Shown here: piece after piece, positions 1 to 64,000 of the stretch
Layout: the number at the start of each line of letters is the position of its first letter
How positions within the stretch are numbered: the stretch's first letter is position 1
DNA from: an uncultured Nocardioides sp.
Lineage (GTDB): Bacteria > Actinomycetota > Actinomycetes > Propionibacteriales > Nocardioidaceae
Assembly (NCBI GenBank): GCA_964396585.1
Contig: CAYNFY010000006.1
Span: 223-64,222 of the forward strand
DNA length: 64,000 bases
Direction: 5' to 3'
Made by a program: the position numbers and the translations under genes
Notes under the pieces: model-generated
Database searches by the model: none
What the model was told of the DNA's origin: nothing
The model's input: only the letters and a program-made list of their open reading frames with translations

Positions 1-645
1 CGTGCCTTCCGCGCCTCGAGACGCGGTTTCGCCGCGTACTCCACAACGAGCGTGGTTGCCAGGGCGACCAATACGGGCGTTGCAAGACTGTGCCAGATGA
101 ATTGGTCCACGCGGCCAACGCTGAGGGCTCGCGAGGCCTCCTGTGTGCAATCCTCCCACGGGCCCGGCAAATGACTGCCCCGTACCACCGCGTCTGCCCC
201 TCGGGTTCCACCCAGCCCGGGCCTCACTGGTCGACGCGGAACGCCCAGCGAATCTGATTGGGAAGAGCCCACTGCGCCGCTCCGACGCAGCCTTGAAGCC
301 TTCCTTGGAGCAGCCGTTGACCACGAAGGTGGGGAGGAGATTCACAAGACCACCTGCCCACAGTTCGGTTCGCCCCTCGTCAGACCTGCCCACATACCCC
401 GTCGCCGTTGCACCCCTTGACCTGATGGCTTCCATGTCACCTCACAACCGTCAGGACTGTTGGACATCGCCGGCTGTCTTGAGCCCCGAAGATCCCGCCC
501 GGAATCCCCCTGTCTGAGCCGCCCAAGGCCTCCCAATTCGTCGGCACACATGCGACGAAGGACAGTGACGGATCGCCCCACTTCGGGGTGCTCCTCACGG
601 CATTTTCAGGGGTCCGTTGGTTGCCGACGGACGTCGTTGAGGGCG

Positions 646-3271
646 GTGATCGGCGTGCATGGCGGGGTGAAATTCTACCGCGGAGCCGCCAAGGCTGCCC
701 GGGCCTACGTTGAGCGTGATCGGTCGCGAGCCGACGACTACTACCTGAGTGAAGGCGCCGGCGTCGCCGAGCGGTTCGTCGCGACCCCGACCGGTATCAC
801 AAGGGCCGGCTCGATGGATGGCGACTCCTACGAAAAGTGGGTCGCGGGACTCGACCTCGAGACCGGCCGCAAGAAGGGTCGGGTCCGCGACGACGCGAAG
901 GCGCTGCGGTTCGTGGAGGTCACCGTCAACGGATCGAAGACCTGGTCACTGGCCGCAGCCTTGCACCCCGACGTCTCGGCCGCTCTGAACGAAGCCCAGG
1001 ACAAGGCTGCCGCCGAGATCATCAACTGGTGGGCCCAGCACGCGGCCACTCGGGTCGGGCCGCGGGGACGCCAGGTACGGGTGCCGGTGGAACAGATCGA
1101 GGCCGCAGTGATCCGGCACTACACCTCACGGGCAGGTGACCCGCACCGGCATCTGCATCTCCAGGTCAACGCCCGGGTGTTCGCCGCCGGCGGCTGGCGG
1201 GGCCTGCATTCGGTGGGGGTGCGCGACATGATCGAGGCGATCAATGGCATCGGGCACGCCGCGGTGGCCACCAACCCGGAGTTCCGTGCCGTGTTGGCTG
1301 CGCACGGGTTCACCTTAGATCCCCGAGACTCAAGAGATCGCACAACTGGCCCCGTACGTGGGAGCGTTCAGCGCCCGGACCAGCCAGATCCACCACAACA
1401 TCGACCGATACGAAGCCGAGTGGCGCCGCGAGCACCCCGGCGACGAACCGGGTCCGCGGCTGCGGGAGGTGTGGGACCGGCGGGCATGGGCCGAGGCACG
1501 ACCGGACAAGGTCGTCCCCGCTAACGGCGCTGACCTGATCGCACGGTGGAACGCCGAACTGCGGAACCTGGGCTACCGCGACCCGCGGTCGCCCGTCGCG
1601 CTGGACGCAACGCCAGTCGCGTGGATCGATCGGGACAAGGCTGCCGACTGGGTCATCTCCCAGCTCGGGGCAAAACGGTCGGCGTGGAACGCCGCCGACA
1701 TCCGCGGCAAGGTCGAGGTGTTGTTGGCGCAGTCCAACCTGGTCGCAGTGCCCGCCGCCCGGATCGAGCTGGCCGAGGACATCACCGCCCGCGCCGCCGG
1801 ACGTTGCGCGCGGCTGCTCACGTCGTCGGAGGCTCCGGAACATGTCCGGTGGTTGACGTCTCCACGCGTCCTCGATGTGGACGCGGACCTGATTCAGCGC
1901 CTCGCGCGCCGTGCCACACAGCCCGCTCTGCGGGCCCGGGTGGCCGGGCGAGGTCTGGCCCGGATCGACCAGACCCAAGCAGCCGTCGTCGGCCTCTTGG
2001 CCGGAGACGGGCCACTCGTGGTGGTGGAAGGAGCCGCGGGCGCCGGGAAGACCACCGCCTTGCGGGCGACGCGAGAAGTCCTGGCGTTGCAACGTCACCG
2101 TCTGATGGTGGTGACCCCGACGCTGAAGGCCGCCGAGGTAGCCGCCGCAGAGACCGGTGCGGACGGGCACTCCGCGGCCTGGCTGATCCACCAGCACGGC
2201 TGGAGGTGGGACGCCGACGGGCACTGGACGCGGAAACCAGCGGCGGAGCCGGTGGCGAGTGCACGGTTGGGTCGCGGCGACCTGCTGGTGGTCGACGAGG
2301 CGGGGATGCTCGACCAGGACACAGCCCTCGCCCTACTGACCCTCGCCGACGAGACCGGAGCACGAGTGGCGCTGATGGGCGATCGACATCAGCTCCCTGC
2401 GGTGGGTCGCGGTGGGCTGCTGGACCACGCGGTCGCGTGGGCGCACCTGACCGCGGTCGTGGCCCTGGAGAAGGTGCATCGCTTCGCTGACCCTGACTAC
2501 GCGGCGATCAGCCTGAAGATGCGCACCGGAGACGATCCCGCAACGGTCTTCGAGACGCTGCACCGCCGCGGACAGATCGTGATCCACCCCAGCGAAGTCG
2601 AACGCGAAGCCGCACTTGCAGACGTCGGTGCCACCGGAGTGCTCGTGCTGGCCGACACCCGCGAGCAGGCCGCCAGCCTGAACGCCGCCATCCGCGACCA
2701 CCGACAAGGGAAACCCGAAGCCGAGGCAGTCCTGGTGACCGCCCGCGGTGAACAGATCGGACTCGGCGACCGGGTCGCCACCCGCCACAAAGACGCCGGC
2801 CTCGGCGTGGCCAACCGGCAGACGTGGACCGTCTCCGGAATCGGTGACGACGGGAGCCTCATCCTGCACGGCGGAGGCCGCGATCGGACGGTCCCCGCTC
2901 ACTACGCGGCACGGTTCGTGGAGCTGGTCTACGCCACCACGGTCCACGGAGCTCAAGGTGAAACGGTTGATCGCGCGCACGTAACCATCAGCGAGACCAC
3001 CGGAGCAGCGGCCGCCTACGTCGCGATGACCCGTGGCCGCCACGAGAACGTCGCCCACCTCGTGGCCGAAACCGTGGATGACGCCAAGGCACAGTGGGCA
3101 GCCGTCTTCAACCGTGACCGGGCCGACCTCGGGCCCGCCCACGCCAAGCGGCAGGCCATCGACGCCGTTGACCGGTATGGCAGCCAGCGCCGCCGTGCAG
3201 CGCTGGACGAGTTTCGGCGGCGCCAGACGCCCACGGAGGGTGCTCGCGAGCGCCAAGGACTCGGGTTCTGA
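646..3271 (+). pseudogene. MOBF-family conjugative relaxase fused to a RecD/TraA-like helicase (TrwC/TraA-like), reading frame broken once
   Basis: ORF 460-1524 carries the TrwC-type relaxase motif RHYTSRAGDPHRHLHLQVN. ORF 1358-3271 (other frame) carries Walker A GAAGAGKTT, Walker B LLVVDEAGML and the helicase C-terminal motif TVHGAQGETVD. The frames join as ...AAHGFTLDP|ETQEIAQLAPYVGAF if one C is removed from the CCCC run at 1321-1324. GTG 646 (VIGVHGGVKFYRG) is taken as the start. Confidence 0.8.
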
Positions 3272-3366
3272 TCATGAGGCTTTCGGCGCCCGCGCATCAC
3301 CCGGCTGACGAAACGGAGCTTCCTCGTCACCGTGGCCTGACGACGTGCGTCTCCCCCACATTCGGT

Positions 3367-3584
3367 GTGCGCCCGTCCTGCCGATGGGGTGCGCCCGTCC
3401 TGGCGTCCGAGTTCGCGCGGCGATCTCTCCTTGCCCGATTCAGCGCCAAAACAGGCCGGGGCAAGCCCTCCTCCAAACTTTTTTCAACTTTCGGAGGGGC
3501 GATGCCTCGCAAGCCCCTGACCAGCAGAAACGTCTGCGCCCGTCCTGCGCCCCTCCCAGGACGGGCGATGCCAGGACGGGCGCA
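3367..3584. repeat. Iteron-like array of a 13-14 nt motif (TGCGCCCGTCCTG), three direct and two inverted copies, flanking an AT-rich tract
   Basis: GTGCGCCCGTCCTG at 3367-3380 and 3389-3402 (22-bp phasing). TGCGCCCGTCCTG at 3535-3547. Reverse-complement copies CAGGACGGGCG at 3557-3567 and CAGGACGGGCGCA at 3572-3584. AT-rich tract about 3470-3492. An extra 9-mer GTGCGTTGC occurs at 3590-3598 and 3627-3635. Confidence 0.75.
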
Positions 3585-3677
3585 AATTGGTGCGTTGCCT
3601 GAGGACACTGGAAACCAACGGCATCCGTGCGTTGCACCCGGGTTCCGGATCAGTCCACCACCTGAAGGGGAAATCCA

Positions 3678-3902
3678 ATGACGTTCGCACTCGAAACCGA
3701 CCCTCACCACGAACACGACGAGATGCTCAGCCTCCAGGAGGCGTGCGCCCTCCTCCGCGTTCCCGAGGGAACCCGCCGCTACTGGCACCACCTCGGTTGC
3801 GGCCCCCGCAGCTTCAAGATCGGTCGCCACGTCCGGTATTGGCGAGCAGACGTCGTCCTCTGGCTCGCCGAGCAGGCCAGCCGTCCCCAGAACCATCGCT
3901 GA
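3678..3902 (+). CDS. xis: Excisionase / MerR-AlpA-type helix-turn-helix DNA-binding protein
   Basis: 74 aa, LSLQEACALLRVPEGTRRYWHHLGCGPRSFKIGRHVRYWRADVVLWL is typical of excisionase-family HTH proteins. It lies directly upstream of the integrase. RBS-like GAAGGGGA precedes the ATG. Confidence 0.8.
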   Translation: MTFALETDPHHEHDEMLSLQEACALLRVPEGTRRYWHHLGCGPRSFKIGRHVRYWRADVVLWLAEQASRPQNHR

Positions 3903-3960
3903 ACCTGCCGGCTGTCGGACCCCAGAGAGACGATCGAGAGGCCCAGGAAGGAGCAACACC

Positions 3961-5130
3961 ATGGCGGGAAGCATCGCCAAACGCCCCCACGGCAAGTGGA
4001 GGGGGCGGTACCGCGACGAGTCCGGCAAAAAACACTCGCGGCAATTCGAGCGCAAGATCGATGCCCAACTGTGGCTGGACCAGGTGACCACCACGGTGGT
4101 GACCGGAACCTACGCCGACCCGCAGGCGGGTCGCATCACGTTCGCCGCGTTCTTCGCTGACTGGTCGGCACGTCAGGTGTGGGCGCCGGGAACCGTCCGG
4201 GCGATGGCGTTGGCGGCCAAGTCAACCCCGTTCGTCGAGAGACCGATCAAGCAGGTGCGTCGATCCGACATCGAGCTCTGGATCAAGCAGATGCACGACT
4301 CGGGACTCGCCCCGGGCACGATCAAGACCCGCTACGTCAACGTCAGATCGGTGTTCCGAGCGGCAGTGAAGGACCGAGTGATCGGCACCGACCCCACCGA
4401 CGCCATCCGCCTCCCCCGAGGCCGACGAGCTGACGTCGCGATGTCGATCCCCACCCCCGAGGAGGTCGGCCGGCTGATGGCCGTGGCCGACGAACGCTTC
4501 CGAGCGTTCATCGCACTGTGCGCGTTCGCTGGTCTGCGGCTGGGCGAGGCCTCCGGGATGCAGCTCGGGGACGTCAACTTCCTGCGCAAGACACTCTTCG
4601 TCTCCCGTCAGGTCCAGCGTGGCGTGGCCGGAGCCGTTCTGCTCCGCGCACCCAAGTACGGATCTGAGCGGGTCGTCTACCTGGCCGACAGCCTGGTGAA
4701 TCTCCTTGCGGAGCACGTCACCCGCAACGGCACCATCGGTAAGGAGCAATGGCTGTTCACGGGCGACGGCGACAACCGGCCCCACCAGAACACCGTGGGC
4801 TACCGGTGGCGCAAGGCCCTCCGAGACGCCGGCCTCGGCCCAGTCAAGCTCCACGATCTGCGCCACTTCTACGCCTCCGGCCTCATCGCCGCCGGCTGCG
4901 ACGTCGTGACCGTCCAGCGCTCCCTGGGCCAGGCCAAGGCGACCACCACCCTCAACACCTACGCCCATCTCTGGCCGACCGCCGAGGACCGCACCAGAAA
5001 GGCTGCGGAGTCGATCATCGAGGCCGCGCTGGGCACCGTTACCGAGTCCGGGCGGGAAGCACACGAAGGAACCTGGCCACAGCGGGCCGGACGACGGTCC
5101 TGCAAGCAAGTCTCTAGCAGTCCCCTATGA
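3961..5130 (+). CDS. int: Tyrosine recombinase / phage-type integrase
   Basis: 389 aa. N-terminal SAM-like arm, GLRLGEA (catalytic Arg box I), HDLRHFYAS (box II HxxR) and LNTYAHLW (catalytic Tyr). Confidence 0.93.
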   Translation: MAGSIAKRPHGKWRGRYRDESGKKHSRQFERKIDAQLWLDQVTTTVVTGTYADPQAGRITFAAFFADWSARQVWAPGTVRAMALAAKSTPFVERPIKQVRRSDIELWIKQMHDSGLAPGTIKTRYVNVRSVFRAAVKDRVIGTDPTDAIRLPRGRRADVAMSIPTPEEVGRLMAVADERFRAFIALCAFAGLRLGEASGMQLGDVNFLRKTLFVSRQVQRGVAGAVLLRAPKYGSERVVYLADSLVNLLAEHVTRNGTIGKEQWLFTGDGDNRPHQNTVGYRWRKALRDAGLGPVKLHDLRHFYASGLIAAGCDVVTVQRSLGQAKATTTLNTYAHLWPTAEDRTRKAAESIIEAALGTVTESGREAHEGTWPQRAGRRSCKQVSSSPL

Positions 5131-5346
5131 CGCGGGCGCGCCATTCTGCACGGGCCCTACGCAGCCACCGCCTCATTCTCGATCAGCCTGAACTGATCGC
5201 AATCCGAAGCTGCGCCAGGGTCTCGGCGATGGTCGGTCGGTAGCCAGCTCCCCGTGCGCATATGGGCCATCGTCCCTACGAAGGGCCGGGGCGTCGATAG
5301 GCTTCGAGGCGAAATCAGCGAACCATTCGTCCTTGAAAGGACCACC

Positions 5347-7440
5347 GTGCACCTTGGGAAACTGAGACTCCGGAACTTCCGTTCCTGCGAGGACACCACG
5401 CTTGAGTTGAATCCAGCGCTGACCGTTCTTGTTGGGGAGAACGCATCTGGCAAGAGTTCGCTGATCGATGCGATGCGCCTGTGCACAGGGCCGGCGAGTG
5501 GCCGCCAGAGTGCTTGGTTCGACGCCAACCGCGATCTCACCCGAGACGTCCCCCTTGGACATGCCGTCGAGATCGAAGCAAGATACTGCGGCTTGAGCGA
5601 CACCGAGTCAGCAATCTATCTCGCACAGATCGTTGACGCGCACGGTGAACTTGTCTATTGCGCATCCTTTGCCACCGACCCTCGCGTATCTCGCCGCAAT
5701 GTCCTGACCTGGACGGTGGGCGATGTCCGAGTCGAAGACGCCGAGCCGGCCAACCGCCGCCGCATCAGCCATGTCTATCTACCGCCGCTGCGGGACGCTG
5801 TTCGGGACATCGACGGTGGTGAAGGCAACCAGTTACACGACGTCATCCGGATCCTGCTCAACGGCGACCAAGCCCTGCACGACGCATTCGTAGAAACCGC
5901 CAACTCTGCGCTACAGACGATCGCTGAACACCCAGTCGCGAAGGACACACAAGCGACGATTCAGCAATACTTCGGGCAGACCACTCCCCCGAACCGTGAG
6001 CATCTGCTTGAGGTGAACCGCCGCCAAGTGGAACTGCGGCGAATCGCGCGGCTACTTCACCTTCAACTCGCGGAGGCTGGAGTCCCCATCGGGGACATCG
6101 CCACGACAGGGCTCGGCTACGCAAACCTTCTCTACATAGCCATGGTCGTGCTCGAACTCGTGAAAGCTCGCGACAGCGACTTGACGCTGCTCCTCGTCGA
6201 GGAGCCCGAAGCTCACTTGCACCCCCAACTCCAGTTGGTGCTGCTGGAGTTTCTCCGGGATCAAGCCGAAAACAGCGGCTCCGGCAACAGCGACCTGACC
6301 CCAACAGGTCGGGTTCAAGTGATCGTGACCAGCCACTCTCCCAACTTGGCAAGCGCGGTATCCATCAAGAACATCGTCGCCCTCGCGCGAACCTCCGTTT
6401 CTGGATCGCCCGGCGAGGCAATCACTGCTGCGCTCGACCAAGCCCCGTTCGAATCCCAGCGCATGAGCCCCCTCGCCCCCGGGCCTGCTCCGGACACAAG
6501 CAACGTCGTGGGCTGGCGCACTCAAACCACAGCGTTATCGTCCCTCGGGCTCTCCGAGGAGGTCATGCGCAAACTTGACCGATACTTAAGCGTGACTAGA
6601 GCAGGGTTGTTGTTCGCTCGTAACGTGATCCTTGTGGAGGGAACCGCAGAGATGGTGCTCGTCCCAGCGCTTGCCAAGCTTCACCTCGCTCCGGAAACTC
6701 CCGACTCAGCCGATTTGGCTCTCGCGTCGGCGCGCAAGCGCATGTTTTACAGCGCGAGTCTCATTAGCGTCGAAGGCGTCGACTTCGAACCGTTTCTTCA
6801 TCTGTTGCTGGCTGGATCCCATCCACGTGTTGACCAGGTTGTGGTGATCACAGATGGCGACAACGGCGCTGGGGAAGCCCGGCGAACAGCCTACGAAAAC
6901 GCATTCCCGGACGCAGTCTCCTCCGGGCGACTCCAAGTGTCCGTCGGGTCTACAACCCTTGAGGCAGAGTTGTTTTCCGAAGCCGTTAACGAGGAGCTCT
7001 TGAGGGCCGCGTTTCTGGTGCTTCACCCGAGGTCCACTGACAATTGGGAGAAGGTTTCGAAAGCCGCCCACGGGACGGACCGAGAGGAGCGAGCCCTCGT
7101 CTTTGCTGAGGCGATCCGCAAGAAAAAGCGAAAGAATACGCCACAAGCGGAGGTCAGCGACGAGGAAGGCGCACTTGCCGGCGGGACGACAGGAACCATT
7201 GAGAAAGGCCGACCAGAGGCCGAAGCTGAAAATCCCCGTCTCGATATCTCCAAGGGCGACTTCGCACACCTCGTTGCTGAAGCGATCATCGCCCCCACGC
7301 GCCAGCAAGAATTCGTCATCCCCGACTACATTAGGAATGCAATCGATGCGATCGTAAGAGACGCAGGAACTCGTCGGAACGTAGGCATAGTCGCCGCATC
7401 CAAGGTGCCCGAATCCCAACCCGAAAGCCACCAGCCATGA
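5347..7440 (+). CDS. gajA: OLD-family ATP-dependent nuclease (ABC-type ATPase + Toprim), GajA-like
   Basis: Walker A VGENASGKSS, Walker B/D-loop LLLVEEPEAHLHPQ, H-loop VTSHSP, then Toprim ILVEGTAEMVL ... VVVITDGDNG. GTG 5347 (VHLGKLRLRNFRS) with GAAAGG 6-11 nt upstream is preferred over the ORF-track start 5254. The stop overlaps the next start (ATGA at 7437-7440). Confidence 0.85.
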   Translation: MHLGKLRLRNFRSCEDTTLELNPALTVLVGENASGKSSLIDAMRLCTGPASGRQSAWFDANRDLTRDVPLGHAVEIEARYCGLSDTESAIYLAQIVDAHGELVYCASFATDPRVSRRNVLTWTVGDVRVEDAEPANRRRISHVYLPPLRDAVRDIDGGEGNQLHDVIRILLNGDQALHDAFVETANSALQTIAEHPVAKDTQATIQQYFGQTTPPNREHLLEVNRRQVELRRIARLLHLQLAEAGVPIGDIATTGLGYANLLYIAMVVLELVKARDSDLTLLLVEEPEAHLHPQLQLVLLEFLRDQAENSGSGNSDLTPTGRVQVIVTSHSPNLASAVSIKNIVALARTSVSGSPGEAITAALDQAPFESQRMSPLAPGPAPDTSNVVGWRTQTTALSSLGLSEEVMRKLDRYLSVTRAGLLFARNVILVEGTAEMVLVPALAKLHLAPETPDSADLALASARKRMFYSASLISVEGVDFEPFLHLLLAGSHPRVDQVVVITDGDNGAGEARRTAYENAFPDAVSSGRLQVSVGSTTLEAELFSEAVNEELLRAAFLVLHPRSTDNWEKVSKAAHGTDREERALVFAEAIRKKKRKNTPQAEVSDEEGALAGGTTGTIEKGRPEAEAENPRLDISKGDFAHLVAEAIIAPTRQQEFVIPDYIRNAIDAIVRDAGTRRNVGIVAASKVPESQPESHQP

Positions 7441-9215
7441 CATCAGCCGCAGCAAGCGGTCCACCGCTGAGCATGGAGCAGCACAATGCCGTCCGCCCCG
7501 AGATCCGCCATATCGAGGCAGGGCCAGGCGCCGGCAAGACGAAGACCATGGTCGCGAGGTTCCGAGCAGAGTCTGGACCTGACGGAGGTGTAGCGCTCCT
7601 GTCTTTCACCAACGCAGCCGTCAACGTCGCACGCAGCCGATGCCTCGACGATCCAGGACTTCTTGACAGCCCCAACTTCGTTGGAACCTTCGACAGCTTC
7701 TTTCACCGCTATGCCGTGACCCCTGCGATGCTAAGAACCACAGGGACGTCCCCCCGCTACAAGATTTCTTGGGACGACCTGCCCGACCATCTTCGCATCG
7801 TACGCCAAGGTTCGGGCTCGGGCCTTCGGCTTTCCCTTTGGACACTGCGATCCGGGAATTCGTACTACCTCGACGAGTCACGCCTCAACCACGATGAACG
7901 TAGGTATTGGAACAATCTGGATCTCGCCGAGTGGACGCGTGAGCAGATTCGAGCAAAGGGCACCGCCCGAATCTCCGCGCTTCATCAGCGCCGGGTCTAC
8001 GACACGCTAGAGGCTAGGAGGCTAGCGATTCGAGCGCTCGTCAATCCGAATCTCGGGCTGCTCTCGACGCTGGCCAGGCGATTCAAGGAAGTGATCGTTG
8101 ATGAGTTTCAAGACTGCGACAACCTCGAGCACCAGCTTCTCGATCTGATGTCGGGGGCCGGCATTCGCACAATCACGGTTGCCGATCCCGACCAAGCGAT
8201 TTATGAGTTCCGCCAGACCACCGACAATACCTATCGACAATATGTAAGCAAACTCGACTCGACTCGGATCGCTTACCTCAGCACTTGCTACCGATCAACA
8301 CCCGCGATCTGTGGACTAGTGACAAGCCTTCGACAGGCTTCGGCAGCGAGTATCGAATCGCACGAACCCGCCGACACCCAGTGCCCACCAGTTCATGTCA
8401 TCGTTGGGTCGGGCGCAGCAGCCGGTGCAGCCGCAGCCCGGGTTCTAGCCAGCCACGACATCCCGCCCGCTGGCACCCGCTTCCTTGCCCATAAGAAGAA
8501 GGACGCTCGAGCGCTTGCCAGAACACGAACCAACGCCATCAAAGGCGAAGCAGCGATACCGAAGGTCTTGGCAGCAATTGCCGAGGTACGAAGCGGCGCG
8601 GACTCGCGCGCCCGCCACAGCTCTATCACGCGAATCGAGAAGGTCATTCTCGGCCTCTTCGCGTGGACTGATGATGAAGCCCCCGAAACCCGGCAAGGAC
8701 AGTTGGAGGAACTCGGACTGACGAACACGGAGTTGCGAATTCTCGCAAGCAAGATCGTGTCAGCCGCTCCAGGTTGGACTAGCCGCGAGGCGTGCGGAAC
8801 GTCGATCCGCGCCATCGTTGAAGACGGCGCAAGGACAGCTAACCTGCCTTTAGTTAAGAACCTCGGTCGAAGACTCGCCAAGCCCAAGACGGAGGTATGG
8901 AGTGCGTGGGCCTCGCGAAGTGAGGACGTCCTCGTCTCGGAGATTTCCGCAATCAAATGGACACACGTCCACGCAGTCAAGGGCGACGAGTTCGATGCGG
9001 TCATCTACGCCCTCCCATCCCAAACAGTTGACGGCAGACACGTGCTAGACGATTGGGAACAAGGTGTAGACACCGAAGCTCGGCGAGTCCTCTACGTGGG
9101 TGTGAGCCGAGCACAGCGTGTCGTCGTCTTGGTCGTGCCACCCGGGCGGAAGGATCAGCTGACGGCCATCCTCGAGCGCGACGACGTCCGCTTCGCGATC
9201 CAGTTCGCTTCGTAG
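7437..9215 (+). CDS. gajB: UvrD/PcrA-like SF1 helicase, GajB-like
   Basis: GPGAGKTKT (motif I), VIVDEFQDCDN (motif II), LSTCYRS, HAVKGDEFDAVIY, LYVGVSRAQRVVVLV (motif VI). Translationally coupled to the OLD nuclease gene. Confidence 0.85.
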   Translation: MTSAAASGPPLSMEQHNAVRPEIRHIEAGPGAGKTKTMVARFRAESGPDGGVALLSFTNAAVNVARSRCLDDPGLLDSPNFVGTFDSFFHRYAVTPAMLRTTGTSPRYKISWDDLPDHLRIVRQGSGSGLRLSLWTLRSGNSYYLDESRLNHDERRYWNNLDLAEWTREQIRAKGTARISALHQRRVYDTLEARRLAIRALVNPNLGLLSTLARRFKEVIVDEFQDCDNLEHQLLDLMSGAGIRTITVADPDQAIYEFRQTTDNTYRQYVSKLDSTRIAYLSTCYRSTPAICGLVTSLRQASAASIESHEPADTQCPPVHVIVGSGAAAGAAAARVLASHDIPPAGTRFLAHKKKDARALARTRTNAIKGEAAIPKVLAAIAEVRSGADSRARHSSITRIEKVILGLFAWTDDEAPETRQGQLEELGLTNTELRILASKIVSAAPGWTSREACGTSIRAIVEDGARTANLPLVKNLGRRLAKPKTEVWSAWASRSEDVLVSEISAIKWTHVHAVKGDEFDAVIYALPSQTVDGRHVLDDWEQGVDTEARRVLYVGVSRAQRVVVLVVPPGRKDQLTAILERDDVRFAIQFAS

Positions 9216-9261
9216 ACCTTGATCTTGACTTCCACAGTCACGTGGGAAGCTTCGGGGCATG

Positions 9262-9283
9262 GCAGGCAACGCAAGTTGCCTGC
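9262..9283 (+). terminator. Stem-loop downstream of the helicase gene (9-bp stem, GCAA tetraloop)
   Basis: GCAGGCAAC-GCAA-GTTGCCTGC, 47 nt after the stop. There is no clear U-tract, so terminator function is uncertain. Confidence 0.4.
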
Positions 9284-9501
9284 TTGAGAGCGCGCAAGTT
9301 CTTGAGTTTAGTGTCCGCTGCCGGCGATCGCTGACTGCTGACCCGCCGCATTCCGCCCGCCTTGACTCGGTTGCGTTGCTGTCCGCATCGGACGCGAACG
9401 CTCGCATTCGGGGAGTGTCTAATAGCCGCGTAGCGTGCGCTCGCAGCCGTGTCCATCCGCAGCGATTGCATAGCTGGCTCTTGCAGCTGAGCGGTTGACG
9501 G

Positions 9502-9876
9502 TCAGTCGAACTGCAGGGTCACGTCAGGGCTGGAGATCGAGGCGTGTCCCCAATCGCCTTCAAGCTCCCAGCGGTCCTCGGCCGGATTGAACGCGAACGC
9601 GTCGACATTGCCCAAGTCGCCCGAGCCGGAGGCATCGGTGGCAGGCCGCCGTCCGCTGAGGCGTACAACGATGGGGCCTCGAGCTCGAACGCTCAGCCAG
9701 GCAAGGCGGTAGCAATGCCGGTCGCCCGGATTCGGTGGTTGATAGAGCGGATGGTCGGGCGTGAGTACCGTCTCCAGGCGGAGCGACAGCGCGACGGACG
9801 TCGGAGCAACCTCGAGCACCCAGGAGTCTTCTAGGTAGACCCCCGCGAGATCGGAGAACGCCTCGTAGTACTCCAT
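9502..9876 (-). CDS. Hypothetical protein (124 aa), no recognisable domain
   Basis: Open frame with ATG at 9876 (MEYYEAFSDLAGVYLEDSWVLEV...). The upstream part of ORF 9502-10005 is Arg-rich and looks non-coding. Co-directional with higBA. Confidence 0.5.
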   Translation of the reverse strand: MEYYEAFSDLAGVYLEDSWVLEVAPTSVALSLRLETVLTPDHPLYQPPNPGDRHCYRLAWLSVRARGPIVVRLSGRRPATDASGSGDLGNVDAFAFNPAEDRWELEGDWGHASISSPDVTLQFD

Positions 9877-9904
9877 GGACCGAAGTATGCCGGGGCTTGT
9901 CCGA

Positions 9905-10438
9905 TCATTCCGTTGAGTGGCCCCAGTTCGGGCCGACCGCAGCGCCAAACAACGAGCATGCACCGATCGTCCAGGCCGAGCCCGAGGATCCACGAGGCGC
10001 CTCAACCCGCGGGCACCGCTGAAATTCTTGCGGACTATTTGCGGACTGTGGGCATCCGCACCCCATCTGACCTACGGAAACGCGCAGATTCAGACGTTGA
10101 AGCGGAACTGGCGTGAGCACATCGGCGACAAGCCGACCACGTTCGACCCCAACCCAGTCACCCTAGCGATGATGCGACCGCGACGGCTCGAGGAAATCGT
10201 CCCTTCGCATCCTCACCATCGACGGCTCGCCCTCGGCAGTGCTCCGGATCAGGGTGCTCCTGCCTGACCCGGCGTACCCGGACACCCCAATGACGATCGG
10301 CCGCTCAAGTTCCCCGCACCTTCGCCGGATGAGCGCCTTCAGCTGCTCTACGCTCGACAGCGCCAGTTGGCCCCGTGCGTCATGCGACTTGAAAGGGCGT
10401 GATCTCGGCGATCTTGTCCCGCAGGGCACGGCGCTCAA
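9905..10438 (-). pseudogene. Degenerate P-loop nucleoside/nucleotide-kinase-like gene with an in-frame TAG
   Basis: ERPIVIGVSGYAGSGRSTL (Walker A) ... MRRDDFLEP, then TAG at 10163-10165. ORF 9905-10120 continues in the same frame (10438-10120 = 318 = 3 x 106). The only possible starts (TTG 10438, GTG 10429) lie inside higA. Confidence 0.4.
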
Positions 10439-10700
10439 GCCGCAGTTCGTAGTTCGACTGCAGGTTCATCCACATCTCCTCGGATGTCCCGAAGTAGCGC
10501 GCCAAGCGGATCGCCGTGTCCGCCGTGATGCCACGTTTGCCGTGCACGATCTCGTTGATCCGCCGCGGCGGAACTCCGATCGACACAGCCAGCTTGTTCT
10601 GAGTGATCCCGAAGCCCTCGATGAAGTCCTCCATCAGGATCTCTCCTGGGTGGATCGGCTCGATCAGATCAGCCTCAGTGATAGTCGACGAGTTCGACAT
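10380..10700 (-). CDS. higA: HigA-family antitoxin (XRE-type HTH)
   Basis: IEPIHPGEILMEDFIEGFGITQNKLAVSIGVPPRRINEIVHGKRGITADTAIRLARYFGTS is the classic HigA/VapI signature. It lies downstream of the toxin gene. Confidence 0.85.
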   Translation of the reverse strand: MSNSSTITEADLIEPIHPGEILMEDFIEGFGITQNKLAVSIGVPPRRINEIVHGKRGITADTAIRLARYFGTSEEMWMNLQSNYELRLERRALRDKIAEITPFQVA

Positions 10701-10956
10701 TGTCTACACCTCCATCTCTCCAGACGAAGCAGAGACGCCACTGCGCGTTCACACGAATGCTGTGCTCACCACGACGGTCGCCCACCAATCGCTCCAGCCG
10801 GTTCCCGGGAGGAATCCGGAGATCCTCCACGACCTTGGCCGCATGGATGAGTTCGAGCTTCCGCAGGGTCGCCCGTTGCACCGTTCGATCGACGCCCTTG
10901 ACGTACTGCTCATGCCAGATGCGTTCGGTGTCCTTGCTCCCGAACGATCTGATCAC
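10675..10956 (-). CDS. higB: HigB-family toxin (RelE/ParE superfamily, plasmid maintenance system killer)
   Basis: MIRSFGSKDTERIWHEQYVKG...RLERLVGDRRGEHSIRVNAQWRLCFVWRDGGVDNVELVDYH is the typical HigB pattern. The toxin-first order is typical of hig loci. Confidence 0.85.
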   Translation of the reverse strand: MIRSFGSKDTERIWHEQYVKGVDRTVQRATLRKLELIHAAKVVEDLRIPPGNRLERLVGDRRGEHSIRVNAQWRLCFVWRDGGVDNVELVDYH

Positions 10957-10989
10957 ATGACCAGCGTATAACGCGAAGCGTCATTAACG

Positions 10990-12063
10990 CTAGACGTTAA
11001 ATCGGAACTCGACCACGTCGCCGTCGACCATGACGTAGTCCTTGCCCTCCATGCGCACCTTGCCAGCCTCCTTGGCCTTGGCCATCGAACCCGCGACTAC
11101 CAGGTCGTCGAAGGAGACGATCTCGGCCTTGATGAAGCCCTTCTGAAAGTCGGTGTGGATGACTCCGGCGGCCTCGGGGGCGGTGGCGCCCTTCTTGATC
11201 GTCCAGGCCCGGGCCTCCTTGGGCCCGGCGGTCAGGTAGGTCTGCAGACCGAGGGTGTCGAACCCGACCCGGGCCAGCACCTCCAGGCCGGGCTCGGTGA
11301 CGCCCGCCTCGGCCAGGAACTCGGCTGCTTCCTCATCGTCCAGCTCGATCAGCTCGGACTCGAACTTGGCGTCCAGGAAGATCGCTTCGGCCGGGGCGAC
11401 GAGTCCGCTCATCTTGGCCTTGAGGTCCTCGTCCTGCAGTTCCTCGGCGTCGCAGTTGAAGACGTAGATGAACGGCTTGGCGGTCAGCAGCGACAACTCA
11501 CGCAGCAGGTCCCGGTCGATCGAGGTCGCGATGATCGGGGTGCCGGCCTCAAGCGCCTCCTGGGCGGCCTTGGCCGCCTCCAGATTGGCGACGAGCTCCT
11601 TGTTCTTGCGGGACTCCTTCTCCAACCGGAGTACCGACTTCTCGACGGTCTCCAGATCGGCCAGGATCAATTCTGTCTGGATCGTGGAGATGTCGCTGTC
11701 GGGATTGACCTCACCGTCCACATGGGTCACATCCTCATCACGGAACACCCGGGTCACCTGACAGATCGCGGAGGACTCCCGGATATGCGAGAGGAACTTG
11801 TTGCCTAATCCCTCGCCCTGGCTGGCGCCACGCACGATGCCGGCGATGTCCACGAACTCGACGGTCGCCGGAAGCTGCTTCTCCGAACCGAAGATCTCGG
11901 CCAGCTTGCCCAACCGCGCGTCAGGGACCCCGACGACACCGACATTGGGTTCGATCGTCGCGAACGGGTAGTTCGCCGCGAGGACGTCGTTCTTGGTCAG
12001 AGCGTTAAAGAGCGTCGACTTGCCTGCATTGGGGAGTCCGACGATGCCGATGGTGAGTGCCAC
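10990..12063 (-). CDS. ychF: Redox-regulated ribosome-binding ATPase YchF
   Basis: GIVGLPNAGKSTLFNALT, a TGS-like C-terminus and the ending VVEFRFNV. GTG 12063 (VALTIGIVG) is the likely start. Confidence 0.95.
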   Translation of the reverse strand: MALTIGIVGLPNAGKSTLFNALTKNDVLAANYPFATIEPNVGVVGVPDARLGKLAEIFGSEKQLPATVEFVDIAGIVRGASQGEGLGNKFLSHIRESSAICQVTRVFRDEDVTHVDGEVNPDSDISTIQTELILADLETVEKSVLRLEKESRKNKELVANLEAAKAAQEALEAGTPIIATSIDRDLLRELSLLTAKPFIYVFNCDAEELQDEDLKAKMSGLVAPAEAIFLDAKFESELIELDDEEAAEFLAEAGVTEPGLEVLARVGFDTLGLQTYLTAGPKEARAWTIKKGATAPEAAGVIHTDFQKGFIKAEIVSFDDLVVAGSMAKAKEAGKVRMEGKDYVMVDGDVVEFRFNV

Positions 12064-12115
12064 GAGCGTCGAGTCTACGGCGGGAGCGACCTCGCCCCTC
12101 AATCCCGGCCCCCGC

Positions 12116-12718
12116 TCAGCGCAGGTCGCGACGCATCACCAGACGCGGCATCTTGCTGGCCACCGCGTCGGTCACACCAACGACCTCGAATCCCACCGCC
12201 TCGAACATCCCTCGAGTGCCCACGAACGCCATGGTCAGATCCATCCGCCCCTCCGGATCCACCGGGTAGGCCTCGACCACAGGAACTCCCTGACTGCGTG
12301 CATACTCGACCGCCCCGCTCAGCAGGTGGCGGGTCACGCCTTGGCGCCGATGTCCACCACGCACCACCACACAGATCACGCTCCAGACCGGCACCTCGTC
12401 CACCGGTCGGATCAGTTTCGACCGGACCAGCCGAGTGTTGTGGGCACGCGGGCCGATGCTGCACCAACCAACCGGAACCCCGTCGCGGTAGGTGACGACT
12501 CCCTGGGGCTCGCGAGCGGTCAGGGCTCGCATCGCATGCTCCCGCTCCGGTCCCAGATCGCTGATCTCACCGGCCGTGCAGCGGTGCGACAGACACCAGC
12601 AATGAGTGGCGCGCCGATTCGGGTTCACCACGTCAGCGAAGTCCTCGAACCGCTCGGGAGTCACCGGATGTGTCGCCCAGGTCTCGCCAGATTCCTGGAA
12701 TTTGCCTCGGTCGTCCAT
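12116..12718 (-). CDS. GNAT-family N-acetyltransferase
   Basis: VVVRGGHRRQGVTRHLLSGAVEYARSQG (acetyl-CoA binding Q/RxxGxG/A motif). ATG 12718 (MDDRGKF). Confidence 0.8.
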   Translation of the reverse strand: MDDRGKFQESGETWATHPVTPERFEDFADVVNPNRRATHCWCLSHRCTAGEISDLGPEREHAMRALTAREPQGVVTYRDGVPVGWCSIGPRAHNTRLVRSKLIRPVDEVPVWSVICVVVRGGHRRQGVTRHLLSGAVEYARSQGVPVVEAYPVDPEGRMDLTMAFVGTRGMFEAVGFEVVGVTDAVASKMPRLVMRRDLR

Positions 12719-12770
12719 GACCTCATCGAAACAGACGGCGCCCCAACGGGCTCGCCTCACCCAACCTGGG

Positions 12771-13811
12771 TCAGCCGCCGAGGGCGGGCAGCACCTCGCG
12801 GGAGAAGGCATCCAGGAAGGCCGCCTGGTTGGTCCCGACGTTGTGTACGAAGACCCGGTCATAGCCCAGGGACAGGTAGCGGTTGATCTCGGCCAGGTGA
12901 GCGGAGGGATCCGCGCTGATCACCAGCCGGCCGGCCAGGTCCTCGGGTCGCACCAGCTTGGCGATCTGCTCGATCAGTTGCGGGGAGCGCAGGTCGCCAC
13001 GGGCGAAGCGCATGGCACCGATCGGGTAGCAGGCCAATGCTTGAGCCAGGGCGTCCTCGTCGGTGCCTGCCCAGCTCAGGTTCAGATGGACCCAGGCGGG
13101 CTTCGATGCCGGATCCCGCCCGGCCTCCGCTACCCCGACCCGGAAGCGGTCGATCAGTACCGCCGCCTGATCAACCGAGGCTCCTACCGCCAACAACCCG
13201 TCGGCGGTGCGCCCCGCGCGGCGGGCGGTGACCGGTCCCCCGGTGGCCACCAGTACCCGCGGCGCCCGCTGTGGAAGGCTCCACAAACGGGTCGTCTCGC
13301 AGGTGAAATGCTCCCCGGAGTAGCGCAGTTCCCGCCCGGCGAGCGACTCCTTGAAGAGCCGCCGGATCAGCTCGACGGCCTCGAAGAGCCGGTTGATCCG
13401 CTCGGGCGCCTCAGGCCAGTAGCCGCCGGTCACGTGCTCGTGGAGCGCCTCCCCGGCGCTCAGCGTCAGCCAGTGTCGTCCGGGGTGGAGGGCCGCCAGG
13501 GTGGCGCTCGCCTGGGCGATCGAGACCGGATGCATCCGAGCCCCCGCCACCGCCATACCGGGGCCGAAGTCCGACCTGGTCCGCTCGGCGATCGCCCCCA
13601 GCAGTGGCCAGACCTGTGGCGCCTGACCCAACGAGGGGAGCCAGGGCTGGAACAGATCCGCCGCCATGGTGCCGACGAATCCCGCCTGCTCGGCCAGCAC
13701 GGTCAGGTCGACCACCTCGCGCGGGGTGACTCGGTCGACCGGCGCGACATATCCGACCTGGTGGTGTGGCACGGAGTCATCGTAGAACGAAGGTGCGATT
13801 CGATTGTTCAC
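12771..13811 (-). CDS. LLM-class (luciferase-like) flavin/F420-dependent oxidoreductase
   Basis: 346 aa. The pattern LFQPW...GPGMAV...MHPVSIAQASATLAALHPGRHWLTLSAGEALHEHVTGGYWP is typical of the F420-dependent LLM family. The GTG start overlaps the ABC ATPase stop (GTGA). Confidence 0.8.
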   Translation of the reverse strand: MNNRIAPSFYDDSVPHHQVGYVAPVDRVTPREVVDLTVLAEQAGFVGTMAADLFQPWLPSLGQAPQVWPLLGAIAERTRSDFGPGMAVAGARMHPVSIAQASATLAALHPGRHWLTLSAGEALHEHVTGGYWPEAPERINRLFEAVELIRRLFKESLAGRELRYSGEHFTCETTRLWSLPQRAPRVLVATGGPVTARRAGRTADGLLAVGASVDQAAVLIDRFRVGVAEAGRDPASKPAWVHLNLSWAGTDEDALAQALACYPIGAMRFARGDLRSPQLIEQIAKLVRPEDLAGRLVISADPSAHLAEINRYLSLGYDRVFVHNVGTNQAAFLDAFSREVLPALGG

Positions 13812-14584
13812 GAGAAGGCAATCAACGGCCGTCCGGTGCGGGGATGGGTCAGTACATCGGCCACTACCCCGTAGGTGCGCGAGATCACCTCGGGGGTCAG
13901 CACCTCGTCGATGCCACCCACCGCACGCACCTCGCCCCCGGTCAAGATCACCACCTGGTCGCAGAACTGAGCGGCCAGGTTGAGGTCGTGCAGCGCGGCC
14001 ACCACCGTCATCCCCGATGCGGCCAGGTCGCGCATCAGACCCAGGGTGCTCAATTGGGCCTTCACGTCGAGGTGATTGGTGGGCTCGTCCAGCATCAGCA
14101 GTCGCGGCTGCTGGGCCAGGGCCCGGGCCAGGTGTACCCGCTGCCGTTCACCACCCGACAGCGTCCCCAGCTGGCGACCGGCCAATTCCTCGGCACCGGC
14201 CGCCTTGATCGCCTCGGCCACCGCATCCACGTCGCCGGGCGCGTCGAATCCCCACAACGAGCGGTGCGGGGTACGTCCCAGGTCGACGGCTTGGCGCACG
14301 GTGAGCGCGAACTCGCTCTGGGAGTCCTGCTCGACCAGGGCCAGTACCCTGGCCCGATCCCGGCGACCGAGTGCCAACAGGTCGCTCTCCCCCAGCCGTA
14401 CCGAACCGTCCGCGATGGGCTGTACCCCGGCCATCGCCCGTAGCAGGGTGGACTTCCCGGCACCATTGGGCCCGACCAGCGCGATCACCCGACCGGTCGG
14501 CACCTCGAAGGTGGCACCGGGCACGATCACCGTGCCGGCCACCTGGACCCGGATCCCGCTGACCTGAAGCAGTTCGGTGCTCAT
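13808..14584 (-). CDS. ABC transporter ATP-binding protein (iron-chelate FecE/FepC type)
   Basis: [43 protein letters not shown]. Confidence 0.9.
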   Translation of the reverse strand: MSTELLQVSGIRVQVAGTVIVPGATFEVPTGRVIALVGPNGAGKSTLLRAMAGVQPIADGSVRLGESDLLALGRRDRARVLALVEQDSQSEFALTVRQAVDLGRTPHRSLWGFDAPGDVDAVAEAIKAAGAEELAGRQLGTLSGGERQRVHLARALAQQPRLLMLDEPTNHLDVKAQLSTLGLMRDLAASGMTVVAALHDLNLAAQFCDQVVILTGGEVRAVGGIDEVLTPEVISRTYGVVADVLTHPRTGRPLIAFS

Positions 14585-15654
14585 GCCCGCTCCCTGTTCT
14601 TCAGCAGGACGGCCACGAAGACCGGTGCCCCGACCAGCACGGTGATGATGCCGACCGGTAGCTCGCGCGGGTCGAACAACGTGCGTGCGGCGGTGTCGAC
14701 CCAGATCATGAAGACCGCGCCGATCAACGCGGACAGGGGTAACAGCAGACGATGCCGGGCACCCACGACCAACCGCACCGCATTGGGCAGGACCAGCCCG
14801 ACGAATCCGATCGACCCGCTGACCGCGACCATCGCACCGGTCAGCAGCGCGGTACCGGTCAGCAGCAGCCAGCGGGCCGTCGCGACCGGGATGCCCAGGC
14901 TCGCTGCGGCGGTGTCGCCGAACGCGAACGCGTCCAGTACCCGGCCCGACAGCAGTACCGGGATGCCGATCACGAGCAGAGTGATCCAGGCGATCTTCAC
15001 CGATGACCAGTCGCTGCCGGCCAGGGAGCCGAGCAGCCAGTTGAGTACCTGCCGGTACGAGTCGCCCTGGGCGTTGACGAAGATCAGCAGCGAGGTGATC
15101 GCTCCCGCGAAGGACGACACCGCCAGCCCGGCCAGCACGGTACGACTCGGTGTGATCACCCCCAGGGCCCGGGCCAGCGTCAGCGTGGCCGCCAGCGCCA
15201 GCATCGCGCCGGCGAAGGCCGCCAGCGGCAGCATCACCGACATCCCGGTCAACAGCACCAGCACGGCTCCGGTGGAGGCTCCGGAGGAGAGTCCCAGCAA
15301 GAAGGGGTCGGCCAACGGATTGCGGGTCAATGCCTGCATCACGGCACCGCTCACCGCCAGGCCCGCACCTACCGCGACTGCGGTCAGCACCCGCGGCAGC
15401 CGTAGCTCCCAGACGATCCCATCACGTAGTTGCGACAGGTCGCTGGAGGTGAGGTGCAGGTGATGACCGATCGAACGCCACACCTCGCCGGCGCTCAGGT
15501 CCGAGGGACCGATCGCGACCGCCACCAGTACCGACCCACCGAGCAAAAGCAGCAGCGCCGGCAGCAGTACGAGCACCGTCAGCCAGCCACGAACCCCGCC
15601 CCGGGCAACGCCCGACGCAGGAACCGCGGTGACATCGGGAAGGGTCGCGGTCAT
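14581..15654 (-). CDS. FecCD-family iron-chelate ABC permease
   Basis: 357-aa polytopic membrane protein with the FecCD-like pattern (RLPRVLTAVAVGAGLAVSGAVMQALTRNPLADP). ATGA overlap with the ATPase gene. Confidence 0.9.
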   Translation of the reverse strand: MTATLPDVTAVPASGVARGGVRGWLTVLVLLPALLLLLGGSVLVAVAIGPSDLSAGEVWRSIGHHLHLTSSDLSQLRDGIVWELRLPRVLTAVAVGAGLAVSGAVMQALTRNPLADPFLLGLSSGASTGAVLVLLTGMSVMLPLAAFAGAMLALAATLTLARALGVITPSRTVLAGLAVSSFAGAITSLLIFVNAQGDSYRQVLNWLLGSLAGSDWSSVKIAWITLLVIGIPVLLSGRVLDAFAFGDTAAASLGIPVATARWLLLTGTALLTGAMVAVSGSIGFVGLVLPNAVRLVVGARHRLLLPLSALIGAVFMIWVDTAARTLFDPRELPVGIITVLVGAPVFVAVLLKNRERA

Positions 15655-15661
15655 CGATGTC

Positions 15662-16660
15662 TCAGCTTCCGACCAGACCCAGATCGGCCAGCCCGGAGGA
15701 GAGGGTGGTGGCTGCGGAAACCGACCTCACCCCGGCCTCGGCGGCCGGGAACGGGATGACCAGGTAGCGCTTGTGCCGAACCGCGCTGAGGTTCGCGGTG
15801 GCCTTGTTGGACTCGAGTGCCTTGATCTTGTCGCTCGCGGTGTTCCAGGCGGCGTCGACCAGCACGATCACATCCGGGTCGGCCGCCACGATCGGCTCCC
15901 AGCCCATCGAGGTCCAGGTGTTCTGTACGTCTTTGGCGATGTTCTCCAGCCCGACCGCGTCCATCACCATCTGCGGAGCCCCGATCCCGGCGCCGACGAA
16001 CGGGGTGTCCTCACCCGAGGACCACCACAGCGCGGTGGTGCCGGGCACGGCCTTGGTGACCTCGGCCAGCTCGGCCCGCTGACGGGCGACGAGCTCGTCG
16101 GCGGCCTGAGTCGCGTCGAAGATCCGCCCCGCCGTCTGGAACTCGTCGAAGAGCTTGTCGTAGGTCATCGGGTTCGGCTGATACTCGGGCTCCTGGCAGG
16201 CCGCCGGAGAGACGTAGGAGTCGACGCCGAGCTTGGCCAGGGTGTCCCGCTCGCCTGCGGTGTCTGCGGCCAGATTGGACTCCCACCCGGCGAAGACCAG
16301 GTCGGGCTCCTCGGCCAGGGTCGCCTCCTGGTTGGGTGCCTGGTCCGAGATCACGGGCAGGGTGACCTCCTGACCGGTGTTCGGGTCCACGATCGGGCCG
16401 TCGTTGAAGGCGGTACCGACGATCTTGTTCCGCTGCCCCAGGGCCAGGGCGAGCTCGACGCTGGTGGACTTGATCGTGACGATCCGCTCGGGCGCGGCCT
16501 CGAAGGTGACCTCGGTACCGCAGTTATCGACGGTGAAGGGATACCCCTCGCTTCTCGAGGTGGCAGTCGAACCATCCTCGGCGCTCTTCTCGGTGTCGTC
16601 ACCGCACGCGGTCAGCGGTAGCAGGACGAGTAGGGGCAGGATGATCAGGGAACGCTTCAC
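15662..16660 (-). CDS. ABC transporter periplasmic-binding lipoprotein (iron-siderophore/cobalamin class)
   Basis: Lipobox LLPLTACGDD after GTG 16660 (VKRSLIILPLLVLL). First gene of the permease/ATPase operon. Confidence 0.85.
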   Translation of the reverse strand: MKRSLIILPLLVLLPLTACGDDTEKSAEDGSTATSRSEGYPFTVDNCGTEVTFEAAPERIVTIKSTSVELALALGQRNKIVGTAFNDGPIVDPNTGQEVTLPVISDQAPNQEATLAEEPDLVFAGWESNLAADTAGERDTLAKLGVDSYVSPAACQEPEYQPNPMTYDKLFDEFQTAGRIFDATQAADELVARQRAELAEVTKAVPGTTALWWSSGEDTPFVGAGIGAPQMVMDAVGLENIAKDVQNTWTSMGWEPIVAADPDVIVLVDAAWNTASDKIKALESNKATANLSAVRHKRYLVIPFPAAEAGVRSVSAATTLSSGLADLGLVGS

Positions 16661-16832
16661 TGGATTCTCCGGAATCTTCACAGGGCAGGGTGACGGGGCG
16701 TAGCGCCACAGGTCGGCGCACGCACGGATCAACCGCCCCCAAGTCCGGGGTCGACATCGAGCGAAGTCCCGCTCCGATGGATCGATGTGAGCCTAGCCGA
16801 GTCGAGTCGGGTCCATGTGAAAGGGTCGAAGG

Positions 16833-17372
16833 GTGAGTCCAGGTGTGAACGGTTCCGATTCTTCCGCAACTACCCCGGAGGGGACTCCGGTGGCATTACG
16901 GGAACCGGCGCACCAGGTCTGCCCGCGGGCCGTGACCTACTGGCGGATCCAGGGACTGATCGAGTTCGTCGTCGAGCTGGTGGTCGTGGTGGTCGTCCTC
17001 TTCGTCTGGTCCGACCGACCCGGATGGGTGCTGCCACTGGCCCTGCTGCTCCTGGCGGCCTCGCTGATCGTGAGCATGGTCGTCCCCTCCATCCGGTTCC
17101 GGGTGCATCGTTGGGAGGTCGACGACATGGCCGTGCACACCCGATCCGGCTGGCTCAACGTCGACAGCCGGATCGCACCGCTGAACCGGGTACAGACCGT
17201 GGACTCCCAGCAGGGCCCGTTGATGCGCCTCTTCGGCCTGGCCTCGCTGACCGTCACCACGGCCTCGGCCGCCGGACCGGTCGAGATCGTCGGTCTCGAT
17301 GCCCAGGACGCCCGACGACTGGTCACCCGCCTCACCGAGATCACCGGCGCCATCGAGGGTGACGCCACGTGA
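16833..17372 (+). CDS. Membrane protein with bacterial PH domain (YdbS-like, bPH_2)
   Basis: Two TM helices followed by RFRVHRWEVDDMAVHTRSGWLNVDSRIAPLNRVQTVDSQQGPLMRLFGLASLTV. Confidence 0.75.
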   Translation: MSPGVNGSDSSATTPEGTPVALREPAHQVCPRAVTYWRIQGLIEFVVELVVVVVVLFVWSDRPGWVLPLALLLLAASLIVSMVVPSIRFRVHRWEVDDMAVHTRSGWLNVDSRIAPLNRVQTVDSQQGPLMRLFGLASLTVTTASAAGPVEIVGLDAQDARRLVTRLTEITGAIEGDAT

Positions 17373-18952
17373 GCGAGAGCGAGTCCCCCGCCGATGTCAC
17401 CACGGAACTCGAGACCGAACTCGGCCTCACCGAAGAGAACTGGCAGCGGCTCAGCCCTCGCAAGCTATTGATCGACCCGATCGGAATCCTGCGCAGCGCG
17501 CTGGTTCCCCTGGTGGTGGCCCTGGTGGGCATCGGCAGCCAGGATCTGCGCCTGCTGTGGTTCACGCCGCTGGCCCTAGTGGTCGTGGGTGGGATCGGCC
17601 TGGTGCCGTACCTGACCACCTTCTATCGGATCACGGGCAGCCAGTTCCAGTTGCGCAAGGGGTTGTTGAACAAGTCGACCAATACCGCGCCCCTGGACCG
17701 GATCCGCAGCGTCGACCTGGAGTCCACGCTGCTACACCGGGCTCTAGGAGTGGCCAAGGTGCAGATCGGGACCGGGGTCGACGACGAGCGGATGGTGCTG
17801 GACTCCCTCGACCGTGCCGAGGCCGAAGGCCTGAGGCGCCTCCTATTGGTCCGCCGTGACGCCGTGCTGGCCGGCGAGCAGCCTGCCGCCGCCACCGGAT
17901 CGGGAACGGAACCGCAGCCCGGGTCCGAGCACGCGAGCGAGCCGGCTGAAGAGATCAGCCGTTTCGATCTGTCCTGGTCCCGCTACGCACCCTTCAGTCT
18001 GAGCCGGATGGTGGTACTGCTCGGCGCCCTCGGTGTGCTCTGGCAGTTCCTGAGCCAGGTCTCCCTGTTCAGCACCGACGATGTGGACTCGGCCTGGGAG
18101 TGGGTCAACGGATTCGCCGTGCTGGCGATCATCGCGGTCGCGATCGTCGGTTTCGTGGTGGTGTGGGTGCTGGTGGCAGTGGTCGGTTACATCACTCAAT
18201 GGTGGGACTATCGCCTGGTCCGCGAGAACGGTTCCCTGCATGTATCGAACGGGCTGTTCACCACCCGAGCGATGAGCATCGAGGAGAAGCGGGTGCGCGG
18301 CGTTCGGCTCGCCGAGACGGTGCTGATGCGGCTGGTCGGCGGAGCCGACCTGGCGACCCTGTCGACCGGTACCCAGAACGGCACCGCCCAGGTGGTTCCG
18401 CCCTGCCCCAGCCTGGTGGCGCGGCGGGTGGGCGACCGGATCCTCGAAGACCACACTCCGCTGTCGATACCGATGGCTACGCACGGGCCGAGGGCACTAC
18501 GCCGCTCGCTCCTACGCGGACTGTGGGCGACGTGGGCCCTGGCGCTGATCACCGCGCTCCTGTTCATCGGACTGCCGGGTGACTTCGGCACCTGGCTCGA
18601 CGACCACATCGACCCGCTCTGGGTACTCGGCGCGATGATCGCGGCGGCCGTCGTCGGCCTGCTGGCCGGTTGGGCCACCTACCGGCACCTGGGGCACGCG
18701 GTCACAAGACGGCACCTGGTCGCCGGGAGCGGGATCCTGACCCGGCGCCGTACCGTGCTGGAGACCGACGGGATCATCGGCTGGGTGGTCCACGAGAGTT
18801 GGTTCCAGCGTCGCTTCGAGCTGGCCACCCTGGTGGCCACCACAGCCGCCGGTGATGAGCGGGTGCGGATACGCGACGTCGACCGTTCCGAGGCGCTGCG
18901 GGTGATGTGGGCTTGCACCCCGACCGTGCTGGCTCCGTTCGCGGCCGAATAG
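17369..18952 (+). CDS. Membrane protein with repeated bacterial PH domains (YdbT-like)
   Basis: Three repeats of the bPH_2-like pattern (for example LDRIRSVDLESTLLHRALGVAKVQIGTG). GTGA overlap with the preceding gene. Confidence 0.75.
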   Translation: MSESESPADVTTELETELGLTEENWQRLSPRKLLIDPIGILRSALVPLVVALVGIGSQDLRLLWFTPLALVVVGGIGLVPYLTTFYRITGSQFQLRKGLLNKSTNTAPLDRIRSVDLESTLLHRALGVAKVQIGTGVDDERMVLDSLDRAEAEGLRRLLLVRRDAVLAGEQPAAATGSGTEPQPGSEHASEPAEEISRFDLSWSRYAPFSLSRMVVLLGALGVLWQFLSQVSLFSTDDVDSAWEWVNGFAVLAIIAVAIVGFVVVWVLVAVVGYITQWWDYRLVRENGSLHVSNGLFTTRAMSIEEKRVRGVRLAETVLMRLVGGADLATLSTGTQNGTAQVVPPCPSLVARRVGDRILEDHTPLSIPMATHGPRALRRSLLRGLWATWALALITALLFIGLPGDFGTWLDDHIDPLWVLGAMIAAAVVGLLAGWATYRHLGHAVTRRHLVAGSGILTRRRTVLETDGIIGWVVHESWFQRRFELATLVATTAAGDERVRIRDVDRSEALRVMWACTPTVLAPFAAE

Positions 18953-18962
18953 GGTGTGAGTC

Positions 18963-19760
18963 GTGCGCATCGCTACCTGGAACGTGAACTCACTGCGGAC
19001 CCGGTTGGGCCGGGTCGAGGCCTGGCTGCAACGCCATGACGTGGACGTGCTGGCCGTCCAGGAGCTGAAGGCCCGTGAGGAGCAGATCCCACTGATGGGG
19101 CTCCAGGCCCTGGGCTACGAGTGCGCCATGGTCGGCCACAACCAGTGGAACGGCGTGGCGATCTTCAGCAGGGTGGGGTTGGAGGACGTCCAGATCGGAT
19201 TCGAGGCGGTACCGGAGTTCGGCGATCCGCCGTCCGTCGAGGCACGGGCGATCAGCGCGGTCTGCGATGGGATCCGGGTCACCTCGCTTTATGTACCCAA
19301 CGGTCGCAAGCCCGACGATCCGCACTACGAGTACAAGCTCGAGTGGCTGGCGAACCTGCGGGCTTCCTCCGCACGATGGCTGGGCGAGCAGGCGGTGCTG
19401 GCCGGAGACTGGAATATCGCGCCCCGTGACGAGGATGTCTTCGATATGGCCCAGTTCCGCAACTCCACCCACGTGACCCCGCGTGAGCGAGCCGAGTTCC
19501 AGGCCTTCCTCGACGCGGGCTGGGTCGACACCACCCGCCCCTTCACGTCCGGCCCCGAGGTGTACACCTACTTCGACTACTACCGCGAAAGGTTCCAGCG
19601 GAACCGAGGTCTGCGGATCGATTTTCTGTTGGGGTCCCCGTCCTTCGCCGAGCGGGTGACCGGGGCGTTCATCGACAGCGACGAGCGGGACCCCGCCAAG
19701 CGCGAGGAACTCGGCAAGCCGTCCGACCACGCGGCCGTCGTGGTGGATCTGGCTGACTGA
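18963..19760 (+). CDS. xthA: Exodeoxyribonuclease III
   Basis: MRIATWNVNSLRTRL..., LAGDWNIAPRDEDV, SDHAAVVVDL. Confidence 0.92.
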   Translation: MRIATWNVNSLRTRLGRVEAWLQRHDVDVLAVQELKAREEQIPLMGLQALGYECAMVGHNQWNGVAIFSRVGLEDVQIGFEAVPEFGDPPSVEARAISAVCDGIRVTSLYVPNGRKPDDPHYEYKLEWLANLRASSARWLGEQAVLAGDWNIAPRDEDVFDMAQFRNSTHVTPRERAEFQAFLDAGWVDTTRPFTSGPEVYTYFDYYRERFQRNRGLRIDFLLGSPSFAERVTGAFIDSDERDPAKREELGKPSDHAAVVVDLAD

Positions 19761-19789
19761 GCCGGATCCGAGGGCCACCCCAACCCAAT

Positions 19790-19831
19790 GCGTACGCAAT
19801 CCTCACGAGAGCGTACGTCTTGGTGTAGACT
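19790..19831 (+). promoter_or_regulatory. Putative vapBC promoter/operator: two GCGTACG palindromic boxes and a -10-like TAGACT 7 nt before the ATG (leaderless-type)
   Basis: GCGTACGC at 19790-19797 and GCGTACG at 19811-19817 (21-bp phasing). TAGACT at 19826-19831. ATG at 19838 with no room for an RBS. Confidence 0.35.
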
Positions 19832-19837
19832 GCCCAC

Positions 19838-20086
19838 ATGAGCGCCCTGAATCCCTCCGAGTTCCGCAAGGACGTGTACGGGATCATCAAGCACGTCTCC
19901 GCCACCGGGGAGCCGGTGCAGATCGAGACCCGGCAGGGTGAGGTGCTTCAGTTGTCCCGCATCCGGAAGGGCAGCCGGTTCGCCGGCATCGTGCCCATGC
20001 CGTCGCTGATGCTGGTCGACGCCGAGGAACTCGTCTCCGTCGATTGGTCGCAGGGTTGGGACGCTGACGCGACGATGAACCCATGA
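19838..20086 (+). CDS. Type II antitoxin (Phd/YefM-like) paired with a PIN toxin
   Basis: 82 aa, N-terminus LNPSEFRKDVYGIIKHVSATGEPVQI. Its stop overlaps the toxin start (ATGA at 20083-20086). Confidence 0.75.
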   Translation: MSALNPSEFRKDVYGIIKHVSATGEPVQIETRQGEVLQLSRIRKGSRFAGIVPMPSLMLVDAEELVSVDWSQGWDADATMNP

Positions 20087-20481
20087 GTGAGCAGTTCCAC
20101 CTCGACACCCACGTCATCATCTGGCTCGCCGCGGGAGACCTGGACCGCTTTCCGCAGGCTCTGCTGGACAGGCTGGAATCCGCCGACCTGGTGGTCTCAC
20201 CCATCGTTCGCCTCGAACTCGACCTGCTCCACGAACGGCGAAAGATCGCCACTCCCGCAAGCGACCTGATCACCAAGGTGACGGCCGAGATCGGGATGCG
20301 CGAAGACTCGACACCTCTGTCACGGATCGTGATGGCCGCGATCACGCCGCAGAAGGACTGGCCCAACGGCGACCCCTACGACCGACTCATCCTCTCGTCG
20401 GCCATCGCCAATCGAAACCTCCTGGTCACCAAGGACGCCCCCTTGCGGGCCGCATTCCCTGACCTGACCCTGTGGGACTGA
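20083..20481 (+). CDS. vapC: PIN-domain ribonuclease toxin (VapC-like)
   Basis: HLDTHVIIWL (first acidic residue), ...DPYDRLILSSAIANRNLLVTKD (C-terminal PIN motif). Confidence 0.85.
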   Translation: MSEQFHLDTHVIIWLAAGDLDRFPQALLDRLESADLVVSPIVRLELDLLHERRKIATPASDLITKVTAEIGMREDSTPLSRIVMAAITPQKDWPNGDPYDRLILSSAIANRNLLVTKDAPLRAAFPDLTLWD

Positions 20482-20499
20482 CCGCTAGGTCAAGACCAT

Positions 20500-20519
20500 G
20501 ACCAGGCAACCGCCTGGTC
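20500..20519 (+). terminator. Short stem-loop after vapC
   Basis: GACCAGGC-AACC-GCCTGGTC (8-bp stem) 19 nt after the stop. Weak U-tract. Confidence 0.35.
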
Positions 20520-20541
20520 GACTTTGTGACATGCTGTCGCC

Positions 20542-21021
20542 GTGCTGACGTTGATCCCTTTTGCCGTATCGGCGAATCAATCCTCACTCAACGCGACCGC
20601 CCTATTTACCGCTGTTACGGGCGGTGTGGTTGGCGCGCTTCTTACCGCACTCCTTACCGTTCACAGGGAGCGGCGTAAGGCACAGTATGAACGCCGACTC
20701 GACGCCTATGTTCGGCTGCTTGATGAACTCTCAGCGCTGGACCAGACAAACGACCGGGTCGACGTGAATGCTTTGAATAACGGCCCCGAGTTGCGTGCCG
20801 CACTCATCCGCGTACGAACTTTCGGCTCCTCCAAGTTGAAAACCTATCTAGGGCCAACCATTGCTACGGTGAGCGACAACGGAATATCCCGGCTTCCTAA
20901 CCTGAGAAAATTGTCAAGAATGATTGCCGAAGAGCTGGCAGAGACCTCCCTTCTCTATCGCATTAAGCGCAGATACACCAAGATCATCCACCGTAAGAAG
21001 CAACGCTCCTCTCTTGCTTGA
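20542..21021 (+). CDS. Hypothetical low-GC protein: N-terminal TM helix plus helical, basic C-terminus
   Basis: 159-aa ORF. TM segment ALFTAVTGGVVGALLTALLTV, basic tail RIKRRYTKIIHRKKQRSS. One 60-nt line counted by hand (20821-20880) is 31/60 GC, against 45/60 in a backbone line (14101-14160). Confidence 0.5.
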   Translation: MLTLIPFAVSANQSSLNATALFTAVTGGVVGALLTALLTVHRERRKAQYERRLDAYVRLLDELSALDQTNDRVDVNALNNGPELRAALIRVRTFGSSKLKTYLGPTIATVSDNGISRLPNLRKLSRMIAEELAETSLLYRIKRRYTKIIHRKKQRSSLA

Positions 21022-21261
21022 ACTGCCCTGATGTCACCACGTCGGCGGCGCGTTCATCGACCGCGACAAGCAGGATCCCGCCCAAAGGAGGAAGGGGTAA
21101 GTCCTCCGACCTGGCTCCCGTGGTGCTACCTCACCGGCTGACCCTGGACGGTGTTAAACGGGCAACGGACGATGCGGGATGTCGTCGGATCGATTAGGTG
21201 ACTCGCCATTCCCACGGCGGACTCACCGACATAGGGGCCGACTGTGATGCTCCTATTACTG

Positions 21262-22470
21262 TCAAGCTGCTTTGAGCCATTCGCGGTAGCGGTGGGTGAA
21301 GTCGCGGTCGTGGGTGAGGCCGCGTTCGATGCGGCTGATGTTGATGTTGCAGGTGCCGAGGGCTTCAACGACGGCGCGGAGCGGGAGGTTTTTCTCGCGG
21401 CGGGTGCGGCGTAGGTCTTCGATCCCGGCTAGTTCGTTGGGGGTTTGGAGCAGTTTGAAGACCTCGCGGGCGATGGCTCGTTTGAGGATGCGGAGCAGTT
21501 CTGGGTTGCTGCGGCCTTTGGCGCGTTGGGTGGCGACGAAGGTGCGGGTGCGTGGGTCGTGGGCCATGCGGACTGTCGCGATGGTGTGGAGTGCTGAGTT
21601 GGCTTGGCGGTCGCCGCCGCGTGAGAGTCGGTAGCGGGTGGTTTTTCCTGAGGAGGCCGGTACGGGCGCGGTGCCGCACAGTGCGGCGAAGGAGGCTTCG
21701 TTGGCGAGGCGTTCGGGGTTGCCGCCGGCGGTGATCAGTAACTGTGCGGCGGTTACTGGGCCGATTCCGTGTGCTGAGAGCAGGTTCAGGTTGAGCGCGG
21801 CGACTTGGGTGCGTAGTTGGTTGTTGAGTGTGGTGGTCTGTTCGGTCAGGAACCGGTGACGTTGTGCGAGCAGTTTCAAGCTGAGTAGTACCTGTGCGAT
21901 GACGCCGGGGTGGGTGCCGGGGCGGCTGGCGAGGAGGGCGTCGATGAGGCGTTTCTCGCTCAGTTGCCGGTATTTCTCACGGATTTTGGCGGGTGCGGTG
22001 ACTATGTGGGAGTGGATCTGGTTCATGGCCGCGGTGCGGGCTTTGACGGCTGATCGTCGGGTGTTGAGTAGGGCTCGTAGGCCTTCGATCTCTTCGTCCT
22101 TGGGGAGGTTCTTCGCGCGTCCGCTCAGGGCGGCGCGGGCGGCTTGGTAGGCGTCGATCGGGTCGGATTTGCCTTGCATCCGGCGTACGGTTGCTTCGGG
22201 TCGGATGACTTCGCGCACGGTGATCTCGCGGGCGCGGGCGGTGTTGGTCAGCCCTGCGCCGTAGGAGCTGGTTCCTTCGATCGCGATGACTTGTAGGTCA
22301 CCGAACGAGCCGAGGAAGTCGAGTGCTTGTCGGTAGCCAGTCGGTGTGGTGGGGAATTCGGCGTCGTCCAGGTCGCGGCCGAGGTGATCGATCGCGGCGA
22401 CGTGGATGGTGTCGGTGTGGGTGTCGGCGCCGCCGTAGACGTGTCTTGCTGGGTCTGTTGTCGATGTCAT
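21262..22470 (-). CDS. IS110-family DEDD transposase/recombinase with a C-terminal HTH extension
   Basis: GADTHTDTIHVAAID, IAIEGTSSYG and SDPIDAYQAA (DEDD RuvC-like domain). LLSAHGIGPVTAAQLL and SSGKTTRYRLSRGGDRQANSALH (Transposase_20 domain). The C-terminal LPLRAVVEALGTCNINISRIERG is XRE-like. Confidence 0.92.
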   Translation of the reverse strand: MTSTTDPARHVYGGADTHTDTIHVAAIDHLGRDLDDAEFPTTPTGYRQALDFLGSFGDLQVIAIEGTSSYGAGLTNTARAREITVREVIRPEATVRRMQGKSDPIDAYQAARAALSGRAKNLPKDEEIEGLRALLNTRRSAVKARTAAMNQIHSHIVTAPAKIREKYRQLSEKRLIDALLASRPGTHPGVIAQVLLSLKLLAQRHRFLTEQTTTLNNQLRTQVAALNLNLLSAHGIGPVTAAQLLITAGGNPERLANEASFAALCGTAPVPASSGKTTRYRLSRGGDRQANSALHTIATVRMAHDPRTRTFVATQRAKGRSNPELLRILKRAIAREVFKLLQTPNELAGIEDLRRTRREKNLPLRAVVEALGTCNINISRIERGLTHDRDFTHRYREWLKAA

Positions 22471-22501
22471 GATGGGACTGCCTTCCGTTGTCGGTTGGTC
22501 G

Positions 22502-22580
22502 ACGTCGGTCGGGCGGGCAGACAGGACATTGATGAGGCGCTTGCCAGGCTCTTATTAGGTCATGTCCGCCCGACCGACGT
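22502..22580 (-). ncRNA. Structured element in the transposase 5' flank (candidate bridge-RNA-like / leader hairpin)
   Basis: Perfect 15-bp inverted repeat ACGTCGGTCGGGCGG (22502-22516) / CCGCCCGACCGACGT (22566-22580), with a 4-bp extension after an 8-nt bulge. It encloses a ~32-nt AT-richer loop. Function is inferred only. Confidence 0.3.
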
Positions 22581-22707
22581 GCGGGACCCCGACAGCCGGT
22601 CGGACCACATGATGGTCAACCCAGCAGGGCGACAGTCGGAGGCAGAGACACGACCGCCGGGGCCTGTTCCCATCATCAATGTCGGGGGTTGCGGGCAGAG
22701 TGGCGTC

Positions 22708-23853
22708 ATGGCTTCGACAGGTGACCTGCTCATGGTGTTGGCGCTGCTCGCGATCGGAGTGGCACTCGGCGCGGTGATCGGCGTGTTGTGGGCGCGGGCC
22801 CGTCCGGATCCCGGCGAGGGCGTCGACGCCGTGGCCCTCGCCCAGGCCGATACCCATCGGCAACAGGCGGTCGACCGGGCGCTGGTCACCCAGGGCCTGG
22901 AGCGGCTGGCCGAACAGTTGCAGAGTCTGGAGCACGAGCGGGTCAGTTGGCAGGGTCAGTTCGACGCGCAGGTCCGACACGTCGCGACCAGTACCGAACA
23001 CCTGCGCCGCGAGACCCAGGCGCTGGGCGACGCCTTGCGCAAGCCCCAGGTCCGCGGTCGATGGGGAGAGCTTCACCTGCGCCGCACCGTAGAGCTCGCC
23101 GGTCTGGTCGACCACTGCGACTTCACCGAACAGGCCCGCTTCGACGACGGCCGGCACCGACCCGATCTGGTCGTGCACCTGGCCGGAGGCCGTAACGTGG
23201 TGGTGGACTCCAAGGTCTCGTTGGACGCCTATGCCGACGCGGCTCGAGCCGACGCGGCCGGGGAACGTGAGGGGCACCTGGCCCGGCATGCCCGACAGGT
23301 ACGTACCCATGTCGATCAACTAGCCGCCAAGGCCTACTGGCAGCATCTGGACTCCCCCGAGTTCGTGGTGCTCTTCCTGCCCGCTGAATCGTTACTGAGC
23401 GCCGCACTGGAACAAGACCCCGGGCTACTCGAGCATGCCGCCGGACGTGACGTCCTGCTGGCTACCCCGACCACCCTGATCGCCCTGCTTCGCACCGTCG
23501 CCCACGGCTGGGCTCACGAATCCCTCACCCAGCAGGCTCACGAGGTACAGGTGCTCGGCCAGGAACTGCACTCACGGCTCGGCATCCTGGGTGGGCACGT
23601 GGACACCCTGGGCCGGGCGCTGTCACGAGCGGTGGAGAGCTACAACCAGACGGTCGGCTCCTTGGAGGCCCGGGTGTTGGTCACCGCCCGACGCTTCGAG
23701 GAATTGCGGGTGACCCGCGAGGAGCTGCCCACGCCCCGCCAGGTGGAGGTGACTCCTCGGCGGCTGAGTGATGCACCGGTCGATCCGCTCGGGGAGCCGA
23801 TGAGCGGGGATGTCTCGGCGCGTCGAGACGATGAGGAGCGCGATGCGTCTTAG
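22708..23853 (+). CDS. rmuC: DNA recombination protein RmuC
   Basis: N-terminal TM (LLMVLALLAIGVALGAVIGVLW), coiled coil, and an RmuC nuclease-like C-terminal domain (PDLVVHLAGGRNVVVDSKVSLDAY ... FVVLFLPAESLL). ATG 22708 is preferred over the long upstream ORF extension that runs into the IS flank. Confidence 0.88.
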   Translation: MASTGDLLMVLALLAIGVALGAVIGVLWARARPDPGEGVDAVALAQADTHRQQAVDRALVTQGLERLAEQLQSLEHERVSWQGQFDAQVRHVATSTEHLRRETQALGDALRKPQVRGRWGELHLRRTVELAGLVDHCDFTEQARFDDGRHRPDLVVHLAGGRNVVVDSKVSLDAYADAARADAAGEREGHLARHARQVRTHVDQLAAKAYWQHLDSPEFVVLFLPAESLLSAALEQDPGLLEHAAGRDVLLATPTTLIALLRTVAHGWAHESLTQQAHEVQVLGQELHSRLGILGGHVDTLGRALSRAVESYNQTVGSLEARVLVTARRFEELRVTREELPTPRQVEVTPRRLSDAPVDPLGEPMSGDVSARRDDEERDAS

Positions 23854-24310
23854 TTTGTGTGCCGTGGAGACCTCTGAGCAAAGTTGGATGCGTTCATCCT
23901 CCGCTTTGCACACCATCATGGCGTTCACTGCGGCCACCCTGTGCCTGGTGCTGCTGAACCTGATCCTGGTGCATCGACTCAGCTTCTTCTTCGACGTGTG
24001 CTTCGTCGTGCTGTGCCTGGGGGCGGGACTCCTCGTACGCCCTGGTGAGTCCTGGAATGTGGTATTGGCCCCACCCGTCCTGCTGCTCGCGGTGGTGATC
24101 TTTCTTGCGCTCCTGGACCCCTCATCGGTGGCCGAGACCGACGATGGAACGCTGCAGGCGGTCGTCACCGGAATGGCGCGTCACAGTGCCGCACTGGTCG
24201 CCGGCTACGCCCTCTTCCTCGGTGCTCTCTACACCGGGCTGAGCACCGAGGAAGAGGAAGAGGATGTGTGGTGGACAGACAGCGACGAGGACGACTCCCA
24301 GCGCATCTGA
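23810..24310 (+). CDS. Hypothetical polytopic membrane protein with an acidic tail
   Basis: Four hydrophobic segments (for example FTAATLCLVLLNLILV, FFFDVCFVVLCLGAGLLV). The tail is EEEEEDVWWTDSDEDD. The start is uncertain (ATG 23810, 23831 or 23843). Confidence 0.5.
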   Translation: MSRRVETMRSAMRLSLCAVETSEQSWMRSSSALHTIMAFTAATLCLVLLNLILVHRLSFFFDVCFVVLCLGAGLLVRPGESWNVVLAPPVLLLAVVIFLALLDPSSVAETDDGTLQAVVTGMARHSAALVAGYALFLGALYTGLSTEEEEEDVWWTDSDEDDSQRI

Positions 24311-24328
24311 GCCTGAACGGCAGGCTCA
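24308..24328. terminator. Stem-loop between convergent genes
   Basis: TGAGCCTG-AACGG-CAGGCTCA (8-bp stem). Confidence 0.4.
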
Positions 24329-24338
24329 GAACACGTTC

Positions 24339-24962
24339 TCAGCCTGCGAACGGGCTCGGGTCACCGGCGCCGACCCGGAGCACCTCGGGGTACCCCTCCG
24401 ACCAGTCCACCACCGTGGTCGGTTCGGCGGTCACCTCACCACACTCCACGACGATGTCGACGGAGTGGTCGAGTTCTTCCTTGATGCTCCACCCGTCAGT
24501 GCGCGCCTCGGTCTCCCCAGGCAGGATCAGGGTGCTGCTCAACAACGGCTCACCCAACTCAGCGAGCAACGCATTGACGAAGGGGTGGTCGGGGATCCGC
24601 ACGCCCACGGTCCGCTTCTTGGGATGCATCAACCGCTTCGGCACTTCGGCCGTGGCCGGCAGAATGAACGTATAAGACCCTGGGGTCGCGTGCTTGATCG
24701 CCCGGAAGGGTGCGTTGTCCAACTGCACGAACTGCCCCAACTGAGCGAAGTTCGCGCAGACCAAGGTGAAGTGGTGACGTTCGTCCAGATCTCTGATCCG
24801 CAGGATCCGGTCCCGGCCGTCGCGGTTGCCCAGTTGGGCCCCCAACGCATATCCCGAGTCGGTCGGGTAGGCGATCAACTCGTCCTTGCGCAACGCATCG
24901 ACAATCTGAGCGATGCCTCGCGGTTGGGGATTGACGGGGTGCAGATCGAGGAACTTGGCCAT
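24339..24962 (-). CDS. L-threonylcarbamoyladenylate synthase (YrdC/TsaC-like)
   Basis: 207 aa. IAYPTDSGYALGAQLGN and HFTLVCANFAQLGQ, a YrdC-domain pattern. Confidence 0.85.
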   Translation of the reverse strand: MAKFLDLHPVNPQPRGIAQIVDALRKDELIAYPTDSGYALGAQLGNRDGRDRILRIRDLDERHHFTLVCANFAQLGQFVQLDNAPFRAIKHATPGSYTFILPATAEVPKRLMHPKKRTVGVRIPDHPFVNALLAELGEPLLSSTLILPGETEARTDGWSIKEELDHSVDIVVECGEVTAEPTTVVDWSEGYPEVLRVGAGDPSPFAG

Positions 24963-24992
24963 CGGCTGGTCTCCAGGCTCGAGGTGGGATCG

Positions 24993-25991
24993 TCAGGACT
25001 TGGCAGCGGCCCGGATGTCGCGACGCAACTCCGGCGGCAAGGCGAAGGTAAGGGACTCCTCGGCCGTCCGCACAGCCTTCGCGTCCGGGTACCCCCGCGC
25101 CGTCAGGAACGAAAGCACGCCCTCGACCAGTTCCTCGGGAACCGAGGCTCCCGAGGTCACTGAAACAGTCTTCACACCATCCAGCCAGGCCTCTTCGATC
25201 TCGGAGGCGTCATCCACCCGGTAGGACGCCTTCGCGCCGGCCTCCAGGGCCACCTCGACCAATCGCACCGAGTTGGAGGAGTTACCCGATCCGACCACGA
25301 TCAGCAGGTCCGATTCCTGGGCGATCTCCTTGACCGCCAGCTGCCGGTTCTGGGTGGCGTAACAGATGTCGTCGCTCGGCGGGTCGAGCAGATCGGGGAA
25401 CCTCTCCCGGATCGCGGCGACCGTCTGCAGCGTCTCGTCGACGCTGAGCGTGGTCTGCGAGAGCCAGGCGACCCGCTTGGGATCGCGCACCTCGATACCG
25501 GCCACATCCTCGGGCCCCTGGACCAACTGGATGTGCTCGGGTGCTTCGCCCGCGGTTCCCTCGACCTCCTCGTGACCGGCGTGACCGATCAGCAGGATGT
25601 CGTAGTCCTCGCTGGCGAAGCGCCTGGCCTCGTGGTGCACCTTGGTGACCAGCGGGCAGGTCGCGTCGATGGTCTTCAGCCGCCGTTCGGCGGCCTCTTC
25701 GTGCACGGCCGGGGAGACCCCGTGGGCGGAGAAGACCACGGTGGAGCCCTCGGGGACCTCGTCGAGCTCCTCGACGAAGATCGCTCCCCGCTGCTCCAGG
25801 GTCGTCACCACGTGCTTGTTGTGCACGATCTGCTTGCGCACGTATACCGGCGCACCATAGAGGTCGAGTGCCTTCTCGACGGTGATCACGGCCCGGTCCA
25901 CACCCGCGCAGTAACCCCTCGGATCGGCCAATAGGACGGCCTTCTCCGCCTGCTCGGGAGTCAGGACTGCGGGCACGCCAAGATCGGTCAT
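24993..25991 (-). CDS. ispH: 4-hydroxy-3-methylbut-2-enyl diphosphate reductase
   Basis: [54 protein letters not shown]. Confidence 0.95.
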
Positions 25992-26029
25992 GGGGCCAGT
26001 CTACGGTCGTCGCCACGCCCCGGATCAGA

Positions 26030-26067
26030 CCCCGCTGATGAGGCACCTAAGAGCCTCATCAGCGGGG
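26030..26067 (-). terminator. 15-bp perfect stem-loop after the SDR gene
   Basis: CCCCGCTGATGAGGC-ACCTAAGA-GCCTCATCAGCGGGG, lying between the SDR stop (26071) and the ispH start (25991). Confidence 0.5.
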
Positions 26068-26070
26068 AGG

Positions 26071-26895
26071 TCAGGCGAAGGGGTCCTCGACGGGTTCGTC
26101 GGGCAGAGCCGGTGACCAGGCCACTCCGTTGATGTGGCTGCCACCGTCCACGAACAGGGTGTTGCCGGTCAGATAGCGGGCGTCCTCGGAGGCCAGGAAG
26201 AGCGCCACCGGGGCGATGTCGGCGTACGGATCTCCCATCCGGCCCATCGGATTCGCTCCGTCCGCGGCAGCTGCGATCTCCGGGTTGCTGGCCATCACCC
26301 GCTCGAAGGCGGCCGAGCGGGCGCCGGGACAGATCACGTTGGCCACCACTCCGGTACCTGCCCATTCCCGAGCCGCCGTACGGGTCAGAGCCCGCAGCGC
26401 CTCCTTGGCGGAGTTGTACTCCAGGCTGCCCATGTGTGCGTTGACGCCGTTGAGGCTGCACATGTTGATCACCCGGCCCCAGCCGTTGGCCTTCATGTGA
26501 CCGAAGGCCGCGCGCATCGCCCAGAACGGGCCGTAGTAGCCCATCGCGAACCCGCGGTCCAGGACATGGTCGGGCTTGTGCTCGACCCGGGCGAAGGGGC
26601 CCGACCCGCCCCACGCGTTGTTGACCAGGACATCGATCGATCCGTGCTCACGCACGGTGGTCGCCACCATGGCCTCGACCTGATCGCGCTGGGTCACATC
26701 CACCTGCAGGAAGGCGCCGCCGACCTCGTCGGCCACGGCCCGGCCCTTCTCCGCGTTGATCTCGGCCACCACCACGGTGGCCCCCTCCTCGGCGAACCGC
26801 CGCACGATCCCGGCGCCGATACCGTCCCCGCCACCGGTGACCACCGCCACCCGCCCCACCAGCCGACCGCTGCCCTGCGTGCTCATCTGCTCCAT
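26071..26895 (-). CDS. SDR-family oxidoreductase
   Basis: VAVVTGGGDGIGAGI (TGxxxGxG), NNAW, SLEYNSAKEA (YxxxK). Confidence 0.88.
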   Translation of the reverse strand: MEQMSTQGSGRLVGRVAVVTGGGDGIGAGIVRRFAEEGATVVVAEINAEKGRAVADEVGGAFLQVDVTQRDQVEAMVATTVREHGSIDVLVNNAWGGSGPFARVEHKPDHVLDRGFAMGYYGPFWAMRAAFGHMKANGWGRVINMCSLNGVNAHMGSLEYNSAKEALRALTRTAAREWAGTGVVANVICPGARSAAFERVMASNPEIAAAADGANPMGRMGDPYADIAPVALFLASEDARYLTGNTLFVDGGSHINGVAWSPALPDEPVEDPFA

Positions 26896-26997
26896 GGGTC
26901 ATGGATACCGTGACCGGCACCACATCGGGAGTCGCCTCCCGGTCAGCGGCGGCGGGTCCAGGGCGTACTTGTCGGGGGCCTCCCCTACTCTCACCCC

Positions 26998-28278
26998 ATG
27001 ACCTCGCTGCGCGACTCGACCCCGGAGACCCCGGCACCGGTCCGCGCCGTGTCCAACGCGCTGTCGCAATGGATCGACCGGCTCGGAGCGGTGTGGGTCG
27101 AAGGCCAGGTCACCCAGTTCACTCGCCGACCCGGCATGGCCACCGTGTTCGTCACCCTGCGTGACTCGGTGGCCGCGGTATCGGTCCAGGTGACCTGTCC
27201 ACGGGCGGTCTGGGACTCGATGAATCCGCCCGTGGTCGAGGGAGGCAGCGTGGTGGTGCACGCCCGGCCGAGCTTCTACGCGGGCAACGGCTCGTTGTCT
27301 CTGGCTGCCCGGGAGATCCGGATGATCGGTCTGGGCGAGCTCCTGGCCCGGCTGGAGCGACGCCGGCAACTGCTCGCCGCAGAGGGTCTCTTCGACGCGA
27401 GCCTGAAGCGCGACCTGCCGTTCCTGCCCGAGGTGGTCGGCCTGGTCACCGCACCCAACTCCGCCGCGGAACGAGACGTCCTGGAGAACGCCCGGCGCCG
27501 CTGGCCGGCCGTGGTGTTCCGGGTGGTGCACGCCAAGATGCAGGGCGCCGGATCCGTGGACGAGGTGGTCACCGCGGTACAACGACTGGATGCCGACCCG
27601 AGCGTCGACGTGATCGTCGTGGCCCGCGGCGGTGGATCGGTGGAAGACCTGCTGCCGTTCTCGGATGAGACCCTGATTCGTGCGGTTCACGCGGTCCGTA
27701 CCCCCCTGATCTCCGCTATCGGTCACGAACCCGACCAACCCCTGCTCGACCTGGTCGCCGATGTGCGGGCCTCCACCCCGACCGACGCCGCCAAACTGGT
27801 CGTACCCGACATGGCTGCGGAGATCGACGGGGTGCACTGGGCCCGGGATCGGGTACGGTCCCTGATCCGACACCGGCTGGACTCCGAACAACAGCTGCTC
27901 GACTCCTTACGTTCCCGGCCGGCCATGGCCGATCCGCGCACCATGCTCGATGAACGCGGGAACGAGGTCCGAGAGCTCATGAACCGAGCCCGACGCTCCG
28001 TGGAACACCGACTGGACCGGGCCGCCGACGAGGTGGACCACCAACGTGCCCGAGCCCGAGCGCTGTCCCCGCTGGCCACCCTGCGGCGCGGCTATGCGGT
28101 CCTCCAGGACCCGACCGGGCACGTGGTCACCTCGGTCGCCGAGGCGAGCCCGGGTGCCGGCTGGAGTGTACGGGTGGCGGACGGCCGGATTTTGGTCGGC
28201 GTCGAGGGAACCGAAGAGATCGAGGACCAGACCGATGGGGCCGGCCCACAGGACAGCACAGACAGGAGCAACGGGTGA
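26998..28278 (+). CDS. xseA: Exodeoxyribonuclease VII large subunit
   Basis: OB-fold N-terminus ([10 protein letters not shown]), [33 protein letters not shown]. Confidence 0.93.
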
Positions 28279-28493
28279 GCACCGAGGAGCAGGCGCTGGG
28301 CTATGAAGAGGCCCGCGCCGAACTGATCGACGTGGTACGACAGCTCGAACAGGGTGGCACCACCCTGGAGGAGTCGCTGGCTCTGTGGGAGCGTGGCGAA
28401 CACCTGGCCACGGTGTGTCAACAATGGTTGGACGGCGCCCGCCGACGACTGGACGCGGCACGCGGCGAGACCGAGGAGCCCGCCCCGGAGTGA
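28275..28493 (+). CDS. xseB: Exodeoxyribonuclease VII small subunit
   Basis: 72 aa, [35 protein letters not shown]. Overlaps the xseA stop. Confidence 0.9.
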
Positions 28494-28509
28494 TCTCAGC
28501 CCGGGCCAC

Positions 28510-29079
28510 TCAGGACTGAGGAAGTCTCGCCGTGGTGAGGGTGCCGATCAGGGTCTCCATCGTCTGCTGCGGTACCGAGCCCCAGACCAACAGGGTCCGG
28601 CCGCGCCACTCGGTGAGCAGTCCCGAGTCGATCTCCGAGGTCCAGACATGCCAGACCGAGTCGATCTCGGGATTCTCGATGCTGACCTCGTCACCCTCGC
28701 GCGGAGACTTGGGCAGGAACTCCGCCACCACGTTGTCGGGATCCGCGTCGACCCAGGTGTACCCCACGAACTTGTCCCGCCCCTCGACGGTGGTGTGCAG
28801 ACTCACCCGTAGGTTCTGGCGCTCGCCCGGCTTGTTGTCGAATCCGGTGACCTTCCACCCTTCGGGGAGTTCCGCGGGGTACAGCACCTCGACGTCGGCC
28901 TCCTGCAGCGCCCGGACCAGCGACAGGTAGTCCAGGGAGTCGGGACGCACCTCGAGGTCGTCCCGGTTGAGTGCCCGGAAGCCGACATACCCGGCGATGA
29001 ACAGCAGGCACAGGATCATCGCCCCCACCAGTCCGGCCAGTGACGTCTGATAGCCCGTGCGCTTGTTCACGCCGATCAT
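28510..29079 (-). CDS. DUF4245-family membrane-anchored protein
   Basis: ATG 29079 (MIGVNKRTGYQTS), a single TM helix, then ...YPAELPEGWKVTG...LLVWGSVPQQTMETLIG, as in actinobacterial DUF4245 proteins found next to glpX. Confidence 0.72.
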   Translation of the reverse strand: MIGVNKRTGYQTSLAGLVGAMILCLLFIAGYVGFRALNRDDLEVRPDSLDYLSLVRALQEADVEVLYPAELPEGWKVTGFDNKPGERQNLRVSLHTTVEGRDKFVGYTWVDADPDNVVAEFLPKSPREGDEVSIENPEIDSVWHVWTSEIDSGLLTEWRGRTLLVWGSVPQQTMETLIGTLTTARLPQS

Positions 29080-29176
29080 CCTCTCAGCACGTACCTGCCG
29101 CTCCTGGAGGAGGTCACAGGACCACGAAGCAGACCCGACTAGCCAACACTTCAATACCTAGGCAATAGTTATCTAT

Positions 29177-29932
29177 GTGACCCGACTTCGATTCCTGGCT
29201 CCGGTCCTCGCCGGCCTACTGATCCTGACCGCCTGCTCCTCAGGGGACGAGGCAGAGAAAGACACTCCGACCAAGGCCACCGTGCTGGCCGCGGCCTCGC
29301 TGACCGAGGTCCTCGGCAGGATGGCGGCCGATCTGAAGGCGCAGGACTCGATCGAGACCACCTTCTCGTTCGGCTCCTCGACCACGCTCGCCGAACAGGC
29401 CGGGCAAGGTGCGCCCGGCGACCTGCTGGCCACGGCCGACAAGACCTCCATGGATCTGGCCGTCAGCAACGGTGCGGTCACCGCCGACCCGACGCTCTTC
29501 GCCACCAACCGACTGGTCCTCGTCACCCCCGCAGACAACCCAGGCAAGGTCGACTCGGTCGATGACCTGGACGCAACCGACTGGGTGCGCTGCGCCGACG
29601 ACGTGCCGTGCGGTCGCCTCGCCCTGACTCTGCTGGAGGGCAAGGCGAAGCAGACGGGGAACCCGGCCAGTCTCGAGGTGGATGTCAAGAGCGTGCTGGC
29701 CAAGGTCACCTCGGGCGAGGCGGACGCCGGCCTGGTCTACGCCACCGACGCCGCGGCTGCCGGTGACCAGGTCCAGGTCGTGGAGATCCCCGGCGCCGAC
29801 GAACACCTGAACACCTACTGGGTCGCGCCGCTGGCCACGGGCGATGCCCGGGCGGCCGAGGGGTGGATGAACCTGATCGTCTCCGAGCGCGGCAAGAAGG
29901 CCCTGACCGAGGCCGGCTTCGGTCTGCCGTGA
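29177..29932 (+). CDS. modA: Molybdate ABC transporter substrate-binding lipoprotein
   Basis: Lipobox LILTACSSG, FGSSTTLAEQ, ATADKTSMD, LAKVTSGEADAGLVYATD. Confidence 0.88.
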   Translation: MTRLRFLAPVLAGLLILTACSSGDEAEKDTPTKATVLAAASLTEVLGRMAADLKAQDSIETTFSFGSSTTLAEQAGQGAPGDLLATADKTSMDLAVSNGAVTADPTLFATNRLVLVTPADNPGKVDSVDDLDATDWVRCADDVPCGRLALTLLEGKAKQTGNPASLEVDVKSVLAKVTSGEADAGLVYATDAAAAGDQVQVVEIPGADEHLNTYWVAPLATGDARAAEGWMNLIVSERGKKALTEAGFGLP

Positions 29933-30786
29933 CCCGGTCCCAGTCTGGAACCGGGGTGGGGTGGTCCCGCCCGGCAGAGCATGCCCCACACCACCGGGAC
30001 CGGGCCGCCGGCCGGGCACCGGTCCGACTGGTGTTACCCGCGGTGCTGGCCGTCGCCCTGCTGGTGGCGCCGTTGGCCGCACTGCTGGTCAGCACCGACT
30101 GGCGCGATGTGGGCCATCAGCTCTCCTCCCCGGTCCTGCGCGACGCGATGTGGCTCTCGGTGATGACCGCGACCGTGGCCACCACGATCTGCCTGCTGCT
30201 CGGGCTCCCGCTGGCCTGGTGTCTGGCACGCTGCACCTTCCGAGGACGGGCCCTGGTCCGCGGCCTGGTCACGGTCCCGCTGGTGCTTCCCCCCGTGGTG
30301 GGCGGCGTGGCGCTGATGAGCGCCTTCGGACGCAGCGGTTTCATCGGCGAGCCGCTGCGCGAGCTCACCGGATTCACGTTCCCGTTCACCACTGCCGGCG
30401 TGGTCCTGGCGCATACCTTCGTATCGATGCCCTTCGTCGTGCTGAGCATCGAGGGAGCCCTGCGCACCGCGGATCCCCGGCTCGATGCCGTCGCCGCCAC
30501 TCTGGGGGCAGACCGGTGGCGGATCTTCCGAACCATCACGTTGCCGCTGGCCCTGCCGGGCATCGCGGCAGGCGCGGTGTTGGGATGGGCCCGCTCGATG
30601 GGTGAATTCGGGGCGACGATCACCTTCGCCGGCAACTATCCCGGCACTACTCAGACCATGCCGACCCTGATCAACCAGGCGATGAACTCGAATCCCGAAG
30701 TGGCGCGCACCCTCAGTGTGCTGTTGCTGCTGATGGCCGTGGTGGTGCTCCTGGTGCTGCGCGAACGCTGGTGGGTGACGCCATGA
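29929..30786 (+). CDS. modB: Molybdate ABC transporter permease
   Basis: GTG 29929 overlaps the modA stop (GTGA). EAA-loop ARSMGEFGATITFAGN and DAVAATLGADRWRIFRTITLPLALPG. Confidence 0.88.
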   Translation: MTRSQSGTGVGWSRPAEHAPHHRDRAAGRAPVRLVLPAVLAVALLVAPLAALLVSTDWRDVGHQLSSPVLRDAMWLSVMTATVATTICLLLGLPLAWCLARCTFRGRALVRGLVTVPLVLPPVVGGVALMSAFGRSGFIGEPLRELTGFTFPFTTAGVVLAHTFVSMPFVVLSIEGALRTADPRLDAVAATLGADRWRIFRTITLPLALPGIAAGAVLGWARSMGEFGATITFAGNYPGTTQTMPTLINQAMNSNPEVARTLSVLLLLMAVVVLLVLRERWWVTP

Positions 30787-31757
30787 GCGGCGCAGGACTC
30801 GACGTCGACCTGCAGGTGCCCGGCCGGATCCGGGCCACGTTCACCGCCGACCCGGGTGAGGTGATCGCCCTGGTCGGCCCCAACGGTGCGGGCAAGAGCA
30901 CCCTGCTCCAGGCGCTGGCCGGACTGGTCGACGCCACCGGTCGCGCCGCCAGCGGCGGACGGGAGATCCTCACCCTGGACACCCGGCACCGCCGGATCGG
31001 ACTCGTGTTCCAGGATCGCTGGCTCTTTCCGCACCTGAGCGCACTGGAGAACGTCGCCTACGCCCCCCGCGCCCAGGGCGTCCCCCGCGCCGAGGCGCGG
31101 CTCCGGGCGAGGGCCTGGCTCGACCGATTCGGGATCGGCGACCTGGCTGCCCGACTCCCCGGGCAACTCTCCGGCGGACAGGCCCAGCGGGTCTCGCTGG
31201 CCCGCGCCCTAGCCAGCGAGCCGGACCTGTTGATGCTCGACGAGCCGTTCACCGGGATGGATGCCGGGGTGGCCACCAGCCTTCGAATCGAGTTGGCCCG
31301 CCATCTGGCCGACTTCGGCGGGGTCACCCTGCTGGTCACCCACGACCCGATGGACGCACTCACGATGGCCGAGCGGGTACTGGTGCTGGAACAGGGCCGA
31401 ATCGTCCAGGACGACAACCCCGCTCGCGTGACCTCCGCGCCAGGCACCGCACATGTGGCCCGACTGCTGGGCCTCAATGTGGTGTCCGACGGCGCCGACC
31501 TGCTCACCTTCGGCCCCGAGGCGGTCGCGGTACAGCTGGACATGCCGCACGGATCGCCGCGGCACCGCTGGTTCGGCGAGGTGGCCGCGCTCAGTCCCTA
31601 CGGTGCCGTGCTCCGAGTCCTGGTGCGGACCGAGGTCGGCGATCTGATCGCCGATGTCACCCCCGATGCGGGGATGGAACTCGGTCTGACGGCCGGTCGG
31701 GGACTGTGGTTGGCCGTGAAGGAGACTGCGGTCAGACGCACTCCCGCGCGCCGGTAG
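30783..31757 (+). CDS. modC: Molybdate-type ABC transporter ATP-binding protein with a TOBE-like C-terminus
   Basis: [46 protein letters not shown] 30783 overlaps the modB stop (ATGA). Confidence 0.85.
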
Positions 31758-31767
31758 AATCCGGCCC

Positions 31768-32790
31768 ATGACGCAACCTGCCGACCTCATCGTCGCCCCC
31801 GAGTCCCCCGACCGCAACCTGGCCCTGGAACTCGTGCGAGTGACCGAGGCGGCGGCCATCGCCGCCGGCCGGTGGGTCGGCCGGGGCGACAAGAACGGCG
31901 CCGACGGGGTGGCGGTCAACGCCATGCGTGTGATGATCTCGACGGTCGCGATGAACGGCACCGTCGTGATCGGTGAGGGCGAGAAGGACAACGCCCCGAT
32001 GCTCTACAACGGCGAGGTCGTCGGCGACGGAACCGGCCCCGAGTGTGACGTCGCGGTGGACCCGATCGACGGCACCACGCTGACCGCCAAGGGAATGAAC
32101 AACGCGGTGGCAGTGATGGCGGTGGCGCCTCGCGGCACCATGTACGACCCGTCCGCGGTCTTCTACATGGAGAAGTTGGTGACCGGTGCCGAGGCGGCCG
32201 ATGTCGTAGACATCCGTCACCCGGTGCGGGCCAATATCGAGGCGGTCGCCAAGGCCAAGGGCACCCGCAAGGAGAACATCACCGTGGTCCTGCTGGACCG
32301 CCCCCGACACGCTCAGATCGTCGAGGAGGTCCGGGCCACCGGTGCTCGGATCAAGTTCATCTCGGACGGTGACGTGGCCGGCGCGATCATGGCCGCCCGG
32401 CATGACACCGGCGTCGATCTGCTGCTCGGCATCGGAGGCACCCCCGAGGGCATCATCTCGGCCTGCGCGATGAAGGCGATGGGCGCCGTGATCCAGGGCC
32501 GGTTGTGGCCCCAGGACGACGACGAGCGGCAGAAGGCGCTGGACGCCGGTCACGACCTGGACCCGAACTCGATCCTGACCACCGACCAGTTGGTCACCGG
32601 GGACGACTGCTTCTTCGTCGCCACCGGCATCACCGACGGTGAGCTGATGCGCGGCGTGCGCTACCGCGCGGACGGCGCCACCACTCAGTCGCTGGTGATG
32701 CGCTCGCGCTCGGGCACCATCCGCACGGTCACCTCCGAGCACCAGCTCTCCAAGCTGCGCGCCTACTCCGCGGTCAACTTCGACAACTGA
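31768..32790 (+). CDS. glpX: Class II fructose-1,6-bisphosphatase
   Basis: [56 protein letters not shown]. Confidence 0.95.
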
Positions 32791-32814
32791 TCGGCGCCTT
32801 TCGGCACTGACCGG

Positions 32815-32854
32815 CGTCGTCCGGCGGAACCTGCCACGGTTCTGCCGGACGACG
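32815..32854 (+). terminator. Stem-loop after glpX
   Basis: CGTCGTCCGGC ... GCCGGACGACG (11-bp stem with an inner GGAAC/GTTCT extension), followed by TTGT. Confidence 0.5.
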
Positions 32855-32862
32855 TTGTCGCC

Positions 32863-33807
32863 ATGGGGTTGACTTGTCCCATGTCCTCGCCCGATGCCTC
32901 CGTCCCGGTGCCGCACTCGGATGAGCAGATCGCCCATCTGTCACACGGCATCGACCTCTGCTTCCAGACCTTCGGCGACCCGGCGGACCCGGCCCTGCTG
33001 CTCGTGATGGGCCTCGGCGGTCCGATGACGTGGTGGCCTGCCGGCCTCTGTGAGGGGTTCGCCCGCGCCGGCTACTTCGTGGTGCGCTACGACAACCGCG
33101 ATGCCGGTCGTTCTACCCAGATCGCCGACGTGGTGACCCGCTCGATGCTGGTGCGCGCCTTCCTCGGCCTGCCCACGTCGGCCCCCTACTCGATCGGCGA
33201 CCTGGCCCGGGACGGGATGGGCCTGCTGGCGCACTTGAATATCGAGAAAGCGCACGTGGCCGGGGTCTCGATGGGCGGGATGATCGCCCAGACCATGGCC
33301 CTGTCCTTTCCTGACCGGGTCCTCTCACTCACCTCGATCAGCTCCACCACCGGCCGTCGTGGGGTGGGCTGGCAACATCCCCGATTGTTCCCGGCACTGC
33401 TCACCGATCGCAGTTCCTCGCGCGAGGCCTATCTGCGCGGTGTGCTGAGGTTCGCCCCTCGGGTCGGCTCATCCGCCTACCCGGAAGATCCGACGGCGCT
33501 GCGCCTGCGAGCCGAGGAGACGTGGGATCGGGGCGTGCATCGCGACGGGACGATGCGACAGATGCTGGCGGTGCTGACCCAGCCCGACCGGAGCCGTGAC
33601 CTGGCTCGGGTCGCGGTGCCGACCCTGGTACTGCACGGCACCGACGACCCGTTGGTCCATCCCTCCGGAGGACGGGCCACCGCCCACTCGATACCCGGAG
33701 CGACCCTGATCAGCATCGCCGGGATGGGCCACGATCTCCCGCATGGACTGTGGGAGGTCATCGTCGAGGCCGTCGACCGTAACGCACACCGGATATCCGG
33801 AGGCTGA
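32863..33807 (+). CDS. Alpha/beta-fold hydrolase
   Basis: HVAGVSMGGMIAQ (nucleophile elbow GxSxG), VLHGTDDPLV, GMGHDLP. Confidence 0.85.
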   Translation: MGLTCPMSSPDASVPVPHSDEQIAHLSHGIDLCFQTFGDPADPALLLVMGLGGPMTWWPAGLCEGFARAGYFVVRYDNRDAGRSTQIADVVTRSMLVRAFLGLPTSAPYSIGDLARDGMGLLAHLNIEKAHVAGVSMGGMIAQTMALSFPDRVLSLTSISSTTGRRGVGWQHPRLFPALLTDRSSSREAYLRGVLRFAPRVGSSAYPEDPTALRLRAEETWDRGVHRDGTMRQMLAVLTQPDRSRDLARVAVPTLVLHGTDDPLVHPSGGRATAHSIPGATLISIAGMGHDLPHGLWEVIVEAVDRNAHRISGG

Positions 33808-33865
33808 GCCCGGAGGTTGAGTACCGGGCCTCCTCGATCTAGGGGAGAAGAACCCCCGATTTCGA

Positions 33866-33881
33866 TGTGACCCTTGTCACA
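33866..33881. promoter_or_regulatory. Perfect CRP/GlxR-type box TGTGA-N6-TCACA upstream of the sugar ABC operon
   Basis: TGTGACCCTTGTCACA, 44 nt upstream of ATG 33925. Confidence 0.45.
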
Positions 33882-33924
33882 GTGCCCCAAAAGGCGATAT
33901 GCCAGAGGTGGACAGGGGGTGTTG

Positions 33925-35232
33925 ATGAACACGTCGAAGAGCATGTCCACGCGTGGTACCCGCAACGGCCATCGACGACAGCGGGCCGGAATGGTCGCTG
34001 CGCTGGTGCTCACCTCCAGCCTGCTCAGTGCCTGTGGCAGCGACGGCGGCAAGGCCCAACTGGTCTGGTACACGAACCCCGACGGCGGCACTCAGTCCGC
34101 CATCGCGAAGCAATGCTCGACCGACCGCTACACGATCACGACTCAACAACTACCGCAGGACGCCGGCCAACAGCGGGTGCAACTGGCGCGGCGCCTCGCA
34201 GCGGGTGACGACTCGATCGATCTGATGAGCCTCGACCCCGCCTACACCGGCGAGTTCGCCAACGCCGGCTTCCTGGTCGACCTCCCCGGTAGCGCCGAAG
34301 CGGACATGAGTGAACGCGGCACCTTCGACTCGGCCCTCACCGCGGCCTCCTGGCAGGACCACCTGGTCGCCTATCCGTTCACCTCGAACACCCAGGTGCT
34401 CTGGTATCGCAAGTCGTTCGTGGCCAAGTCCGGTCTGGACATGACTCAGCCGGTGACCTGGGACCAGATCATCGAGAACGCGGCGAAGAATCACGGCACC
34501 GTCGCGGTACAGGCCAACAAGTACGAGGGTTACGTGGTCTGGATCAACGCGCTGATCGCGGGTGCCGGCGGGGCCATCATCACCGACCCTCAGAACGGTC
34601 TCGACGCCTCGGTCACGATCGGTCAGGAGCCCGGCCAGATCGCCGCCCAGGTCATCAGGACGCTGGCCCATTCCAAGGCCGCCACCCCCGACATGAGCGT
34701 CAGCAACGAGGGCACGTCCGGCTCCGCCTTCGCCACCGCCGATGGCGCCTTCATGACCAACTGGACCTATATCTTCCACAACTACGACGCCAGCGACCCG
34801 GCGGTGGCCAAAGACATCGGCTATGCCCGCTACCCGCAGTCGGTCGCGGGTCAGGATTCCGCTCCCCCCTACGGCGGGCTGGAGGTCGCGGTCAGCGACA
34901 CCACTCGCCACCGTGACTTCGCGATCGAGGCCGCGCGCTGCGCCACCAGTGTCGAGCACCAGGCCCAGATGGCGGAGAAGGAGGGACTCATGCCCTCCAG
35001 CGCCCAGGGATACGCCGAGCCCGCCGTGCAGAAGCTGTTTCCCGCTGACCTGCTCAAGTTGTTCGAGGACAGCGTCGCGACCGCGGCCCCGCGTCCGATC
35101 AGCCCCTACTGGTCAGACATCTCCACCGCCATCCAGAGCACCTGGCACCCGCCGAACGACGTGAATTCGGCGACCCCCAGGAAGTCGGCAGACCTGATTC
35201 CCGACGCCATGCAGGGAAAGGCGCTGATGTGA
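33925..35232 (+). CDS. Carbohydrate ABC transporter substrate-binding lipoprotein
   Basis: Lipobox LLSACGSD after ATG 33925. Family-1 extracellular solute-binding protein pattern. First gene of a 4-gene operon. Confidence 0.88.
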   Translation: MNTSKSMSTRGTRNGHRRQRAGMVAALVLTSSLLSACGSDGGKAQLVWYTNPDGGTQSAIAKQCSTDRYTITTQQLPQDAGQQRVQLARRLAAGDDSIDLMSLDPAYTGEFANAGFLVDLPGSAEADMSERGTFDSALTAASWQDHLVAYPFTSNTQVLWYRKSFVAKSGLDMTQPVTWDQIIENAAKNHGTVAVQANKYEGYVVWINALIAGAGGAIITDPQNGLDASVTIGQEPGQIAAQVIRTLAHSKAATPDMSVSNEGTSGSAFATADGAFMTNWTYIFHNYDASDPAVAKDIGYARYPQSVAGQDSAPPYGGLEVAVSDTTRHRDFAIEAARCATSVEHQAQMAEKEGLMPSSAQGYAEPAVQKLFPADLLKLFEDSVATAAPRPISPYWSDISTAIQSTWHPPNDVNSATPRKSADLIPDAMQGKALM

Positions 35233-36167
35233 GTACTACCGCACAGAACCGCCCCGCCCACGCCGTGCAGGTCAGTGACCGCGCGGCCGGCGAGAACCGG
35301 CTGGGGCTACGACTGGTCGCCCCAGCCGTGATCCTGATGGTGCTGGTCACCGCCTGGCCGATGATCCAGGCGCTCTACCTCTCGCTGTTCCGGTACCGCC
35401 TGACCGCACCGGATGACAAGACCTTCATCGGTCTGGACAACTACCAGACGATCTTCACCAGCTCGCTGTTCTGGAGGGACACCTGGAACACCGTGCTGAT
35501 CATGGTGATCACGGTCGCCGTCGAACTGGTCATCGGCTTCGCCTTCGCGATGGTGATGCACCGGATCGTCTTCGCCCGCGGCGCGATCCGTACCTCGATC
35601 CTGATCCCCTACGGGATCATCACCGTGGTCTCGGCCTTCGCCTGGCAGTTCGCCTTCAGCATCAACAACGGCTTCGTGAACTCCTGGTTCGGCTGGTTGC
35701 CGGGCATCGGTGAGAACCTGAACTGGTACGGGCACCACTGGACCGCGATGTTCACCATCATGATCTCCGAGATCTGGAAGACCACTCCGTTCATGTCGCT
35801 GCTCCTGCTGGCCGGTCTCTCCCAGGTCAGCGAGGACACCGTCGAAGCGGCCAAGGTGGACGGAGCCACCGCCTGGCAACGACTGTGGAAGGTGATCCTG
35901 CCGAGCATGCGCGGCGCCATCATGGTGGCCGTGCTGTTCCGGGCACTGGACGCCTACCGGATCTTCGACAACATCTTCATCATGACCCGGGGCGCCCAGA
36001 ACACCGAGTCGATCTCGTTCCTGACCTATCGCCAGGTGATCGAGCAGATGCAGCTGGGGATGGGCTCCGCATTGTCGGTGGTGCTGTTCTGCTCGGTCCT
36101 GTTGCTGGCGTGGCTGATCGTCAAGATCTTCCGGGTCGATCTGGCTCGGGCGAGGGGTGAGGGCTGA
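35229..36167 (+). CDS. Carbohydrate ABC transporter permease (MalF/SugA-like)
   Basis: Six TM segments and EAA motif EAAKVDGATAWQRLWKVILP. Confidence 0.9.
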   Translation: MSTTAQNRPAHAVQVSDRAAGENRLGLRLVAPAVILMVLVTAWPMIQALYLSLFRYRLTAPDDKTFIGLDNYQTIFTSSLFWRDTWNTVLIMVITVAVELVIGFAFAMVMHRIVFARGAIRTSILIPYGIITVVSAFAWQFAFSINNGFVNSWFGWLPGIGENLNWYGHHWTAMFTIMISEIWKTTPFMSLLLLAGLSQVSEDTVEAAKVDGATAWQRLWKVILPSMRGAIMVAVLFRALDAYRIFDNIFIMTRGAQNTESISFLTYRQVIEQMQLGMGSALSVVLFCSVLLLAWLIVKIFRVDLARARGEG

Positions 36168-37003
36168 TGGCAAGCAAATCAGCGACCAGAGCCGGTACCG
36201 GGGTCGGGTTCGTTCTCATCCTGGTGTGGTGCCTCTTCCCGGTGGCCTGGATCATCTCCCTCTCGTTCAAGTCGACGGACGAGACGAATGCCGGCAGCGC
36301 CCAGTTCCTGCCCAAGCACGCCACCTGGGACAACTACCGGGCGATCCTGCAGGACGACGACTTCCTGCGGGCTCTGCTCAACTCCTTCGGTATCGCGATC
36401 ATCGCCACCGTGCTGGCGGTGATCATCGCGACGCTGGCGGCCTACGCGATCGCCCGGCTGGACTTCCGGGGCAAGAGGCTGGTGCTCTCCCTGGCGTTGG
36501 CCATCGCCATGTTCCCGGTGGTCTCGCTGGTGGGACCGCTCTTCGACATGTGGCGCACCTTCCATCTGTTCAACACCTGGCCGGGCCTGATCATCCCGTA
36601 CATGTCCTTCACTCTGCCGCTGGCGATCTGGACCCTGTCGGCCTTCTTCCGCGAGATCCCCTGGGAGCTGGAGCAGGCCGCACAGGTGGATGGCGCCACC
36701 CCGTGGCAGGGCTTTCGGAAGGTGATCGTCCCGCTGGCCGCTCCGGGAGTGTTCACCGCGGCGATCCTGACCTTCTTCTTCGCCTGGAACGAGTTCGTGC
36801 TCGCGATCTCCCTGACCTCGACCACGTCGAGCCGCACGGTACCGGCCCAGATGTCGTTCTTCGTGGGACCCGACCCGTTCAATCCGCCCTACGGTCAGCT
36901 CGCCACCGCCTCGGTGATCGTGACGGTCCCGATCATCGTCATCGTTCTGCTGTTCCAACGCAAGATCGTCGCCGGGCTCACCTCCGGTGCAGTGAAGGGA
37001 TGA
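36167..37003 (+). CDS. Carbohydrate ABC transporter permease (MalG/SugB-like)
   Basis: EAA motif EQAAQVDGATPWQGFRKVIVPLAAPG. Confidence 0.9.
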   Translation: MASKSATRAGTGVGFVLILVWCLFPVAWIISLSFKSTDETNAGSAQFLPKHATWDNYRAILQDDDFLRALLNSFGIAIIATVLAVIIATLAAYAIARLDFRGKRLVLSLALAIAMFPVVSLVGPLFDMWRTFHLFNTWPGLIIPYMSFTLPLAIWTLSAFFREIPWELEQAAQVDGATPWQGFRKVIVPLAAPGVFTAAILTFFFAWNEFVLAISLTSTTSSRTVPAQMSFFVGPDPFNPPYGQLATASVIVTVPIIVIVLLFQRKIVAGLTSGAVKG

Positions 37004-37010
37004 GACGCAC

Positions 37011-38237
37011 ATGGCTGCCATCGAGATGCGGAATATCGTCAAGCAGTACCCGGACGGGTTCCGAGCCGTGAACGACGTCACCATCGACGTCGCCGATGGT
37101 GAGTTCCTGATCCTGGTCGGGCCCTCGGGCTGCGGCAAGTCCACGCTCCTTCGAATGATCGTGGGGCTGGAGGACATCTCGTCGGGCGACATGGTGATCG
37201 ACGACAAGCGGGTCAACGACCTGGCACCGCGAGACCGAAACCTCGCCATGGTGTTCCAGAACTACGCCCTCTACCCGCATATGAGCGTCTACGAGAACAT
37301 CGCCTTCCCGCTGCGGCTGGCCAAGATTCCCGGCGCCGAGATCGACCGCAAGGTGCGTGAGGCCTCGGCCCTGCTCGAACTCGACGAGCACCTGGACCGC
37401 AAGCCGGGGAACCTCTCGGGTGGGCAGCGTCAGCGGGTCGCGATGGGTCGGGCCATCGTGCGCGACGCGGACGCCTTCCTCTTCGACGAGCCCCTGTCGA
37501 ACCTGGACGCCAAGCTGCGCGGCCAGATGCGCACCGAGATCGCCCGGCTACAGAAGCGGCTCGGTATCACCACCGTCTATGTCACCCACGACCAGATCGA
37601 GGCCACGACACTCGGTCACCGCGTCGCGGTCCTGCGTCGTGGGGTGCTTCAGCAGCTGGCCACCCCCCATGAGCTCTACGACAACCCGGCCAACCTGTTC
37701 GTGGCCGGCTTCATCGGGTCACCGCCGATCAATTTCCTGCCGGCCCGGGTCGAGGGCGACAGCCTGATCCTGCCCTCCTTCGGCGAGGTGCCCCTGCCGT
37801 CCGGGCGAACCATCCGTGCTCAGGAGCATCCGGTGCTGATGGCCGGTATCCGGCCCGAGTACTTCGAGGACGCCGACGCACTCGACCCGGAGACGCTGGC
37901 CCGCGGCATGGTCTTCACGGTGACCGTCGACATGGTCGAATGGTTGGGGCACGAGACCTACCTGTACGTCGACTACTCGCCCGGCGAGGAGGTCCGCCAC
38001 CTGCTGGCTGAACTGGAGAAGGATCTCGACGGCGAGGTGATCCGGACTCAGCTGGTGGTGGCGCTGGAGGGCTCCACCCGGATCCGCCAGGGCAGCACGG
38101 TACGGATCTGGGTGGACACCTCGAAGATCATGCTGTTCGATCCCGAGACCGGATACAACCTCACCCTGGACGAGGAGAACGCCGGAGTCGTGACCGGTGC
38201 GCTGCCGCCCCGGCAGGAGGATCAGGCCCACGCCTGA
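37011..38237 (+). CDS. Sugar ABC transporter ATP-binding protein (MalK/UgpC/SugC-like)
   Basis: GPSGCGKSTLLRMI, LSGGQRQRVAMGRAI, FLFDEPLSNLD, and a TOBE-type C-terminal domain. Confidence 0.92.
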   Translation: MAAIEMRNIVKQYPDGFRAVNDVTIDVADGEFLILVGPSGCGKSTLLRMIVGLEDISSGDMVIDDKRVNDLAPRDRNLAMVFQNYALYPHMSVYENIAFPLRLAKIPGAEIDRKVREASALLELDEHLDRKPGNLSGGQRQRVAMGRAIVRDADAFLFDEPLSNLDAKLRGQMRTEIARLQKRLGITTVYVTHDQIEATTLGHRVAVLRRGVLQQLATPHELYDNPANLFVAGFIGSPPINFLPARVEGDSLILPSFGEVPLPSGRTIRAQEHPVLMAGIRPEYFEDADALDPETLARGMVFTVTVDMVEWLGHETYLYVDYSPGEEVRHLLAELEKDLDGEVIRTQLVVALEGSTRIRQGSTVRIWVDTSKIMLFDPETGYNLTLDEENAGVVTGALPPRQEDQAHA

Positions 38238-38252
38238 TCGACCGGATACCAC

Positions 38253-39086
38253 CTAGTGCGGGGCGGCGAGCACCCGTTCCAGGACCAGTGCCACACCGTC
38301 CTCGTCGTTGCGGGCGGTGACCTCGTCCGCTGCCGCCACGGTCGCGGGCACCGCATTGGCCACCGCCACCCCGTACCCTGCCCAGGCCAGCATCTCGACA
38401 TCGTTCTCGGCGTCCCCGAAGGCCAGCACCTGAGTGCGGTCGACCCCCAGATGGGCGCAGAGCTCCGCGAGCCCGACGGACTTGTCGATGCCGGGTGGCA
38501 GAATCTCGGCGAACGGCGCCCCCGAATGGGTGACCCCGAACCCGGGCAGCCCCAGGCCGCGGATCGCGGAGACCAGATCGGGTACCGGTACGACCGCATG
38601 GCGGGCCACCAGCTTCTGACTGGGCGACCCGATCACCTCGCTGAGGTCTCGCTCCACCATCGAGCGTGGATCCCGCTTGTGATCGGAGAAGTCGGCCAGC
38701 AGGGCATAGCCGTGTTCGGCGACGAACTCCTCCCCACGGTTGCGAACCGCTGCGTAGCGCACCTCGGGGATCAGCGCGGCCAACGCCGTGACCAGGGCCC
38801 GCTGTGCATCGGCGGCGATGAAGTGCTCGAAGAGGACCTCACCGGTGCTCAGATGCAGGGCCAGCGCCGCATTGCCGCACAAGGCCCAGTCGGTGAAGCC
38901 GGTCTGTTGGGCGATCAGTCGCAGACCGATCGGCTGGCGCGCGGTGACCGGGATGAGCGGCACGCCGCGACGACGCAGCGCATCCAGCGCTGACCGGGTC
39001 CGGGAGGAGACGGTCAGGTCACTGCGCAGCAGGGTGCCGTCCAGGTCGGTAGCGATCAGCCGGACACCCGACAGGTCCCGGTTCAC
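38253..39086 (-). CDS. Cof-type HAD-IIB family hydrolase
   Basis: LIATDLDGTLL (DxD), VTARQP, AFGDAENDVEML. The GTG start overlaps the upstream stop (GTGA). Confidence 0.85.
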   Translation of the reverse strand: MNRDLSGVRLIATDLDGTLLRSDLTVSSRTRSALDALRRRGVPLIPVTARQPIGLRLIAQQTGFTDWALCGNAALALHLSTGEVLFEHFIAADAQRALVTALAALIPEVRYAAVRNRGEEFVAEHGYALLADFSDHKRDPRSMVERDLSEVIGSPSQKLVARHAVVPVPDLVSAIRGLGLPGFGVTHSGAPFAEILPPGIDKSVGLAELCAHLGVDRTQVLAFGDAENDVEMLAWAGYGVAVANAVPATVAAADEVTARNDEDGVALVLERVLAAPH

Positions 39087-39745
39087 CTCTGGTGCTTCGG
39101 CAACCGGGGAGGCTTGGGCTCACCGGGCATCTGCCGCCGGGAGATGTCGACGCCGCCCATCAGTGCCACCCCTCGGACGCGTACCACCGGAGAGTCCTCG
39201 GACAACGCGGGCAGCACCTTGTTGGTCAGGGTGGACCCACCCATGATGCCCACCACGTCATTGATCACGTGGGTGCCCGCGTTGACGAAGATCTCGACAC
39301 CGCCCATCACGGCATTGGCGGTGATCACCACCTCGCGGCTGGTGAAGACCGCCTCGCGCAGGTCTATCTGAATGCCGCCCATCAGCGTGAACGCGGTATA
39401 GGAGTCCCCCACCTCCCAGATGCCCTTGCGCTCGGCACCGCTCATCACCGCGAACGAAGAAGTATGCCGAGTGGCCACTCCCGGCCCCGGCAGCGGCGGG
39501 CGGGAGACTGTCATCGGCGTCGGGGGTGCCACGGGAGTCGGCAGGTTGCGGTCGCCGGGCAGGTCGGCCACGATCGGGACCAGGTCGGTATAGACCTTGG
39601 CCGCCCAGGCATCCTCGAGCCGCTGGTCGAGCTCGTCGAGGTCGAGTCGCCCGTCCCCCGCCGCCTGCCGCAGCACCTCGGCCACATGGTGTCGATCGGC
39701 GTCCGAGATCCGCAGGTCCCGAGGTCCTGGCTGTTGCTCGTCCAT
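39083..39745 (-). CDS. DUF1707 (SHOCT-like) plus LiaF-C-terminal-like domain protein
   Basis: LRISDADRHHVAEVLRQAAGDGRLDLDELDQRLEDAWAAKVYTDL (DUF1707). The C-terminal beta-repeat region has MGG(I/V)(Q/E)I motifs. ATG 39745. Confidence 0.75.
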   Translation of the reverse strand: MDEQQPGPRDLRISDADRHHVAEVLRQAAGDGRLDLDELDQRLEDAWAAKVYTDLVPIVADLPGDRNLPTPVAPPTPMTVSRPPLPGPGVATRHTSSFAVMSGAERKGIWEVGDSYTAFTLMGGIQIDLREAVFTSREVVITANAVMGGVEIFVNAGTHVINDVVGIMGGSTLTNKVLPALSEDSPVVRVRGVALMGGVDISRRQMPGEPKPPRLPKHQR

Positions 39746-39759
39746 GCTAGGCAACCCTA

Positions 39760-42070
<2,311 letters not shown>

Positions 42071-42098
42071 CCCGCCACCCGGCGTATCGTGAGCCCCC

Positions 42099-43808
<1,710 letters not shown>

Positions 43809-43833
43809 CCCCTCCCCTCGAGACCCGCTCCGC

Positions 43834-43885
43834 GGTAGCGTCATACGTTTCGTGGTCTATAGCCCACGAAACGTATGACGCTACC
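43834..43885. repeat. Perfect 22-bp-stem palindromic element (copy 1) after the fumarase gene
   Basis: GGTAGCGTCATACGTTTCGTGG-TCTATAGC-CCACGAAACGTATGACGCTACC. It may also act as a terminator. Confidence 0.8.
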
Positions 43886-43994
43886 GGGCGGTCTTGGCCC
43901 TCCACACCCCGTCAGGCGTCTGTGTGCTCCACAGATCTCCACCCTGTGCCCTCTCCGTCTTTCGGGGCACACGTCTACGACACACCGTGGGGCC

Positions 43995-44954
43995 ATGGAT
44001 CCTGCGAGTCAACGAGACGACCCGAAGTTCGCGCGCGTGCGCCGGCTCGGAAGCGCTCAAGGGGCCGTCGTGTCCAGACGGCAGCTGTACGCCCTGGGCG
44101 TCACCCGTTGGGAGGTTCGGGCACGGGTGCGCACCCAGGCCTGGACGACCATCGGCGACCAGTCGGTTCAGTTGCACTCCGGTCCCCGGCAGCCAGACGG
44201 CCTCCTGTGGGCCGCCGTCTTCCAAGCCGGTCCGCGCGCTCTCCTCGACGGCGACTCGGCCCTGGTCGCGGCCGGGCTCAAACGCTGGCAGATGGGCCGG
44301 ATTCGGGTGTCCGTTCCGCGCGGCGCCCGGGTCCGCCGGACCAGGGACTTCAACATCAGACAGACCCGCCGATGGGATCCTGACGACACCGTGGGCACCG
44401 GTCCACCTCGTACCCGGGTAGCTGTGGCAGCCGTCCGGGCAGGCCTGTGGGCCCGTTCGAACCGAGAGGCGAGCCTGGTGCTGACCATGGTCGTGCAACA
44501 GGGTCTGGCCCATCCAGCGGAGATTGCCGGGGAGCTGCTACGGATTCGCCGTGACAAGAGGCGTCTGCTGTTGCACGCCCTCGTCAACGATCTCCTGGAC
44601 GGGGCACGAGCACTGGGCGAATTGGACGTGATCCGTGAGCTGCGACGCCGCGGCATCCCGCGCCCTGATCAACAGGTGATGCGCAAGGACGGTAGTAGCC
44701 GCTATTTCCTGGACATGTGCTGGAAGGGATACGGCGTGGTCGTCGAGGTCGACGGGATCCACCATGCCTGGGCCGAGAACGTGGTCGGGGATGCGCTGCG
44801 ACAGAACTCCCTTGTCATGCAGGGCGCCGTCGTACTGCGACTGCCGCTGCTGGGCCTGCGGATCGCTCCTGACGAGTTCTTCCAGCAGATCCGCAACGCG
44901 CTTCTCGCCGGAGGCTGGTGTCCCTCCGAGCGCCATCCCAGTCAATCGAACTGA
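43995..44954 (+). CDS. DUF559 (Vsr-like endonuclease fold) domain protein
   Basis: The C-terminus VVVEVDGIHHAWAENVVGDALRQNSLVMQGAVVLRLP is the DUF559 signature. ATG 43995 (MDPASQRDD). Confidence 0.75.
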   Translation: MDPASQRDDPKFARVRRLGSAQGAVVSRRQLYALGVTRWEVRARVRTQAWTTIGDQSVQLHSGPRQPDGLLWAAVFQAGPRALLDGDSALVAAGLKRWQMGRIRVSVPRGARVRRTRDFNIRQTRRWDPDDTVGTGPPRTRVAVAAVRAGLWARSNREASLVLTMVVQQGLAHPAEIAGELLRIRRDKRRLLLHALVNDLLDGARALGELDVIRELRRRGIPRPDQQVMRKDGSSRYFLDMCWKGYGVVVEVDGIHHAWAENVVGDALRQNSLVMQGAVVLRLPLLGLRIAPDEFFQQIRNALLAGGWCPSERHPSQSN

Positions 44955-44955
44955 G

Positions 44956-44995
44956 GTCATACGTTTCGGGGGTCGGAGCCAACGATTCGTATGAC
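44956..44995. repeat. Degenerate second copy of the same palindromic element after the DUF559 gene
   Basis: GTCATACGTTTCG (44956-44968) ... CGATTCGTATGAC (44983-44995). It shares the 13-mer GTCATACGTTTCG with copy 1. Confidence 0.6.
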
Positions 44996-45032
44996 GTCCC
45001 GCGGATTTCGGGGGTGGTGGCAGGATCGAGGA

Positions 45033-46049
45033 GTGAGTTCGCGAAAGCTACCGGTTCCGCGTCCGCTGGGCGCATCGCCGGGTCCCTATCCGGACAGTCC
45101 GCAGTGGGCCGACGGGCACTTTCACAACCGGCTGCCCTCCTCACTGATCGAAGGGGGCTCCCGGGCCTCGCTGGCCCGGGACTTCGCCCGCAAGGGCCGC
45201 GTCGGCCGCCCGGCCAAGCCGATCCCTCTGGACTTCCCCGATCTGTCCGCCGCAGCGGACCTGGCCGCCACCTGGCTGGGCCATTCCACGGTGCTGATCG
45301 AGGTGGACGGGCTCCGGATCCTGGCCGACCCGGTGTGGAGCGAGCGCTGCTCCCCCAGCAGGCTGGTAGGACCCAAGCGGTTCCATCCGGTTCCTCTCGA
45401 ACTCTCCACACTCCCGGCGATCGACGCGGTGCTGATCAGCCACGACCACTACGACCACCTCGACATGCTCACCGTCGACTGGTTGACCCGGCACCGGGAC
45501 CCGGTCTTCGTGGTACCCCTGGGTATCGGGGCGCACCTGCGGCGTTGGGGCGTCTCCGGGAACCGGATCGTCGAGCTCGACTGGGATGACGAGCATCGGA
45601 TCGGCGAGGTCGGCCTCACCTGCACCGAGGCCCGCCACTTCTCCGGTCGTTCACTGATCAACGACACCACCCTGTGGGCCTCCTGGGTGATCACCGGCCC
45701 GTCCCAGCGGGTGTTCTTCGGGGGCGACACCGGGTTCACCCCGGCCTTCGAATCCATCGGCGCCCGGCACGGACCCTTCGATCTGCTGGTGCTGCCGATC
45801 GGCGCCTACGACCACCGCTGGCCCGACGTTCACCTGGACCCCGACGAGGCGCTGCGGGCCCGTGCCGAGCTGGGCGGTGGGGTCCTGCTGCCGGTCCACT
45901 GGGCCACCTTCGACCTGGCCTTCCACCCCTGGGCCGAGCCGATCGAGCGTCTACTCGACGCCTCCGGCGGGGAGCAGCTGCTCACGCCCCGGCCCGGTGA
46001 ACGCTGGGTGCCGGGAACGCCGAACCCCGTCAGCACCTGGTGGCGCTGA
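45033..46049 (+). CDS. MBL-fold metallo-hydrolase (NAPE-PLD-like)
   Basis: LISHDHYDHLD (HxHxDH). GTG 45033 follows GAGGAG. Confidence 0.85.
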   Translation: MSSRKLPVPRPLGASPGPYPDSPQWADGHFHNRLPSSLIEGGSRASLARDFARKGRVGRPAKPIPLDFPDLSAAADLAATWLGHSTVLIEVDGLRILADPVWSERCSPSRLVGPKRFHPVPLELSTLPAIDAVLISHDHYDHLDMLTVDWLTRHRDPVFVVPLGIGAHLRRWGVSGNRIVELDWDDEHRIGEVGLTCTEARHFSGRSLINDTTLWASWVITGPSQRVFFGGDTGFTPAFESIGARHGPFDLLVLPIGAYDHRWPDVHLDPDEALRARAELGGGVLLPVHWATFDLAFHPWAEPIERLLDASGGEQLLTPRPGERWVPGTPNPVSTWWR

Positions 46050-46072
46050 CGGGGTTCGAATCTCTACTCAGG

Positions 46073-46621
46073 TCAGCCGCGGATCTTGCCGGTGAGCGCG
46101 ATCAGCACGTCGAGCAGTCCCTTGAGCTCACCCTGGCGGCGCTCGTCGGGGGCGAACCCGGTGGCCCCGAAATCGGTGAACAGACTGAGCGAGAGCTGCG
46201 GACGCACCGCGTACAGGTGGCTGTTGGCCACGATGGTGCGCCAGTGCTCGACCGCCCGGATGCCGCTGTCGGCCCCGTAGCCCACGAAGGCCACCGTCTT
46301 GTCGCTCCACTCCGGGCTGATCACATCGAAGGCGTTCTTCATCGCGGCCGGGACCGAGTGGTTGTACTCGGGGGTGACGAAGACGAACCCGTCGAGCTCG
46401 TCGATCTTCTGGCTCCAGCGAGTGGTGTTCGGGTTCTCGTAGTTGCGGTTGGCCGCGCCCGGAACGGTGGCTTCACCGAGCAGGCTCAGGTCGTAGTCCG
46501 CGATCTCGATGATCTCGAAGTCGGCACCGCTGTGCTGCTTCGCCTCCTCGAGGACCCATTCGCCGATTCCGGAGCCGAGACGTCCGGGACGGGTGCTGCC
46601 AACGATGATGCCGATCTTCAC
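46073..46621 (-). CDS. NAD(P)H-dependent FMN reductase family oxidoreductase
   Basis: MKIGIIVGSTRPGRLG, FVFVTPEYNHSVPAAMKNAFD. Confidence 0.88.
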   Translation of the reverse strand: MKIGIIVGSTRPGRLGSGIGEWVLEEAKQHSGADFEIIEIADYDLSLLGEATVPGAANRNYENPNTTRWSQKIDELDGFVFVTPEYNHSVPAAMKNAFDVISPEWSDKTVAFVGYGADSGIRAVEHWRTIVANSHLYAVRPQLSLSLFTDFGATGFAPDERRQGELKGLLDVLIALTGKIRG

Positions 46622-46830
46622 TACTACTCCTGGTGGTCGGGTCCTTGGTCGGACCAGATGGTCCGTTGCGCGCTCCGCAGCGCACCGGGCGAGTCACACG
46701 ACACGGCCGATGGTGCAAAGTTGCATCACTGAGCCCAACGGCCCGATCCGATCCCTCATTCCGAGATCCGCCGGATGTGAGCGGCATCACGCGACCGCCC
46801 GACGATCGACAACCGCGCTAGCGTGAGGTC

Positions 46831-48213
46831 ATGAGCGACTTCCGGATCGAGCACGACTCCATGGGCAAGGTCGAGGTCCCCGCCGACGCACTGTGGCGAG
46901 CGCAGACCCAGCGGGCGATCGAGAACTTCCCGATCAGCGGCACCCGCCTGGAGCGGCGTCATATCCAGGCGCTCGCGCTGGTGAAGAAGGCCGCCGCCAC
47001 GATCAATGCCGAGCTCGGGGTGATCACCCGTGAACAGGCCGACGCGATCAGCGATGCGGCCACGGCGGTGGCCGAGGGCGCGCACGACGATGCCTTCCCG
47101 CTCGATGTGTTCCAGACCGGCTCGGGTACCAGCTCCAATATGAACACCAACGAGGTCCTGGCCACTCTGGCCGAACGGGCCGGGGTGACCCTCCACCCCA
47201 ACGATCAGGTCAACGCCTCCCAGTCGAGCAACGACACCTTCCCGACCGCCATCCACGTCGCGGCCACGATGGCCATCAGTCATGACCTGACTCCGGCGCT
47301 GGAGGTACTGGCCACCTCCCTGGAGGCCAAGGCCGAGGAGTTCGCCGACCACGTCAAGTCCGGACGCACCCACCTGATGGACGCCACTCCGGTGACTCTG
47401 GGCCAGGAGTTCGGCGGCTATGCCGCAACCATCCGGCTGGCGGGTGAACGCCTCGCCTCGGTCCTGCCCCGGGTCCGGGAGCTCCCCCTCGGCGGCACCG
47501 CGGTCGGAACCGGGATCAACACCCCACCGGCCTTCTCGGCCCGGGTGATCGAGGCGCTGGCCGAAGAAACCGGCGAGCCGTTCACCGAGGCCCGCAACCA
47601 CTTCGAGGCTCAGGGCACCCGAGACTCCCTCGTCGAACTCTCAGGAGTCCTGCGGACCCTGGCGGTCGGCCTCACGAAAATCTGCAACGATCTGCGCTGG
47701 ATGTCCTCGGGGCCCACCACGGGGCTCGCCGAGATCCACCTGCCAGACCTGCAGCCCGGCTCCAGCATCATGCCCGGCAAGGTGAATCCGGTGGTCCCCG
47801 AGGCGGTACTGATGGTCTGTGCTCAGGTGGTCGGCAACGATGCCACGGTGGCCTGGGGCGGCGCTGCCGGAAACTTCGAGCTCAACGTGATGATGCCGGT
47901 CATGGCCCGCAATGTGCTGGAGTCGATCAGGATCCTGTCGAACTCGATGCGACTGCTCGCCACCCGGACGGTGGACGGCATCGTCGCCGACTCGGTGAGG
48001 ATGCGCGCCTATGCCGAATCGTCCCCGTCGGTGGTGACGCCGCTGAACAAGCACCTGGGTTACGAGGCGGCCGCCCGGATCGCCGGGAAGGCGATGGCGG
48101 ACGGCACGACCATCCGCGACACCGTACTGGCCCTGGGATACGTCGAAAGGGGCGAGATCTCCGGTGCGGAGTTGGATCGGGCACTGGACGTGACCAGCAT
48201 GACCCATCCCTGA
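46831..48213 (+). CDS. fumC: Class II fumarate hydratase
   Basis: [48 protein letters not shown] (lyase_1 signature). Confidence 0.95.
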
Positions 48214-48297
48214 CCGCTCAGCGAACGCTCTCCACACCAGGTAACTCAATTCAGGACTAAAGTTTGACTCAAGTCCAAGTTTCTCTCACACTCGATC

Positions 48298-48313
48298 TGT
48301 GATGCCCATCACA
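48298..48313. promoter_or_regulatory. Perfect CRP/GlxR-type box TGTGA-N6-TCACA upstream of the SurE-like gene
   Basis: TGTGATGCCCATCACA, 17 nt upstream of ATG 48330. It is preceded by TTGACT-N17-CACACT, a possible promoter. Confidence 0.45.
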
Positions 48314-48329
48314 CATCAAGGGAGATGAG

Positions 48330-49544
48330 ATGAAGACCACCCACGTCCGGGTCGTGGCCCTGTCCGCCACGCTGGCTTTAGCCGCCGCACTGACCCTGCC
48401 GGCCATGAACGCCACCAGCACTGCCGCACCCGCGCCCGGGTCGGTCGGCACACTGCCGACCAACCGACCTCTGAACATCCTGCTCAGCGACGACGACGGG
48501 TGGAACGCCCTCGGGATCACCGCCGTCTACGACAAACTCACCGCAGCCGGACACCACGTCACCATCTCGGCACCGGCCACCGATCAGAGCGGGGTGAGCG
48601 CCAAGGTGTCCTTCTACGGCAACCTGAGCGTCATCGAGCAAGAGCCGAACAAGTACTCGGTAAGCGACAGCCCGGTCACCAGCACCATCTACGGCATGGA
48701 GGAGCTCTTCATCAAGCAGAAGGGCTACCAGCCGGATCTGGTCGTCTCGGGCACCAACGTGGGCGCCAACACCGGCTTCGACACGAACTTCTCGGGCACC
48801 GTCGGCAACGCCACCGTCGCCTCGGGTATGTACGGGGTGCCGGCGATCGCGATCAGCACGGACTACACCTACCCGGACAAGAACACCGGTGCCTACGACG
48901 AGACCGCCGACCTGCTGGTCGACATGATCGATCAGGGAATCCCGAAGCTGTCCCGCGGCGAGTTCCTCAACGTCAACTACCCGATCTTGAGCGGCACCCT
49001 GACCAAGCCCAAGGGCATCAGGTACGCCAGCAACTCCCCCGCCTCGGCCGCGGCGTTCTCCTTCACCCAGGTCGCCGGCAACGACTGGACCATCGTCCCG
49101 GCCCGCGGCACCGAGGTCTCGCCCGCCGGCTCCGACATCGCACTGCTCGGCCAGGGCTATGTCACCATCGGCGTACTGAAAGCCGACCGCTCCGTGCCGA
49201 CGACCGAGGTGCCCGGGGTCTCCTCACTGATCCGGCGACTCACCGGCCAACCCGAACCGAGCACGCCGAAGCCTCCGGTCGTGAAGCCCACCGTCGAGAA
49301 GCTGCCCAAGAAGGTGCTGGCCAAGACCTCGCAGTGGCTCAAGGCGACCGGCACCGCCGGCACCGCGGTGCGGGTCACCTGGAAGCCGACCGGCAAGAAG
49401 GCCAAGAGACTGAAGACCGTCAAGGTCGGCTCCTCGGTGGCGGGCGGCGTGATCAGGTTCAAGGCTCCCCGCAAGGGCACTTACCAGGTGACTGTGACAA
49501 GCGGTGCCACCAAGCTGCGCGCGGGCAAGGTCCGGGTGCTCTGA
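48330..49544 (+). CDS. Secreted SurE-family 5'/3'-nucleotidase with a C-terminal extension
   Basis: Signal peptide MKTTHVRVVALSATLALAAALTLPAMNA. SurE N-terminal motif ILLSDDDGWNALGI and GTNVGANTG. A Pro/Lys linker PEPSTPKPPVVKP is followed by a ~90-aa beta-rich tail. Confidence 0.8.
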   Translation: MKTTHVRVVALSATLALAAALTLPAMNATSTAAPAPGSVGTLPTNRPLNILLSDDDGWNALGITAVYDKLTAAGHHVTISAPATDQSGVSAKVSFYGNLSVIEQEPNKYSVSDSPVTSTIYGMEELFIKQKGYQPDLVVSGTNVGANTGFDTNFSGTVGNATVASGMYGVPAIAISTDYTYPDKNTGAYDETADLLVDMIDQGIPKLSRGEFLNVNYPILSGTLTKPKGIRYASNSPASAAAFSFTQVAGNDWTIVPARGTEVSPAGSDIALLGQGYVTIGVLKADRSVPTTEVPGVSSLIRRLTGQPEPSTPKPPVVKPTVEKLPKKVLAKTSQWLKATGTAGTAVRVTWKPTGKKAKRLKTVKVGSSVAGGVIRFKAPRKGTYQVTVTSGATKLRAGKVRVL

Positions 49545-49554
49545 ACTGAGAGAG

Positions 49555-49596
49555 ACCGGCCCCGGTCCTCCCCGTAGCGGGAGGCCCGGGGCCGGT
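49555..49596. terminator. Bidirectional stem-loop between convergent genes
   Basis: ACCGGCCCCGG(T)CCTCCC ... GGGAGG(C)CCGGGGCCGGT, about 17 bp with one mismatch. Confidence 0.55.
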
Positions 49597-49620
49597 ATCT
49601 GATTCGTCTGCGGTGCGGAG

Positions 49621-51126
49621 TCACTCTCCCAGATGGCCGCTGAGCCGGTCGTGCCGCAGCGCGCTGGCCGCGTCCAGCCCGACCACCTCGACCGTGATGC
49701 CGTGTCGGGCGTACTTGGTCACCACGGAGTCGAGTGCAGCCACCGAGGAGGCGTCCCACACACGAGCCTCACCCAGGTCGATGACCACGCGGTCCGGGTC
49801 ACCTGCGTAGTCGAACTGGGTGAACAGGTCGTTGCTAGAGGCGAAGAAGAGCTCTCCGGTGACCCGGTAGCGGGCCGTGACGATCCCCGATGCGTCGGTC
49901 AGCAGGGTCCGCTCCGTGCGGGTCAGGTGGGCGACCCGACGCGCGAAGAGGGTCATCGCGCTGAGCACCCCCAGTACCACTCCGATCGCCAGGTTGTGGG
50001 TCAGCACGGTGCCGAGCACGGTCACGACCATCACGGCGGTCTCCGAGCGTGGCATCCGGCGCAGCGTCGAGGGCCGTACCGAGTGCCAGTCGAACGCTGC
50101 CACCGAGACCATGATCATCACCGAGACCAGGGCCGCCATCGGGATAGCGCCGACCTGATCGCCCAGACCCACCACCAGCACCAGCAGGAACACTCCGGCC
50201 AGGAACGTGGAGAGCCGGGTCCGGGCGCCGGACACCTTGACGTTCATCATCGTCTGGCCGATCACGGCACATCCGCCCATCCCGCCGAAGGCGCCGGTGA
50301 GCACGTTGGTGAGGCCCTGCCCCCAGGCCTCCCGGGTCTTGGACGAGCGGGTGTCGGTGATGTCGTCGACGAGCTTGGCCGTGAGCAGTGACTCCAGCAG
50401 CCCGACCAGTGCCATGGCCAGCGCGTAGGGCGCGATCACCTGCAGGGCGTGCCACTCGAGTGGGACATCGGGCAGGAAGGGGGTAGGCAGCGAGTCCGGC
50501 AGCGCGCCCTGGTCACCGACATCGGGGACGTCGACACCTGCCAGCAGGGTGAAACCGGTGAGCAGTACCACGGCGACCAGTGGAGCGGGGACGGCGTCGG
50601 TGAGTCGGGGCCACCACCAGATCACCATCGTCCCGACCAGGGTCAGCGGGTAGACCTGCCAGGGCACATCGACCAGGTTCGTGAACTGGGACTCCAGCAC
50701 CAGCAGTGCCAGCGCGTTGACGAACCCGATCATCACCGAGCGTGGGATGAAGCGCATCAGCCGAGCCACCCCCAACAGCGCCAGCAGCACCTGGAAGAGG
50801 CCGCCGAGCAGCACCGTGGCGACCAGGTAGTCGTAGCCGTGATCCCGCATCAGGGGAGCCAGCACCAGACCGACCGCACCGGTAGCGGCCGAGATCATCG
50901 CCGGCCGACCACCGAGGAACGAGATGCCCACCGCCATCGTGAAGGAGGTGAACAGGCCGACGCGCGGGTCGACCCCGACGATCACCGAGAAGGCGATCGC
51001 CTCGGGGATCAGCGCCAGCGCCACCACCAGGGCTGCCAGCACCTCGGTTCGGAGCTGGCGCGGGCGGCGCCACAGCGAGCGCAGACTCAGCGCCGGTTCG
51101 GCGGCGACGTAGGCAGGGACGGACAC
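49621..51126 (-). CDS. SulP-family anion transporter with a C-terminal STAS domain
   Basis: 501-aa polytopic protein. ALIPEAIAFS and GAFGGMGGCAVIGQT. The STAS tail is VIDLGEARVWDASSVAALD. Confidence 0.92.
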   Translation of the reverse strand: MSVPAYVAAEPALSLRSLWRRPRQLRTEVLAALVVALALIPEAIAFSVIVGVDPRVGLFTSFTMAVGISFLGGRPAMISAATGAVGLVLAPLMRDHGYDYLVATVLLGGLFQVLLALLGVARLMRFIPRSVMIGFVNALALLVLESQFTNLVDVPWQVYPLTLVGTMVIWWWPRLTDAVPAPLVAVVLLTGFTLLAGVDVPDVGDQGALPDSLPTPFLPDVPLEWHALQVIAPYALAMALVGLLESLLTAKLVDDITDTRSSKTREAWGQGLTNVLTGAFGGMGGCAVIGQTMMNVKVSGARTRLSTFLAGVFLLVLVVGLGDQVGAIPMAALVSVMIMVSVAAFDWHSVRPSTLRRMPRSETAVMVVTVLGTVLTHNLAIGVVLGVLSAMTLFARRVAHLTRTERTLLTDASGIVTARYRVTGELFFASSNDLFTQFDYAGDPDRVVIDLGEARVWDASSVAALDSVVTKYARHGITVEVVGLDAASALRHDRLSGHLGE

Positions 51127-51184
51127 AGTAGATCAGTCTCGCACCCGGTCGAGACGACCGGCGAACCCAGTCGGATCCAGGCGC

Positions 51185-51856
51185 TCAGTACCAGCCGTGG
51201 CCCTGCTTGAATCCCCAGGCACTGCAGGGCGTCCCGTAGCGGTTGGCGATGTATTCCAGCCCCCAGCGGATCTGGACCTCGGCCGAGGTCATGTACCCCT
51301 CGGGCATGTCGTGGGTCGCGGTCAGGGCCTGCGGGATCCCGTAGGCGGACGAGCTCGGGTTGTCGGCATCGACCCGCCAGCCGCTCTCGCCGGTATAGAG
51401 CGGGTCGAGGCAGCTGAACTCGCTGGAACTGAAGCCGTACTCGGGCAGCAGCGCCTTGGCGATGTCACGCGGATCTGCCGTATCCAGGTTCTCCTCGCGC
51501 GCGGTCGCGGGGCCGGTGTCACCGGAGAGGAGCGAGGCCTTGGCCGGGTCTGTTGCGGCCCGACGATCGCTGCGGGAGACCACGACCCGGGCGGCTGCGG
51601 CCTTGGCCACGGCGCGCGTCTGCGCCTGGTCGACCGTATGCCCGCTCTGACCACCCGCGGTCAGGTTCGCCGTGGTGGCCCCCGAGGATCCCGCCACGAC
51701 GCCGCCGGCCACGCTGACTCCGGTGACGCCGACCGCGGCCACTCCGGAGACCAGCACGGTGCCGCCGATCAGCCGGCGTGGCGCGCGAGAGGACGGTCGG
51801 GGTGAGGCATGTCGGGGGGTGTACTTCTTGTGCTTGGACACAGAGTGGATCCGCAA
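51185..51856 (-). CDS. Secreted transglycosylase-like (SLT/APF C-terminal type) cell-wall protein
   Basis: TM/signal segment, low-complexity linker, then the C-terminus YTGESGWRVDADNPSSSAYGIPQAL ... IRWGLEYIANRYGTPCSAWGFKQGHGWY. The start is uncertain (TTG 51856 or an internal GTG). Confidence 0.7.
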   Translation of the reverse strand: MRIHSVSKHKKYTPRHASPRPSSRAPRRLIGGTVLVSGVAAVGVTGVSVAGGVVAGSSGATTANLTAGGQSGHTVDQAQTRAVAKAAAARVVVSRSDRRAATDPAKASLLSGDTGPATAREENLDTADPRDIAKALLPEYGFSSSEFSCLDPLYTGESGWRVDADNPSSSAYGIPQALTATHDMPEGYMTSAEVQIRWGLEYIANRYGTPCSAWGFKQGHGWY

Positions 51857-51859
51857 TTT

Positions 51860-51990
51860 CTGGTCGGGCGAACGGGGGTGGGCCAGCTGACTCGGACTCA
51901 GCCACCTTGCCTGCTGGATGGACTCAGGACAAACCGAACACCCGAATTGGTAGGGGAAATCTCAGCGTTCGCTCCCCTTGAGGCCCACCA
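51860..51990 (-). promoter_or_regulatory. Candidate ydaO/yuaA-type (c-di-AMP) riboswitch in the transglycosylase leader
   Basis: Minus-sense leader contains GAACGCUGAGAU, UUCGGGUGUUCGG and GAGUCCGAGUCAGCUGGCCCAC. By eye these resemble the ydaO motifs CGCUUAAUC, GGGGUGAAUC and CCGA.CAGCUAACCUCG. Not verified with a covariance model. Confidence 0.35.
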
Positions 51991-52017
51991 GCCACATCCG
52001 TCACAGGTGGCAGGCCT

Positions 52018-53373
52018 TCACATCACCGAGCTCTCCAGCAGATCGGTGACCAGAGCGGCGATCTCACTGCGCTCAGAGCGGGTCAACGTCACGTGGGCGA
52101 ATAACGGGTGCCCCCTGAGCTTCTCGACGACCGCCACGATCCCGTCATGGCGCCCGACCCGCAGATTGTCGCGCTGCGCGACATCGTGGGTGAGCACCAC
52201 CTTGGAGTTCTGCCCGATCCGCGACAGCACAGTCAGCAGGACGTTCCGTTCCAGGGACTGCGCCTCGTCGACGATCACGAAAGCGTCGTGCAGCGAGCGG
52301 CCACGGATGTGGGTCAACGGCAGCACCTCGAGCATGCCGCGGCCGAGCACCTCTTCGACGACCTGCGGGGAGGTGATGGCTCCCAGGGTGTCGAAGACCG
52401 CTTGGCCCCAGGGGGACATCTTCTCGTTCTCCGAGCCCGGCAGGTAGCCCAGCTCCTGTCCCCCGACTGCGAACAGAGGACGGAAGACCACGACCTTCTG
52501 GTGCTGTCCCCGCTCCAGCACCGCCTCCAGGCCCGCGCACAGAGCCAGCGCCGACTTGCCGGTTCCGGCTCGACCGCCCAGAGAGACGATCCCGATCTCG
52601 GGGTCCAGCAGGAGGTCCAGTGCGATCCGCTGCTCCGCGGAACGGCCGTGAATGCCGAAGGCCTCGCGATCCCCGCGGACCAGATGCACCCGCTTGTCGG
52701 GGCCAACCCGGCCCAGCGCCGTGGAGCTCTCGCCGACCAGGACCAGACCGTTATGGCACGGCAGTTCGCGGGCCTCGTCAAGGTCGATTACGCCATCCTC
52801 GTAGAGCTCATCGATACTCGGTGAGCCGATCGACAGCTCGGTCATACCGGTATAGCCGATGTCGGAGTCACTCACCCCTTCGGCCCGGTACTCCTCGGCG
52901 TTGAGCCCGACCGCCGAAGCCTTGATCCTGAGCGGCAGATCCTTGCTGACCAGGCTCACCCGGCGTCCCTCATCGGCCAGGTTCTTGGCCACGGCGAGGA
53001 TCCGGGTGTCGTTGTCGCCGAGCCGGAAGCCGGAAGGCAGCGACTGAGGATCGGTGTGGTTGAGCTCGACCCGCAGAGTCCCACCCTCGTCGGTGATCGG
53101 GACCGGAGAGTCCAGCCGACCGTGCTCCACCCGCAGTTCGTCCAGGGTGCGTAGGGCGGTGCGGGCGAACCAACCGAGTTCCGGGTGGTGCCGCTTGGCC
53201 TCCAGTTCGGTGACCACCACCACTGGGAGCACCACCTCGTGCTCGGCGAAGCGCCGCATCGCACCCGGGTCGGCCAGCAGTACCGAGGTGTCGAGCACGT
53301 AGGTCAGGGTCTCGTCATTCAATGCCTCGTCGGCGAGAGTCGTGTCGATGGAGCGTGAGGTCGTGCCGGCCAT
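52018..53373 (-). CDS. phoH2: PhoH2-type protein (N-terminal PIN domain fused to PhoH ATPase)
   Basis: [12 protein letters not shown] (PIN), [14 protein letters not shown] (Walker A), VIVDEAQSL (Walker B). ATG 53373. Confidence 0.88.
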
Positions 53374-53645
53374 GGGTCTTCCCCTCGACGACCGGCACGG
53401 GCACTCCTCGTCCCGGTCAGTTCTGTGCTGACGGACCAAGGAGTAGCGCCCGAAGACCGGAGTGCCGGCCTTCCTCCCACACCATGGCGCAGCTCGGCGT
53501 CGATGGTGGGTTCGGATCGTGAATCTTCACGAGCGGGCCTCCTGGTACCGGCGGGCTTCCCCACCCGCCGACGTGGTGAAAGTACGACGCAGTCATCGGT
53601 CAATGCGGGAGAACACGCCCGAAGCGCGGGTGAACTTCTCCTGAA

Positions 53646-53764
53646 CCGCTGAGAAGGCACTACTGCTGCCGCGTCGGTAACTACTAACGCCCCCTCAGCG
53701 GTCCGCAAACGGTGAGGGGGCGCTAGAAGTTACTGCGTTGTCAGCAAAACCGCCTTCTCAGCGG
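53646..53764. repeat. ~119-nt nested palindrome (three concentric stems); the inner stem is a probable terminator of the prenyl transferase gene
   Basis: Outer CCGCTGAGAAGGC (53646-53658) / GCCTTCTCAGCGG (53752-53764). Middle GTAACT / AGTTAC. Inner CGCCCCCTCA (53688-53697) / TGAGGGGGCG (53713-53722). Confidence 0.7.
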
Positions 53765-53779
53765 GGAAGCAGAGGGGGA

Positions 53780-54559
53780 TCAGGCGCCGAAGCGGCGTTC
53801 CCGTTGGGCGTAGGCGCGGATCGCGCGCAAGAAATCGACGCGCCGGAAGTCGGGCCACAGTGCCTCACAGAAGTAGAACTCCGAGTTCGCCGACTGCCAC
53901 AGGAGAAATCCACCGAGTCGTTGCTCCCCGGAGGTCCGGATGACCAGGTCCGGATCGGGCTGCCCCTTGGTGTAGAGATGGTCCGCGATGTGCTCGACAT
54001 CGATCAGTTCGGCGAGTTCCTCCAGGGTGGTGCCCTGGGTGGCGTGTTCCTTCAGCAGGCCGCGTACCGCGTCGGCGATCTCCCGCCGCCCGCCGTAGCC
54101 GACCGCCACGTTGACCAGGAGTCCGTCGACCTCGCGGGTGGCCTCCTGGGCGGCCTTCAGCTTCTCGGCCGTATCGCCCGGCAACAGATCCAGGGCGCCC
54201 ACCGGATGGATTCGCCAGCGACCGGCGCCGGCCAGCGACTCGACGGCACCGTCGATGATCCGGAGCAGCCCCGCCAACTGATCGGGCGGACGGCTCGACA
54301 GGTTGTCGTTGGAGAGCAACCACAGGGTCACCACTTTGACGCCGACCTCTTCGCACCACCCGAGCAGCGGGAAGATGTTGTCCGCGCCGGCCTGATAGCC
54401 CTGAGCGGTCTCCGCCCCCACCGCCTTGGCCCAGCGTCTGTTGCCATCGAGCATCACGCCTACGTGCTCGGGCACCCGCTCCCCCGGGAGTGCCCTGAGC
54501 ATCCTGGCCTCATAGGCCGGATACAGGACCCTGCGCACTGCGTCCTTCCACTTCGCCAC
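53780..54559 (-). CDS. uppS: Isoprenyl transferase (Z-prenyl / undecaprenyl diphosphate synthase family)
   Basis: HVGVMLDGNRRWA, VTLWLLSNDN, IRTSGEQRLGGFLLWQSANSEFYF. Confidence 0.92.
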   Translation of the reverse strand: MAKWKDAVRRVLYPAYEARMLRALPGERVPEHVGVMLDGNRRWAKAVGAETAQGYQAGADNIFPLLGWCEEVGVKVVTLWLLSNDNLSSRPPDQLAGLLRIIDGAVESLAGAGRWRIHPVGALDLLPGDTAEKLKAAQEATREVDGLLVNVAVGYGGRREIADAVRGLLKEHATQGTTLEELAELIDVEHIADHLYTKGQPDPDLVIRTSGEQRLGGFLLWQSANSEFYFCEALWPDFRRVDFLRAIRAYAQRERRFGA

Positions 54560-54697
54560 CTGACAAGACTAGGGGTTGGCTCCCAAATACGAAGAGCCTG
54601 ACGCCGCGACCGCGTCCCTGCCCGCCTGCGCCCGGATGTGACCAGCGCATCGGGCCAGTCACTTGGTCGGCAACCTACGGTCCCGTACCTTGATGTC

Positions 54698-55450
54698 ATG
54701 AACGATGCCCTGCGCAACCGGATGGATCTCGTCCGCACCGGCGTCCGTGAGGGCCTCGACGGTGTGGTCGAGGCCGTCGAGGAGCGACTGGCCGACATCA
54801 AGCCGCGGCTGCGCGGGTGGCTGCATCTCGCCTCGGTGCCTTTGATCCTGGCCGCCGGGATCGTGTTGATCGTTCTCTCTCCCACCACCACTACCAGGAT
54901 CGGTTCGAGCGTCTTCACCGTTTCGGCGCTGGTGCTGTTCGGGGTCTCCGCGGTCTACCACCGCGGCACCTGGTCACCGCGGACCTGGAACGTGCTGCGC
55001 CGCATGGACCACTCCAACATCTTCCTGCTGATCGCCGGCTCCTACACGCCGTTCTCGCTGATCATGCTGCACGGTGCGGAACGGGTCTGGATGCTGTCGA
55101 TCGTGTGGACCGGCGCGATACTCGGGGTGTTCTTCCGGGTGTTCTGGACCGATGCCCCCCGCTGGCTGTACACACCGATCTACATGGCCCTGGGCTGGGC
55201 GGCTGTTCCTTTCCTGCCCGACTTCTTCGCCGGAGCGCACCGGGTCGGGCTCGGCATCGGCATCGCCACCTTGGTGCTGGTCGCGGTGGGTGGGGTCTTC
55301 TACACCCTCGGTGGGCTCGTCTACGGTCTGCAACGGCCCAACCCCTGGCCGCGCACCTTCGGCTTCCACGAGGTCTTCCACACGTTCACGATCCTGGCCT
55401 TCGCGACCCATTACGTCGGTCTCTCGCTAGCCACCTACTCGCTGCGCTGA
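54698..55450 (+). CDS. Hemolysin III / PAQR-family membrane protein
   Basis: Seven TM segments. RMDHSNIFLLIAGSYTP and HEVFHTFTILA. ATG 54698. Confidence 0.88.
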   Translation: MNDALRNRMDLVRTGVREGLDGVVEAVEERLADIKPRLRGWLHLASVPLILAAGIVLIVLSPTTTTRIGSSVFTVSALVLFGVSAVYHRGTWSPRTWNVLRRMDHSNIFLLIAGSYTPFSLIMLHGAERVWMLSIVWTGAILGVFFRVFWTDAPRWLYTPIYMALGWAAVPFLPDFFAGAHRVGLGIGIATLVLVAVGGVFYTLGGLVYGLQRPNPWPRTFGFHEVFHTFTILAFATHYVGLSLATYSLR

Positions 55451-55487
55451 TCTCGCGTCCTGGATCCGACGGCGGAGCCTGAACCCG

Positions 55488-57614
55488 ATGTGGCGGCTGC
55501 TGCGGTGGGTCGGGGTGGGAGCCGCAGCGCTCCTGATCGCAGCTCTACTGGCCACCCTGGCCTGGGGCCCGGGCCACGGGCGTCCACACGGCGCGAAGGT
55601 CGGTCTGGTCGCGCCCAACGCGGTACTGAGCGTGCTCGACACCAGCAGCCAAACCGATCCAGGCTCCGAGTCACCTCTGCGTACCGAGATCGTGCGGGAC
55701 CGCGCCGTCGCCCACCTCGCCGTGAAGCAGCGGGATCTGGTCGCCGCAGTCGTGGTGGATCTCTCGGGAACCGAGGACGTGCTGCTGCTCGACCGGTCAC
55801 GCAATCGCGACCTGCAACGCAGTGTTCGTCTCGAGGTCGCCCGACAGGAACACCTGCTCGGTCGTACCCTGCGCGTCGAGTCGGTGAATCCGCACCGAGC
55901 CGGGGCAGCCGAGACCGCCGACAGCGCCGTGCTCTGGTCGCTGCTGGCCGGGTTCGTGCTGGGGATGAGTACCGTGGTGGCGCGCTGGGTCCGGCGGCGC
56001 CCGCTGGCGGGCCACCTGTCCCGCTCGGTACTGGTCCTGGTCGGGGGTTCGCTGCTGATCGGCATCGTGAGCGACTGGTGGATGCTCGGAGGGTCGAGCG
56101 ACCGGCCGGTGTCGACATCGGTTCTCGCGGTGACCGCGCTGATCTCCGCGCTGCTCCCGGTCGGATTCGCTGCTGCCGCTGAGCAGATCGGACTCGCCCT
56201 GGCCCTCCCACTGCAGCTGACTCTGGTACTGCCGGTGCTACTCAACCTCGACGACCTGATGCTCCCCACGCCCTGGTCATGGTTCTATCCTTGGACGGCT
56301 CCCGGAGCAGCCCGGACGGCGTTGTCACAAGAGGGTCCACCACCGCTGTGGACGGTGCTCGCCCTGGTCCTGTGGCTGGCCGCGAGCGCGGTGCTGGCCG
56401 TCGCCGGTCGGCAGGCCCGTGCCGATTCCGCCGCCCATCTCCCCCTGACCCGCGCGCTCACAGCGGCGACTCCGGCGGTCATCGTCCTGGGCTTGGCCGC
56501 CTGGCTGCTGCCTACCGACGCCCAACTGCCCGGCGACAGCACGCCGCTGGCCGGCACCAGTCGATGCGAACACGTCGGGCCGCTGAACTCGGTCCGCGAC
56601 CTCAACCGGGCGACCCGGTCCCTGGACAGCGGGGATCTGATCGGCGGCGGAGACGTCGGGGCCAGTACCTTGCTGCAGGACGGTCGTTCGCTGTGGCTCT
56701 TCGGCGACTCGGTCCGCAGCCCCGGCAAGTACCCCACCTTCGTACGCAACTCGATGCTCATCCTCCAGACCGACTGCCTAGCGATCGTGCTGCCTCACGA
56801 CAACGGTGCCGTCATCCCCAATCGGGCCGACGGCGTCGGCTACTGGCCGATGTCGGTGAGCGCCCGAAGCGAGACCGGGTACGACCTGGTCACCGTGACC
56901 GCACAGCGGGTCCGGAACACCGGATCAGATGTCTTCGATTTCGAGATGCTCGGCCCCTCGGTGGCCCGCTTCGTGGTTCCGCGGGGCGGTACGCCGCAGC
57001 TGCTCCAGGTCACCGATCTGAGCCGAGATCGAGTCGATGCCACCCGACCCATGTGGGGCGCGGCGTCGGCCGCGGCCGACGGCTGGCTCTACAGTTACGG
57101 CACTGCTCAGAGCAGTGAGGAGGGCGTCTTCGGGTACAGCCTGCGTGTCTCTCGAGCTCGGCCACAGGACGCGCTCGACACCAGCCGATGGCAGTACTGG
57201 GACGGCTCCGGGTGGAGCGGCGAGGAGGCCAGGGCCACCGAACTGATCCCGGCCGAGAACGGCACGTCGCAGACGTTGTCGGTCTGGCGCGGCAAGGGGG
57301 CAGGCGGAAACGTCTGGTATGCGCTCAGCAAGCGCAACGACTTCCTCGGATCCGACCTCGTGGTGTGGACCGCGCCGGCACCGACCGGACCGTTCACTCC
57401 GCACCCCACCGAAACCACGATCCCCTCCGACATCAGCACAGGCGAACTGCGCTATATGCCCCTGGCGCACCCCGAGATCCTGCCGAAACGGGGCAGCGTG
57501 GTGGTCTCCTACAGCAACAATCGGTTGGATCCCGAGGCCGTCGAGCAGGATCCATCCGTCTACCGACCCACCTTCCTGCGGGTCAGGCTGCCCGACACCG
57601 CGCCGAACGGCTGA
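55488..57614 (+). CDS. Large membrane protein: polytopic N-terminal half plus an extracytoplasmic beta-propeller/glycosidase-like C-terminal half (possibly DUF4185-like)
   Basis: Multiple TM helices up to about aa 340, then LLQDGRSLWLFGDSV, YWPMS, WGAASAAADGWLYSYG, YWDGSGW. The family assignment is from memory only. Confidence 0.6.
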   Translation: MWRLLRWVGVGAAALLIAALLATLAWGPGHGRPHGAKVGLVAPNAVLSVLDTSSQTDPGSESPLRTEIVRDRAVAHLAVKQRDLVAAVVVDLSGTEDVLLLDRSRNRDLQRSVRLEVARQEHLLGRTLRVESVNPHRAGAAETADSAVLWSLLAGFVLGMSTVVARWVRRRPLAGHLSRSVLVLVGGSLLIGIVSDWWMLGGSSDRPVSTSVLAVTALISALLPVGFAAAAEQIGLALALPLQLTLVLPVLLNLDDLMLPTPWSWFYPWTAPGAARTALSQEGPPPLWTVLALVLWLAASAVLAVAGRQARADSAAHLPLTRALTAATPAVIVLGLAAWLLPTDAQLPGDSTPLAGTSRCEHVGPLNSVRDLNRATRSLDSGDLIGGGDVGASTLLQDGRSLWLFGDSVRSPGKYPTFVRNSMLILQTDCLAIVLPHDNGAVIPNRADGVGYWPMSVSARSETGYDLVTVTAQRVRNTGSDVFDFEMLGPSVARFVVPRGGTPQLLQVTDLSRDRVDATRPMWGAASAAADGWLYSYGTAQSSEEGVFGYSLRVSRARPQDALDTSRWQYWDGSGWSGEEARATELIPAENGTSQTLSVWRGKGAGGNVWYALSKRNDFLGSDLVVWTAPAPTGPFTPHPTETTIPSDISTGELRYMPLAHPEILPKRGSVVVSYSNNRLDPEAVEQDPSVYRPTFLRVRLPDTAPNG

Positions 57615-57619
57615 GCGGG

Positions 57620-57904
57620 TCAGCTGTCCTCGGTGGAGCGAGTCCCGGCCTCGGCCGACTCCTCCTCGGCGGGGGTCTCGGAGGAGGTTCCGTAGACACC
57701 TTCCTTGTCGGCGGAATTGACGCGCTTCATCGATCGGTAGAAGGCGATGCAGATCAGCGCCGTGACCAGGACCAGAGTGAGGAACACCCCGAAGCCGATC
57801 CAGCCGGCCTTGACGTCCTCGCCCTTCGGCGTGGGGTCGTCGGCCAGGATTCGGACGGCATCGGCAGCGGTCAGGGTGACGGAGGTGACGAATGCGGGCA
57901 ACAT
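57620..57904 (-). CDS. Small single-pass membrane protein
   Basis: ATG 57904 (MLPAFVTSVTLTAADAV...). TM segment WIGFGVFLTLVLVTALICIAF and an acidic tail. Directly downstream of mca. Confidence 0.45.
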   Translation of the reverse strand: MLPAFVTSVTLTAADAVRILADDPTPKGEDVKAGWIGFGVFLTLVLVTALICIAFYRSMKRVNSADKEGVYGTSSETPAEEESAEAGTRSTEDS

Positions 57905-57911
57905 GTGACTC

Positions 57912-58808
57912 TCAGGCTTCAGCGGTGGTGGATTCGACGATCCCGGCGAACAGATCGTCCTCGGGCAGTTCGGTGGGCACGTGGCTGGTGACCAGTTCGA
58001 AGTCCTCGGTGGGCCAGGCCTCCTGCTGCACTTCGCGCGGCACCGAGAACCACCAGCCATCGGGGTCGATCTGAGTGGCGTGCGCCATCAGTGCCTGATC
58101 GCGCACCCCGAAGTATTCGCCGCACGGGACCCTGGTGGTGATCCGCGCATCCCAGTCGGGCTCGATCTTCCAGGTGGCGAGCCGCTCACCATAGGGCGAC
58201 TCCAGGCCGTGCGCGAGGATCGCCTCGTGCAGGGCCACGGCCTTCAAGCGGTTGAAGCCGTGCTGGTAGTAAAGCTTGAGCGGTTGCCACGGCTCGCCGG
58301 CCTCCGGGTACTGCTCGGGGTCCCCGGCCGCCTCGAAGGCCGCCACCGAGACCTCGTGACAGCGGATGTGGTCCGGGTGCGGATACCCGCCACGTTCGTC
58401 GTAGGTCGTCATCACATGGGGCTTGAAGGACCGTACGAGGGCCACCAGACGCTCCACCGACACCTCCAGGGGCACCAGCGCGAAGCAGTCTTCGGGCAGC
58501 GGCGGCTTCGGGTCGCCTTCAGGCCATCCGGAGTCGATGAAACCCAGCCAGTCCTGCCGGATCCCGAGGATGTCGCGGGCCCGTTCCATCTCCTGGCGAC
58601 GCACCTCGGTGATATTGGCCGCGATCTCGGGACGGTCCATCTTCGCGTTCAGAATCGACCCGCGCTCACCGCCGGTACAGGTGACCACGTGGACGTCCAC
58701 ACCCTCGGCCACATAGCGTGCGGTACTGGCCGCGCCCTTGCTCGACTCGTCGTCGGGGTGCGCGTGCACATGCATCAGGCGGAGCCCGGAGCGGGGGTGC
58801 TGCGTCAT
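57912..58808 (-). CDS. mca: Mycothiol conjugate amidase (LmbE/PIG-L family)
   Basis: [44 protein letters not shown]. Its position next to the DUF4307 gene and greA matches mca rather than mshB. Confidence 0.85.
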
Positions 58809-58873
58809 GTCACCCAGTCTATTGGTCGTGCCCCGGGTGCCGGGGGTTGGGCGTTGGTTCCTAGGCTGGGAGC

Positions 58874-59269
58874 ATGACCGGCAACGAGAGCACGGACCTG
58901 ATGGCCGAGCGGTACGGCACCGACCGCACCGGAGGCCGGACCGTGGCCCGGGTGCTCTCCGTGGTGGTGATCGCCCTCTTCACCGGCGTGATGGTGTGGA
59001 TCATTGCAATGAACTCCAGTCCGGACACCCAGATCAAGGTGCTGACCTTCGATGTGATCGATGACCACCGGGTAACCACCGACGTGAACGTGCACTTCAA
59101 GGACCCGATCACCGAGGCCGTCTGCGTGGTGCAAGCAGGCGCCCAGGACGGCGCCCTGGTCGGTGAGACCCGATTCACCGCGACCAACGGACGTCAGAGT
59201 GTCGAGATCAAGACCGACCGACGGGCAACCACCGTGATGGAGAAAAACTGCACCCCGGTGAAGGACTGA
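58874..59269 (+). CDS. DUF4307-family membrane-anchored protein
   Basis: N-terminal TM ([19 protein letters not shown]) then a beta-rich domain [18 protein letters not shown]. Conserved neighbour of greA and mca in actinobacteria. Confidence 0.7.
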
Positions 59270-59450
59270 TCCCGGGGCACACGCCCGATTCGGTGAAGCC
59301 CCGTGCGGGCTTCGAAGCCGCGCCATCCGATTCCCTCGGATGCCGTGAGGAGCGCGTCTTCTTCGCATCCTTGCTATCCTGAAACTTCACCACGTCCCGC
59401 CGGGCACCACGGAACGCCCAGCGGGATTTGTCTTTGTCCGAGGAGTGACC

Positions 59451-59954
59451 ATGACCCAGTCCGCACAGCAGGACGTCATCTGGCTGACCCAGGAGGCGTA
59501 CGACAAGCTCGAGGCCAAGCTGGCCGAGCTTGACGGGCCCCGCCGCGAGGAGATCAAGGCCCAGATCGCCGAGGCACGTGACGAGGGTGACCTCAAGGAG
59601 AACGCCGGCTACCACGCCGCGCGCGACGCCCTCGCCCAGTTGGAGGGCGAAGTCCTCTTGCTCAAGGACAAGCTGCGGCGCGCTCAGATCGGTGAGACTC
59701 CCCCCGACGACGGTGTCGTCGAGCCCGGCATGCTGGTCACCTACAAATTCGTCGGCGATGACGACGACGAAGCGGAGACCTTCCTCTTCGGTGCCAAGGA
59801 GATGGAGGAGCCCGGGCTGAGCGTCGTCTCGCCGCAGTCCGCTCTGGGCCAGGCGGTACACGGTCGCTCGAAGGGCGACACGGTCACCTACACCGCGCCC
59901 AACGGCAAGGACCTGAGCGTCAAGATTCTCGACGCCAAGCCGTACTCGGGCTGA
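59451..59954 (+). CDS. greA: Transcription elongation factor GreA
   Basis: WLTQEAYDKLEAKLAEL, ARDEGDLKENAGYHAARD. ATG 59451 follows GAGGAG (the ORF-track GTG 59445 is less likely). Confidence 0.95.
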   Translation: MTQSAQQDVIWLTQEAYDKLEAKLAELDGPRREEIKAQIAEARDEGDLKENAGYHAARDALAQLEGEVLLLKDKLRRAQIGETPPDDGVVEPGMLVTYKFVGDDDDEAETFLFGAKEMEEPGLSVVSPQSALGQAVHGRSKGDTVTYTAPNGKDLSVKILDAKPYSG

Positions 59955-59968
59955 CCCGAGCAGGACCC

Positions 59969-60009
59969 ACGACGGGGCCGGACACCGTATCGGTGTCCGG
60001 CCCCGTCGT
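59969..60009. terminator. Bidirectional 19-bp stem-loop between greA and ilvA
   Basis: ACGACGGGGCCGGACACCG-TAT-CGGTGTCCGGCCCCGTCGT, followed by TTTGT. Confidence 0.7.
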
Positions 60010-60024
60010 TTGTCCCCGGCCGGA

Positions 60025-61236
60025 TCAGCGTTGCTGGACGGCCAGGCCATTCGCCCGCAGCCCCTGCAACAGCACCTGGGCGTGGCTCTCTCCCCTGGTC
60101 TCCAACTGGATCGCGACCGCTACCTCGTCGACCCGCAGACTGGGTGATAGCCGTTCATGGGCCACCTCCAAGACGTTGCCGCCCGCCTCGCCGATCGCGG
60201 TGAGCAACCGGGCCAGCCCTCCGGGCGCATCGGGGATCACCACCCGCAACGAGAGGAAGCGCCCGGCTGCGGCCAGACCATGCCGGATCACCTTGTTGAG
60301 CAGCAACGGGTCGATATTGCCTCCCGAGAGGATCGCGACCGCGGGGGTGGCGAAACGACCGGGATGGTCCAGCAGCGCCGCGACTGCGGCCGCACCCGCC
60401 GGCTCGACCACCATCTTGGCGCGCTCGACCAGCGACAGCAGGGCCCGGCTGAGCGACTCCTCACTGACCGTGATCACCTCGTCGACGTGGTCTCGTACCG
60501 CGGCGAAGGTGATCTCACCGGGCAGGCCCACCGCGATGCCGTCGGCCATGGTGTGCATCTCGGCCAGGGCGACCGGGGCTCCGGCCGCCAAGGATCCCGG
60601 AAAGGCCGCCGCGCCCTCGGCCTGCACCCCCACCACCTGGACGTCGGGTCGCTGCGACTTGATCGCCAGAGCGACCCCGGCGAGCAGCCCGCCACCACCG
60701 GTAGGCACCAGCACGGTGGCCAGCTCCGGAATCTGGTCGAGGATCTCCAGACCGACGGTGCCCTGTCCGGCGACCACGTCGGCATGATCGAAGGGATGAA
60801 TCAGCACCGCCCCGGTCCGATCGGCGAACTCCCGGGCCGCGGTCAGGGCATCCTCCAGGTGACGGCCGTGGAAGACCACGTCGGCTCCATAGGCCCGGGT
60901 GGCCCGCTCCTTGGGAATCGGTGCCCCTACCGGCATGAAGACCGTGGCGCGTAGCCCCAACATCTGGGCCGCCAGTGCCACCCCCTGGGCATGGTTTCCG
61001 GCGGACGCGGCCACCACCCCCCGAGCCTGTTCGGCGGGTGTGAGCCTGCTGATCCGCACATAGGCGCCGCGAGACTTGAAGGAGCCGGTGCGTTGCAGGT
61101 TCTCGCACTTGAGGTGGACCGGGCCGCCGCACAGTGCCGAGAGCCAGCGCGACTCCTCCATCGGCGTGCGCACCACCACCCCGGTCAGCAGTTCGTCGGC
61201 AGCCTCGATCTCGGCGCGCCAGTCGATCCTGTTCAT
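60025..61236 (-). CDS. ilvA: Threonine ammonia-lyase (threonine dehydratase) with an ACT-like C-terminal domain
   Basis: LKCENLQRTGSFKSRGA (PLP lysine), AASAGNHAQGVA, PTGGGGLLAG. Confidence 0.92.
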   Translation of the reverse strand: MNRIDWRAEIEAADELLTGVVVRTPMEESRWLSALCGGPVHLKCENLQRTGSFKSRGAYVRISRLTPAEQARGVVAASAGNHAQGVALAAQMLGLRATVFMPVGAPIPKERATRAYGADVVFHGRHLEDALTAAREFADRTGAVLIHPFDHADVVAGQGTVGLEILDQIPELATVLVPTGGGGLLAGVALAIKSQRPDVQVVGVQAEGAAAFPGSLAAGAPVALAEMHTMADGIAVGLPGEITFAAVRDHVDEVITVSEESLSRALLSLVERAKMVVEPAGAAAVAALLDHPGRFATPAVAILSGGNIDPLLLNKVIRHGLAAAGRFLSLRVVIPDAPGGLARLLTAIGEAGGNVLEVAHERLSPSLRVDEVAVAIQLETRGESHAQVLLQGLRANGLAVQQR

Positions 61237-61240
61237 CGGC

Positions 61241-62599
61241 TCATCCCTTCTCCGGTTCCCCGATACCCGGTTCCTCGATCCCCAGGGCCACCGCCGGATC
61301 CTCCAAAGTCCCGGGTTCGGCCAGGTGCAGCACCACCGCGTTGACCACCGCCACCAACGGCACCGCGATCAGGGCACCGGGGATCCCAGCCACGATCACC
61401 CCGATCGCGATGGCCACGATCACCCCGAGTGGGTGCACCGAGACGAACCTGCCCATGACGAACGGCTGCAGCCCGTGACCCTCGATCTGCTGGACGGCGA
61501 TCACTCCGACCAGCATCCACAGCGCCGTCCAAGGGCCCTGGTCCACCAGGGCGACGAGCACCGCGACGCCACCGGCCACGGTGGCACCGACCATGGGGAT
61601 GAACGCGCCCAGGAAGACCAGGACTCCGATCGCCAGCACGAAGGGCACCCCGAGTACTGCCGCCACGATCATCACCCCGATCGAGTCGACGCAGGCGATC
61701 AGCAAGGTGGCGCGCACGAAGTTGGTCAGCGACCCCCAGGCGACCCTGCCCGAGGAGTCGACCCGTTCTCTGGTGCTCCGGGGAGCGAGCCGAACGAACC
61801 AGGACCAGATCCGGTCCCCGTCGGCCATGAAGAAATAGGTCGCGAACAACACGATGAAGACCCCCGCCACCACATGACCCAGAGCGGTGCCCACCTCCGT
61901 GACCTGGGTGATCACTCCCCCGTTGCGGCTGCGCTCGGTGATCAGGTCCTGGGCTTGTTGGATATAGGAGTTGATCTGCGTGTCGCTCGCCTTCAGCGGA
62001 CCGTCCCGCAGCCAGTTCCTGACCTCATCGAGCCCCTTGACCACCGAGTCGGCGAGGTCCGATGCGCCCTGCGCGATCTGTTGTCCCACGAAGGTGAGGA
62101 GCAGGGCGAGCATCCCTATCCCGAGCACCATCACCAGCAGCGCCGAGAGCCCCTTGGGCAATCCGATCCTGTGCAACCGCTGAACACCCGGACCGGCCAA
62201 CGCGGCGATCAGCAGGGCGATCGCCAGCGGCAGCGTGACGACCAGGAAGAAGTCCAGCAGCCACAACACCACGAACAGGGCCGCCCCGATCACCAAGAAC
62301 CGCCAGGCCCAGGCCGCGGCCAGATCGACGCCGTACGGGACCCGAGCCGGACGGAAGTCTGATTCCCCGCCCTGCACCGGCCGTGGACGCTGTTCGTTCT
62401 GCCTCTCGGCGCGAGCCAGCGCCCACTGGGCCGCAATCTGCTGGGTCACTCGTTCGCTGAGACTATCGTCCTCGCGGGCCGACTCATGATGCGCGCGACG
62501 ACTCCGTCCGATCCGCCACCAGGACTGATCCGGTTCCTCCTCGAGGTCCCGTTCCTCGGCTCCCGGATCGGGCTCGTCGCTCGGCGTGTCCTGACTCAC
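61241..62599 (-). CDS. AI-2E family (PerM/UPF0118) transporter
   Basis: Polytopic membrane protein. GAFIPMVGATVAGGVAVLVAL and QQIEGHGLQPFVMGRFVSVHPL. Confidence 0.88.
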   Translation of the reverse strand: MSQDTPSDEPDPGAEERDLEEEPDQSWWRIGRSRRAHHESAREDDSLSERVTQQIAAQWALARAERQNEQRPRPVQGGESDFRPARVPYGVDLAAAWAWRFLVIGAALFVVLWLLDFFLVVTLPLAIALLIAALAGPGVQRLHRIGLPKGLSALLVMVLGIGMLALLLTFVGQQIAQGASDLADSVVKGLDEVRNWLRDGPLKASDTQINSYIQQAQDLITERSRNGGVITQVTEVGTALGHVVAGVFIVLFATYFFMADGDRIWSWFVRLAPRSTRERVDSSGRVAWGSLTNFVRATLLIACVDSIGVMIVAAVLGVPFVLAIGVLVFLGAFIPMVGATVAGGVAVLVALVDQGPWTALWMLVGVIAVQQIEGHGLQPFVMGRFVSVHPLGVIVAIAIGVIVAGIPGALIAVPLVAVVNAVVLHLAEPGTLEDPAVALGIEEPGIGEPEKG

Positions 62600-62623
62600 T
62601 CGTTCAGGCTAGGGCATGCACCC

Positions 62624-63793
62624 TCAGCCGAGCGCACGGTCGAGGTCGGCGATCAGATCGGTGTCGGTCTCGATACCGACACTGAGCCGGATCAGGTCGG
62701 CGGGGACCTCCAGATCGGTACCGGCCACCGAGGCATGGGTCATTCGGCCGGGGTGTTCGATCAACGACTCCACACCGCCGAGCGACTCACCCAGCGTGAA
62801 GACCTCGGCCCGGTCACACACTTCCAGGGCCGCCGATTCGCCGCCGGCCACGCGGAAGCTGATGATGGCGCCGAAACGACGCATCTGCCGGGCCGCGACC
62901 TCGTGGTTGGGATGGCTGGTCAGGCTCGGGTGGATCACCTCGGTGACTCGCGGATGCCCGCCGAGGAAATCCACGACCTTCTCCGCGTTGTCGCAGTGCC
63001 GCTCCATCCGTACTGCCAGGGTCTTCAGGCCTCGATGGGTCAGGAAGCAGTCGAACGGACCGGGCACGGCACCCATCGAGTTCTGGTGGAAGGCGATCTG
63101 CTCGGCCAGGTCGAGGTCACGTACCACCAGCGCCCCACCGACCACATCGGAATGGCCGCCCACGTACTTGGTGGTGGAGTGCACCACCACATCGGCGCCC
63201 AGGGTCAGCGGTTGCTGTAGATAGGGGGAGGCGAACGTGTTGTCCACCACCAATCGAGCGCCGGCCTCGTGCGCGACCGTTGCCAGGGCCTCGATGTCGC
63301 CGATGCTCAGCATCGGGTTGGTGGGGGTCTCGATCCAGACCAGCTTGGTGCGCCCGGGCTGAACGGCCGCCGCCACCTGTTCGGGCGAGGTGACCGGGGC
63401 CGGACTGTGACTCAGCCCCCAATTCGCCGCCACCTTGTCGAAGAGTCGGAAGGTGCCCCCGTACGCGTCGTCGGGGATGACCACGTGGTCGCCGGGGCGG
63501 CACAGCGCCCGGATCAACGTGTCCTCGGCGGCCAGGCCGGAGGCGAACGTGAATCCGCGCTCGCCCTCCTCGACCGCCGCCAACGCCCCCTCGAGGGCAG
63601 TCCGGGTCGGGTTGCCGGAACGGCTGTACTCGTAGCCGCCGCGCATCCCCCCGACACCGTCCTGCTTGAAGGTCGACGAGGCGTAGATCGGCGGGTTCAC
63701 CGCTCCGGTCATGGCGTCGGGCTCGTAGCCCGCATGGATGGCCTTCGTCTCGAACCCGGACTTGTGGCGATGTTCTTGGCTCACGCTGGCCAC
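62624..63793 (-). CDS. metB: Cystathionine gamma-synthase (PLP-dependent transsulfuration enzyme)
   Basis: FETKAIHAGYEPD, YSRSGNPTR, VVHSTTKYVGGHSDVVGG (PLP lysine). GTG 63793 or 63784 is the likely start. Confidence 0.9.
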   Translation of the reverse strand: MASVSQEHRHKSGFETKAIHAGYEPDAMTGAVNPPIYASSTFKQDGVGGMRGGYEYSRSGNPTRTALEGALAAVEEGERGFTFASGLAAEDTLIRALCRPGDHVVIPDDAYGGTFRLFDKVAANWGLSHSPAPVTSPEQVAAAVQPGRTKLVWIETPTNPMLSIGDIEALATVAHEAGARLVVDNTFASPYLQQPLTLGADVVVHSTTKYVGGHSDVVGGALVVRDLDLAEQIAFHQNSMGAVPGPFDCFLTHRGLKTLAVRMERHCDNAEKVVDFLGGHPRVTEVIHPSLTSHPNHEVAARQMRRFGAIISFRVAGGESAALEVCDRAEVFTLGESLGGVESLIEHPGRMTHASVAGTDLEVPADLIRLSVGIETDTDLIADLDRALG

Positions 63794-63849
63794 CGTACTC
63801 AGCCCGGTGAACGTTTGTAACGTCGCGGGTGGTCGAGAGCTCCATTTCG

Positions 63850-63900
63850 CTCTGTCACGCCGTCCGTTGTTGATATAGCCCTGCTCAAGACGTGACAGAG
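63850..63900 (-). promoter_or_regulatory. 10-bp perfect inverted repeat around an AT-rich core in the metB upstream region
   Basis: CTCTGTCACG (63850-63859) ... CGTGACAGAG (63891-63900), enclosing TGTTGATATAGCC. A third CGTGACA is at 63913-63919. Confidence 0.3.
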
Positions 63901-64000
63901 CCCCAGCGGCGACGTGACAACCAGCCGGAGCCACACCCACGCGATCCGGGTTGCGTGCGGGGTGACAATAGAGGCATGTTCCACACCAGTTCGATGAAGT

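What the first reader, a model, noticed from the sequence alone, without database searches (positions are those of the whole stretch)
5254..9283. Gabija-like (class 2 OLD nuclease + UvrD helicase) defence operon directly downstream of an ICE integrase, with atypical inserts
Seen:
- Two translationally coupled genes (ATGA overlap at 7437-7440).
- Gene 1 has an ABC-type ATPase (GENASGKS, LLLVEEPEAHLHPQ, VTSHSP) followed by a Toprim domain (ILVEGTAE, ITDGDNG).
- Gene 2 is an SF1 UvrD-type helicase (GPGAGKT, VIVDEFQD, VKGDEFD, VGVSRA).

Established: this pairing defines class 2 OLD nucleases and the Gabija anti-phage system.

Unusual points:
1. It sits immediately after the xis-int module rather than inside a recognisable cargo region.
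2. A hand-counted line (6541-6600) is 33/60 GC, against 45/60 for a backbone line, which suggests foreign origin.
3. Gene 1 carries a Pro/Ser-rich linker (SPLAPGPAPDTSN) between the ATPase and Toprim domains. It also has a ~50-aa Lys/Glu-rich insert (AIRKKKRKNTPQAEVSDEEG...EKGRPEAEAENPR) after Toprim.
4. Both proteins (about 697 and 592 aa) are longer than the Bacillus prototypes as I recall them (about 580 and 490 aa).

This may be a divergent actinobacterial Gabija subtype.
Basis: partly seen in the sequence, partly recalled or inferred. Interest (0 to 1): 0.7.

Follow-up and report, generated by a model that had tools for sequence, protein, structure and literature searches.

The report
Ordinary Gabija defence operon, ICE cargo
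This is a standard two-gene Gabija anti-phage system (GajA nuclease plus GajB helicase) carried as swappable cargo beside the integrase of a mobile element in a high-GC actinobacterium, and its "atypical inserts" are disordered loops at positions that vary throughout the family, so it is ordinary.

Summary
gajA (5347-7440, 697 aa) and gajB (7437-9215, 592 aa) overlap by ATGA, and every quoted motif is present.

Both proteins match existing PADLOC Gabija models over their full length (GajA E 5.5e-178, GajB E 3.8e-117). The AlphaFold model of GajA hits Bacillus cereus GajA best. A GajB-like gene follows the GajA homologue in 70 of 80 genome loci from many phyla.

The claim of an atypical, divergent subtype fails:
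- More than 3,800 homologues exist, many of them actinobacterial.
- GajB-like ORFs next to GajA homologues have a median length of 586 aa, so 592 aa is typical.
- The two GajA inserts and the C-terminal tail are predicted disordered (pLDDT below 50) and unconserved. They sit at sites that vary in length across the family (linker 5-89 aa).

The position after the integrase is explained. Related elements (integrase 77-81% identical) share the relaxase-xis-int backbone but carry different cargo between int and a conserved attachment arm. That arm ends in a 20-bp copy of the ychF 3' end. Gabija fills this cargo slot here.

Verdict: a new member of a known kind, of low interest. Function and mechanism are inferred from studied Gabija systems and were not tested.

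The parts
5347..7440 (+). gajA: class 2 OLD-family nuclease, 697 aa (ABC-type ATPase with a helical insertion, then a Toprim domain and a C-terminal helical region)
   Evidence: PADLOC GajA PDLC00073, E 5.5e-178, aa 1-671 against profile 1-588/589. Pfam AAA_15, AAA_21 and OLD-like_TOPRIM. A profile of relatives hits the class 2 OLD C-terminal regions 6njv and 6nk8. The best Foldseek hit is B. cereus GajA 8x5i_B, E 3.4e-16.
5434..5457 (+). GajA Walker A, GENASGKS (aa 30-37)
   Evidence: G30, E31, N32, G35 and K36 are invariant in 112 sequences.
6187..6342 (+). GajA Walker B and D-loop, LLLVEEPEAHLHPQ (aa 281-294), through the H-loop VTSHSP (aa 327-332)
   Evidence: E285, E286, P287, H290 and H330 are invariant.
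6391..6513 (+). Variable linker 1 (aa 349-389, Pro/Ser-rich) between the ATPase and Toprim domains
   Evidence: pLDDT below 50 for aa 354-387. The query has 41 aa between anchors R348 and W390, against a family median of 10. 43 of 111 relatives have 25 aa or more, the maximum is 89, and there is no sequence conservation.
6610..6867 (+). GajA Toprim catalytic core: E431 (ILVEGTAE), G477 (VEGVDF), D503 and D505 (TDGD)
   Evidence: PF20469 covers aa 422-505. These four residues are invariant in 112 sequences. They correspond to E379, G409, D432 and D434 named for B. cereus GajA in PMC10781630.
7120..7239 (+). Variable insert 2 (aa 592-631, Lys-rich then Glu-rich) in the post-Toprim helical region
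   Evidence: pLDDT below 50 for aa 596-626. The query has 49 aa between F586 and K636, against a median of 18. Only P0001 is longer, P0002-P0005 and P0007 have 31-42 aa, and the sequences are unrelated.
7363..7437 (+). GajA C-terminal tail (aa 673-697)
   Evidence: pLDDT below 50. Tail length ranges from 7 to 49 aa among relatives.
7437..7440 (+). ATGA overlap of the gajA stop and the gajB start
   Evidence: Sequence CCAGCCATGACATCA. The same 4-bp overlap occurs in L001, L006, L007, L012, L013, L079 and L081-L083.
7437..9215 (+). gajB: SF1 UvrD-type helicase, 592 aa
   Evidence: PADLOC GajB PDLC00136, E 3.8e-117, aa 13-587 against profile 8-567/570. Pfam UvrD-helicase and UvrD_C_2. PDB hits to UvrD at 2.4e-13 and to B. 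cereus GajB at 4.5e-5. Motifs I, II, V and VI are located.
5020..10017 (.). Variable cargo slot of the integrative element. It holds gajAB and one orphan ORF (9502-9876, minus strand).
   Evidence: Nucleotide homology to 19 related elements stops at about 5018, in the C-terminal tail of int. It resumes at 10017-10109 in L089 and L091. Cargo differs in each relative. GC is 58-63% here against 66-71% in the flanks.
3961..5130 (+). Tyrosine integrase of the element
   Evidence: PF00589, E 5.3e-22. 19 metagenome loci hold integrases 77-81% identical.
3678..3902 (+). Excisionase-type HTH_17 gene
   Evidence: PF12728, E 3e-6. Conserved at 70-84% aa identity in 12 related loci.
460..3271 (+). TrwC-type relaxase-helicase, split over two reading frames
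   Evidence: The TrwC profile is split between ORF 460-1524 and ORF 1358-3271, and the second ORF also carries AAA_30. The frame change lies near 1325-1358.
10020..10112 (.). Right attachment arm (two TTGCGGACT repeats) plus a ~20-bp core identical to the last codons of ychF
   Evidence: Alignments A3-A5. The arm and core are conserved in L089, L091, L098 and L105 next to different cargo.

Best explanation
The locus is a functional-looking Gabija anti-phage system.

Components:
- GajA is a class 2 OLD nuclease. It has an ABC-type ATPase that binds nucleotide and a Toprim two-metal nuclease.
- GajB is an SF1A UvrD-like helicase, translationally coupled to GajA.

Mechanism, inferred by analogy with the B. 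cereus and P. aeruginosa systems:
- GajA tetramers dock GajB to form a 4:4 complex.
- GajA DNA binding and cleavage is held off by cellular NTPs.
- GajB senses DNA ends and hydrolyses (d)ATP/(d)GTP, which reinforces activation.
- Invading linear DNA is nicked or cleaved.

Context:
- The cassette sits in the variable slot between the integrase gene and the right attachment site of an integrative, relaxase-bearing element.
- That element targets the 3' end of ychF.
- The cassette was acquired horizontally.

Inserts: the extra length of GajA comes from disordered surface loops at positions that vary freely in the family. They do not define a new subtype.
For: Shown here:
- Full-length matches to curated Gabija profiles and the expected Pfam domains.
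- A profile of relatives matches the class 2 OLD C-terminal region of Xcc and Bp OLD over the whole region.
- The structure model is closest to B. cereus GajA (8x5i, 8sm3), with E down to 3e-16 and a target TM-score of about 0.53.
- The ATP-site and Toprim residues are invariant in 112 homologues and intact here.
- A GajB-like gene lies immediately downstream in 70 of 80 loci from many phyla, often with the same 4-bp overlap.
- The nearest relatives (64-73% identity) are the same two-gene cassette in unrelated contexts.
- Homologues occur on 89 plasmids, 33 of them conjugative.
- GC3 is 0.66-0.68, against 0.81-0.88 in the neighbours.
- The cargo slot is defined by comparison with 19 related elements.
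- The inserts are disordered, unconserved and at length-variable sites.

Taken from the literature:
- The 4:4 complex and active-site residues (PMC10781630).
- NTP-inhibited nicking and end sensing by GajB (abstracts of PMC8136825 and bioRxiv 10.1101/2023.05.02.539174).
- Targeting of DNA ends that lack RecBCD (PMC12407980).
Against: - No experiment exists on this protein or on any actinobacterial member that I found.
- Sequence identity to the studied B. cereus GajA is only about 13% in the structural alignment, and phmmer does not find it at E < 0.001. Details such as DNA sequence specificity, stoichiometry and nucleotide regulation may differ.
- The dimerisation region (aa 155-256) is modelled with low confidence.
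- No sigma-70-like promoter or terminator was detected, although the scan does not cover actinobacterial promoters.
- The element's relaxase is frameshifted, so the carrier may be decaying.
Confidence: 0.9

Rival explanations
1. A functionally distinct actinobacterial Gabija subtype. In this reading the Pro/Ser-rich linker and the Lys/Glu-rich insert are functional modules, for example altering the GajA-GajB interface, tethering DNA, or shielding the complex from Gad1-like phage inhibitors.
For: - The inserts are shared in position by the five or six nearest relatives.
- Site 3 is long in only a few sequences.
- The inserts flank the Toprim domain, a surface that Gad1 contacts in B. cereus (PMC10781630).
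- KKKRK is a basic patch that could touch DNA (inference).
Against: - There is no sequence conservation, even among relatives at 64-73% identity.
- pLDDT is below 50 throughout the inserts.
- Insert length ranges from 5 to 89 aa at site 1, and other relatives carry similar low-complexity inserts at a third site.
- The reported GajA-GajB interface (K94/R97 loop in the N-terminal ATPase half) is far away in the sequence.
Confidence: 0.06
2. The pair serves the mobile element itself rather than the host's phage defence. It would act as a nuclease-helicase used in competition with other plasmids or ICEs, or in processing of element DNA.
For: - It lies inside the element's boundaries.
- Homologues are frequent on conjugative plasmids.
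- Gabija is reported to act on plasmids that carry end-binding proteins (PMC12407980).
Against: - It is not part of the conserved backbone. Related elements carry unrelated cargo at the same place.
- The nearest relatives of the cassette are not next to integrases or relaxases.
- Its composition differs from the backbone.
Confidence: 0.04

Closest known systems
Gabija of Bacillus cereus VD045 (GajA 578 aa, GajB 494 aa; PDB 8SM3, 8U7I, 8X5I, 8JQB)
   Same: - Two-gene gajA-gajB operon.
- ABC ATPase plus Toprim nuclease, with the invariant Glu, Gly and DxD residues.
- A UvrD-like helicase partner.
- It is the best structural match to the GajA model.
   Different: - Identity is only about 12-14% in the structural alignment, and there is no significant full-length phmmer hit.
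- GajA is about 120 aa longer, through a longer core (relatives have a median of 639 aa) plus disordered loops.
- GajB is about 100 aa longer, which is the norm outside Bacillus.
Class 2 OLD nucleases BpOLD and XccOLD (PDB 6NK8, 6NJV; two-metal Toprim mechanism)
   Same: - The whole C-terminal region aligns (profile positions 378-611 against chain residues 5-219, E 2.4e-12).
- Both are paired with a UvrD-type helicase gene, which defines the class (PMC10781630).
   Different: - Only the C-terminal regions of those proteins are solved.
- The window protein carries the extra 40-aa disordered insert inside the post-Toprim helical region.
Gabija of Pseudomonas aeruginosa PA14 (PMC12407980)
   Same: The same system type. 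It gives the current model for self versus non-self discrimination, in which DNA ends devoid of RecBCD are targeted.
   Different: No sequence comparison was made here. Whether an actinobacterial end-processing machine plays the RecBCD role is unknown.
Other OLD or ABC-ATPase defence effectors: PARIS AriA, Septu PtuA, retron Eco8 OLD, class 1 OLD (TsOLD 6P74)
   Same: They share the ABC ATPase fold and, for OLD proteins, the Toprim fold.
   Different: - Scores are far lower: AriA E 9e-32 over the ATPase only, against GajA at 5.5e-178.
- The partner gene here is a UvrD helicase, not AriB/DUF4435, an HNH PtuB or a reverse transcriptase.
- No Rfam family reaches its gathering score in 1-16000.
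Variable cargo or defence hotspots of mobile elements (P2/P4 hotspots, PMC9122126; genomic-island hotspots, PMC12629846)
   Same: A conserved mobility backbone with a slot, here next to the integrase and attachment site, where unrelated cargo alternates. The cargo includes defence systems: Gabija here, a Tmn/YobI-like NTPase in L094 and a PDC-M36A-like protein in L090.
   Different: - This is an actinobacterial element with a TrwC relaxase that targets the 3' end of ychF.
- Several relatives carry non-defence cargo, such as MMPL/ABC transporters or a hydrolase with a PucR regulator.

Membership tests
Gabija (GajA/GajB) | GajA matches curated GajA profiles over its full length | tested here: met
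   PDLC00073, E 5.5e-178, aa 1-671 against 1-588/589. 24 of the 25 best PADLOC hits are GajA models.
Gabija (GajA/GajB) | N-terminal ABC-type ATPase with a conserved ATP-binding site | tested here: met
   Pfam AAA_15, AAA_21 and AAA_23. Walker A (G30-S37), Walker B (E285, E286) and the H-loop (H330) are invariant in 112 sequences.
Gabija (GajA/GajB) | C-terminal Toprim with the invariant Glu, the invariant Gly and the DxD motif (E379, G409, D432/D434 in B. cereus) | tested here: met
   PF20469 covers aa 422-505. E431, G477, D503 and D505 are invariant. The feature definition comes from PMC10781630.
Gabija (GajA/GajB) | Helical dimerisation insertion that splits the ATPase domain | tested here: inconclusive
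   The model has helices at aa 148-276 between ATPase strands, but pLDDT there is 33-56.
Gabija (GajA/GajB) | Adjacent, co-oriented SF1 UvrD-like helicase (GajB) with Walker A and a DExQD box | tested here: met
   PDLC00136, E 3.8e-117. PF00580 and PF13538. GPGAGKT and VDEFQD are present. The genes overlap by 4 bp.
Gabija (GajA/GajB) | GajA fold resembles the solved GajA structure | tested here: met
   Foldseek hits 8x5i_B at E 3.4e-16 and 8sm3_A at E 2e-14, target TM-score 0.53, aligned over about 655-665 columns. The TM-score is moderate because of flexible domains and disordered loops.
Gabija (GajA/GajB) | 4:4 GajA-GajB supramolecular complex | not testable with these tools
   Only monomer prediction is available, and the two chains together exceed the 1200-aa limit.
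Gabija (GajA/GajB) | Protection against phage; NTP-inhibited DNA nicking | not testable with these tools
   This needs an experiment.
Class 2 OLD nucleases | OLD nuclease genetically linked to a UvrD/PcrA/Rep-like helicase, with a class 2 type C-terminal region | tested here: met
   The profile of relatives hits 6njv (E 2.4e-12) and 6nk8 (E 8.1e-11) over the whole C-terminal region. The helicase is adjacent in 70 of 80 loci.
PARIS, Septu or retron-associated OLD/ABC effectors | Partner is AriB (DUF4435), a PtuB HNH nuclease, or a reverse transcriptase with msr/msd RNA | tested here: not met
   The partner is a UvrD helicase. The neighbouring ORFs have no PADLOC hits of that kind, and there is no Rfam match.
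Integrative conjugative or mobilisable element (carrier) | Site-specific integrase, excisionase, relaxase and an attachment site that duplicates the target | tested here: met
   Integrase, xis and TrwC relaxase are present. The arm plus a 20-bp ychF-3'-end core lies at 10020-10112, and a second core lies at the real ychF end, 10990-11010. The relaxase is frameshifted.
Integrative conjugative or mobilisable element (carrier) | Own conjugation machinery (T4SS or FtsK-like translocase), which separates an ICE from an IME | not testable with these tools
   The element extends beyond the left edge of the window. Its left end and most of its genes are not in the 64 kb.

The most novel reading that the evidence does not exclude
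The length-variable disordered loops around the GajA Toprim domain (three internal sites plus the C-terminal tail, 5-90 aa, unrelated sequences even between close relatives) could be an arms-race surface. They might sterically hinder Gad1-type phage inhibitors that wrap around GajA, or tune DNA access. If so, this actinobacterial clade would show a previously undescribed way in which Gabija escapes anti-defence proteins.
Probability: 0.08. Interest if true: 0.45.

Novelty: new member of a known kind. Interest (0 to 1): 0.14.

Why it matters
It matters little in itself. Gabija is reported in more than 15% of sequenced genomes (PMC10781630), and this subfamily is already in PADLOC.

The modest value lies in three points:
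- It is a clean example of Gabija as cargo in the int-to-att slot of an actinobacterial integrative element that targets ychF.
- Related elements hold uncharacterised large genes in the same slot, which could be mined for new defence systems.
- Mapping the hypervariable disordered loops shows which parts of GajA are dispensable for the conserved core.

Tried and rejected
- Exact-sequence look-ups of P0003, the window's GajB and a re-started YchF found nothing. The chromosome could only be matched to three short Logan contigs through an ABC-ATPase gene.
- I looked for repeats flanking the Gabija cassette in 4900-11100 and found only chance-level short matches.
- There are no tRNA genes in the window, so the element is not tRNA-targeted.
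- No Rfam family matches in 1-16000, and there are no sigma-70-like promoters or convincing terminators around the operon.
- PADLOC on six neighbouring ORFs found no further defence gene. The orphan ORF 9502-9876 has no Pfam hit and no homologue in any fetched locus, so it is not a conserved third Gabija gene.
- The phage collection holds only one weak partial hit, so the cassette is not of obvious phage origin.
- A literature search for ychF as an integration site returned nothing relevant.
- The two large unknown cargo proteins of L089 and L091 are not related to each other.
- Class 1 OLD, PARIS, Septu and retron Eco8 were considered and rejected on partner gene and score.

Full report
**1. 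What is in the sequence**

Two co-oriented ORFs occupy 5254-7440 and 7437-9215. They share ATGA at 7437-7440.

The first ORF opens at 5254, but its real start is the GTG at 5347:
- A GAAAGGA ribosome-binding site lies 7 nt upstream.
- The closest homologues start at the same MHLG... position.

Every quoted motif was found at the expected place. The hand-counted line 6541-6600 is indeed 33/60 G+C.

**2. Identity**

- PADLOC profiles name both proteins over their full length. GajA matches PDLC00073 at E 5.5e-178 (aa 1-671 against 1-588/589). GajB matches PDLC00136 at E 3.8e-117 (aa 13-587 against 8-567/570).
- Pfam gives AAA_15, AAA_21 and OLD-like_TOPRIM for GajA, and UvrD-helicase and UvrD_C_2 for GajB. 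NCBIfam has no equivalog for either.
- Against solved structures, the single GajA sequence finds the class 1 OLD 6p74 and the class 2 OLD C-terminal regions 6njv and 6nk8.
- A profile of 18 relatives aligns the whole C-terminal region to 6njv at E 2.4e-12, and only weakly touches B. cereus GajA.
- An AlphaFold2 model (mean pLDDT 73, pTM 0.70) finds B. cereus GajA as its best structural match. 8x5i_B scores E 3.4e-16 and 8sm3_A E 2e-14, with a target TM-score of 0.53. TsOLD and the retron Eco8 OLD nuclease follow.
- GajB finds UvrD at 2.4e-13 and B. cereus GajB at 4.5e-5.

Antine et al. (PMC10781630) name four residues as the GajA Toprim active site: an invariant Glu, an invariant Gly and DxD. 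Here they are E431, G477 and D503/D505. These residues, and the Walker A, Walker B and H-loop residues, are invariant in a 112-sequence alignment.

**3. Is the gene pair conserved?**

- 3,833 homologues score E <= 1e-20. The best is 73% identical, and many named ones are actinobacterial: Serinicoccus, Gordonia, Aeromicrobium, Rhodococcus, Mycobacterium and Arthrobacter.
- In 80 loci from one-genome-per-species contigs of many phyla, 70 have a GajB-like gene right after the GajA homologue on the same strand. Many show the same 4-bp overlap.
- Three of the five nearest relatives could be looked up. Each shows the same two-gene cassette in a different surrounding, with no integrase nearby: SLFN/AlbA_2 and RNase_T genes, HicB and a DEAD helicase, or unknown genes.
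- Homologues also lie on 89 plasmids, 33 of them conjugative.

This is a mobile, self-contained, widely distributed cassette, which is the usual picture for Gabija.

**4. The "atypical" points**

*(a) Length of GajB.* GajB-like ORFs next to GajA homologues have a median of 586 aa (IQR 575-609; 65 of 72 are at least 560 aa). The 592 aa here is normal, and the 494-aa Bacillus protein is the short one.

*(b) Length of GajA.* The relatives have a median of 639 aa and range from 606 to 748 aa. The window protein, at 697 aa, is in the upper tail.

*(c) The inserts.* The extra residues lie at the sites below.

| Site | Residues | Length here | Family median | Range or note |
|---|---|---|---|---|
| ATPase-Toprim linker | 349-389 | 41 aa between anchors | 10 | 5-89; 43 of 111 relatives have 25 aa or more |
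| Post-Toprim region | 592-631 | 49 aa between anchors | 18 | only P0001 is longer |
| C-terminal tail | 673-697 | 32 aa after A665 | 15 | 7-49 |

- Other relatives carry similar inserts at a third internal site, up to 90 aa.
- In all cases the inserted sequences are low-complexity and unrelated, even between proteins 64-73% identical.
- The model gives pLDDT below 50 for 354-387, 596-626 and 673-697.

I read them as disordered surface loops at permissive positions, not as new domains. The published GajA-GajB interface involves the K94/R97 loop in the N-terminal ATPase half. That is far from both inserts in the sequence. Proximity in three dimensions was not tested.

*(d) Composition.* gajA and gajB have GC3 of 0.68 and 0.66, against 0.81-0.88 for the relaxase, xis, int and ychF. 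This agrees with foreign origin.

**5. Why it sits right after the integrase**

Upstream lie a TrwC-type relaxase-helicase (460-3271), an HTH_17 excisionase-type gene (3678-3902) and a tyrosine integrase (3961-5130). The relaxase is split by a frameshift near 1325-1358.

A metagenome scan found 19 loci with integrases 77-81% identical. Comparison with these loci shows:
- The backbone (window 542-3145 and 3717-5018) is conserved at 70-81% nucleotide identity.
- Homology stops at about 5018, in the variable C-terminal tail of the integrase.
- In L089 and L091 homology resumes at window 10017-10109 and then runs straight into ychF.

The 90-bp segment at 10017-10109 holds two TTGCGGACT repeats and ends in a ~20-bp core. 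The core is the reverse complement of the last ychF codons (…FRFNV-stop). The same arm and core occur in L098 and L105, and core copies occur at the left ends of L090 and L104.

The interval between int and this arm differs in every element:

| Locus | Cargo in the slot |
|---|---|
| Window | Gabija plus an orphan ORF |
| L089 | a 1312-aa unknown protein |
| L091 | four unknown genes |
| L094 | a Tmn/YobI-like NTPase |
| L090 | a PDC-M36A-like protein |
| L093 | MMPL and ABC transporters |
| L098 | a hydrolase and a PucR regulator |

Gabija therefore occupies the variable cargo slot of an integrative element family that targets the 3' end of ychF. Only the right part of the element lies in the window, so I cannot say whether it is a full ICE or a mobilisable element.

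**6. Mechanism**

Shown here: family membership, intact catalytic residues, operon structure, conservation of the pair, and location on a mobile element.

Inferred from studied systems:
- A GajA tetramer with GajB docked forms a 4:4 complex (PMC10781630).
- GajA is a nicking endonuclease whose DNA binding is inhibited by NTPs. GajB senses DNA termini and hydrolyses (d)ATP/(d)GTP (abstracts of PMC8136825 and bioRxiv 10.1101/2023.05.02.539174).
- Gabija prefers linear DNA ends that are not occupied by RecBCD (PMC12407980).

Nothing here tests these steps for this protein. Identity to the B. cereus proteins is low, so details may differ.

**7. Verdict**

The Gabija call is right. The claim of a divergent subtype with meaningful inserts is not supported. 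This is a new member of a known kind, and interest is low.

The by-products listed under "noticed in passing" are more worth a look than the operon itself, chiefly the ychF-targeting element, its cargo slot and the unknown cargo in related elements.

Noticed in passing
window 10020-10112 and 10990-11010: There are two copies of a ~20-bp core equal to the last codons of ychF. The first follows a conserved arm with two TTGCGGACT repeats and is followed by a decayed ychF-like fragment (to about 10135). The second is the real ychF 3' end. This is the signature of site-specific integration into the ychF 3' end, with two elements in tandem. I found no literature on ychF as a target.
   Followed up: partly
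window 10135-10990: The 0.9-kb segment between the two cores holds a HigB-like toxin (10675-10956, minus strand, PF05015, E 8e-19), a HigA-type HTH_3 antitoxin (10380-10700, minus strand) and a 91-aa P-loop NTPase fragment (10163-10438, minus strand). It has no integrase. It looks like a small integrated remnant that uses the same attachment site. L090 has a HigA homologue (62% aa identity) on the other side of its element's core.
   Followed up: partly
window 460-3271: The TrwC-type relaxase-helicase is split into two overlapping ORFs in different frames, with the frame change near 1325-1358. It is either a pseudogene, meaning an immobilised element, or an assembly error.
   Followed up: partly
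L089:11157-15095 (minus strand); L091:1411-8835; L097:1159-5084: In related elements the slot that holds Gabija here contains large genes with no Pfam or PADLOC match: a 1312-aa protein, a block of four ORFs (355, 1321 and 373 aa on the plus strand, 349 aa on the minus strand) and a 920 + 388 aa pair. Given the neighbours (Gabija, Tmn/YobI-like, PDC-M36A-like), they are candidate unknown defence genes. The two largest are unrelated to each other.
   Followed up: partly
L094:3192-7232; L090:9079-11124: Other cargo in the same slot includes a 1346-aa YobI-like P-loop NTPase (PF20693, E 9e-97; PADLOC Tmn, E 2e-41) and a 681-aa protein that matches the candidate system PDC-M36A (E 7e-18).
   Followed up: no
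window 9502-9876 (minus strand; ORF opens at 10005): An orphan ORF of about 124 aa lies between gajB and the attachment arm. It has no Pfam or PADLOC hit and no homologue in any of the 105 fetched loci.
   Followed up: partly
window 5035-5130: The integrase here is 389 aa, against 372-373 aa in eight relatives. Its last 30 or so residues are unrelated to theirs, so the cargo boundary lies inside the 3' end of the int ORF.
   Followed up: yes
P0061 (764 aa): One homologue carries both OLD/Toprim and UvrD-helicase Pfam domains in a single 764-aa product. It is either a GajA-GajB fusion or a gene-calling artefact across the 4-bp overlap.
   Followed up: no
window 5347-9215: Neither window protein is in the 5.8-billion-protein collection. 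The best GajA hit is 73% identical, and the exact look-up of GajB is empty. A neighbouring chromosomal ABC-ATPase gene (13808-14584) matches only three short Logan metagenome contigs exactly. The source organism therefore seems to be poorly sampled.
   Followed up: partly
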